Origin: Candidatus Woesearchaeota archaeon
GTDB taxonomy: Archaea; Nanobdellota; Nanobdellia; Woesearchaeales; GW2011-AR4
Assembly (NCBI GenBank): GCA_002686855.1
Contig: NYYQ01000064.1
Span: forward strand, 1 to 39,781
Direction: 5' to 3'
DNA length: 39,781 nt
The notes below the pieces were generated by a model that worked only from the letters and a program-made list of their open reading frames with translations, was not told where the DNA came from and did not search any database. Both the position numbers and the translations under genes were made by a program. Position 1 is the first letter of the stretch; each line of letters begins with the position of its first letter. Below are positions 1-39,781 of the stretch, piece by piece.

Positions 1-140
1 ATCCTTATTGGGTTTATTCTTTAAAGAGGACGAGTAAAATGGATGAGCAAATCAAGTGGTATGAGAAAAAAAGGCGAAATAATATCCATACTCAACAATC
101 TGTATATTACTATGGGGATATGTATATTAACTAATTAAGG

Positions 141-195
141 ATTAAAAAAGGACTAAATATGTACTAAATATGTATTAAAACTGTATTAAAATAGG
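141..195. repeat. About 5 tandem copies of an 11-nt A/T-rich unit (ATTAAAAAAGG, ACTAAATATGT x2, ATTAAAACTGT, ATTAAAATAGG)
   Basis: Read directly. The two central units are identical and the flanking units are degenerate. The repeat lies in a noncoding stretch upstream of rpl1. Confidence 0.6.
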
Positions 196-572
196 ATAAA
201 AACCAGTTTCAATCTATGAAATTAATGAAAAAGAAAAAACAGTAAGGCTGCTTGATTATAATCATCATGATAAAATATATTAGACATTGATTTGTACAAC
301 AGTTCTTAATCAAACAAAATCTCCTCACTCAAGAACAATACGCACTATTAACTTACCAGCCAAGAAGTCTCATTGTGAAAGCTAAGGGTAGTTCACGCCA
401 TTACTAGAATTTCCAATAATAAAATCATTGCCACCTAAGGTTAAATTTGCATTTTCTGTTAAATTTCCCCAGATATTCACATTACCTAAAGAAGCAACTT
501 TTTAACAATATTTAAATACAACAAGTTTTTTCCATTCATTACCCGTTAATACTACTTAACGTAGGAGGGAAG

Positions 573-1379
573 ATGGACAAAGCATTAATAGCAAAAACAC
601 TCAAAACTGTAAAAGAGAATTCTCCTAAAAGAAACTTTAAGCAGAGCATAGACTTAATCATAAATCTAAAAGATATTGACCTAAAGAAAGCAGAGCAGCA
701 AGTTAATATGTTTATTACTCTGCATAATGATGTTGGAAAGAAGATTTCTGTATGCGCATTTGTTGGAACAGAGCTGGAAAAAAATGCAAAAGAGGTTTGC
801 GAAGAGGTAATTTTAGCAGACCAGTTTGCCAAATTTAAAGACAAGAAAGAATTAAAAAAACTTGCTAACAAGCACAATTACTTTATTTCTCAGGCAAATA
901 TAATGCCCAAAGTGGCTACTGCTTTTGGCAGGTTTTTAGGGCCAAGAGGAAAGATGCCCAACCCTAAACTAGGGAGTGTTTTGCCTCCAAATGCTAATGT
1001 AAAGCCATTATATGAAAAACTGAAAAAGACAGTAAACTTAACAACAAAAAATGAACCGGCAATAAAGTGCATAGTGGGCAAAGAAGATAATACTGATGAA
1101 CAGCTTATTGATAATATACTTACTGTTTATAATTCTCTTATTCAAAAACTTCCAAATGAGAAGCACAATATAAAGAGCATTATGCTTAAGCTTACAATGG
1201 GACCATCCTTTAAAGTTGGAGAAGAACCCAAAAAAGAAACTGATAAAGCCAAAAAACCAGAAGCAAAGAAAAAAGAACCAGCAAAAGAAACTAAAAAAGA
1301 GCCAATAAAACAAGAAGAGCCAGAAAAACAAAATCAATCAAAAGAACAAACCCCAAAAGAAAAACCCAATCAAAAATAA
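573..1379 (+). CDS. rpl1: 50S ribosomal protein uL1 with a KE/P-rich C-terminal tail
   Basis: The translation has the uL1 core (QANIMPKVATAFGRFLGPRGKMPNPK). An SD-like TAGGAGGG lies just upstream of the ATG. It is followed by P0 and P1 as in the conserved archaeal cluster. Residues ~216-268 are low-complexity K/E/P. Confidence 0.93.
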   Translation: MDKALIAKTLKTVKENSPKRNFKQSIDLIINLKDIDLKKAEQQVNMFITLHNDVGKKISVCAFVGTELEKNAKEVCEEVILADQFAKFKDKKELKKLANKHNYFISQANIMPKVATAFGRFLGPRGKMPNPKLGSVLPPNANVKPLYEKLKKTVNLTTKNEPAIKCIVGKEDNTDEQLIDNILTVYNSLIQKLPNEKHNIKSIMLKLTMGPSFKVGEEPKKETDKAKKPEAKKKEPAKETKKEPIKQEEPEKQNQSKEQTPKEKPNQK

Positions 1380-1515
1380 TCAATATTAAGCTAAAAAACA
1401 ATTAATTCGTTGAAAATAAATTAAATAATAAACAAAATCAATGGAAATTAAAATTAAAAAATTGTTAATAAATACATATTATTGAAAATAAAATTGTAAA
1501 GATGGTTAATTAAAA

Positions 1516-3084
1516 ATGGCGCACGTATCAGAATTCAAAAAGAAAATTGTTGCAGACTTAGTCAAATTAAGCAAAGAATATCCGATTATAGGAATTGTGA
1601 ATATGGAAAATCTTCCTGCTCCGCAACTTCAATCAATGAAAACAGAATTAAGAGGCAAAGTAAACTTGTTTATGACAAAGAAAACATTGATGAGGATAGC
1701 ATTAGATAAAATAAAAGAGGAAAAGAAAGGAGCAGAAGAACTAACTAAATATTTTGATGGAATGCCCGCCATTATATTCACAAAAGACAGTCCTTTCAAG
1801 CTAAGCAAGATTTTGAAAAAAAACAAGACATCTGCGCCTGCTAAATCCGGCCAGACAGCTCCAAATGACATTATAATACCCAAAGGACCAACACCCTTTG
1901 CTCCAGGTCCAATAATCAGCGAGCTTAGCGGCATAGGTTTGCAAGTGGGTGTAGAATCTGGAAAAGTAGCAGTTAAGGAAGATAGTGTTGTAGCTAAAAA
2001 AGGCGAAATGATCAAGCCAAAAGTGGCTGAAGTTTTACTTAGATTAGACATAAAGCCAATGGAAGTTGGTCTTGATTTAGTTGCTGCTTATGAATCCGGA
2101 ATTATCTATCAAAAAGACATCTTAGAGGTAGATGAGAAACAATATCTTGATAATGTAAACCTTGCTGCAGTACAGGCATTCAACCTTGCATTCGAAATAA
2201 CTTATGTTACAAAAGATAATGTTCAGCCAATAATTAGCAAAGCATTCAATGATGCAAAAGCATTAGGATTACAACAAAATATAATTGATACTGGAATTAT
2301 AGAAGATTTACTGGGAAAAGCTGAAAGATCAATATTAAGCTTGAAAAATACTGCAGGCATTGAAACTTTAGAGAAGCCAAAACAAGAGCCAGTAAAAGAA
2401 GAAGCAAAGCCAGAGGAACCAGTTAAAGAAGAGAAAAAAGAAGAAGAAAAACCTCAAGCGCCAAAAGAAAAACCCCAACCTAAAGAAGAAAAACCAAAAG
2501 AACAGATAACAGAAGTAAAGAAAGAAGTGCCTAAACCTGAGGTAAAAAAACAACCAGAACCAGAAGTAAAGAAAGAAGTTGCGATAAAAGAACAGGAGCC
2601 ACTAAAAGAAACAATAAAAGAAGAAGTTAAGCCAGGAGTAAAAGAAAAACAACCAGAACCAATAGAGACTAAAAAAGAAGAATCAATACAAGAGAAAATT
2701 GAAGAAAAACCAAAGCCACAACCAAAACCAATTGAAGCAAAAGAAGAAATCCAAAAAATAGGGGAGAAAAAACCAGAAGAAGAAATTGATAAAAAAATTA
2801 ACAGGATGGTTGACCAGACAAAGAAATTTATGAGGGGAGAAGAAGAAACTGCAGAAGATATTTTAGAAGAAGTAAAAAAAGAGCAAACAGAGGAAGAAAA
2901 ACCAGAACCAGAAGTGAAAGAACTTAAAGAAGAAGAAGTTCCAAGCGCTCATGATTTGAAAAAGAAAAAAGAAGAAGCTCTTAGTGCACATGATTTAAAG
3001 AAACAGAAGGAAGAAAAAGAGCAAAAAGAAGTTGAGGACCTAGCAAAAGAACTTGTAACAAAGGGAACATTGAGGAAAAAATAA
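1516..3084 (+). CDS. rplP0: Ribosomal stalk protein uL10 (P0) with a ~237-aa PEK-rich C-terminal extension
   Basis: The first ~285 aa look like archaeal P0 (PIIGIVNMENLPAPQLQSMKTELRG, GPTPFAPGPIISELSGIG). The gene sits between uL1 and P1. Residues 286-522 are low complexity. Confidence 0.9.
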   Translation: MAHVSEFKKKIVADLVKLSKEYPIIGIVNMENLPAPQLQSMKTELRGKVNLFMTKKTLMRIALDKIKEEKKGAEELTKYFDGMPAIIFTKDSPFKLSKILKKNKTSAPAKSGQTAPNDIIIPKGPTPFAPGPIISELSGIGLQVGVESGKVAVKEDSVVAKKGEMIKPKVAEVLLRLDIKPMEVGLDLVAAYESGIIYQKDILEVDEKQYLDNVNLAAVQAFNLAFEITYVTKDNVQPIISKAFNDAKALGLQQNIIDTGIIEDLLGKAERSILSLKNTAGIETLEKPKQEPVKEEAKPEEPVKEEKKEEEKPQAPKEKPQPKEEKPKEQITEVKKEVPKPEVKKQPEPEVKKEVAIKEQEPLKETIKEEVKPGVKEKQPEPIETKKEESIQEKIEEKPKPQPKPIEAKEEIQKIGEKKPEEEIDKKINRMVDQTKKFMRGEEETAEDILEEVKKEQTEEEKPEPEVKELKEEEVPSAHDLKKKKEEALSAHDLKKQKEEKEQKEVEDLAKELVTKGTLRKK

Positions 3085-3200
3085 TCAATATTAACAATAA
3101 AAAAACATCATTGAAAATAACTATCATTAATTTAAATAAAAAACAATAAAAATAAATCATTGAAAATAAATATTAAAATAAAAATTATTGGAGGAAAAAA

Positions 3201-3518
3201 ATGGAATACATATATGCTGCAATGTTGCTGCACAAAGCAGGTCAAAAAGTAGATGAAGCTAATGTAAAGAAAGTATTGGAGTCTGCAGGTACAAAAGTAG
3301 ATGAAGCAAGAGTAAAAGCATTAGTCTCTGCTTTGGAAGGGGTAAACATTGAAGAGGCAATAGAAAAAGCTGCAGTGCCAGTAGCTGCTGCGCCAGCCGC
3401 ACCAGCCGCAGAAGCAGGCCAAGCAGAAAAGAAACCAGAAGACAAGAAGAAAAAGGCAGAGGAAGAAAAGAAGTCTGAAGATCAGGCAGCCGCTGGATTA
3501 GGTAGTCTTTTCGGTTAA
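3201..3518 (+). CDS. rpl12: Ribosomal stalk protein P1 (L12e)
   Basis: [12 protein letters not shown]-terminus, Ala/Pro hinge, acidic/basic tail and the stalk signature [10 protein letters not shown] at the C-terminus. SD GGAGG lies upstream. Confidence 0.93.
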
Positions 3519-3645
3519 GTTATTGTCCAATTTTTATTTATTTTTTTTGGCATTTTTTTAGTTTATAATGTCATTGCTAGCTTAAAATAGATTTTATTTA
3601 ATTATTGGCAAAATTTTTATACTTCTTGAATAAAAATAGAATAAG

Positions 3646-4531
3646 ATGCAAAAAGAATCAAAAAAAGAACTATTCAAAACACTGGATAGATTAAGGAAGC
3701 AAATAGTTTCTTTAAGAAAAGATCTCAACATAGTTAATAGTGAAAAAGAATCATGGTTCAATAAAAAAGAAACTTTCTCTAATAAAATAAAAGAAAACAT
3801 CAAGATTATCAAGGAAAACAAACCAAAAAGAGATGCTTTAACAAAAAAAGTCAAGGAATCAAAAGAGCAAAGGTCTGTTCTTTCGCAAGAAGCAAGAAAA
3901 AAAATCTCAGAATTTAAAAAATTAAATGATGCAAAAAAAAGACTTAATATCAAAATCCAAAATAAAAGACCCTTCTGCCATAAAAACTGAAATAGACAGG
4001 ACAGAAGTAAAATTAGAGACAGAAGCAATGTCATTTGAGAACGAAAAGAAACTCACTAAAAAACTTAAAGTCTTGAAAAAGAATTTAGAAGATGCATCTG
4101 AAATAATCAGCATTGTAGATAAGCTAAAGAAATTAAACCAAGAGATAAATGCCAGCAAGAAAAATACAGATAACACTCATAATGAAATCCAAGAGACTGC
4201 AAAAGAAAGCCAGGTATTGCACGAACTTATTATAAAAAACTCAAAAGAGATAGATGAACTAAAGCCAAAAGAAAGAGAAGCCTTCAAAAACTTTACAAAA
4301 CTAAAAAAGAACTTTGCAGAAATAAACAACAAGCTAAAGGAAAAATTAAGTGAGATGAGCATTATAAGCGAAAAAATAAACAAATTCCAACTGGAAGAAG
4401 AAGAAAAAAGAAAATTGAATGAAACCATGCTCATCAAAAGCAAGGAACATGAATTTGAGGAAAAATTCAAGCACGGAAAAAAAATAACCACAGAAGATTT
4501 TCTTATGTTTCAGGACATGCTTAAAAAATAG
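3646..4531 (+). pseudogene. COG1340-like archaeal coiled-coil protein split into two overlapping frames (3646-3990 and 3926-4531)
   Basis: Both ORFs are heptad-rich K/E coiled coil. The second continues the first after a +1 frame change near the A8 run at 3933-3940. The combined length of ~295 aa fits one protein. Confidence 0.55.
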
Positions 4532-4540
4532 ATTTAATAA

Positions 4541-5311
4541 TTATTTTCCTAATCTCTTTAATTCTTTCTCAATCCTTTCCTTGCCTTTCTGGTAGGATAC
4601 ATCAGAAATTAATTGAGATTTATGAGCCTGCTCTAAAGCTGCTAATTCTTTTTCCAATTTTTGGGTTTTTTGTTCTGTTTTGATTAACTTGCTTTCCTCT
4701 TCTTTTGTTTTAGGTTCTGGCTTTCTCTTAGGCAAATACCTATGCATTAAAAAGATAGAAACAGCCACAACAAATATCATTCCAAATATCAAATAAGTTG
4801 TATACTCTTTTAATATTATTGGAATCAATCTTATAGTCTTTGCCTTAACCTCAAATAAATCAGAACTTAGTCCTACAGAATCCTCAAAAGTAACTTTTGC
4901 AGATGCAACATAAGTTCCTGGCTTTATATCAGATGGTATTAACAACTCTCTGACGAATTTTGCTTGCGTCTCTATAGCAACAGTTTCTTCTTCTTTTGCT
5001 ATCAAATTACCTTTAAAGTCTTTAATTGAATATTCAAGAACCACGTCTACTCTTCCAAAACCTCTAACATTAAACAAAGAAACCTCCATTAACACTTCAT
5101 CACCGGGAAATATACTTTTATATTCTGGCAAAACCTTTACATCAACATCAAACAATGGCTTTGCAGATTCCACTTCTATTACTGTAGCAATTATTTTTTC
5201 TCCAGATGGCCCCTTAACATAAATTTCTTGCGGATAAATATCTGGTTTTTGGTCTTCTGCAGCTCTAAACATAAAATTCAGTGTTTGTTCTTCACCCGGT
5301 TGTAATATCAA
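4541..5311 (-). CDS. C-terminally membrane-anchored envelope protein fragment (beta-rich ectodomain, TM, K/E coiled-coil tail)
   Basis: A TM segment YLIFGMIFVVAVSIFLM is followed by a charged tail. There is no N-terminal signal peptide. The only start is a TTG at 5311, and the frame is open only back to 5377. Confidence 0.5.
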   Translation of the reverse strand: MILQPGEEQTLNFMFRAAEDQKPDIYPQEIYVKGPSGEKIIATVIEVESAKPLFDVDVKVLPEYKSIFPGDEVLMEVSLFNVRGFGRVDVVLEYSIKDFKGNLIAKEEETVAIETQAKFVRELLIPSDIKPGTYVASAKVTFEDSVGLSSDLFEVKAKTIRLIPIILKEYTTYLIFGMIFVVAVSIFLMHRYLPKRKPEPKTKEEESKLIKTEQKTQKLEKELAALEQAHKSQLISDVSYQKGKERIEKELKRLGK

Positions 5312-5317
5312 GTCTAA

Positions 5318-6361
5318 AGTACCAGGACCTGGAGAAACTACAAAAAAATAGTTGCAAATAAAGACACCAATAATAAATTAATTTCAATAACTGGGTACAA
5401 TGAGAATTTAAAAAATATAAGTCCTGAAGCAGCACCATTAGATAAATATTTAGATATTATTGCTGATAGTGATATTTCAGAAAATATAACTTCTGTAAAA
5501 ATAAAAATTTACTATACTGATGAAGAGATCACTAATGCTGATTTAGATGAGGAAACCCTCAAAATCCATTATTTCAATGAAACTGACAGCCAATGGCAAA
5601 TGTTGAATTCTACGGTAAATGCTTCCGGAAATTATATCGAGGTTACTATAGATCATCTAAGCACTTTCGGAATTTTCGGACAACAACAATCTTCTTCATC
5701 TAGCTCCAGTAGTTCTTCAGGTAGTAGTGCAGGCGGTGGAAGCGGAGGCGGTGGTGGAAGCAGTAAAAGAACACAAACCATAATAGCAAAACCTGAACTG
5801 TCAGAAACAGAATCTCCTGCAGTAAAAGAAGAAATAAAGGAAGAAAAGATAGAAGAGCTGAAAGAAAAATTATGCGATTACAAAATAGCTGTTTCACTGC
5901 CAGAGCGTATTTCTTTGGTTGAATTAGATCATGTAAAAGGAATGGTAAGCAATGTGGGTAATTGCGAGATAGAAAATCTCAATATGCATCTTGATGAAGG
6001 ATTGAAAGAAATAATCAAAACAGAAAATGAAAAAATAGAAAATATAGATATTAACAAAAGTATCGAATTTTTATTGCTTCAAAAACTGGAAACGAATAAA
6101 GCAAGTAATTTGTTGATACCGGGATTTAACATAAAAATTCCCGAGAGAAATATAGAAACATATAATGGATTTTTAACTTTTGATGTTTTGGCAGAGGATA
6201 AATTAGCTTTTAAAGAAAAAATTAATATTAAAGTTGATGTAATTAAAAATGATTCGACAATAGAGATAATAAGACCAAAAATCCCCATTTTTTCTGTTAT
6301 TTTCTTGTTATTTATTTGTATATTTTATGGTTTTTATAGAAAAATAAATAAAAAGCATTAA
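5318..6361 (+). CDS. Surface protein fragment with a PGF-pre-PGF-like motif, Ser/Gly linker and C-terminal TM anchor. The frame is open from 5318; the first ATG is at 5600.
   Basis: The in-frame upstream sequence reads KIKIYYTDEEITNADLDEETLKIHYFNETDSQWQMLNSTVNASGNYIEVTIDHLSTFGIFG. This is typical of archaeal surface-protein domains, and the first ATG falls inside that domain. There is no start codon or signal peptide upstream. Confidence 0.5.
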   Translation, partial: STRTWRNYKKIVANKDTNNKLISITGYNENLKNISPEAAPLDKYLDIIADSDISENITSVKIKIYYTDEEITNADLDEETLKIHYFNETDSQWQMLNSTVNASGNYIEVTIDHLSTFGIFGQQQSSSSSSSSSSGSSAGGGSGGGGGSSKRTQTIIAKPELSETESPAVKEEIKEEKIEELKEKLCDYKIAVSLPERISLVELDHVKGMVSNVGNCEIENLNMHLDEGLKEIIKTENEKIENIDINKSIEFLLLQKLETNKASNLLIPGFNIKIPERNIETYNGFLTFDVLAEDKLAFKEKINIKVDVIKNDSTIEIIRPKIPIFSVIFLLFICIFYGFYRKINKKH

Positions 6362-6374
6362 AATAATTTGTATT

Positions 6375-6557
6375 TTACTTCTTAAAATCCGTATACCCGC
6401 ACTTCCCACAAGTTTCTCTATCTTTATGAGCAGCTAAAAAATACCCAGTACCGCACTTAGGACAGAACTTATTATTCCTCTTAATTTTACTACCTTCTGC
6501 CTTATACAGCTTCCACACTTGCATAGGCTTCTTTGGTTTCTTCTTTTTCTTTGCCAT
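6375..6557 (-). CDS. rps27ae: 30S ribosomal protein eS31 (S27ae), zinc ribbon
   Basis: 60 aa with a basic N-terminus and CPKCG...CGKCG. Confidence 0.92.
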
Positions 6558-6771
6558 TTTATTATATTTTTTTAATTATAATTTTCTTTTTTATTATTTA
6601 TTAAAATTATTATTCATTGTTTTCTTTTTTATTTAATGATCTATTATTATAATTTTTAATTGAATTATTTTTATTGATAAATTTTATTATTGGAAAATTT
6701 TTATTTTCTTTTTTTATTGATTTTATTTTAATTGAATTTTTATAATGGATTTTTTAATTGTTGGTTAATTT

Positions 6772-7260
6772 TTATTGGCCTTTCTCTTTCTTTGGCTTTT
6801 CATCTGCTTTCTGTTCTTCCTTTTTATCTTCTTTTTTTGCTTCTTTCCTTTCTTGAGGTTTTTCTTCCTTGCCTCCTTTCTGATCTTGCTTTGTTTCCGC
6901 TTTTTCCTCTTTCTTACCCTCTCCCTTTACCTCTTCTTTCTTAGTTTCTTCTTTCACCTCTTCATTCTTTTCCTCTTTCCCGGCCTTTTTCTTGGATTTT
7001 TTAGACACTACTATTTTCTTCAAAATCTCTTCATTCTCATAAGCATAACACAAAACTTTTGCTTTTTTTAATCCATATGAAGTATATATCCCTTTAACAT
7101 CCAATAATTTTTCATCCTTACCCAAAGTCTTTGCCAAATTACTTTTAACTTCTTGCTCAGAAGGAGTTGCTTTTTCAAATATAACCTCTGACTCCACCTT
7201 TATTCTTGACAGCAAAGGCTCTTCTTTTTTATTTAATACTTTTAATTCCATAGAATTCAC
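6772..7260 (-). CDS. rps24e: 30S ribosomal protein eS24 with a ~75-aa KE-rich tail
   Basis: MELKVLNKKEEPLLSRIKVESEVIF...GIYTSYGLKKAKVLCYAYENEE matches eS24. A GTG at 7260 overlaps the spt4 stop. The alternative start is the ATG at 7251. Confidence 0.9.
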   Translation of the reverse strand: MNSMELKVLNKKEEPLLSRIKVESEVIFEKATPSEQEVKSNLAKTLGKDEKLLDVKGIYTSYGLKKAKVLCYAYENEEILKKIVVSKKSKKKAGKEEKNEEVKEETKKEEVKGEGKKEEKAETKQDQKGGKEEKPQERKEAKKEDKKEEQKADEKPKKEKGQ

Positions 7261-7442
7261 CTTACTTTGATAGCATATTCACCTTTCACTGTAATCCCAA
7301 TCTTACTAGCAATCATTGATTTGTTTGCATCTAATACATACAATCTTCCTTGCCAATTATTAGAGAACTGGTTACTTTTACAAACAGGGCATTCGTTCCC
7401 TTCAACAAAATACTTACATTTCTTACACACTTTCTTCTTCAC
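7257..7442 (-). CDS. spt4: Transcription elongation factor Spt4 (RpoE'')
   Basis: 61 aa with CKKC...CPVC zinc ribbon plus NNWQGRLYVLD. It overlaps the rpoE' stop by 4 nt. Confidence 0.9.
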   Translation of the reverse strand: MKKKVCKKCKYFVEGNECPVCKSNQFSNNWQGRLYVLDANKSMIASKIGITVKGEYAIKVR

Positions 7443-8050
7443 TTTTTGCCACCTTTCTTAGTTTCTTTCTTACCTTCTTTTTTAACTTCCTTCTTGGCCC
7501 CTTTTTTTTCCACTTTTTGCTCATCCTCTTCTATCCAGTCTAATCTTCCAAGACCTTGCTGCCTCATTGTCAGGCCAAGTTTTGGATTTAGAGGATCTTT
7601 GAATGAAATAGCAATTATTCTTGCCCTGCACACATCATTAATCTTAAGAGACCTTTTACTTTCTTTTCCAGCTAAGGTCTTTTCTTTGCTAAAGCTTACA
7701 AAATCATCCATTGTTTGCGAAACATGAATCATCCCATCTATAGGGCCTAAGGTTATAAAAGCTCCAAAATCTACTATATCCTTTATCCTTCCTACAATAA
7801 CTTCCTGCAGCTCAGGCTTAAAACTCAATACCTCAAACTTAGCTTCGTAATAAGAAGATCCATCTCCAGGGATTATAATACCTTTACCTATCTCTTTTAG
7901 GGCACATACATCCACCACAATCCCTAACTCATTGGAAATATAACCATCATATTTCTTCTTAATTCTCTTTATAACTGCCTCTTCAACATCCAAGTCAAAC
8001 ATATTTGGAGGCACTCTTATGTGATCTTTAAGTTCTATTTTGTAGTACAT
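7439..8050 (-). CDS. rpoE: RNA polymerase subunit Rpo7 (E') with S1 domain and a short KE tail
   Basis: MYYKIELKDHIRVPPNMF... plus an S1 fold (GRIKDIVDFGAFITLGPIDGMIHVSQ). The true ATG is at 8050. The track ORF extends to 8140 through a non-homologous leader. Confidence 0.9.
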   Translation of the reverse strand: MYYKIELKDHIRVPPNMFDLDVEEAVIKRIKKKYDGYISNELGIVVDVCALKEIGKGIIIPGDGSSYYEAKFEVLSFKPELQEVIVGRIKDIVDFGAFITLGPIDGMIHVSQTMDDFVSFSKEKTLAGKESKRSLKINDVCRARIIAISFKDPLNPKLGLTMRQQGLGRLDWIEEDEQKVEKKGAKKEVKKEGKKETKKGGKK

Positions 8051-8151
8051 TTTACCCTGTGAGCATATAACTCGTTTTATAAATTTTCTGGATTTGTGCA
8101 AAAATAAAGCTAAAATCAGCAGCCTACTTCCCAATTGCACTTTGGAGGATT

Positions 8152-8556
8152 TCAGTTGAAACCCTTATCATTAACCAGCACGAGTGTTTTTTTATTCCTT
8201 AAGACAATAACACTAATACCTTGGTTAACAAGGTCTCTTTTTAAATCTTTGTCTTGAGTAGCTACGATACAGCCTTTTTTAATTGCATGATCTACAATTA
8301 CATCATCTGTGTGTTCTGGAGAGTTTGTTTTTATTATCTCCACTTTTTTTATTTTAATCAACTGAAGCGCAATATTAGCGGCTTCCTTATGCTTTCCCTT
8401 CTGCCTCTCAATAATCAATTTTAGCTCTTCTATGGTTCTGTCTAAAATACAAAGTTCATATTTGAAATTGCATATTCTTTCAATTTCTGAAAATATATCT
8501 ACCTTAAACTGATAAGGAACCATTAAAAAGTTAGTATCCAATAATATTTTTTTCAT
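8152..8556 (-). CDS. PIN-domain protein (Fcf1/Utp24-like, COG1412 type)
   Basis: LLDTNFLM N-terminal acidic motif and ATQDKDLKR near the C-terminus. It sits in the conserved position upstream of rpoE'-spt4-rps24e-rps27ae. Confidence 0.8.
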   Translation of the reverse strand: MKKILLDTNFLMVPYQFKVDIFSEIERICNFKYELCILDRTIEELKLIIERQKGKHKEAANIALQLIKIKKVEIIKTNSPEHTDDVIVDHAIKKGCIVATQDKDLKRDLVNQGISVIVLRNKKTLVLVNDKGFN

Positions 8557-8740
8557 TTTTATAATTCGATTATTTAATTCTTATAATTTAATTTACTTAT
8601 ATTTATTTTTTTAAATTGATTTTATTGTTATTTTATTAATGGCTATTTTTTAATTGTTTTATTGATTATTGTTTTATTTTTAATGGCTTTATTATTTTTA
8701 ATATAAACATTTTTAAAATTACCGAATAACTGATGGTATC

Positions 8741-9880
8741 ATGAAAGGATTTTTAATAACCCACAAGGGAACAGAAGAAATTGCAGCTTTAGAAATAAAG
8801 GAACTTATAGGCAAAAAAGCCAAAACAACAGAATCAGCAGTTGTTTTTGATATAAAAGAACATGAAGAACTGTTCAAATTATGCTACCAGTCCCAATCAT
8901 CCATGGGAATCTATTATCTTCTTTCAGAATTCAACTACACAAATATTTTTGCCGATTTCAAAAAAAACATACAAAAAACCAATTTTGCCGAATGGCTATC
9001 AAAAAAATCCACTTTTAGGGTAAAATGCAGAAAAATTCAAGAAACTGACATGTCAACACCGGAATTAGAGAAAGAATTCGGAGCTTTAATCATCGACCAT
9101 ATACAAAAAAAACACAATTACAAACAAAAAGTTGACCTTGAAAATCCAGATATCATAATATTTGTTTATCTAACTAAAAACAAATGCTATCTAGGAATAG
9201 ATTTTGCTGGTTTTGACTTAAGCAAAAGAGCTTTCAACATATTCATGCACCCTGCAGCTGTAAAAGGAACAATAGCTTATTCTCTAATCAGACTATCCAG
9301 CTTCAATAAAAATGAAACACTCCTTGACACTTTTTCAGGTTCTGGCAATATACCGATAGAAGCAGCATTATTTTCCTCTGATTTGCCAGTTAACTTCTAC
9401 AACAAGGAAAAATTTCTTTTCTTAAAGTTTGAAAAATTCAAAAGTTACAACTTCAAAAAATTTTTTGAAAAAATAGATGGCAAAATCCAAAGCAAAAAAT
9501 CAAAAATCTATAATATCGACAACTCAATGAAGCATCTTAATTATGCCAAGAAAAACAGCAAGATAGCAGGTGCTGATAAAAAAATAAATTTTAGCAGGAT
9601 AGACATAGAATGGCTAGACACAAAATTTGATAAAGGTAAAATAGACAAAATAGTGACAAAGATACCTTCATTAAACACAAAAGACATCAATAAAATCTAC
9701 AATGAGTTCTTTTACCAGGCAGATTTTGTCCTTAACAAAAAAGGAAAAATCGTATTAATAGGGAATAAAGCTTTAATAGAAAAATTTGCGCCCAAATATA
9801 AATTTAAAATTGCAGACGAAACAAACATTTTTAGCGGTAAAGAAGAGTACGATGTTTTTGTAATCGTAAAATATAAATAG
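8741..9880 (+). CDS. THUMP-domain class I SAM-dependent RNA methyltransferase (COG0116/Trm14-like)
   Basis: N-terminal ferredoxin-like/THUMP part (FRVKCRK, IIIFVYLTKNKCYLGIDFAG). SAM motif I is LLDTFSGSGNIPIEAA. Motif IV reads VTKIPS instead of NPPY/DPPY. Confidence 0.72.
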   Translation: MKGFLITHKGTEEIAALEIKELIGKKAKTTESAVVFDIKEHEELFKLCYQSQSSMGIYYLLSEFNYTNIFADFKKNIQKTNFAEWLSKKSTFRVKCRKIQETDMSTPELEKEFGALIIDHIQKKHNYKQKVDLENPDIIIFVYLTKNKCYLGIDFAGFDLSKRAFNIFMHPAAVKGTIAYSLIRLSSFNKNETLLDTFSGSGNIPIEAALFSSDLPVNFYNKEKFLFLKFEKFKSYNFKKFFEKIDGKIQSKKSKIYNIDNSMKHLNYAKKNSKIAGADKKINFSRIDIEWLDTKFDKGKIDKIVTKIPSLNTKDINKIYNEFFYQADFVLNKKGKIVLIGNKALIEKFAPKYKFKIADETNIFSGKEEYDVFVIVKYK

Positions 9881-9924
9881 GAAAAATATATAAAATAAAG
9901 AAGTTTAAAAAATGGGAGTAAAAA

Positions 9925-10206
9925 ATGGGTGAAACTAGAAAGACAAGTTTATTTGAGAAAATGCTCCTCATAGTTGGCATAGTTGTTCTTATCATGGGTT
10001 ATATGATGATCAACAAGGTATTTATTGCTGAAGGAGGAAAATTAAGCTGGGGATTTCTACAAACTGTTTTCTTATGGCTATTAATGGTTATAATCATCAT
10101 TGTGATTGTAATAGGGGAAGACATAAAAGAAGGCATTCTTCTTCAGCAGCTTGAGGAGACAAAGTCTCTTAAGGAATACATGATTAAAGGAAAGAAAAAA
10201 CATTAA
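9925..10206 (+). CDS. Small two-TM membrane protein, unknown function
   Basis: Two hydrophobic spans (LLIVGIVVLIMGYMMI and FLWLLMVIIIIVIVIG). There is no recognisable family. Confidence 0.45.
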   Translation: MGETRKTSLFEKMLLIVGIVVLIMGYMMINKVFIAEGGKLSWGFLQTVFLWLLMVIIIIVIVIGEDIKEGILLQQLEETKSLKEYMIKGKKKH

Positions 10207-10207
10207 A

Positions 10208-10215
10208 TTTATAAA
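10208..10215 (+). promoter_or_regulatory. TATA box (TTTATAAA) for RNase P RNA
   Basis: It is centred ~27 nt upstream of the inferred 5' end at 10238. Confidence 0.55.
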
Positions 10216-10237
10216 CACTATATTCTTACTTTTTAAG

Positions 10238-10586
10238 GTAGGGTCAGTACTTAGCTGACGCATTTTCCTTTGAGAAAGTGTGAGGAAAGTCCACCCACTT
10301 ACCTAACGGTAATGGCCACTTGCGGAAGCAAGAACTGGAAACAGTTGGCAACCACTCAGAAACGAGACCACCTGGAAATAGGATGAAAAAAGCGAAAGTG
10401 TTGGTGACAACACCGAGTTAACCTTTTGACGTTTTTTCAGGAATGGGTGAAACGGTGAGCCCTGGTTGGTGCAAGTCAGAAAATGGTTGTTATACAACCT
10501 TAAAGACGCTTAGTTAAATGCTAAGGCAGGTGATAGCAGCTTGCTGCTGAAAACACCTGACAGAAGGTGGCTTATTCTGATCCTAC
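10238..10586 (+). ncRNA. rnpB: RNase P RNA (archaeal type A-like)
   Basis: CR-I GAGGAAAGUCC (about 10282-10292). GGGUGAAACGGUG element. CR-V ACAGAAGGUGGCUUA (10560-10574). P1 pairing of GUAGGGUCAG (10238-10247) with CUGAUCCUAC (10577-10586). Confidence 0.9.
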
Positions 10587-10608
10587 ATATATTTAATAAA
10601 TATCTAGA

Positions 10609-10782
10609 ATGGCACAACAAAAAATCAACATGCCCTCAGGTTCAGGCGGACTAATGAGGTATTTCGACGAATACAAAAGCAAGATAAGGATAAAAGCAGG
10701 CCATATAATCATCATGTGCATTGTTGTTATAGTAATAATGTTATTTCTATACACATATGGAAATACTCTTTTAGGTATATAA
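10609..10782 (+). CDS. secG: Preprotein translocase subunit Sec61beta (57 aa, below the ORF-track cutoff)
   Basis: MAQQKINMPSGSGGLMRYFDEYKSKIRIKAGHIIIMCIVVIVIMLFLYTYGNTLLGI. It has the GGLxRYFDE motif plus a single C-terminal TM. Confidence 0.8.
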   Translation: MAQQKINMPSGSGGLMRYFDEYKSKIRIKAGHIIIMCIVVIVIMLFLYTYGNTLLGI

Positions 10783-10784
10783 AA

Positions 10785-11123
10785 ATGATTCCAGGTATGA
10801 ACCCAAGAGATGTGCAGAAAGCAATGAAGCGATTAGGCATAAAACAGGAAGAGGTCGATGCAGTGGAAGTAATAATAAGAACCCAAGATAAAGAAATAAT
10901 AATTACCGATCCTCAAGTAAGCAAGGTAAACATGGCTGGCCAGGAAACATTCCAGATAAGCGGAATAACAGATGAAAGACCTCTTTCTTCAGAACCAGAA
11001 ATTAATGAAGAAGATATCAAAACAGTAATGGAACAGACAGGAGCCACAGAAGAAAAAGCAAAACAAGCAATTGAAAACAATAATGGAGATTTAGCAAAAT
11101 CCATCATGGAATTAAAAGGATAG
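10785..11123 (+). CDS. nac: Nascent polypeptide-associated complex protein (NAC + UBA)
   Basis: MIPGMNPRDVQKAMKRLGIKQEEV... with a C-terminal UBA-like EEKAKQAIENNNGDLAKSIMEL. The true ATG is at 10785. The track ORF start at 10716 overlaps sec61beta. Confidence 0.88.
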   Translation: MIPGMNPRDVQKAMKRLGIKQEEVDAVEVIIRTQDKEIIITDPQVSKVNMAGQETFQISGITDERPLSSEPEINEEDIKTVMEQTGATEEKAKQAIENNNGDLAKSIMELKG

Positions 11124-11178
11124 TTCTTTCTCTATTTTTTCACAAAAATATTTAAACTTCCTTTCTATAATATCCTTT

Positions 11179-11664
11179 ATGGAAAAGTTCCAGGAATTAA
11201 GGGATGCAGCAAAGAAAAAACTACAGCTTGCAGACCATATTTTAACCATGACTTATCCGATAGTTAAAGATTCCCGCCTTTTATTGTCTTCTATTGAAAA
11301 CCTATTCCTTGCATTTTCTTATGGCATGAATTCAATACTTCATTATGACTTGCTTTTCAAACGAATCCCCCCATTTCCAGATAATTTTACATCCAAGCTT
11401 GAATTATTCCGATACAAATGCGCAAAAAGATATGGTATAAGTGATGAACACTTGAAAATAATAAAAGACCTGAAAGATATAATAGTTGCGCATAAAAAAA
11501 GCCCGGTAGAGTTCTCAAGAAATGAGAATTTCGTTATTTGCAATGGAGATTACAGAACAAGAATCATATCTGTAAATGAAGTTAAAGGCTATGTGGGAAA
11601 GGCAAAATTATTTATAAAGAGTGTTTTTACCATTGTAAGTAAGGACGAGAAAATATTCCAATAA
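11179..11664 (+). CDS. Hypothetical helical protein, paralog A
   Basis: It aligns by eye with the next ORF (ADHIL~VDHLF, IENLFLAFSYGMNSILHY~VERLISTFSFGIESLLKH, PVEFSR~REEFRR). Confidence 0.6.
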   Translation: MEKFQELRDAAKKKLQLADHILTMTYPIVKDSRLLLSSIENLFLAFSYGMNSILHYDLLFKRIPPFPDNFTSKLELFRYKCAKRYGISDEHLKIIKDLKDIIVAHKKSPVEFSRNENFVICNGDYRTRIISVNEVKGYVGKAKLFIKSVFTIVSKDEKIFQ

Positions 11665-11668
11665 CAGA

Positions 11669-12133
11669 ATGAAAGAAGCTTTAGATAACGCAATAAAAGA
11701 AATAAAAAGAGTTGACCACTTGTTCTATGTAAGCTTAAAATACACTAGAACTGTGGATATGATGAAGCACATGGTAGAGCGCTTAATAAGCACTTTTTCT
11801 TTTGGAATAGAATCCTTGCTTAAACATGCAAAAGAAGAAAAAAAGATAGATGAAATACCCGCTAATGAAGGTCTTAGGTGGAAGCTATTGATGGAAACTT
11901 TTCCAAATGAAGAGCTTAAAAATTACATAAATCTTTATTTAAGGTTAAGGAAAGTAATAAGGGCAAAATACACCAAAAGAGAAGAATTTAGAAGGCATGT
12001 TACAATGACAGCTACAATAGATAATGGAAAAATAGTGGAGGTGAACATCGACTCTTTAAAGGAAGACTATGAAAAAACAAAAAATTTCATTAAGTTTGTA
12101 AGAACAATAATCTATGGAGAGGAAAAAGTTTAA
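11669..12133 (+). CDS. Hypothetical helical protein, paralog B
   Basis: It is a tandem paralog of 11179-11664. There is a 4-nt gap upstream and a 1-nt overlap (TAATG) with the next gene. Confidence 0.6.
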   Translation: MKEALDNAIKEIKRVDHLFYVSLKYTRTVDMMKHMVERLISTFSFGIESLLKHAKEEKKIDEIPANEGLRWKLLMETFPNEELKNYINLYLRLRKVIRAKYTKREEFRRHVTMTATIDNGKIVEVNIDSLKEDYEKTKNFIKFVRTIIYGEEKV

Positions 12134-12630
12134 TGCAGGACATAAAAAAGAAGCTCTTAGAAAAAGGATGGAAAAAAAGCGATATAAATAGAACCCTGAA
12201 GATAATAGAAAAGGCAAAAGCAAACAAGCACCATCATATAAAAATTTTGGACAAATCTGTTTATTGGATTTCTTTGATTATTGCCATAATAGGAAATTTT
12301 ATCATATCACTTTCATTAATACCTCTGCTTTTAGCATTAAAAAGTTTCCCCCTATATTTAGTCCTAATAACCATCGGGATTTCTTTTGGATTACTTTTTG
12401 AATTATTAATTAGAACAATAGAAAATTTAGAAACAAGGCATCATATTTTTTTAACCGTAATAATACCTTTAGTAGCTATAATTAACGTTTTTATAATTGT
12501 CTTATTCTCAAACAGATTGGAGGAAATAATAAATATCCAAAATCCTCAAAACCCGCTTATTATTGGAATTGTTTATGCAGGCGCTTTTATTATTCCATAT
12601 GCTGTCTATCAATTATTCTTGAAAAAATAG
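12133..12630 (+). CDS. Membrane protein (soluble ~40-aa N-terminal domain + 4 TM), unknown function
   Basis: Hydrophobic spans are readable in the translation. It is translationally coupled to paralog B. Confidence 0.55.
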   Translation: MQDIKKKLLEKGWKKSDINRTLKIIEKAKANKHHHIKILDKSVYWISLIIAIIGNFIISLSLIPLLLALKSFPLYLVLITIGISFGLLFELLIRTIENLETRHHIFLTVIIPLVAIINVFIIVLFSNRLEEIINIQNPQNPLIIGIVYAGAFIIPYAVYQLFLKK

Positions 12631-12640
12631 CCGCAAAACA

Positions 12641-12648
12641 TTTATAAG
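12641..12648 (+). promoter_or_regulatory. TATA box (TTTATAAG) for tRNA-His
   Basis: It is centred ~28 nt upstream of G-1 at 12673. Confidence 0.5.
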
Positions 12649-12672
12649 GTAAAAGTTAGTTCTAAAGACTAT

Positions 12673-12750
12673 GGCGACCGTGGTGTATCCTGGTTAGCAT
12701 TGGAGACTGTGGATCTCCAGGACCGAGTTCAAATCTCGGCGGTCGCCCCA
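12673..12750 (+). tRNA. tRNA-His (GUG) with encoded G-1 and encoded CCA
   Basis: Acceptor GCGACCG/CGGTCGC. Anticodon stem GGAGA/TCTCC with loop CTGTGGA. T arm CCGAG-TTCAAAT-CTCGG. Discriminator C opposite an extra 5' G. A T-run follows. Confidence 0.9.
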
Positions 12751-12894
12751 TTTTTCTATATAATTGCAGTAGTTCCGAAAGACCAAGAACGGAAAACGAA
12801 TCTTCAATATCATCAGGATAATCATTATATAATCTACTTACGAATATTTATATCTGGCTTATCTTTTTTAGATTCAATCTATTAGGAGGTTAAA

Positions 12895-13017
12895 ATGTTT
12901 GAAATTAGATCTAAAGTAGTGGATAAAGAGTTTATTATAAGAGCTTCTGGTGCTCAGATTGGTGACATCTGGATAATGGGTTCAGAAGCAGTAATTTGGT
13001 ATGGATCAAAACTGTAA
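12895..13017 (+). CDS. Candidate 40-aa ORF (MFEIRSKVVDKEFIIRASGAQIGDIWIMGSEAVIWYGSKL)
   Basis: A strong SD (AGGAGGT) lies 6 nt upstream. There is no homology that I recognise. It lies between 13-nt inverted repeats. Confidence 0.3.
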   Translation: MFEIRSKVVDKEFIIRASGAQIGDIWIMGSEAVIWYGSKL

Positions 13018-13057
13018 TTTATTTTCCACTTTCCGAACTACCGAATTGACCATAAGC

Positions 13058-13067
13058 TTTATAAATA
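13058..13067 (+). promoter_or_regulatory. TATA box (TTTATAAATA) of the rps13 operon
   Basis: It lies ~100 nt upstream of the rps13 ATG, which implies a ~75-nt structured leader. Confidence 0.5.
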
Positions 13068-13164
13068 GACTTTCTTTCCTTTTTACTCTAAGCCCGAGTT
13101 CAAAAAAGAGAGCGCTTTTAGGGTTCATCAAAGTGCTATATTCTCGGTTATACAACAATTAAAA

Positions 13165-13668
13165 ATGGTAGAAACACCTCAGCAAAATAAAGAAAAAGAC
13201 GATTTCAGGTATTTTATAAGAATTGCAAACACAGACCTTGATGGAAATAAACAGATAGCTCCAGCCCTAACCAAGATTAAAGGAGTTGGTTTTATGTTTT
13301 CAAATATGGTTTGTAATCTTGCAGGAATAGATAAAACAAGCAAAACTGGCTACCTTAAAGATGAGCAAGTTAAGAAGTTGGATGATGTTTTAAACAATCC
13401 ATCAAAGTATGATATACCTTCATGGATGCTTAATACCAGAAAACGTTATGATGATGGTAAAGATTACCATATCCTAACATCAGATTTAACTTTTAAAATT
13501 GAGAATGATATTAAGAAATTAAAGAAAATAAGATCTTACCGCGGGATAAGACATGGAATAGGCTTACCACTAAGAGGCCAAAGAACAAAGTCAAATTTCC
13601 GAAAAAACAAGGGTAAATCTTCTCTTGGTGTAAAGAGAAAAGAAGGAGCAAAATCAGGAAGAACGTAA
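13165..13668 (+). CDS. rps13: 30S ribosomal protein uS13
   Basis: IRIANTDLDGNKQIAPALTKIKGVGFMF...IRSYRGIRHGIGLPLRGQRTKSN. Confidence 0.93.
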   Translation: MVETPQQNKEKDDFRYFIRIANTDLDGNKQIAPALTKIKGVGFMFSNMVCNLAGIDKTSKTGYLKDEQVKKLDDVLNNPSKYDIPSWMLNTRKRYDDGKDYHILTSDLTFKIENDIKKLKKIRSYRGIRHGIGLPLRGQRTKSNFRKNKGKSSLGVKRKEGAKSGRT

Positions 13669-13723
13669 AAAATGGGACAATGAAAATCTTTGATTTTCAA
13701 GCCCCAAAATTTAGGTGTAATTT

Positions 13724-14419
13724 ATGGGAAGACCAAAAAGACAAAGGAAAAAATTTTCAAAGCCAACCCATCCTTGGCAGAAAGAAAGAATTTTAGCAGA
13801 AAAAGAACTGTTAAAAGACTACGGTCTAAGAAGAAAATATGAAATATGGAAGATGAGTTCAATCCTGAAAAATTTCACAAACCAGGCCAAAAATCTTATC
13901 ACTATAAAAACCCAGCAATCAGATAAAGAACGGGATCAGTTGCTTACAAAACTTTCTTCCCTTAAATTAATAGAATCTAATGCTAAAATTGAAGATGTTT
14001 TATCCTTAACACTCAAAGATGTTATGGAAAGAAGATTGCAAACTTTGGTCTATAAAAAAAACCTAGCAAAAAGTCTTACTCAAGCACGGCAATTTATTGT
14101 TCACGAACATGTCGCTATAGGTGATAAAACTATAACAGCGCCATCTTACCTTGTTCACTTAAATGAAGAAAATAATATACAATTTACCCAGAGTTCTGCT
14201 TTTGCTGATTCTAACCACCCAGAAAGATTAGTGCAAGAAAAGAAGTCAGAAGTAAAAAAAGAAAAATCTGATAAAAAGCAAACAGCAAAAGAAACAGAGA
14301 AAGAAGAAACAAAAAAAGATTCAAAACCTAAGAAACAGGCTAAGAAAGAAAAACCAGTAGAAGAGAAAAAAGAAGATAAAATATCTAAAAACGAAAAAAC
14401 CGAGACTAAAGAAAAATGA
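13724..14419 (+). CDS. rps4: 30S ribosomal protein uS4 with a ~60-aa KE-rich tail
   Basis: [23 protein letters not shown]...[15 protein letters not shown]. The tail starts at ~aa 171. Confidence 0.92.
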
Positions 14420-14817
14420 GAGCACCAACCAATGAAAGATGGGGAATTGCGCATATTTATGCATCATACAACAATACAATAATCCATATAACTGACATTA
14501 CCGGAACAGAGACAATAAGCAAAGCTTCTGGTGGAATGGTTGTAAAAAGTGATAGGATGGAATCTTCTCCTACTGCTGCAATGATTGCTGCTAAAAGAGC
14601 TGCAGAAACAGCCAAAGAAAAGGGGATAAATTCTATCCATGTTAAGATACGGGCAGCAGGCGGGCATAACCGCCCTACCAGTCCAGGACCGGGAGCTCAA
14701 GCTGCTATAAGGGCCTTATCAAGAGTGGGTTTGAGAATAGGAATTATTGAAGATGTTACTCCTCTTCCGCATGATGGCTGCAGAAAAAAAGGCGGTCGCA
14801 GAGGACGCAGAGTTTAA
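14416..14817 (+). CDS. rps11: 30S ribosomal protein uS11
   Basis: [21 protein letters not shown]...[33 protein letters not shown]. It overlaps rps4 by ATGA. Confidence 0.93.
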
Positions 14818-14833
14818 TTGGAGGTTTTAAAAA

Positions 14834-15625
14834 ATGGAAACAAGAGTATTGGAAAATAACAAAAATATGGGAAAACTTTCATTTATAATTAAAGATACAA
14901 ATGCTGCCTTTGTAAATACCTTAAGAAGAATTATGATGGATGAAGTTCCTACAATGGCTATTGAAGATGTAGAATTCAGAAAAAACAATTCCATACTATA
15001 TGATGAAATGATAGCGCACAGACTTGGCTTAACACCGCTAAAAACAGATTTAAAATCATATAACCTGCCAGAGAATTGCAAATGTGAAGGAGAAGGTTGT
15101 GCAAGATGCCAGCTTAAGCTTACACTTAAAGTTTCAGCATCAGGTACTGTTTGTGCTTCTGAACTCAAAAGTAAAGATCCTGCTGTTAAGCCTGTCCATC
15201 CAAAAATGCCCATCGTGAAGCTGTTGAAAAACCAGTCATTAGAGCTTGAAGCTACTGCTGTTCTGGGAAAAGGAAAGTTACACTCAAAATGGAGTCCATG
15301 CCTTGCTTATTACAAATATAAGCCTTCAATAGAAATAGGGAATGTAAAGAATCCTGAAGAAATAGTAGAAGCAACTCATGGAAATATTTTTGAAATAAAA
15401 AACGGAAAACTGGAAGTCATTAAGGATAATTTGTTTAAGTATGATCTTGCAGGTGTTGTAGAAGATGCATCAAAAGGAGAAGTTAAGGTTAAGCGCGATA
15501 ATGATTTTATTTTTTATATCGAATCATGGGGACAGTTAACCTGCAAGGAAATTTTAAATCATGCAATGGATATTTTCAATAAAACTTTTGACGAATTTAA
15601 TGAAAAAATAAAGAAGGCAAAATAA
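14834..15625 (+). CDS. rpoD: RNA polymerase subunit Rpo3 (D)
   Basis: FVNTLRRIMMDEVPTMAIEDVEF...AHRLGLTPL. Cys cluster CKCEGEGCARCQ. It sits in the conserved position after uS11. Confidence 0.9.
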   Translation: METRVLENNKNMGKLSFIIKDTNAAFVNTLRRIMMDEVPTMAIEDVEFRKNNSILYDEMIAHRLGLTPLKTDLKSYNLPENCKCEGEGCARCQLKLTLKVSASGTVCASELKSKDPAVKPVHPKMPIVKLLKNQSLELEATAVLGKGKLHSKWSPCLAYYKYKPSIEIGNVKNPEEIVEATHGNIFEIKNGKLEVIKDNLFKYDLAGVVEDASKGEVKVKRDNDFIFYIESWGQLTCKEILNHAMDIFNKTFDEFNEKIKKAK

Positions 15626-15655
15626 TCATTATTTATCCTTCGCAGATAAAATAAA

Positions 15656-16021
15656 ATGGTAAAACGAACAGGACCAACAAATACTTTATTAAGTGAATTA
15701 ATCTCAGAATTAAAGAAAAGAAGTAATGAGCAGTCTGTTAATTTATGGAAAAGAATAGCTCTTGATTTAGAAAAGCCCACAAGACAAAGAAGGGCCGTTA
15801 ACATATCAAGAATTAATAGATATACTAAAGAAAATGAAATAATAATTGTCCCTGGCAAGATTTTGGGTTCAGGAATTTTAAAGCACAAACTTACAATATC
15901 TGCTTACCAGTTTTCAGATCAGGCAAAAGAGAAAATAGAAAAATCAGGAGCTACTATAGTTCCTCTCTTGGAATTAAGCAAAGAAAAGCCAAATGGTAAA
16001 AGAATAAGAATCATAGGTTAA
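15656..16021 (+). CDS. rpl18e: 50S ribosomal protein eL18
   Basis: MVKRTGPTNTLLSELISEL...RRAVNISRINRYTKENEIIIVPGKILGSG. Confidence 0.9.
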   Translation: MVKRTGPTNTLLSELISELKKRSNEQSVNLWKRIALDLEKPTRQRRAVNISRINRYTKENEIIIVPGKILGSGILKHKLTISAYQFSDQAKEKIEKSGATIVPLLELSKEKPNGKRIRIIG

Positions 16022-16073
16022 AAAACAATGAAAATTAAAAATTTTCAAGCTTTAAATTTCGGAGAAATTTAAA

Positions 16074-16493
16074 ATGATAATAGATGCTAATAATATCATA
16101 TTGGGAAGATTAGGAACATATGCAGCTAAAAAAGCGCTGCTAGGAGAAAAAATAGATATTGTTAATTGCGAAAGCTGCATGATTACAGGAGATAAAAAAA
16201 GAGTTTTAGAGGATTACAAAAGAAAATTCAAGATGGGAACCCCAAAAAAAGGCCCATTTTTTTATAAAATGCCTGACAGGTTTGTTAAGAGATCTATTAG
16301 GGGAATGTTGCCTTACAAAAAAGAAAGGGGCAGAAATGCTTTTGATAACATAAAATGCCATATAGGGGTTCCTGAAAACCTTAAGGACCAAAAATTAGAG
16401 GCATTAAAGGAAGCGACTATAGAAAAACTTCCTAATCTAAAATACATAAGTGTGAAGGAAATCTGCAATCAAATGGGAGCTAATCTAAAATGA
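16074..16493 (+). CDS. rpl13: 50S ribosomal protein uL13
   Basis: IIDANNIILGRLGTYAAKKALLGEKIDIVNCE...SIRGMLPYK. Confidence 0.92.
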   Translation: MIIDANNIILGRLGTYAAKKALLGEKIDIVNCESCMITGDKKRVLEDYKRKFKMGTPKKGPFFYKMPDRFVKRSIRGMLPYKKERGRNAFDNIKCHIGVPENLKDQKLEALKEATIEKLPNLKYISVKEICNQMGANLK

Positions 16494-16891
16494 AGGTAAT
16501 AACATCATCCGGAAAAAGAAAAAGTGCAATTGCAAGAGCAACAGTAAAAGCAGGAAATGGAATAGTTAAAATAAACAACAAACTTTTGGATTTTTATGAG
16601 CCAAAACTTTCAAGATTAAAGCTAAAAGAGCCATTACTTCTTGCTGGTGATTTAGTACACAAAGTAAACATAAATGTTAATGTTGTTGGCGGAGGAATCT
16701 CATCCCAGGCAGATGCTTCTCGCTTAGCAATTGCAAAGGCACTTGTAGAGTATTCAAAAAGCGGCAAATTAAAAGAACAATTTTTAAATTACGACAGAAA
16801 CCTTATTGTTGCTGACGTAAGAAGAAAAGAGCCTGCAAAGCCAAATAGGCACGGACAAGCCAGGGCAAAAAGACAAAAATCATACAGATAA
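16490..16891 (+). CDS. rps9: 30S ribosomal protein uS9
   Basis: SGKRKSAIARATVKAGNG...GGGISSQADASRLAIAKAL...RRKEPAKPNRHGQARAKRQKSYR. It overlaps rpl13 by ATGA. Confidence 0.93.
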   Translation: MKVITSSGKRKSAIARATVKAGNGIVKINNKLLDFYEPKLSRLKLKEPLLLAGDLVHKVNINVNVVGGGISSQADASRLAIAKALVEYSKSGKLKEQFLNYDRNLIVADVRRKEPAKPNRHGQARAKRQKSYR

Positions 16892-16911
16892 ACTAAACAA
16901 GGTGAACAAAA

Positions 16912-17109
16912 ATGATAATACCTATAAGATGCTGGTCATGTGGAAAACCCATCGGACATTTATGGGAATCTTATTTAGAAAAACTTGAGAAGGGAGAAGA
17001 CAGAAAGAAAGTTTTAGATGAATCAGGTTTAGAAAGATACTGCTGCAGAGCAATATTTTTAGGACATATCGATCTAATTGACACAGTAGCGCAGTTTAAG
17101 AAATTTTAA
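16912..17109 (+). CDS. rpoN: RNA polymerase subunit Rpo10 (N)
   Basis: MIIPIRCWSCGKPIGHLWE...RYCCRAIFLGHIDLID. Confidence 0.92.
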   Translation: MIIPIRCWSCGKPIGHLWESYLEKLEKGEDRKKVLDESGLERYCCRAIFLGHIDLIDTVAQFKKF

Positions 17110-17119
17110 TTTTTAAAAA

Positions 17120-17575
17120 ATGGCACGAATGCATTCAAGGAAACATGGAAAGAGCGGCTCTACGAAGCCTCTAAAGAAATCTTTACCTGTATGGCTAAGA
17201 TACAAGCCAAAAGAAGCAGAACTTTTGATAGCTAAATTAGCAAAAGAAGGGAAAAATACCTCAGAAATAGGAATTATACTTAGAGACACCTATGGCATTC
17301 CTGACCTAAAACTTCTTTTTAAAAAAAAGCTCTCAAAGATATTAACAGAGAAAGGTGAAACATCAGAACTCCCAGACGACTTATTAGCTTTAATAAGAAG
17401 ATCTGTAGCAATAAGAAAGCACATGGAAACAAACAACAAAGATCAAACCGCAAAACGCGGTCTTAACCTGACAGAATCTAAGATAAAAAGACTGACAAAA
17501 TACTATAAGAAATCAGGAAAACTTGCCTCAGAATGGAAGTATGACCCGCAAAGGGCAGGATTCTTTACGAAATAG
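17120..17575 (+). CDS. rps15: 30S ribosomal protein uS15 (S13e type)
   Basis: MARMHSRKHGKSGSTKP...GIILRDTYGIPD...AIRKHMETNNKDQTAKRGL. Confidence 0.92.
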   Translation: MARMHSRKHGKSGSTKPLKKSLPVWLRYKPKEAELLIAKLAKEGKNTSEIGIILRDTYGIPDLKLLFKKKLSKILTEKGETSELPDDLLALIRRSVAIRKHMETNNKDQTAKRGLNLTESKIKRLTKYYKKSGKLASEWKYDPQRAGFFTK

Positions 17576-18488
17576 TTATCTGCTTTACCCTATCAACAAC
17601 TTCTTTGATTGTAATGTCTGGAGTAGAAGCTCCTGCAGTTACCCCAACTTTTTCTTTACCCTCAAACCACTCTTTCTGTAGCTGTTTTTTATCCTGAATA
17701 AAATGAGTCTCTACATTATATTCTCTGCATTTAGCAACTAACTCTTTGGAATTGCTGGAATTTTTCCCCCCAACAACAATCATGATATCTGCTTTTTTTG
17801 CAATCTCTTCTGTTTCAAGCTGTCTTTGCTTTGTGGGATTGCATATCGTATCAACAAAAACATATGGCTTTGACATATCATTAAGGCTTAGATGCAGCTC
17901 CTCAAATTTTTTATCTGTCAATTTATTAACTTTCTCTATCAACTTCCTATAACCTGATACTGACATTGTTGTCTGGGATATGAGAGCAGCTTTTTCAAAA
18001 TTATTTTTGTTTATATATTCAACAATGGAAGATGCATCCTCAGCACTTTCAACAATAAATGTGTTTTCTCCTTTTATGCAGTAGCTAGTCCCTATTGCTT
18101 CCGGATGATTTTTCTTGCCAAATAAAATAACTTCATAATTATTATTTTTTAATTTAATCGCAACATTATGAACTAAAGTTACTAATGGACATGTAGCATC
18201 ATTTAGAGTTGTGTTTTTACTTATGCCCTTTGCCTGCAATTGTGCATATGTTTTTCCTGGCTCACCATGGGCTCTTAACACAGTAACTGCTTTTTCTGGT
18301 ATCTCATCAACATTATCCGCAAATTCTATTCCTTTTTTCTTTAGATCATCTATGACACGATCATTATGCACAAGCTGCCCATACACATATGTTTTTCCAT
18401 CATTTTTAGATGCAACCTTTTTAGCTATATCTATTGCTCTCTTAACTCCAGAACAAAAACCTGCATTCTTTGCAACCATTATTTCCAT
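17565..18488 (-). CDS. ispH: 4-hydroxy-3-methylbut-2-enyl diphosphate reductase (IspH/LytB)
   Basis: Three cluster cysteines occur in GFCSGV, DATCPLV and DTICNPT. SSNSKEL motif is present. 307 aa. It overlaps the rps15 3' end by 11 nt (convergent). Confidence 0.9.
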   Translation of the reverse strand: MEIMVAKNAGFCSGVKRAIDIAKKVASKNDGKTYVYGQLVHNDRVIDDLKKKGIEFADNVDEIPEKAVTVLRAHGEPGKTYAQLQAKGISKNTTLNDATCPLVTLVHNVAIKLKNNNYEVILFGKKNHPEAIGTSYCIKGENTFIVESAEDASSIVEYINKNNFEKAALISQTTMSVSGYRKLIEKVNKLTDKKFEELHLSLNDMSKPYVFVDTICNPTKQRQLETEEIAKKADIMIVVGGKNSSNSKELVAKCREYNVETHFIQDKKQLQKEWFEGKEKVGVTAGASTPDITIKEVVDRVKQITIS

Positions 18489-18511
18489 AATATCTGGGGA
18501 AGAATATCGAT

Positions 18512-19360
18512 TTAAAAGGTTTTTGTCAGATAGACAAAAGGATATAAATCCTTAAGCTTGAAGTATGCTTCTCTTGCCGTATATATGCTGTCATACATTC
18601 CAAGTACTGTTGGTCCTGATCCCACCACCATAGAATTCAGAGCATCAAACTTTCTGAAATTTATTTTTATTTCCTTTACTATGCTATGTTTTTTTTCTAT
18701 TAAAGCATCAAAATCATTATGCATGTTTTCTGCTATTTTTTTTATGTCTTTTTTCCTAATTGCCCTGACAACCTCATTGACATTTTTTTTAGTTGCATCT
18801 TTTGCTTTTAATTTATCCAATTGCTTATAGGCCCAGGTTGTTGATACCTTTATTCCGGGATTTACCAGAACAACATTGATGGAAATAGGTTTTTTTACTG
18901 GTTTTATTTTATCCCCCATCCCTTCCACAACAGCGGTTTCTCCCGCAATAAAAAAAGGAACATCTGAACCTATTTTAGCTCCAATTTCTATAAGTTTCTT
19001 TTGATTGGTTTTAATACTCCATAATTTGTTTAATATCAATAATGCAGTTGCAGCATCTGAGCTTCCCCCGCCCAAACCAGCCGCCATTGGAATATTTTTT
19101 TCAATATTTATTTTAATGCCTTCTTTAATATTAAATTCATTTTTTAGAATCTCAGCTGCCTTATAAGCAAGATTATTCTTTCCTTCTAGATCTCTATTAT
19201 TACTTTCCACTATGATCTCATCTTCCTTTAGCTTCTCAAAAGAAACAAAATCATGTAACTTTACTAGTTGCATAACGGATTGTATAGTATGGTAACCGGA
19301 TTTTAGTCTCTTGCCTACTTTTAAATACAAATTGACCTTTGCATATGAGTTTACATCCAT
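18512..19360 (-). CDS. ispE: 4-diphosphocytidyl-2-C-methyl-D-erythritol kinase (IspE)
   Basis: AKVNLYLKVGKRLKSGYHTIQSV N-terminus, GHMP loop PMAAGLGGGSSDAATALL, and GSDVPFF. Confidence 0.88.
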   Translation of the reverse strand: MDVNSYAKVNLYLKVGKRLKSGYHTIQSVMQLVKLHDFVSFEKLKEDEIIVESNNRDLEGKNNLAYKAAEILKNEFNIKEGIKINIEKNIPMAAGLGGGSSDAATALLILNKLWSIKTNQKKLIEIGAKIGSDVPFFIAGETAVVEGMGDKIKPVKKPISINVVLVNPGIKVSTTWAYKQLDKLKAKDATKKNVNEVVRAIRKKDIKKIAENMHNDFDALIEKKHSIVKEIKINFRKFDALNSMVVGSGPTVLGMYDSIYTAREAYFKLKDLYPFVYLTKTF

Positions 19361-19416
19361 AAGAATTTTGATATGAGGTTATATATTAATGTTGCTTATT
19401 TATGCATAGTAGCAAA

Positions 19417-20562
19417 CTATTTTTTCAAGCTAACAGCAACAAAACACTGCATCCCTTTTCCTTTCCCAAACTCAGTCATCTCTTCTCCAGAAGTAGCTGC
19501 CATTCCAATGTTCTCTTTTTTTAATCTTAATAATTTTGAAAGTTTTGTTTTTATTTTTTCAATGTGTTCATCCATTCTTGGTTCTTTTCCTTCCAGCATT
19601 ATTGCTAAATTAGCAACCTTAAGCCCCTTATCCTTGACCTTCTCCAAAATAAACCCTAAATATTTTTTACTGTCAGTTATGCCTTTTTTGCACATATCAT
19701 CAGCATAAAAACCTAAACTTTTCATTCCAATAGCAGTGCTTAAAGCATTAAACAAAGCATGCAGCAAAACATCCCCATCAGAATCAGCATCAAAGCCATT
19801 CTTATCAGATATCTTAACCCCTCCAATTATCAAAGGCTTTTTCTCAGTGAATTTATGGCTGTCCAGACCAATACCAATCTTCGAAGCATTAACTAGCTTA
19901 TTTGCATAAGCCAAATCATGCTGGTCTGTTATCTTTATGTTCTCTCTTGAACAATAAATCATTTTAACCTGGCCACCCATCTTCTCAACTAGGCTTACAT
20001 CATCAGTGCCATAAAACTTATCCCTGTTTGCAATTTCAAAAGCTTTCTTAGCTAAAAAATACTTCATGGCTTGTGGTGTTTGTACTTGCCACAATAATTT
20101 TCTGTTAATAGTCTGCTTTACAAAACCCCCCTCAACAACTTTAATTGTGTCTTTTGCAGGAAAGCCTACAACAGCTGCGCCATATTTCTTTGTTGCTTTA
20201 ATAGTCTGATTTATTAAATCTTTATTAACAAAAGGATTAGCAGCATTATGCATCAAAACAATATCCTCATTATTTGCTTTTTCAATTGCCTTTATTCCAT
20301 TATAAACAGAATCCTGCCTCTCAACACCACCCTCAACAATATTTTTTACTTTATCAAATTTATTTGCTTTAACAACATCTTCAAATTTGTTTCCATCTTC
20401 TGGACTCACAACTAAAATTATTTGATTAATCTCCTTACACTCTTGAAAAACCTTAAGCGTATGAACTATTATCGGCTCTTTATTCAGCAAAAGAAATAAT
20501 TTATTTACATTCCTTTTCATCCGTTTTCCTTTCCCACCTGCAACAATAATTGCTATGTTCAT
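19417..20562 (-). CDS. ispDF: Bifunctional IspD/IspF (MEP cytidylyltransferase / MEcPP synthase)
   Basis: N-terminal IAIIVAGGKGKRM...LFLLLNKEPIIVHTL (IspD). C-terminal IGIGLDSHKF...ADSDGDVLLHAL (IspF). Confidence 0.88.
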   Translation of the reverse strand: MNIAIIVAGGKGKRMKRNVNKLFLLLNKEPIIVHTLKVFQECKEINQIILVVSPEDGNKFEDVVKANKFDKVKNIVEGGVERQDSVYNGIKAIEKANNEDIVLMHNAANPFVNKDLINQTIKATKKYGAAVVGFPAKDTIKVVEGGFVKQTINRKLLWQVQTPQAMKYFLAKKAFEIANRDKFYGTDDVSLVEKMGGQVKMIYCSRENIKITDQHDLAYANKLVNASKIGIGLDSHKFTEKKPLIIGGVKISDKNGFDADSDGDVLLHALFNALSTAIGMKSLGFYADDMCKKGITDSKKYLGFILEKVKDKGLKVANLAIMLEGKEPRMDEHIEKIKTKLSKLLRLKKENIGMAATSGEEMTEFGKGKGMQCFVAVSLKK

Positions 20563-20711
20563 TTTTAATAATTTTTTCTTTTAATTAATTATTATTTTTT
20601 CTTTTTATTGAATTATTTTTTAATTTATTTGTTGAATTATTTTTTTATAATTTTATTGATTGATTTCTATTTTTATTGGAATTGGCTTTTATTAATTTTT
20701 TATTGAAATCT

Positions 20712-21863
20712 TTAAAATTGTTTATTTTCTATAATCTTTGTTGTTTCCTCTTTTATTTTTTCATCAACATCTAATATTTGATTTAAATCAGGATTCTTAA
20801 TCAAATTATGTGAATCCATCATTTTTTTAATTATTTTTGAAATGTCTAAAAACTTTATTTTATCATCCAAAAAAGCATTAACAGCAATTTCATTTGCAGC
20901 GTTAAGTACAGCACCAATACTACCCCTAACCTTACCAGCATCATATGCATACTTTAAGCAAGGAAATCTGTCAAAATCAGGTTCCTCAAAACTCAAATTC
21001 CCAGCTTCCACTAAATTTAATCTTTTTGTGTTCATCTCAAACCTTTTAGGAAAACTCAATGCATATTGTATTGGCAACTTCATATCTGGGTTTCCTAATT
21101 GCGCAATAACAGAATTATCCTTGAACTCAACTAACGAGTGTATAATACTTTGAGGATGCACAACAACTTCAATATTCTCGTAACCAACACCATACAGCCA
21201 ATGCGCCTCCATAACCTCAAAGCCCTTATTCATCAATGTTGCAGAATCAATTGTAATCTTATTGCCCATTGCCCAAGTAGGATGTTTTAAAGCATCATTA
21301 GCAGTCACATTCTCTAACTGTTCTTTTGAATATTCTCTAAATGGCCCTCCAGAAGCAGTAATTACAATCCCACTAACATCTCCAATCTTTTCCCCATTAA
21401 TACATTGAAATATTGCGCTGTGCTCAGAATCAATTGGCATTAAATTTACATTATTTTTCTTGACTTCTTCCATTACAACAGAGCCTGCAGTAACTAAAGT
21501 TTCTTTATTAGCCAAAGCAATATTCTTCTTAGTCCGTATAGCCTCTATTGTAGGCCTAACACCAACAGAACCAACAAGAGAATTAACAACAGTATCTGTC
21601 TCATCCAATTTAGCAACTTTTATTATCCCATCAATTCCAGAATAAACACTGACATCAACTTCTTTTTTCAACAAATCTGCTTTCTCTTCATCCATAACAG
21701 CAACAGCTTCTGGCTTAAATTCATTAATTTGTTTTTTTAATAATTCTATATTACTATTTACAGTCAGACCAATTACTTTAAACTCGTTAGGATTATTTCT
21801 AACAATATCTAAAGTTTGAGTTCCTATGCTTCCTGTACTTCCTAAAATTGATAGTTTTTTCAT
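20712..21863 (-). CDS. dxr: 1-deoxy-D-xylulose 5-phosphate reductoisomerase (Dxr/IspC)
   Basis: KKLSILGSTGSIGTQTLDIV, LANKETLV, DSEHSAIFQC and HPTWAMGNKITIDSATLMNKGFEVMEAHWL. Confidence 0.92.
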   Translation of the reverse strand: MKKLSILGSTGSIGTQTLDIVRNNPNEFKVIGLTVNSNIELLKKQINEFKPEAVAVMDEEKADLLKKEVDVSVYSGIDGIIKVAKLDETDTVVNSLVGSVGVRPTIEAIRTKKNIALANKETLVTAGSVVMEEVKKNNVNLMPIDSEHSAIFQCINGEKIGDVSGIVITASGGPFREYSKEQLENVTANDALKHPTWAMGNKITIDSATLMNKGFEVMEAHWLYGVGYENIEVVVHPQSIIHSLVEFKDNSVIAQLGNPDMKLPIQYALSFPKRFEMNTKRLNLVEAGNLSFEEPDFDRFPCLKYAYDAGKVRGSIGAVLNAANEIAVNAFLDDKIKFLDISKIIKKMMDSHNLIKNPDLNQILDVDEKIKEETTKIIENKQF

Positions 21864-22909
21864 TTACCCAACTCCCCTATCTCTTTCATTAACCTATCAA
21901 CAACTTCTTCATTTTTCACTTTACCAACAATCTTACCATCTTTATACAACAAATTATCATCTCCAATACCACCTACAACTCCAACATCAGCTTTTTTACT
22001 CTCGCCAGGACCATTGACAGCGCAACCCATTATTGCAACATGTATTGGTTTTTTAATTCCTTCAGTTTTCTCCTCAATTTCCTCTGAAATCTTTATAACA
22101 TCAATATTTGTCCTTGCGCAAGTTGGACAAGAAGTTACCTCAACGCCATCTTTTCTTAATCCTAAAGCTCTAAGAATTCTTTTTCCAACTTTAACCTCTT
22201 CTTTAGGATCATCTGACAAAGAAACCCTTATTGTATCACCAATACCTTCCGAAAGCAAAACACCAATACCAATAGAATTTTTTATAGTTCCTGGAAACTT
22301 ACTTCCAGCCTCAGTAACTCCTAAATGCAATGGATAAACAGTTTTTTTAGCAAATAATCTATAAGCTTCTGCCATTCTTGGAACATCACTTGCTTTCAAA
22401 GAAACAACAGTATCATAAAAATCCAAATCTTCTAGAATTTTAACATGCCTTAATGCGCTTTCTACCATTGCTTCTGCGCTATAGCCATATTTCTCAAACA
22501 AATCCTTTTCCAAAGAACCCAGATTAACTCCCACTCTGATTGGAATTCCATGCTCTTTTGCAGCCGAAACCACTTGCTTTATTTTATCTTGACTGCCAAT
22601 ATTGCCCGGATTAATCCTCAGTTTATCAACATACTTTGCTGCTTCTAAAGCTATCCTATAATCAAAATGAATATCAGCAACTAAAGGCAAATTAATATTT
22701 TTCTTTATTTCTTTTAATGCTTTAGCAGATTCTATTGTTGGCGCACTTACTCTTATTATCTCGCATCCAATTTTCTCTAACTCATTAATCTGCTTTACAG
22801 TAACATCTACATCAGTAGTATCAGTATTAGTCATTGACTGGACGCTTATAGGCGCATCTCCACCAATATATGCCTTACCCACTCTAATTTTCTTAGATTT
22901 TCTCCCCAT
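21860..22909 (-). CDS. ispG: HMBPP synthase (IspG/GcpE), short bacterial two-domain form
   Basis: IGGDAPISVQSMTNTDTTDV, RINPGNIG, SCPTCARTNIDV and MGCAVNGPGE. It overlaps dxr by ATGA. Confidence 0.9.
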   Translation of the reverse strand: MGRKSKKIRVGKAYIGGDAPISVQSMTNTDTTDVDVTVKQINELEKIGCEIIRVSAPTIESAKALKEIKKNINLPLVADIHFDYRIALEAAKYVDKLRINPGNIGSQDKIKQVVSAAKEHGIPIRVGVNLGSLEKDLFEKYGYSAEAMVESALRHVKILEDLDFYDTVVSLKASDVPRMAEAYRLFAKKTVYPLHLGVTEAGSKFPGTIKNSIGIGVLLSEGIGDTIRVSLSDDPKEEVKVGKRILRALGLRKDGVEVTSCPTCARTNIDVIKISEEIEEKTEGIKKPIHVAIMGCAVNGPGESKKADVGVVGGIGDDNLLYKDGKIVGKVKNEEVVDRLMKEIGELGK

Positions 22910-22948
22910 ACTAGAAAGAGAATGAAAAACAGTTTAAAAATCTACCCT

Positions 22949-23380
22949 CTACTTTGTTAAATCCAGAATAGGTTTTCTTGCTATATAACTGCAATCTGAT
23001 TCATGCCAGAATTTTATTTTACTCTCTCCAAGCTTCCAACATAAGAAAATCTCTTTTCCTTCAAATATAGAATAAAAATCTATGATGCCAATCTCAAGGT
23101 CATTGATTATGCATCCCATGTCCTCTATCTTTTCTATGTTCGAATAAAATTCATATGATAGTTTGTGGAACTGTTTGTTTAATTTTGTAACTCTCCTTAA
23201 ATTATTATAATCATCATCATAAACCTCTATTTCAATGCTGCTCAATAAATCCAGTGCTTTATTGAGCTTTATTGTCCTCTTTAGAATTCTTCCAATACTT
23301 GGCAACATTTTCTCTGCTTCTGTAATAGTGAAATGTTTTTTTGTAAATTTTTGTTTTGTATTCTTGCTTGTTGCCATCAT
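22949..23380 (-). CDS. DUF2203-like protein, first gene of the MEP operon
   Basis: FTITEAEKMLPSIGRIL...GCIINDLEIGIIDFYSIFEGKEIFLCWKLGESKIKFWHE fits the DUF2203 pattern as I remember it. It lies 39 nt upstream of ispG on the same strand. A TATA-like TTTATAAA lies upstream. Confidence 0.6.
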   Translation of the reverse strand: MMATSKNTKQKFTKKHFTITEAEKMLPSIGRILKRTIKLNKALDLLSSIEIEVYDDDYNNLRRVTKLNKQFHKLSYEFYSNIEKIEDMGCIINDLEIGIIDFYSIFEGKEIFLCWKLGESKIKFWHESDCSYIARKPILDLTK

Positions 23381-23471
23381 TCCTCACATTAAATTAATTC
23401 TTTATAAATTTTTTGAAATGTTGTTTTTCCTAAAACAAATATTTAAATAAGACAAAAAATAAAATCAAGAA

Positions 23472-24383
23472 ATGAAACATACATTAAAGATAACTCTGCT
23501 ACTACTCTCTATTTTCTTCATAACCCAAGTCATTGGGCTAGCAATAACCAAAGAATACATTTCAATCAAGGAATTTGTTGATCCAGAAACAAACATAGTG
23601 ACTAAAGAAATCATCATTGAGGACTTACCTTATAATGTTGAAAGACCAGAAATTGAAGGGCCCTCTGCTATTCTATACATCTTCTTTGCAATTTTAATAG
23701 GCACTATTTTGCTTCTTATTTTAATTAAATTCAAAAAAATAAGCTTATGGAAGTTGTGGTTCTTTCTTGCGGTTTTCTCTACAATGGCAATTGCCTTCTC
23801 GGCTTTTATTCCGCAAACAATAGCAGCAATTTTAGCATTTATACTCGCAATATTAAAAATCTACAAGCCAACAACCATAACGCAAAATCTTACAGAGATA
23901 TTCATTTACGGAGGTCTAGCAGCAATTTTTGTTCCAATAATTAATATTTTTGCAGCATTTATGCTCCTCTTAATAATCTCCATCTATGATATAATTGCAG
24001 TTAGGCATACCAAACATATGGTAACTATGGCTAAATTCCAGACAAAAAGCAAGGTTTTTACAGGACTTATGATTCCATATCAAAAAAACGAAATACAAAC
24101 AACAAAAACAAAAGAAATCAAAGGAAAAGGAGCAAAGCTTGCAGTTCTTGGTGGTGGTGATATTGGCTTTCCTTTAATCTTTGCAGGAGTTGTAATGAAA
24201 AACCTAATGCTCACCAATCCAGAAATTATAGGTTTTCTAAAAACTTTAATTATCCCGTTTTTTGTAACTTTAGCCTTATTATTTTTATTGTTCAAAGCAA
24301 AACAAGATAAATTTTATCCTGCAATGCCTTACTTAACAATAGGATGTATTATTGGTTATTTAGTTGTTTTATTGTTGTTCTAG
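23472..24383 (+). CDS. Presenilin/signal-peptide-peptidase-like intramembrane aspartyl protease (archaeal PSH type)
   Basis: Polytopic protein. YD motif (SIYDIIAV), GxGD motif (LGGGDIGFP) and PAL-like motif (PAMPYL). Confidence 0.82.
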   Translation: MKHTLKITLLLLSIFFITQVIGLAITKEYISIKEFVDPETNIVTKEIIIEDLPYNVERPEIEGPSAILYIFFAILIGTILLLILIKFKKISLWKLWFFLAVFSTMAIAFSAFIPQTIAAILAFILAILKIYKPTTITQNLTEIFIYGGLAAIFVPIINIFAAFMLLLIISIYDIIAVRHTKHMVTMAKFQTKSKVFTGLMIPYQKNEIQTTKTKEIKGKGAKLAVLGGGDIGFPLIFAGVVMKNLMLTNPEIIGFLKTLIIPFFVTLALLFLLFKAKQDKFYPAMPYLTIGCIIGYLVVLLLF

Positions 24384-24390
24384 GATTATC

Positions 24391-25443
24391 TTAAGGCTCA
24401 TCCAGTCTAGTCTGCTTCTCCTCAATCATTTCGTTAATCTCTTCAGCTTTCTCTGCTACTTGTTTTTGATATTCCTGCACTCTTACACCCTCCTCTTTAG
24501 CATACTTATATAGTGTCTTTTGTCCTTGCTCAACAGCATAGCTTACTGGGTTTACAACCATTCCATCCTTTGCTGCTATAACCTGGCAATTTGTTTCTTT
24601 TTGTATTTCTCTTACCTCATATAAAGGGTCAGCCTTAAGGAAATTAATTCCAAAATGGGTTATAACAGCCAACCTTGGATTAACCCTTCTGATTATCTTG
24701 ACTGCATCTTCTTTGCATAATCCATGCTTTCCTTCATCTTTTTTTAAGTAAGGAACATTCAAAATCAAAACATTAGCGCCATCATATTGGTCTATTGCCT
24801 CAACACTATACATTGTGTCTCCAGTATAGGCCAAAGTATAATCAGGAGTTATAAACTTAAAGCCAATTGCATCTGGATCAGAATGCTTTGCCCCTATCGC
24901 TTCTATTTCAATATTATTTATCCCAACTCTTTTACCTTCTTCTAATACAATAAACTTTTCTAAAAAATCTCTATAATATTTTTGCAGAAATGGAGTATGA
25001 TGCGCACTTCCATTTATTACAGTATTATTAGCAACTAAAACTCCTTTCTTGTCAAAACCACCATAAGTCATAGCATCTATAACTGCATTGATGTCATTGC
25101 AATGATTGATGTGATTATGTGTTGCCAATAAAGCAGTGTTTGCCCTTAAGTTAACACCAGTTTCTTTAGCCATAACCAAAGCTCCAGGTCCAGGATCAAT
25201 ATGAAACTGGTCATCACCTACTTGCAACACTATCCCGCCAGAAGCCCTTACCTGCTTACCAACAACATAACTATCTCCACCAGTCCCAAGAAATATTATA
25301 TTTGATGTAATTCCAACCCCCAAAGTAGTTAAAATTAAAGCTAGATTATAAAGTTTTCTAAACAAAAACCCACAGAAATTAAAATTTCCTGGATTGCGAA
25401 AATCAAAAGGATTTTTACAAACCTTTAAAAAACCCCAAAACAT
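24391..25443 (-). CDS. Metallo-beta-lactamase-fold hydrolase (archaeal COG2248-like)
   Basis: IIFLGTGGDSYVVGKQVRASGGIVLQVGDDQFHIDPGPGALV and THNHINHCND. The ATG at 25443 would run through the SRP RNA promoter. The TTG at 25323, which has a TTTATAAT box ~25 nt upstream, is a more plausible start. Confidence 0.8.
   Translation of the reverse strand: MFWGFLKVCKNPFDFRNPGNFNFCGFLFRKLYNLALILTTLGVGITSNIIFLGTGGDSYVVGKQVRASGGIVLQVGDDQFHIDPGPGALVMAKETGVNLRANTALLATHNHINHCNDINAVIDAMTYGGFDKKGVLVANNTVINGSAHHTPFLQKYYRDFLEKFIVLEEGKRVGINNIEIEAIGAKHSDPDAIGFKFITPDYTLAYTGDTMYSVEAIDQYDGANVLILNVPYLKKDEGKHGLCKEDAVKIIRRVNPRLAVITHFGINFLKADPLYEVREIQKETNCQVIAAKDGMVVNPVSYAVEQGQKTLYKYAKEEGVRVQEYQKQVAEKAEEINEMIEEKQTRLDEP
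25424..25432 (+). promoter_or_regulatory. TATA box (TTTAAAAAA) for SRP RNA
   Basis: It is centred ~24 nt upstream of the inferred SRP RNA 5' end. Confidence 0.5.
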
Positions 25444-25451
25444 ACTCTAGA

Positions 25452-25770
25452 TGGGTGGACTAGGCTGGCGCGTTGGCCCTGCGCTGTAACTCTAAACGGG
25501 CCTTATGAGAGAGTCGAAGCTTGAAAAGAGGCATTTGTTTAGTTTAGTGGTCTTGGTTTCAACTGTGAGGTTCTGTCCTTTAGGATCATATCTTTTGGAA
25601 AACTGGTCACACGCTAAAATCGGAGATTCGCTATCTCTGGCGTGCCAGAGAGGATGGGAACATAGCAGCCATAACCTGCTGATATGGTGCTTAGAGGGTA
25701 GCGGAACTGAGGAGAAATCAAGGTAAGCTATTAAGCTTTACTTGTGTCGAATTTTAGGCATGTCCATCCA
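25452..25770 (+). ncRNA. Signal recognition particle RNA (archaeal 7S, ~319 nt)
   Basis: The 5' UGGGUGGAC pairs with the 3' GUCCAUCCA. Alu-domain words GGACUAGGCUGG and CUGUAACUC are present. Helix 8/5 words GGGAACAUAGCAGCC and CUGCUGAU are present. A T-run follows the 3' end. Confidence 0.85.
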
Positions 25771-25772
25771 CT

Positions 25773-26729
25773 TTATTTTCTAAAGTGTTCATAACCAGAA
25801 CTTAGCTTATATTTCTTCTTTCCATCTAACAAATAAATTCCTTTCTTTTTATCAACAATCTTTCCTATTACTCTATGATCAATTTTATTTAATAATGAAA
25901 TTTTTTTCTTTGGAATTGTAAACACCAATTCAAGGTAGTCTCCCATTGAATTATAATATTCTCTCCCAAATCCAAGCTTCTTCATATCCTGAACAACTTC
26001 TTTTGAAATCAAAAGTTTACTCTTGTCAATAACTGCTCCTGTTTTGCTTTCTTCGCATATATGCCTTACTTCTGATGTAAGTCCATCAGAATTATCCTGC
26101 ATTGCATTTACACCAATAGCAGACAATTTTCTTGCAGCATCTAACCTTGCTTTTGAATTAAGAAAATATTTAGTTGATTTGCCTTTAATGTTGCTTTTTA
26201 ATAGTCCCAAAGCAGCTGTTGTCCTTCCTATTTTTCCTGTAATGCATATCAAATCCCCAACCCGGGCATTTCCCCGTAAACATAGCATCTTTTTCTCAAC
26301 AAAACCAATTAATGTAATTGTTATAGACATTTCTTCAGAACTTGCAAGATTTCCTCCAATAATATCTACCTTATATTTTTTTGAAGCCTTGTTTATTCCA
26401 TCATACAACCTATCAACAAATTTAACAGAAATTTTTTTCGGCAAATTCAAAGAGACAAGCATGTATTTTGGAAAACCACCCATTGCAGCAATATCAGAAA
26501 CATTAGACTCAACAGCTAATTTTCCTAACTGTTCTGGCTTAAACCATTCAAATTTAAAATGAACCTTTTCTACTAAAGTATCTGTAGTCAACAGCATATA
26601 TTTTTTTTTATCAAACTTAATAACAGCGCAATCATCCCCAATACCTTTAACAACATCTTTGGAAAATAAGCTTATCTTTTTGCTTATCCTTTCTATTAAT
26701 TTCCTTTCCCCTAACTTAGATACTTTCAT
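25773..26729 (-). CDS. thiL: Thiamine-monophosphate kinase (ThiL, AIR-synthase-related fold)
   Basis: GERKLIERI...GIGDDCAVIKF...LLTTDTLVEKVHF...LAVESNVSDIAAMGGFPKYMLVSLNLP. Confidence 0.85.
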   Translation of the reverse strand: MKVSKLGERKLIERISKKISLFSKDVVKGIGDDCAVIKFDKKKYMLLTTDTLVEKVHFKFEWFKPEQLGKLAVESNVSDIAAMGGFPKYMLVSLNLPKKISVKFVDRLYDGINKASKKYKVDIIGGNLASSEEMSITITLIGFVEKKMLCLRGNARVGDLICITGKIGRTTAALGLLKSNIKGKSTKYFLNSKARLDAARKLSAIGVNAMQDNSDGLTSEVRHICEESKTGAVIDKSKLLISKEVVQDMKKLGFGREYYNSMGDYLELVFTIPKKKISLLNKIDHRVIGKIVDKKKGIYLLDGKKKYKLSSGYEHFRK

Positions 26730-26740
26730 TTTAGAATAAA

Positions 26741-27541
26741 TTATTTTTTACTAAACGAAATAACATTCAATGGCTTTTTTGAAAGTTTTACTGTAACTTT
26801 CTGTTCTGAGTCAAATCTATTTTCCTTGCCTGTAGAGTCAGCAATAATAACGCCTTTTCCAACCTCAAACTCTATCAAGACTTCCTCATTTTTACCCAAA
26901 ATCCCATTGACTAAGCTGCATTTTGCAGCTGTCCTGCCGCAATATGGCTCCCTTATCAAATATTCAAATTTATCAGAATACAGCGGTAAAGTTTTACCGC
27001 CAGCGCTTTTAATCCATGCATAACTTCCAGCAGCTGTTGAAACCAGTACTCCACTGCTTTTCTGCCTTTCCCTTTTGCCTTTTATGGTGAAGCCATAACG
27101 CGCAGTGTGGTATGCTTTTGCAGATGCCACATAAAATTCATTCAATGCAAGCTCAGAAATCTTCTTATCACCTACAAAAGCTTCAAGCCTGTGCAGTTTT
27201 TTTATTTCATAATCTCCTTTCAATATTCTTTTCAATTTTCTCTCAAAATCATTTTTGTTAGTTGCCATAAAAAATCCCTCTTTACATTTAGGGTCAGAAT
27301 TAACTCCTAACATTAACATTTTGTTAAAAATAAAATGAGAAGCCATTAAAAAAGTACCATCCCCGCCAACTGCTATAACTAACTCTTTATTTTGAACTAA
27401 CTTTTTGCTTAATTTTTCCCTAATTACATTTTTATAATTTATTTTATATTTTTTTAATATTTTCTGGACTAAATTTAATGTTAATTTCTCTGTTGTATTT
27501 CTTGGTTTTGTATAGACTATTAATATATTTTTTAGTTGCAT
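26741..27541 (-). CDS. nadK: NAD kinase
   Basis: LVIAVGGDGTFLMASH and LALNEFYV motifs. 266 aa. Confidence 0.85.
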   Translation of the reverse strand: MQLKNILIVYTKPRNTTEKLTLNLVQKILKKYKINYKNVIREKLSKKLVQNKELVIAVGGDGTFLMASHFIFNKMLMLGVNSDPKCKEGFFMATNKNDFERKLKRILKGDYEIKKLHRLEAFVGDKKISELALNEFYVASAKAYHTARYGFTIKGKRERQKSSGVLVSTAAGSYAWIKSAGGKTLPLYSDKFEYLIREPYCGRTAAKCSLVNGILGKNEEVLIEFEVGKGVIIADSTGKENRFDSEQKVTVKLSKKPLNVISFSKK

Positions 27542-27616
27542 GGAGAATTAATAACTTAAAAGCTTATTTAAATTTTTGTTTTTAAGGTTTGTTCTCTAAA
27601 AACTTAATCATCGCAA

Positions 27617-27721
27617 CTAAGCTTTCATTAACAGGACACTTAATCTTATATTCCTTACCCAACTCAACAAACCACCAACTAAACTTCCAATACCTCCGGC
27701 ACCTAGAATTATTATTTTCAT
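27617..27721 (-). pseudogene. 34-codon stub of a Rossmann-fold gene (ketopantoate-reductase-like N-terminus MKIIILGAGGIGSLVGGLL)
   Basis: Its ATG overlaps the panD stop (ATGA). The GxGxxG dinucleotide-binding start is followed by a premature stop. The remaining 75 nt to nadK are noncoding. Confidence 0.4.
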
Positions 27722-28068
27722 AGAAACTTCAAAAACTTATTGTTTTTATCAACCAGTATAATTTTTGGATTTATTTGTTTTTCACTTAATTCAAATCCCA
27801 TAATAATTATTTCTTCACTAGCTTTAATCAGATGAGCGGCAGCGCCATTCATACAAACAACTCCAGAGCCCTTTTTTCCTTTTATTACATATGTTTCTAA
27901 CCTTGCTCCAGAGGTATTGCTTGCAACCAGGACCTTTTCACCTGGCCACAATCCTGCTTTTTCTATCAAATCTTCATCAATTGTAATGCTGCCTGCATAA
28001 TTTATATCAGCTTCAGTTACCGTTGCCTTATGGATTTTTGATCTTATGAGCCATCTCATTTTTGACAT
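27718..28068 (-). CDS. panD: Aspartate 1-decarboxylase, pyruvoyl-dependent (bacterial PanD type)
   Basis: It is collinear with E. coli PanD as I recall it. KIHKATVTEADINYAGSITIDEDL carries the Gly-Ser self-cleavage site, followed by VCMNGAAAHL. Confidence 0.88.
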   Translation of the reverse strand: MSKMRWLIRSKIHKATVTEADINYAGSITIDEDLIEKAGLWPGEKVLVASNTSGARLETYVIKGKKGSGVVCMNGAAAHLIKASEEIIIMGFELSEKQINPKIILVDKNNKFLKFL

Positions 28069-28083
28069 TTCTAAAATATTGCA

Positions 28084-30561
28084 TTACTCTAAAAATATAG
28101 CAACCTTCCCAGGCTTTGCTTTCTTAGCCTTTCCCTGTGGATCATAAATATCTTTATCATTAACAGCATTTACAGTAACTTCTAAATCAATTTTCTTCTC
28201 TAAAATATTCTTGTTCTGCAAAAATATCTCTTTCTCGTTGGGTATAACATATAAATAAACCTTTTTAGGCTCTATCTTAACCAACTTTAAAACATTCCTT
28301 ATATCAGCAACCGTATTTTCTATTAATTGCTCTTCTTTTTCAATTTTTTCACTTACTTTATTTTTATCAAATTTAGGCCACTTAGCTAATGAAATAAATC
28401 CTTTATTTCCTAATTTTGACCACAACTCCTCACACAAATGCGGAGTAAAAGGCACCATTAATAAAATCAAATTTTCAAAAGCTTCTTTTGGAATTTTTTC
28501 CAAACTCCCTAAATAATCAACATAACTATACAAGTTAACAATAGCCTTATTAAATTCAAAATTATCAATATTCTCACTTACACTATTAATAGTCCTGTGC
28601 ATCTTATTTAACACACTATCATCTGCTTTAACCTTGTCAACCAGCTCATACATACTATGAATCCTATTAATAAACCTGTAAACTCCATTAACACCCTTGT
28701 CACTCCAGTCTAATTCTTTTTCAGGTGAAGCAGCAAATAGAATAAATAATCTGCCAGTATCAGGACCATACTTCTCTGTTATTTCTGAAGGAGCCACAAC
28801 ATTTCCCAAGCTTTTACTCATCTTTGCTCCATCTTTGATAACCATACCTTGGCATAATAACCTTGAAAAAGGCTCATCAATCTTATGTAATCCTAAATCC
28901 CTTAAGGCTTTTGTAAAGAATCTTGCATATAACAAATGCAATATAGCATGCTCTATGCCGCCAATATACTGGTTAACAGGCATCCAGTAATTTACACTTT
29001 TTTTGTCAAAAGGAAATTTACCTTCTTTTGGGCTGCAATACCTCATAAAATACCAGCTGCTATCAACGAAAGTGTCCATCGTATCAGTTTCTCTCCTTGC
29101 TTTACCCTTGCATTTTGGACATTTAGCATTTACAAACTCTTCAGAAGTTTCCAAAGGATTTCCTTTTCCAGTAAACTTAACATTTTTTGGCAATTTAACA
29201 GGCAGCTCTTCATAACGTATAGGAACAACACCGCATTCATCGCAATAAATTATTGGTATGGGTGTTCCCCAATATCTTTGCCTGGAAATTAGCCAGTCTC
29301 TTAATCTATACCTTATAGTTCTCTTACCTTGTCCTTTTTCTTCTAAGTAATCCATGACTTTTTTAATCGCATCATTAATTTGCAACCCATTTAAGAAATC
29401 TGAGTTTATCATTACACCTCCTTCTTCTTGTACCTGTTCCTTCCTTGTTATCTCTGATTTATCTCCATCTGGACCTATTACAACCCGGGTAATGGGCAAA
29501 TTAAACTCTTTGGCAAATTCAAAGTCTCTTCTATCATGACCTGGAACACCCACAACAATCCCGGTTCCTACAGATATTAAGACAAAATCTGTTACCCATA
29601 TAGGCATTTTCTTATTTGAAAGTTGGTTAATGCAGTATAAGCCTGTAAACACCCCGGTCTTTTTTGTTCCTTCCTCTATTCTTTCTCTTTCAGTTTTTTT
29701 TCTTGAAGCTTCAACATAATCATCTATAGCGTTTCTTCCCTCTTCTGGAACTAGTTCTTTTAGTCTTTGCAGTTCTGGATGCTCAGGAGCTATCACAACA
29801 AAAGTTGCGCCAAAATTTGTATCTGGCCTTGTGGTGGAAACCATGAGCTCTATATCAGTTCCATCGACTTTATAGGTGATATCAATCCATTCCTTTTTTC
29901 CAATCCAATTTTCCTGCATTATTTTAACTTTATTTGGCCATTCGACTTTTTTTAAATCTTCAAGCAATTCATCTGAATATTGTGTTATCTTAAAGAACCA
30001 CTGTTCTAATGATTTTTCAACTACTTCGTTTTTACATCTCCAGCATTTTCCCCCCTCAACCTGCTCATTAGCCAAAACAGTATTGCAGCTATTACACCAA
30101 TTAACATAAGCTTCCTTCTTATAAGCCAGACCTTTCTCAAAAAACTTCAAAAAAATCCATTGATTCCATTTGTAGTAATCTTCAGAACAGGTTTGAATTT
30201 CTCTGCTCCAATCGTAGCTTAAACCCATGCTTTGTTGTTGTTTCTTGATAGCCTTAATATTATCCAAGGTCCATTTTTCTGGATCTACTTTATTCTTAAT
30301 AGCAGCATTCTCTGCCGGCATCCCAAAAGCATCATAACCCATCGGATATAGCACATTAAAGCCATTCATTCTTTTATATCTGGCTAAAGCATCTCCTATA
30401 GAATAGTTTCTTAAGTGTCCCATGTGCAAAAAGTTTGATGGATAGGGAAACATTTCTAAGCAATAGAATTTCTTTTTCTTACTACTCTTTTCTACTTTAA
30501 AGATATTCTCTTTCTCCCATTTTTTTTGCCATTTAGATGCAATCTTAGCTAAATTAACCAT
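28084..30561 (-). CDS. leuS: Leucyl-tRNA synthetase, bacterial-type architecture
   Basis: [80 protein letters not shown] and KMSKSLGN. It is collinear with E. coli LeuRS rather than the archaeal/eukaryotic type. Confidence 0.9.
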
Positions 30562-30778
30562 AATCCTCAGAAAACTAATGTTGATTTAAATTATTTATGC
30601 TTATTTAAAACGTATTTTGCTGGAATTCTCCCTACAATTCCAGCTCCATAAGAAGAATCTTCTATACAGCTTAAGAGACCTTTGTTTAAGAATGAATTTA
30701 TCCATTTATTTGAGTGTTTACATCTAGAATGACTAAGACTTTGGGGAATAATTTAAAAATGAGTACTACCATATTCGT

Positions 30779-32800
30779 ATGAATATGGTAAATAAAAGAG
30801 GTCAGGTAACGATTTTTTTTGTTATTGCTATTACGATTCTTTTGAGTCTGTTGGTTTTCTTTTACTACAAGTCTTCCATAACCAAGAACGATATTCCAAA
30901 TTACAAGGTTCTGGATGTAAATCCTATTAAAATATATATTGATTCCTGTCTTGAAGTAATCGGTCGCGAAGCTCTATATAAAGTTGGTCAACAAGGAGGC
31001 TATGTTGAAATCCCGGATAATATAAAGATACACAACACAAGCTATTGGTATGTCAATGGTGTAAACATTCAACCATTTTTATCTGAAATTGAGGTCAGAA
31101 TTAATCAATATGTTGAAAATAAATTACACACATGCTTAAACCTCACAATTTTTGAAAGACAAGGTTTTGAAATAGAATTTGAGGACTTGGATGTAAACAC
31201 TCAAATAAATAAGAAAGACATAATTATAAAAACAAAATATCCCATAAAAATACAAAAAAAGGATTCAATTTCAAAAATTTCTGAATTTATTGTTAAATTT
31301 AATATTCGTCTTATGGATATGTATGAAGTTGCAACAGATATTGTTAATCAGGCAACATTGCCAGTATTTAACAAATGCGATCCTCATTTCTGCAACAACT
31401 CTTTAGATGTCAACATAGAACTTTTTAATTTTAAAGAAGATTTGTTAGTTAAAAGTCAGACCATTGAAATAACTGATGATGAAAAGATGATACCCTACAA
31501 TCTAAACTTTGTCATTAAACGCCCCATTAAAGAAGCATTTGAAGAAAATAATGATTCATTAAATCTAGCAGTTCTATATCAAGACCAATCCAATACTCCT
31601 TCATTTGGTAAGAAATCATTAGAAGTGTTAAACAAAATAGTTCCATCTAATAAGTACAAAGTTGATATTTTTAATTGTGATGAAACGTCGATATTTTTTG
31701 ATAATTCTGACAAGTATGACATACTAATGATTACTGGAAATCAAGGCTTTGTAATCGTTGTAGGTTCTGATCGAGATGCTGGTTTACTTATCGCAGGATG
31801 TAGGGAGATTAGATTGAATTATAAGGAAGAATTAAAGAATTGGATTAATTCTGGAGGAATTATGTGGATAAATTTTGCAGAATCTTCGCTGAATTATATT
31901 GACACCGGCTATTCCTATAGATCAACAAAATTATTTACTTTAGCTACTTGGCAAGAGGATGTTAAAGAATGGTATGTTTCTCAATATAAAAAATCAGCTC
32001 AGATTAACAATCCCGATCATCAAATCCTAAATTGTCCAAATGAAATAGATCTGTCAACCGTAGGATTTGGAACAGAAGGACCTTCTATAGAAGAGACAAA
32101 TGCTGAGTTAGTAGTCGGAACTAAAGATGATCCTGAAATATGGACTCAGAGATTGGGAAATGGTTTAATTGTTTTTGACCAAGTTTTGATGAAGGATAAT
32201 TTGCTTAAAAATTCTAATATTAAGGGAGATATTTATTCTGGAGGTTTAGCTGAATCTTATTTCATTAACACACTTAATTTTTTAGCAGCAGAAAAAGAAA
32301 AATCAGTAGAACCTGATCCAAAATTTACTCCAAACTTAACTTACCCTATTAACAATATCGAAATTACTTCACCCGAATTTTACTTTGAAATTGAAGATAG
32401 TGATGGTATTAATGAATACATAATTCAGATTAATTATTTGAATGGCTCTTTGTTGAAAGAAAGTGCTTTTATTCGTCCGCAATATATACCGAACAGAGGA
32501 TTTATAGTTTTCCCATTTTCAAAACAAGAATTCAATTCTATCATCCCCCAAATTCTAGAATGGAAAATAGCTTCAAACAATGGTGGTAAGTTACATTGGG
32601 GTAAAATCGAAAAATTTACTGTTTCGCATTGCGGAAATAATATTTGTGAACCAAATTTTGGTGAAAATAAGTGTTTATGTCCAGCAGATTGTGGGGCGTG
32701 TGAAGGTGTAAATACTATCACGTGTGAAAGAAACGAATGTGTTAACAATGTTTGTATTTCAAAAATCGATCAAGTATGCTTAGGTGAAAACAATGAATAA
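30779..32800 (+). CDS. Large secreted/surface protein with a class III (type IV pilin-like) signal peptide and a Cys-rich C-terminal module
   Basis: The N-terminus is MNMVNKRGQ|VTIFFVIAITILLSLLVFF. The central region resembles a GATase1-like/ThuA-like fold (YDILMITGNQG...WINSGGIMWI). The C-terminus is HCGNNICEPNFGENKCLCPADCGACEG... Confidence 0.6.
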   Translation: MNMVNKRGQVTIFFVIAITILLSLLVFFYYKSSITKNDIPNYKVLDVNPIKIYIDSCLEVIGREALYKVGQQGGYVEIPDNIKIHNTSYWYVNGVNIQPFLSEIEVRINQYVENKLHTCLNLTIFERQGFEIEFEDLDVNTQINKKDIIIKTKYPIKIQKKDSISKISEFIVKFNIRLMDMYEVATDIVNQATLPVFNKCDPHFCNNSLDVNIELFNFKEDLLVKSQTIEITDDEKMIPYNLNFVIKRPIKEAFEENNDSLNLAVLYQDQSNTPSFGKKSLEVLNKIVPSNKYKVDIFNCDETSIFFDNSDKYDILMITGNQGFVIVVGSDRDAGLLIAGCREIRLNYKEELKNWINSGGIMWINFAESSLNYIDTGYSYRSTKLFTLATWQEDVKEWYVSQYKKSAQINNPDHQILNCPNEIDLSTVGFGTEGPSIEETNAELVVGTKDDPEIWTQRLGNGLIVFDQVLMKDNLLKNSNIKGDIYSGGLAESYFINTLNFLAAEKEKSVEPDPKFTPNLTYPINNIEITSPEFYFEIEDSDGINEYIIQINYLNGSLLKESAFIRPQYIPNRGFIVFPFSKQEFNSIIPQILEWKIASNNGGKLHWGKIEKFTVSHCGNNICEPNFGENKCLCPADCGACEGVNTITCERNECVNNVCISKIDQVCLGENNE

Positions 32801-33092
32801 ACAGGAGAGAATAACAATTTATGGATTGATTATATCTTTAATTATTGCTCTTTTTGTAAATTTTGTTAATGCGGGTTGCTGTACTGATTTTTGTTTTGAG
32901 AGCTTTAGAGCAGAATGTCCTACAGATACATACATTCAAAACCAATGTAAAAATCTAGAATCATGTACCCTGGGATGTTGCATAGATGAACATGGTTTTC
33001 AACATAACAAATTTCCGCAAGAGAGATGTATAATAAATGGGGGCGTGTTTAAAAGTACATGTGAAAGCCTTTCTGTTTGTAAAATCAATTAG
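32793..33092 (+). CDS. Small secreted Cys-rich protein (11 Cys in a ~72-aa mature part)
   Basis: MNKQERITIYGLIISLIIALFVNFVNA|GCCTDFC...LGCCIDEH... Its ATG overlaps the stop of the upstream gene (ATGAATAA). The track ORF starts at a GTG at 32784. Confidence 0.6.
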   Translation: MNKQERITIYGLIISLIIALFVNFVNAGCCTDFCFESFRAECPTDTYIQNQCKNLESCTLGCCIDEHGFQHNKFPQERCIINGGVFKSTCESLSVCKIN

Positions 33093-33285
33093 TTGTCTTA
33101 ACAATGAAAGAAAAAAGTTAGGTCGAGTGCAACGAGCCGTATAAAACACCATTTTTATGCGAAGATAACAAAGCTAAATTTTTGGTATGCGTAGCAGCCT
33201 GTAAGGCAATAAAAAAAGTAGAATATAACTATCTTTTTATGAACATTTATGTTTGGAAAAGTAAGTTATACGAATCTTTGTAAGC

Positions 33286-34200
33286 TTATTCCCTCTCCAA
33301 CATATAGCTTTTCCTGATTTGAAGAGGATGATAAGACATCTTTATTTTTCTTAGGTAATCAATATCCCAATCCTCTCCTGAATTCACAAACTCGCATTCA
33401 AAAAGCTTTAGCAGTTCTCCGTAAATAAGGACAGAAAGCCCTTTTATGTTAAGATTTGTTTTTTCAAAGAAATCTGTGCAAGTATCTTTGTTTGTTTGCT
33501 CTCCGAAAGTATAGCCTTCTATTTTATCATCTACATGCACTACAATTCCCTTAAGGGAAAATCTTTCAGCAAGCTCAAGAACTTTAAGGTTTGCATCATA
33601 CTCATCATCAAGGCTTTCATGGTGCTTTTTCTTCACAACACTAAGTTTCTGCTTTTTCCACTTATCAAGAAGCTCAATGCAGCCATTCATGTGCTTGCCT
33701 TTCTCATATTTTTCCACTTTATATTTGTAATTCTTGATAAAATAATTTTTTAAATTTCTCTTGCTTTTGTACTTGTCCCCTTTCAACTCCATTATATCCT
33801 TTCTCTTGTAGATATAATCCCGGTTCTGCTCTTTTAACTCAAAACCATCAAGCTTAGAATATTTTTCCTTTAATTCTTCAGGTATATACATGACAGCAGT
33901 ATTATTAATACTGTTGTCCTTGTTATACTCTTCACATATCTCAAAACAAATTTTTATTGTATCGCTAAGCTTATTGCCTGGAAGCGCAGGACCCCATACA
34001 TGCCTGTTGCCTTCAAAAGTAAGAAATAAGCATAAATTTCCATTAACCATTGTCCATTTTATATCTTTATAGCATCCATCCCACAAATAGATCCAAGAAA
34101 AGCTATGTTCTGCCAGAGGAAATTTCAAAGAAGAATAAGCTTTATCAAATGATTCTTTATCATCCAAAGAGAATTTTTTCAACTCAACAAGATTTTGCAT
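33286..34200 (-). CDS. DUF2156-family protein (MprF C-terminal / aminoacyl-tRNA transferase-like GNAT fold)
   Basis: SFSWIYLWDG...NRDYIYKRKDIMELKGDKYKSKRNLKNYFIKNY...LLDKWKKQK fits the DUF2156 pattern as I remember it. Confidence 0.65.
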   Translation of the reverse strand: MQNLVELKKFSLDDKESFDKAYSSLKFPLAEHSFSWIYLWDGCYKDIKWTMVNGNLCLFLTFEGNRHVWGPALPGNKLSDTIKICFEICEEYNKDNSINNTAVMYIPEELKEKYSKLDGFELKEQNRDYIYKRKDIMELKGDKYKSKRNLKNYFIKNYKYKVEKYEKGKHMNGCIELLDKWKKQKLSVVKKKHHESLDDEYDANLKVLELAERFSLKGIVVHVDDKIEGYTFGEQTNKDTCTDFFEKTNLNIKGLSVLIYGELLKLFECEFVNSGEDWDIDYLRKIKMSYHPLQIRKSYMLERE

Positions 34201-34210
34201 TTTGATGAAA

Positions 34211-34329
34211 TAGCCCCGCCAGGACTTTCGTGACTGATTTTGCAGTCGTTTCGAACCTGGGTCCCCGGCTCCAAAAGCCGGTATGAATAGTCTTCTCCGA
34301 GGAGAATTTGACCGCTACACTACGGGGCT
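34211..34329 (-). tRNA. tRNA-Gln (UUG) with two non-canonical insertions (D-loop ~23 nt, T-loop 25 nt); no encoded CCA
   Basis: Minus-strand read: AGCCCCG-TA-GTGT-AGCGGTCAA-[ATTCTCCTCGGAGAAGACTATTC]-ATA-CCGGC-TTTTGGA-GCCGG-GGAC-CCAGG-TTCGAA-[ACGACTGCAAAATCAGTCACGAAAG]-T-CCTGG-CGGGGCT-A. It has a 7-bp acceptor stem, a perfect 5-bp anticodon stem and a 5-bp T stem. Confidence 0.8.
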
Positions 34330-35214
34330 ATGTTTGTATCTATCTCTATGTTTCTTATTCGAAAAACCTATTTCTTTATAAAATTTGTTTATATATAACT
34401 TTTGAGTTAAATATATTTGTTTATTTTTTGATATATTTGAAATTGGATAATTCAATTTTAAAAAAGCCTTTCTCAAATCTTTTAGCAACTTAATATTATG
34501 ATTTTTAAAACTTAACTGATAATAATTCGGATAATGGGGTTTTAATGTATATATGCATCCATCAGTATCAATTAATCCCCTAATACATGATTTTAAGTAT
34601 TCTTCTTTTTTGAAAATCCATTTAGGAATGGTAACCTGGTTTGTGATTTTATTTCCAGATTTTAAACCCAAACTAATAAAGAATTTTACTAATTTTTTAC
34701 TATGGACTATAATAGATAAATCGTTACCTTTTCTTTTACTAATTTTAGTTCCGATACTAAATAATCTCATAAATAAACTTGATACATATTTTGTTAGGTA
34801 ATCGTACTCATATCTTTTATCTCCAGATATCCTTACCATATATGTACCAATCTTTTTACCTTTTTTGATATAATTGATATTCCCATCTCCTAAAATTATC
34901 CCTACTAGTTCCGCTAATTCTTTAGACTTCTTTGGTGTTTTAATTTCTTTTAAAGATCCACTAGAATTTAGTCCCCCTTTACTTTGACCCCACTTCTCTT
35001 TTCTAATTTTAACAATATGTTTTTCATATTCATTATTTTTATCTAATCTTTTGAAAATCTTAAAAGGTAATAAATTATTCTCCCTAGACCATTCAATGAT
35101 ACAACTTTCACTTACATTTAAAAATTCTGAAAAATCTTTCCATGTAAACTGAGCTTTATTCTTCACTTTATATATCAATTCTTTCTGTTTTCCATTTTTT
35201 AATTGAACTCTCAT
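34315..35214 (-). mobile_element. Free-standing double-motif LAGLIDADG homing endonuclease gene with an N-terminal HTH-like domain
   Basis: The two motifs are LVGIILGDGNI and IRGLIDTDGCI. The last 5 codons plus stop (CAT AGC CCC GTA GTG TAG) are the first 15 nt of tRNA-Gln. Confidence 0.8.
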
Positions 35215-35226
35215 AATAAATCACCT

Positions 35227-35257
35227 CTAAAGTTTTTTACTTTCTCAAAAACTTTAG
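35227..35257. promoter_or_regulatory. Perfect 11-bp inverted repeat CTAAAGTTTTT-N9-AAAAACTTTAG just upstream of the LAGLIDADG start
   Basis: Read directly. It lies 13 nt upstream of the ATG at 35214, adjacent to the SD (GAGGTGA). Confidence 0.6.
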
Positions 35258-35477
35258 AACACTAGAAAAAGAGAACAATTAGTAAAACTGCGTAATTGCT
35301 TTTTGTATCTTTTTTGACCGAAAAGCATAATTTGGCAGTTTTGTGTGTCCCCTTTTTCTCAATTTTAACAGAATAAGTCCTTTATATATCTCACGCGCAA
35401 ATGTCCAGTGCTATTGCCTTAAATTCACTCAAATCATCAAAAACTATTTATATATTGAAACTAAAAATAACCATAAT

Positions 35478-35852
35478 ATGGAAAAAACACCACTCTTACT
35501 GTTTATTCTCTTAATTATTCTTATTTCTGGTTGCAGCAACGAAAGCAATATCACAGGAGCAACCACAGCTTTGACATCTGTAGAACCAATTGAAGAAGAA
35601 ATTATTGATGAACCTATTGAAGAAGAAAAAGAAAACATAACTACAGTAAGATTGTGCCATGATACTGATAATGGTATAGTAAGATGGGTAAAAGGAAAAA
35701 TATTCGGGTTTTATGATAATGCAACAAGGTTTGAGTTCAATGATTACTGCCAGAATTTTAATTATTTATGGGAATTTTATTGTGAAGAAGAAAACCCAAA
35801 ACAACAAATATTTTTGTGTACGAATGGATGTGAAGACGATCATTGCCTATAA
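35478..35852 (+). CDS. Lipoprotein with a Cys-rich C-terminal domain
   Basis: MEKTPLLLFILLIILISGC contains a lipobox. The C-terminus is CHDTDNG...DYCQNFNYLWEFYCEEE...CTNGCEDDHC. The true ATG is at 35478, with a TATA-like TATTTATATAT upstream. Confidence 0.65.
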   Translation: MEKTPLLLFILLIILISGCSNESNITGATTALTSVEPIEEEIIDEPIEEEKENITTVRLCHDTDNGIVRWVKGKIFGFYDNATRFEFNDYCQNFNYLWEFYCEEENPKQQIFLCTNGCEDDHCL

Positions 35853-35920
35853 TCTTTTTTATTAATCCTATTTTAATTATTGGATTCTTTTTAATTGGAT
35901 ATTTTTTATTGAGTTTTTCT

Positions 35921-36676
35921 TTATTGATAAAGTTTTAAGCTCCCCTCTTCCATAAAATGCATCTTTCCAGGAACAATTAAACAATGCATCCCATTCTTAA
36001 AATTACATCTCAACAATTCATTAGCTTTTCCTACCTTAATAATCTGATCCAAACTTCCTAGCTTAACACACCCAACACATAAGGTATTATCAGTAAATAC
36101 TCTTTCTCCCCTTTTCATCTCAACCTTTAACAAGTATCTTATTGCATCATTTACACTTAAACTATTATTACTTCCTTCTTTCAAATCCAAAATAAACAAA
36201 GTATGCATATTATTCTGTTGATTTACCTTTAAAACATCATACGGAGTCTCAACATTTTCATTATCAATTGGAATGCTTGTAACCTTACCAAACTTATATA
36301 ATTGCAACCCAGTAATACCAACTGCTGTTAGAACAGAAGCATTATGCACAACCCCTGTTTTTATACCCATTTTCTTAGCCCTCAAATATAAATCCATATG
36401 TGTTGTAGCAGAAAAAACATCTCCAACAACCAAAAAAGCAACTTCTTTTGTTTTAGCATTCTCTAAAATTGTTTTCTCAGCATCCATCTCAACTAACTTC
36501 CTATCAGCCAAAACAATCTTTTTGCCATATAACTCTTCCAAATAGCTAATATTACAATTAATCTTAGAAGTATAGTTCTCTAAATAAACAACATCAGCTT
36601 TCTTAACTAATTCAAACCCTTTTACACTAATATCCTTCTCATCATTAAGGCCAATACCAATGAAATATAGAGTCAT
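35921..36676 (-). CDS. dphB: Diphthine synthase (Dph5/DphB)
   Basis: MTLYFIGIGLNDEKDISVKGFELVKKADVVYLENYTS...VAFLVVGDVFSATTH. The true ATG is at 36676. Confidence 0.88.
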   Translation of the reverse strand: MTLYFIGIGLNDEKDISVKGFELVKKADVVYLENYTSKINCNISYLEELYGKKIVLADRKLVEMDAEKTILENAKTKEVAFLVVGDVFSATTHMDLYLRAKKMGIKTGVVHNASVLTAVGITGLQLYKFGKVTSIPIDNENVETPYDVLKVNQQNNMHTLFILDLKEGSNNSLSVNDAIRYLLKVEMKRGERVFTDNTLCVGCVKLGSLDQIIKVGKANELLRCNFKNGMHCLIVPGKMHFMEEGSLKLYQ

Positions 36677-36750
36677 ATAACAAAGAAATAAAGCCATATT
36701 TATAATTTTAATCTAAAATCTACACCTTAAACATACCTAATCCGTTCCAT

Positions 36751-37005
36751 TCAGTCTCTATAACGATGGCCGAAAACAATTTTTTCAAGATATAGCTCTT
36801 TTTTATTTGAATTATAAGAAAAAATAACTCTAAGTTTCCCAATTCTTATTCTACATGACTCTTTTAGGTCATAATGCAAATGTTTATGCCTAGATGGATT
36901 TTCAGCAATTTCTCCAATTTTTATCTTGATTCTTTTTTGTAATTGTGAATCTACTTTTTTAAAGTCCTTAGAGAACTCTTTAGTTGGCAGAATTTTATAA
37001 GCCAT
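36751..37005 (-). CDS. relE: RelE/ParE-family type II toxin
   Basis: MAYKILPTKEFSKDFKKVDSQLQKRIKIKIGEIAENP...IRIGKLRVIFSYNSNKKELYLEKIVFGHR. Confidence 0.75.
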   Translation of the reverse strand: MAYKILPTKEFSKDFKKVDSQLQKRIKIKIGEIAENPSRHKHLHYDLKESCRIRIGKLRVIFSYNSNKKELYLEKIVFGHRYRD

Positions 37006-37174
37006 TCCAATCAGCAAAATCTCTTTTTTTAATTTGTTCCTTTGCTTCTTTATAAGATTCCATAAAATTTTTATCTGCCATTAATTCAAGAGATTCAACT
37101 ATACTATCAAATTCATCTTTAACCTTAACAAGGTCAAGAATTGCTTTCTTGTTAACAGATATTGTTTCGGCCAT
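36995..37174 (-). CDS. Cognate antitoxin (59 aa, below the ORF-track cutoff)
   Basis: MAETISVNKKAILDLVKVKDEFDSIVESLELMADKNFMESYKEAKEQIKKRDFADWNGL. It overlaps the toxin start by 11 nt. Confidence 0.65.
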   Translation of the reverse strand: MAETISVNKKAILDLVKVKDEFDSIVESLELMADKNFMESYKEAKEQIKKRDFADWNGL

Positions 37175-37208
37175 CTTAGTTATTATTAAGTTTTATTTTT
37201 ATATAAAT

Positions 37209-37328
37209 CTACCGATTTAGAGACTTCATTCCATTCCATGAGGCACAGCCGCAGCATGTTTGGTGTCCGCAAATGTTTTTGTGTTTCGCACCGCATAATG
37301 TCTGTAACAGCGTATTTTTCCTACTCAT
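37209..37328 (-). CDS. Candidate 39-aa Cys-rich ORF (MSRKNTLLQTLCGAKHKNICGHQTCCGCASWNGMKSLNR)
   Basis: It is an open frame in a locally G+C-richer patch, with a weak SD (AAGGT). There is no recognisable family. Confidence 0.3.
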   Translation of the reverse strand: MSRKNTLLQTLCGAKHKNICGHQTCCGCASWNGMKSLNR

Positions 37329-37450
37329 TTTACCTTAACAATCTCTTTTAATAAAACCACCCATAACAATATACTCAAACCTATATTTTACACTCTAGAA
37401 ATATTTAAATATTAAGTTGTTTCTTTAATATAAATAAAATAAAGATTAAG

Positions 37451-37584
37451 TTGAGTTTTTTTGGCGAAAAACTCAATAAAGCTGCTTTTTTTGGCGAAAA
37501 AGCGTTTTATTTGGTGTCTTTTTAACGTATAAACGATTTTTAGTACGCAAATTTATATAAAAAAGCTATTTGTTGGCGCAAATA
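37451..37584 (+). promoter_or_regulatory. Three hairpins/inverted repeats sharing the loop TTGGCG (37451-37476, 37484-37503, 37567-37584)
   Basis: TTGAGTTTTT-TTGGCG-AAAAACTCAA, GCTTTTT-TTGGCG-AAAAAGC and TATTTG-TTGGCG-CAAATA. A TATA-like TTTATATAA (37552-37560) sits just before the third hairpin. Confidence 0.6.
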
Positions 37585-37695
37585 ACTGATTTCTTAAAGT
37601 AGGGATATACATAGATCAAATATAAATATTTTGGTACTCTGATATTTATATTGCAAAGTATATTTCAAAAACCACAAGTAATTAGGGGTGAAAAA

Positions 37696-38775
37696 ATGGA
37701 TTTTTTGGTGGAAAATGCAATTAAAACTAGTGAGCAGAATAAAGAATTTGAAAGCTTGAATGTAGGTCAGGCAAACATAAAAGTTATTGGAATTGGAGGA
37801 GCTGGCAACAATATGGTTGGCTGGCTGTATAATAAAGGTATCAAAGGCGCTGAAATCCTAGCATGCAACACCGATCAGCAGCATTTGAATATAATTGATG
37901 CTGATAGGAAATTTTTGCTGGGAAAAGATGTTACACGTGGCTTAGGCTGTGGAGGTTTTCCGGAAAAAGGCGCAGAATCAGCTAAAGAAAGCCTACAGGA
38001 AGTAAAAGATTGCTTAAAATCATCAGATATGGTCTTTGTATGTGCAGGCATGGGCGGAGGCACAGGTACTGGTGCAGCCCCGGTAGTCGCAGAAGTTGCT
38101 AAAGGTACAGGAGCAATTGTTATTGGAACTGTAACCATGCCGTTTAAAATAGAACGTGCTAGAGTAGATAAAGCAGAGTTTGGCTTGCAGCAACTAAGAG
38201 ATGTTTCTGATACTGTCATTGTAATAGATAATAATAGGTTAGTAAATATTGCTGGCAACTTACCAATCCAGCAGGCATTTGCAGTAGCTAACGAGCTTAT
38301 ATCAACAATAATCAAAGGCATTGTAGAAACAATTGCAGTTCCAAGCTTGGTTAATTTGGATTATGCAGATGTCAAGGCTATAATGTCAAATGGCGGTGTA
38401 GCAGCTATTGGAGTTGGAGCAAGTGATACAACTAACAAAGTAGAAGAAGCAGTAAACGGCGCTTTACAAAACCCGCTTTTGGATATAAATTACAAGGGCG
38501 CAACTGGAGCCTTAATACATATTATTGGCGGTACAGATATGACTCTTGATGACATAAACAAAGCTGGTGAATTAGTTACTGACAGCCTAGACACAGATGC
38601 AAATGTAATCTGGGGCGCTAGAGTTTCAGATGACATGACTGGAAAGCTTACTGTAATGACTATAATTACAGGAGTAAAAAGTCCATGGATTTTAGGCAAA
38701 GAAAAACCATTAGAATCAAGCCCTGAAATTGCGCAAATAACTGAAGAACTTGGCATAGAAATAATTGACCAATAG
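37696..38775 (+). CDS. ftsZ: Cell division GTPase FtsZ
   Basis: IKVIGIGGAGNNMV and GMGGGTGTGAAPVVAEVAK (tubulin signature). SD AGGGGTGA precedes the ATG at 37696. Confidence 0.92.
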   Translation: MDFLVENAIKTSEQNKEFESLNVGQANIKVIGIGGAGNNMVGWLYNKGIKGAEILACNTDQQHLNIIDADRKFLLGKDVTRGLGCGGFPEKGAESAKESLQEVKDCLKSSDMVFVCAGMGGGTGTGAAPVVAEVAKGTGAIVIGTVTMPFKIERARVDKAEFGLQQLRDVSDTVIVIDNNRLVNIAGNLPIQQAFAVANELISTIIKGIVETIAVPSLVNLDYADVKAIMSNGGVAAIGVGASDTTNKVEEAVNGALQNPLLDINYKGATGALIHIIGGTDMTLDDINKAGELVTDSLDTDANVIWGARVSDDMTGKLTVMTIITGVKSPWILGKEKPLESSPEIAQITEELGIEIIDQ

Positions 38776-38806
38776 AGAGCATGATCACCCTTTAGTCTTT
38801 GTGGTG

Positions 38807-38832
38807 GCATCTCGCAAGAGATGTTTGTTTTT
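38807..38832 (+). terminator. Hairpin (GCATCTC-GCAA-GAGATGT) plus T-run after ftsZ
   Basis: A 6-7 bp stem with a GCAA loop is followed by TTTGTTTTT. Confidence 0.55.
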
Positions 38833-38887
38833 CTATGCCTTCATTACCGAAAAACCACCCCCAACGTTTTAAAGTGTGAAGGCATTT

Positions 38888-38916
38888 ATCCCCTTAACAG
38901 GGGATTTATTTTTTTT
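38888..38916 (+). terminator. Hairpin ATCCCC-TTAACA-GGGGAT followed by TTATTTTTTTT
   Basis: Read directly. It lies between the convergent ftsZ and nitroreductase genes. Confidence 0.5.
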
Positions 38917-38937
38917 AAAACTAAACTAGAAAAAGAA

Positions 38938-39603
38938 CTATTGTTTCTTCCTAAACTTTTCTTTAACCTTCTCCGTAACCTTTTTATGGACTTTCTTTGC
39001 TAACTTTTTTCCCTCATAAACAGCTTTCATATTGAAAGTGCTCCAATGACCAATATGTCTTTTTGGCAATTCTATACGTCCCCACCACTTCTCAAAGAAC
39101 ATCATGTGCTCTATCCTGTATTTTGGTGGTGCCGCTGGATTCTCGTCAGCATAACCTATTGTAATAACTCCTTGTACTGATGCTTCTTCTGGCAATCCTA
39201 AAATTCTCCATATTTCGTCTTCATCAAACGCGCCAATCCAACATGCTCCCAACCCCAAGCTATGTGCTGTTAACAGCATATTTTGTATTGCAGCAGCGCA
39301 TCCTTGTATAGTATAAAGCCTCGCTCCCCTAGCTCCATAGTGCCTTTCTGCTTTTTTTGGTTCAGCCAATACTACAATATGTACTGGCGCAATTTCCATC
39401 CATTCCTGTTCCAAGCATGCTTTTGTAATAGCTGCTCTTTTTACATCGGTCTTTACAACAATAAACTTCCAATTTTGTAAATTACCAGCAGAAGGAGCAT
39501 ATTTCCCAGCTTGCATTATAGTAACAATATTATCAAATGGCACCTGCTTATCCTTATATTTCCTTATGCTTCTCCTTGTTCTTATAGCTTCAAATACGTC
39601 CAT
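38938..39603 (-). CDS. Nitroreductase-family flavoprotein with a basic C-terminal extension
   Basis: AIRTRRSIRKYKDKQVPFDNI...AGKYAPSAGNLQNWKFIVV...QNMLLTAHSLGLGACWIGAFDEDE. Confidence 0.82.
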   Translation of the reverse strand: MDVFEAIRTRRSIRKYKDKQVPFDNIVTIMQAGKYAPSAGNLQNWKFIVVKTDVKRAAITKACLEQEWMEIAPVHIVVLAEPKKAERHYGARGARLYTIQGCAAAIQNMLLTAHSLGLGACWIGAFDEDEIWRILGLPEEASVQGVITIGYADENPAAPPKYRIEHMMFFEKWWGRIELPKRHIGHWSTFNMKAVYEGKKLAKKVHKKVTEKVKEKFRKKQ

Positions 39604-39644
39604 ACTCCCTTCTTGTAATTAATAATTAATAAATTTATTGTTTT

Positions 39645-39774
39645 ATATAGCAACTGTGCTAAATAATCGAATATATATTCGGAGTTGCTATATTCGAAAT
39701 GGCAAACTAAACCCACTTTAGTGGGTGACGGAAAATTTATAATTTTCCCATCATGTACGAAAATTTGCCATTTC
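39645..39774. repeat. Nested inverted repeats at the window end
   Basis: ATATAGCAACT (39645-39655) pairs with AGTTGCTATAT (39683-39693), enclosing the palindrome CGAATATATATTCG. GAAATGGCAAA (39696-39706) pairs with TTTGCCATTTC (39764-39774), enclosing the hairpins CCCAC-TTTA-GTGGG and GGAAAAT-TTATA-ATTTTCC. Confidence 0.65.
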
Positions 39775-39781
39775 CACTATA

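Follow-up and report, generated by a model that had tools for sequence, protein, structure and literature searches.

A bacterial-type gene cluster for MEP steps 2-7, probably functional and separated from dxs, in a marine Woesearchaeota archaeon

The window (the whole stretch of 39,781 nucleotides that was analysed) carried five co-directional genes on the minus strand, namely ispH, ispE, a fused ispDF, dxr and ispG, and their coordinates matched exactly those of the five ORFs in the initial annotation. These genes and the neighbouring features referred to below are as follows (positions are those of the window).

10239-10585, archaeal RNase P RNA
10609-10779, Sec61beta
17120-17575, plus strand, archaeal uS15 gene (NF006331, 195 bits against a cut-off of 154), convergent neighbour of ispH
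17565-18488, minus strand, ispH (lytB), HMBPP reductase, 307 aa (PF02401, 6e-83)
18512-19360, minus strand, ispE, CDP-ME kinase of the GHMP superfamily, 282 aa, with GHMP kinase N and C domains
19417-20562, minus strand, ispDF, fused MEP cytidylyltransferase and MEcPP synthase, 381 aa
20563-20711, minus strand, 149-nt AT-rich spacer of degenerate 24-28-nt units between dxr and ispDF
20712-21863, minus strand, dxr, DXP reductoisomerase, 383 aa, its ATG overlapping the ispG stop codon (ATGA)
21860-22909, minus strand, ispG (gcpE), HMBPP synthase, 349 aa (PF04551, 4e-151, 503 bits)
22949-23380, minus strand, DUF2203 gene (PF09969, 2e-28), 39 nt upstream of ispG
25453-25769, archaeal SRP RNA

Pfam E-values across the cluster proteins ranged from 1e-19 to 4e-151, far beyond chance. 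All five genes scored above curated TIGRFAM/NCBIfam equivalog cut-offs (ispH, ispE, ispD, ispF, dxr and ispG), with catalytic and Fe-S motifs kept, and the original assignment to steps 2-7 of the MEP route was borne out by these matches together with structure alignments. The motifs it had quoted were all found in the translations: SVQSMTNTDT, SCPTCAR and GCAVNGPGE in IspG; GSTGSIG and DSEHSAIFQ in Dxr; AGGKGKRM, GLDSHKF and DVLLHA in IspDF; PMAAGLGGGSSDAA in IspE; and GFCSGV, DATCPLV and DTICNPT in IspH.

IspG matched its family models at full length (NF001540, 491 bits against a cut-off of 345; TIGR00612, 441 against 280) and aligned end to end with Aquifex GcpE (3noy), with the CxxC, Cys and Glu cluster ligands kept. 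Its SCPTCAR and GCAVNGPGE motifs fell on the 3noy ligand positions, the Glu lying seven residues past the third Cys; the ligand roles of these residues come from solved structures. In this lineage the MEP genes of the cluster begin with ispG. Dxr (type I; NF009114, 562 bits against 461) contained all three Pfam domains (PF02670, PF08436, PF13288), and its best solved-structure match was 6mh4 (4.5e-127), with GSTGSIG, DSEHSAIFQ, HPxWxMG (HPTWAMG), NKGFEVMEA and HPQSIIHS conserved. The ATGA overlap between the ispG stop and the dxr start was read directly in the sequence. IspDF comprised an IspD half (PF01128, 2e-60, residues 3-224; TIGR00453, 218 against a cut-off of 181; best solved-structure match 5ddt) and an IspF half (PF02542, 9e-39, residues 228-379; TIGR00151, 144 against 116), with the P-loop of IspD and the Zn ligands (D, H, H) of IspF present in its three quoted motifs. 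IspE (TIGR00154, 252 bits against 139) shared PMxxGLGGGSS and GSDVPFF with E. coli IspE (1oj4), and PMAAGLGGGSSDAA aligned as GHMP motif II; mevalonate kinase models scored only 28-40 bits on this protein. IspH (TIGR00216, 259 against 188) had its three cluster Cys (in GFCSGV, DATCPLV and DTICNPT) at the Cys positions of Aquifex IspH (3dnf), and the HN, AHG, NHPE, QTT, SSNS and GASTP motifs were also conserved. Several narrower NCBIfam IspH subfamily models did not reach their cut-offs, as is expected for a divergent lineage. The cluster ends with ispH, whose 3' end shares 11 nt with uS15 (17565-17575, from the ORF coordinates), a convergent overlap that had been noted at the outset.

In addition to the RNAs and proteins listed above, the window held uL1, P0, P1, eS24 and Rpo7, then eS31, Spt4 and NAC, as well as Rpo3, eL18, uL13, uS9, Rpo10 and a TP_methylase/diphthine-synthase-like gene. 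The cluster was thus flanked on both sides by archaeal RNAs and by ribosomal and transcription proteins restricted to archaea and eukaryotes, in agreement with the archaeal host first proposed.

The cluster genes equalled native genes in GC and GC3, and their codon usage correlated closely with that of the native genes (RSCU, r = 0.945). The spacer at 20563-20711 contained three copies of TCAATAAAA and four of a CAATAAA core, all in sense orientation. Across the window TCAATAAAA occurred 11 times compared to 3.4 expected (0 of 100 shuffles reached 11), sense-oriented upstream of the next gene and enriched 2.7-fold in intergenic DNA. TRF arrays of AT-rich 24-28-nt tandem units were detected in this spacer and in three others (6556-6741, 8600-8699 and 35877-35926). 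This enrichment and the like arrays uphold the view that the spacer is of host type, and it is probably an internal host-type promoter region for ispDF-ispE-ispH. The cluster would be organised as an operon with an internal promoter.

The nearest homologues were named Candidatus Woesearchaeota/Nanoarchaeota. IspG was closest to Woesearchaeota MAGs (73-82% identity), followed by Clostridia and CPR bacteria (about 55-61%), and in quick, unbootstrapped NJ trees of a small, search-biased sample the Woesearchaeota IspG and Dxr each formed one clade nested among bacterial sequences. The gene order ispG-dxr-ispDF-ispE(-ispH-uS15) was common to the window and eight Woesearchaeota loci, and the ispDF fusion was kept in all Woesearchaeota loci examined. 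The ispH/uS15 junction recurred in L048, L061-L063, L064, L065 and L147, and the full arrangement from uL1 and dxs through to ispH and uS15 was present in many Woesearchaeota lineages. Gene order across these loci indicates that the ancestral locus was uL1, dxs-ispG-dxr-ispDF-ispE-ispH, uS15, with uS15 as the conserved neighbour that would mark one edge of the insertion site. The single clade formed by the Woesearchaeota sequences, the cluster and uS15 junction in distant relatives and the native-like composition support an old, ameliorated acquisition, and they fit one old bacterial-to-archaeal transfer.

No dxs was found in the window, in the 10 kb beyond its right end or beside the cluster in six relatives from the same subclade, a result that weakens the case for a pathway supplied at step 1 in this organism. 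In all other Woesearchaeota examined, dxs heads the cluster. The initial annotation was right that dxs is absent from the window, but to place it merely outside the window understates the case, as the ancestral cluster began with dxs, which this subclade has either moved elsewhere or lost. Its slot was filled here by the DUF2203 gene, which was not found there in relatives. A TTTATAAA box lay at 23401-23408, 21-28 nt before the DUF2203 ATG, and the gene may be co-transcribed with ispG-dxr. By comparison of gene order, the marine subclade appears to have lost dxs from the ancestral site, and the source of DXP would most simply be an unlinked dxs.

The cluster is real and looks functional, and the encoded enzymes are presumably catalytically active. 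We consider it highly probable that this is a functional cluster for steps 2-7, inherited vertically from one ancient bacterial transfer, ameliorated, and later separated from dxs. In such a history the cluster would have passed once from bacteria to the ancestor of a Woesearchaeota clade, lodging in the order dxs-ispG-dxr-ispDF-ispE-ispH between the uL1-P0-P1 operon and uS15. Full amelioration to host composition and the acquisition of host-type intergenic signals would have followed, and a rearrangement in the marine subclade would have split dxs from ispG. The present-day cluster, chromosomal in a marine member of the Woesearchaeota (DPANN), would provide steps 2-7 of the bacterial MEP/DOXP pathway leading to IPP and DMAPP, by way of Dxr, an IspD-IspF fusion, IspE and two [4Fe-4S] enzymes, IspG and IspH.

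An artefact of assembly or binning, in which an MEP operon of bacterial origin was fused by software with archaeal sequence, is suggested solely by how unexpected such genes are in an archaeon, together with the mislabelling of some related public records. The initial annotation had named a chimeric assembly as an outcome that would overturn its claim. Contigs built by different assemblers from separate samples (an ENA Tara scaffold, JGI 3300020361 and Logan ERR599037) covered 13813-28488 at 99.99-100% identity, crossing uS15-ispH and ispG-DUF2203-PSH-MBL, and over all independent assemblies the match across both junctions was 99.97-100%. Furthermore, ispH and uS15 physically overlap, their junction was also found in contigs of 120-311 kb from distant relatives, and the composition of the cluster was identical to that of its flanks. 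A chimeric assembly is excluded, and we attach next to no weight to an artefact. Neutral decay of a non-functional relic is scarcely credible either. Erosion at the edges of the subclade's cluster could be read in this way (dxs gone from the ancestral site, no dxr between ispG and ispDF in L002, no ispH after ispE in L001 and L003). None of the five ORFs, however, is truncated, and each retains all its catalytic and cluster-ligand motifs. The genes are under purifying selection, with dN/dS against relatives of about 0.05-0.26, values that are rough because dS had reached or passed saturation (1.1-5, with no value obtainable for some pairs), and amino-acid identity was held at 63-81% (63% being IspH compared to L061) despite saturated synonymous sites.

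A loss of dxs from the marine subclade altogether, rather than its separation from ispG, is harder to dismiss but still unlikely. Since steps 2-7 are kept under purifying selection, a true loss would require DXP from a non-canonical source, and the candidates are uptake from a partner or host cell, a 2-oxoacid dehydrogenase E1 (a thiamine enzyme) of relaxed specificity and a methylthio-sugar salvage shunt. In its favour, the sampled Woesearchaeota dxs genes (nine protein clusters plus L048 and L069) all lay directly upstream of ispG, and no unlinked dxs was found among the matches listed. The window and L001-L006 carry PSH/MBL at the dxs position (with DUF2203 too in the window), where no dxs remnant was found. 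A Tara source appeared in 1 of the best 120 Dxs clusters compared to at least four Tara IspG clusters near the window, and E1 alpha/beta genes adjoin the cluster in L001 and L003. The search, however, covered only about 50 kb of this genome, ±10 kb around the loci of relatives and the best 120 matches. All 18 contigs with this uL1 break less than 600 nt upstream, exactly at the relatives' dxs position, so dxs may sit just past the break. Purifying selection on the five genes is most simply explained by an ordinary unlinked dxs, and in the account of Huang et al. (2021; PMC8421398) the gains of the MEP-bearing subgroup include dxs. A further question is where the products go. According to the same study, Woesearchaeota genomes encode no route other than MEP, and HMG-CoA reductase, mevalonate kinase, IP kinase and related mevalonate-route genes were not found in the window. 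IPP and DMAPP would be used for archaeal lipids and/or polyprenol carriers. A functional pathway serving mainly polyprenyl/dolichyl phosphate carriers or other small isoprenoids, with membrane lipids taken from a host instead of being fed by the pathway as the initial annotation proposed, is a serious possibility that falls somewhat short of an even chance. It draws on the absence of GGGP and DGGGP synthases from Woesearchaeota that Huang et al. (2021; PMC8421398) report. Consistent with it, no prenyl-diphosphate synthase, GGGPS, DGGGPS or UbiA gene and no lipid prenyltransferase was found in the window, genes resembling lipases/acyltransferases and one resembling MprF-C are located nearby, and bacterial fatty-acid genes adjoin the cluster in relatives. 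On the other hand, Castelle et al. (2021; PMC8204110) describe a UbiA-family prenyltransferase close to the MEP genes of some Woesearchaeota, and absence from incomplete MAGs is weak evidence.

MEP genes in Woesearchaeota are well documented and have been published since 2018 (Castelle and Banfield, 2018; Hoshino and Gaucher, 2018; Castelle et al., 2021, PMC8204110), including the ispDF fusion (Huang et al., 2021, PMC8421398) and marine MAGs in a 2024 mBio study of ODZ DPANN (PMC10936187). The window agrees with the published cluster in genes, host lineage, co-location, fused ispDF, synteny and bacterial (Firmicutes/CPR-like) affinity, and does not differ from it in kind; its marine subclade lacks dxs at the head and has DUF2203/PSH/MBL instead. 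An explicit insertion site between uL1 and uS15 was not found in the published descriptions. The present analysis adds the ancestral locus, the apparent loss of dxs from that site in the marine subclade and the host-type array in the dxr-ispDF spacer.

Published inferences name Firmicutes as the donor of dxr and ispG and link ispDF and one MEP enzyme to CPR (Huang et al., 2021, PMC8421398, among other sources). The closest non-archaeal IspG (55-61%) and Dxr (50-57%) were likewise from Firmicutes (Clostridia). Clostridia, however, had only dxr and ispG as neighbours, separated by a gene of about 1 kb and in the opposite order to the window, with the other MEP genes outside the ±10 kb loci and no ispD-ispF fusion seen. 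The best structure matches of Dxr and IspD (6mh4 and 5ddt) are also Firmicutes proteins. Compact clusters of CPR/Patescibacteria (L046, L047) hold steps 2-7 together with the same inner order as the window (dxr-ispD-ispF-ispE), and in the quick unbootstrapped NJ tree a Roizmanbacteria (CPR) IspG branched as sister group of the Woesearchaeota clade. The CPR clusters differ from the window in having ispH and ispG exchanged between the two ends and ispD and ispF unfused, and identities were low (29-46% for IspD, IspF, IspE and IspH). The Campylobacter jejuni-type bifunctional IspDF (PDB 1w55, 8xhu) has the same IspD-then-IspF architecture and aligned at full length (residues 4-380). The window protein scored 261 bits against a cut-off of 417 for the curated bifunctional family NF006899, so its fusion is probably not orthologous to the proteobacterial one, and it may have arisen from adjacent ispD-ispF genes like those in the CPR clusters.

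The MEP cluster of the window was confirmed and its interpretation supported, the phenomenon itself being already known in Woesearchaeota. The ORF listing agreed exactly with the five minus-strand reading frames of the initial annotation, and all the family motifs it had quoted were found in their translations. Proteins were assigned to families with Pfam and with NCBIfam/TIGRFAM equivalog models with curated cut-offs:

17565-18488, minus strand: ispH (Pfam LYTB, 6e-83; TIGR00216 passed)
18512-19360, minus strand: ispE (Pfam GHMP kinase N and C domains; TIGR00154 passed)
19417-20562, minus strand: ispDF, a single protein (Pfam IspD, 2e-60, and YgbB, 9e-39; TIGR00453 and TIGR00151 passed)
20712-21863, minus strand: dxr (all three Pfam Dxr domains; NF009114/TIGR00243 passed)
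21860-22909, minus strand: ispG (Pfam GcpE, 4e-151; NF001540/TIGR00612 passed)
10239-10585: archaeal RNase P RNA (Rfam)
25453-25769: archaeal SRP RNA (Rfam)

Equivalog cut-offs were exceeded for all six activities of the cluster. The coupling claimed for ispG and dxr was seen in the sequence as an ATGA common to the ispG stop and the dxr start, gaps of 149 nt (dxr-ispDF), 56 nt (ispDF-ispE) and 23 nt (ispE-ispH) follow, and the coordinates of the convergent ispH and uS15 genes gave the 11 nt overlap previously described.

Aligned to the Aquifex structure 3dnf, IspH retained the three cluster cysteines and the HN, AHG, NHPE, QTT, SSNS and GASTP motifs, and IspG aligned to Aquifex 3noy retained the CxxC, the third Cys and the Glu ligand. 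Dxr retained the NADPH and metal/substrate motifs of 6mh4 (4.5e-127), the best solved-structure match of the IspD half was 5ddt, with full-length bifunctional IspDF structures aligning too, and IspE matched E. coli 1oj4, including GHMP motif II. Using residue roles which we take to be those of the solved structures in all five alignments, the predicted functional residues are in place across the cluster enzymes. The fused IspDF scored below the curated bifunctional model (261 bits against a cut-off of 417); it has its architecture in common with the proteobacterial IspDF fusion, to which it is probably not orthologous. The alternative that ispE encodes a mevalonate-route GHMP kinase was rejected because the protein scored 252 bits as IspE against 28-40 bits as mevalonate kinase. 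dN/dS against relatives was roughly 0.05-0.26, values that are rough, upper-level indications because dS is saturated and that suggest a cluster under purifying selection. A pseudogenised relic was rejected on the retained functional residues together with this selection.

The window proteins occur as exact copies on 15-21 contigs. Window 13813-28488, which spans both the uS15/ispH and the ispG/DUF2203/PSH/MBL junctions, was matched at 99.99-100% identity by an ENA Tara scaffold and by contigs of JGI 3300020361 and Logan ERR599037. Since independent contigs cover both junctions, the chimeric assembly that the initial annotation had named as its main refutation is ruled out. The window matches Tara Oceans marine metagenome contigs; it is a clean, multiply assembled marine example of a transferred operon. 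The archaeal context was borne out by the two RNAs and by flanking archaeal protein genes, the flanks encoding uL1, P0, P1, eS24, eS31, Spt4, Rpo7, a PIN protein, a THUMP methyltransferase, NAC, Sec61beta, uS11, Rpo3, eL18, uL13, uS9, Rpo10 and uS15, as well as a presenilin-type protease, FtsZ and a diphthine-synthase-like methylase. The nearest IspG homologues (73-82% identity) are named Candidatus Woesearchaeota or Nanoarchaeota. No database record matched the exact FtsZ ORF as listed with a TTG start, probably because gene callers picked another start.

The order ispG-dxr-ispDF-ispE was common to most of eight Woesearchaeota genome loci, several of which end at contig edges; in one relative (L002) dxr is missing between ispG and ispDF. 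In many other lineages the locus runs Rpo7-Spt4-eS24-eS31-DUF7121-P1-P0-uL1, then dxs-ispG-dxr-ispDF-ispE-ispH, then uS15. These include a 311-kb groundwater contig (L048), a 200-kb contig of the marine MAG GCA_002688775.1 and the loci L064, L065, L069, L147, L149/150 and L151; a further locus (L153) has dxs-ispG-dxr behind a different upstream gene. Because so many lineages carry this order, the ancestral acquisition is best read as a cluster for all seven steps, inserted between two loci of ribosomal-protein genes. In L064 (11057-11619) and L065 (11077-12086) ispG and dxr are separated by toxin-antitoxin pairs or small ORFs, and in L149 (6648-7457) such an insertion lies between dxs and ispG instead. 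The inserted modules are MazE/PemK, nucleotidyltransferase/HEPN or small ORFs, and insertion seems to have recurred at hot spots within the Woesearchaeota cluster. Three relatives (L001, L005, L006) are titled 'uncultured Methanosarcinales archaeon' despite 79-81% IspG identity and Woesearchaeota synteny, a label that is probably wrong.

In quick neighbor-joining trees of a small sample, built without support values, the Woesearchaeota sequences of both IspG and Dxr all fell into a single clade, surrounded by those of Clostridia and CPR. Clostridia loci carried only dxr and, about 1 kb away, ispG, whereas two CPR/Patescibacteria loci (L046 123-4042; L047 5322-11028) had a compact ispH-dxr-ispD-ispF-ispE-ispG with the inner order of Woesearchaeota. 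Published placements are as follows. Castelle and Banfield (2018), as cited in later work, describe MEP in DPANN/Woesearchaeota, including transfer from Firmicutes. Hoshino and Gaucher (2018) found that DPANN MEP enzymes cluster with those of CPR/FCB, which they explained by HGT. Huang et al. (2021; PMC8421398) reported MEP in subgroups F and J with a fused ispD/F; the fusion was closest to Nealsonbacteria, and dxr and ispG were closest to Firmicutes. One Dxs protein cluster (P0212), labelled Nomurabacteria, shares 77% identity with a Woesearchaeota Dxs, through either very recent exchange or mis-binning. The claim that the cluster has ameliorated held, with GC of 32-35% and GC3 of 22-28% like those of native genes and an RSCU correlation of r=0.945 with the other window genes. 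Host codon usage, the overlap with a ribosomal-protein gene and host-type spacers mark the operon as domesticated. Archaeal production of IPP/DMAPP by a bacterial route crosses the 'lipid divide' and bears on membrane evolution and DPANN symbiosis, as already argued for Woesearchaeota; the modest additions here are the ancestral insertion site between uL1 and uS15, the displacement or loss of dxs in a marine subclade (the window and its relatives L001-L006) and the host-type repeat spacer.

Whether dxs was relocated or lost in this subclade is the question that the window raises. A tblastn search of the window with two Woesearchaeota Dxs proteins gave no match at E<=10, dxs was not found in the 10 kb right of the window, and in the subclade loci and window flanks (tblastn, E<=1e-3) only distant E1 alpha/beta matches appeared, in L001 and L003. 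Around the cluster in the six relatives dxs was likewise not found, PSH/MBL standing in place of dxs-uL1. Assemblies break systematically at the left edge of the window: none of the 18 public contigs with this uL1 extends as far as 600 nt upstream of the gene. The leftmost ~570 nt (1-572) hold no recognisable gene; within them, 11/22-nt AT-rich repeats occupy 141-203. Since the break upstream of uL1 falls at the position of dxs in relatives, dxs may lie just past it; it may also lie elsewhere in the genome or have been lost. In a metagenome scan with a marine Dxs the first matches were groundwater Woesearchaeota, their dxs linked, followed by bacteria; divergent Dxs clusters had dxs linked to ispG in seven of seven contexts, and every Woesearchaeota dxs with visible context is linked to ispG. 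We consider it improbable that the subclade runs the pathway with no dxs at all.

The host-like repeat spacer described inside the cluster was recovered: the 149-nt dxr-ispDF spacer, A-rich in the sense strand, holds three copies of TCAATAAAA, which occurs 11 times in the whole window against 3.4 expected. TRF placed degenerate 24-28-nt arrays in this spacer (20562-20676) and at 6556-6741, 8600-8699 and 35877-35926, all AT-rich and containing TTATTGA (CAATAAA in sense). Intergenic DNA is 2.7-fold enriched in the CAATAAA core, which points in spacer clusters to the downstream gene (P1, eS31, PIN, ispDF, nitroreductase) and is enriched in other Woesearchaeota loci too and not in Clostridia loci. 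The motif is possibly a lineage-specific promoter-proximal or regulatory element, and an internal promoter would then precede ispDF-ispE-ispH. One conserved element was ruled out by aligning the AT-rich spacers with one another and with those of relatives, which gave only low-complexity similarity and a short common AATAATTCAAT[A/T]AAAA segment, as for a class of spacer. Scans for sigma-70 promoters (30 against 29.6) and intrinsic terminators (3 against 2.9) were at chance level with models not informative for an archaeon. A DUF2203 gene (22949-23380, minus strand) precedes ispG by 39 nt and has a canonical TTTATAAA box (23401-23408) in front of it. None of the relatives examined has this gene at the site, and it may have joined the operon once dxs had been displaced.

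No prenyltransferase or lipid-synthesis gene consuming IPP/DMAPP was found in the window, and GGGPS and DGGGPS are reported missing from Woesearchaeota (Huang et al., 2021; PMC8421398). Relatives carry a FabI-like enoyl-ACP reductase, 2-oxoacid dehydrogenase E1 alpha/beta with lipoyl E2 and a FabD-like acyltransferase beside the MEP genes (L001 15101-19064; L003 9577-13416; L007 8592-9716), in ispH's place in L001 and L003. These agree with published reports of 52 monophyletic Woesearchaeota genomes with co-located MEP genes near bacterial lipid genes and, for some clusters, UbiA-family genes (Castelle et al., 2021; PMC8204110), and of both the MEP pathway and Fab genes in marine Woesearchaeota, from a 2024 mBio study of MAGs from oxygen-deficient zones (PMC10936187). 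An MprF C-terminal-like (LPG_synthase_C) protein (33286-34200, minus strand) and, just right of the window (extension L057, 7254-9788), an 844-aa LCAT/PGAP1-like lipase/acyltransferase and a 542-aa hydrolase are candidates for lipid modification or scavenging, bearing on the membrane source.

Other bacterial-looking genes near the cluster, all on the minus strand, encode LeuRS (28084-30561; 953 bits on the bacterial-type TIGR00396 against 263 on the archaeal-type model), the pyruvoyl-type aspartate decarboxylase PanD (27718-28068) and ThiL (25773-26729), the thiamine-phosphate kinase producing the cofactor of Dxs. At 522 aa, P0 (1516-3084, plus strand) is longer than the 282-421 aa of P0 in relatives by a low-complexity, K/E/P-rich C-terminal extension of ~230 aa, whose coding sequence contains repeats of 21-39 nt (e.g., 2926-3015). 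A free-standing 299-aa LAGLIDADG-domain ORF (34315-35214, minus strand) has the window's lowest GC (25%), and an intein-containing DNA ligase lies just past the right end (L057 1808-4579). Four ORFs (30779-32800, plus, 673 aa; 4541-5311, minus, 256 aa; 5600-6361, plus, 253 aa; 35343-35852, plus, 169 aa) had no Pfam match and no credible NCBIfam match, and are identical in independent assemblies.
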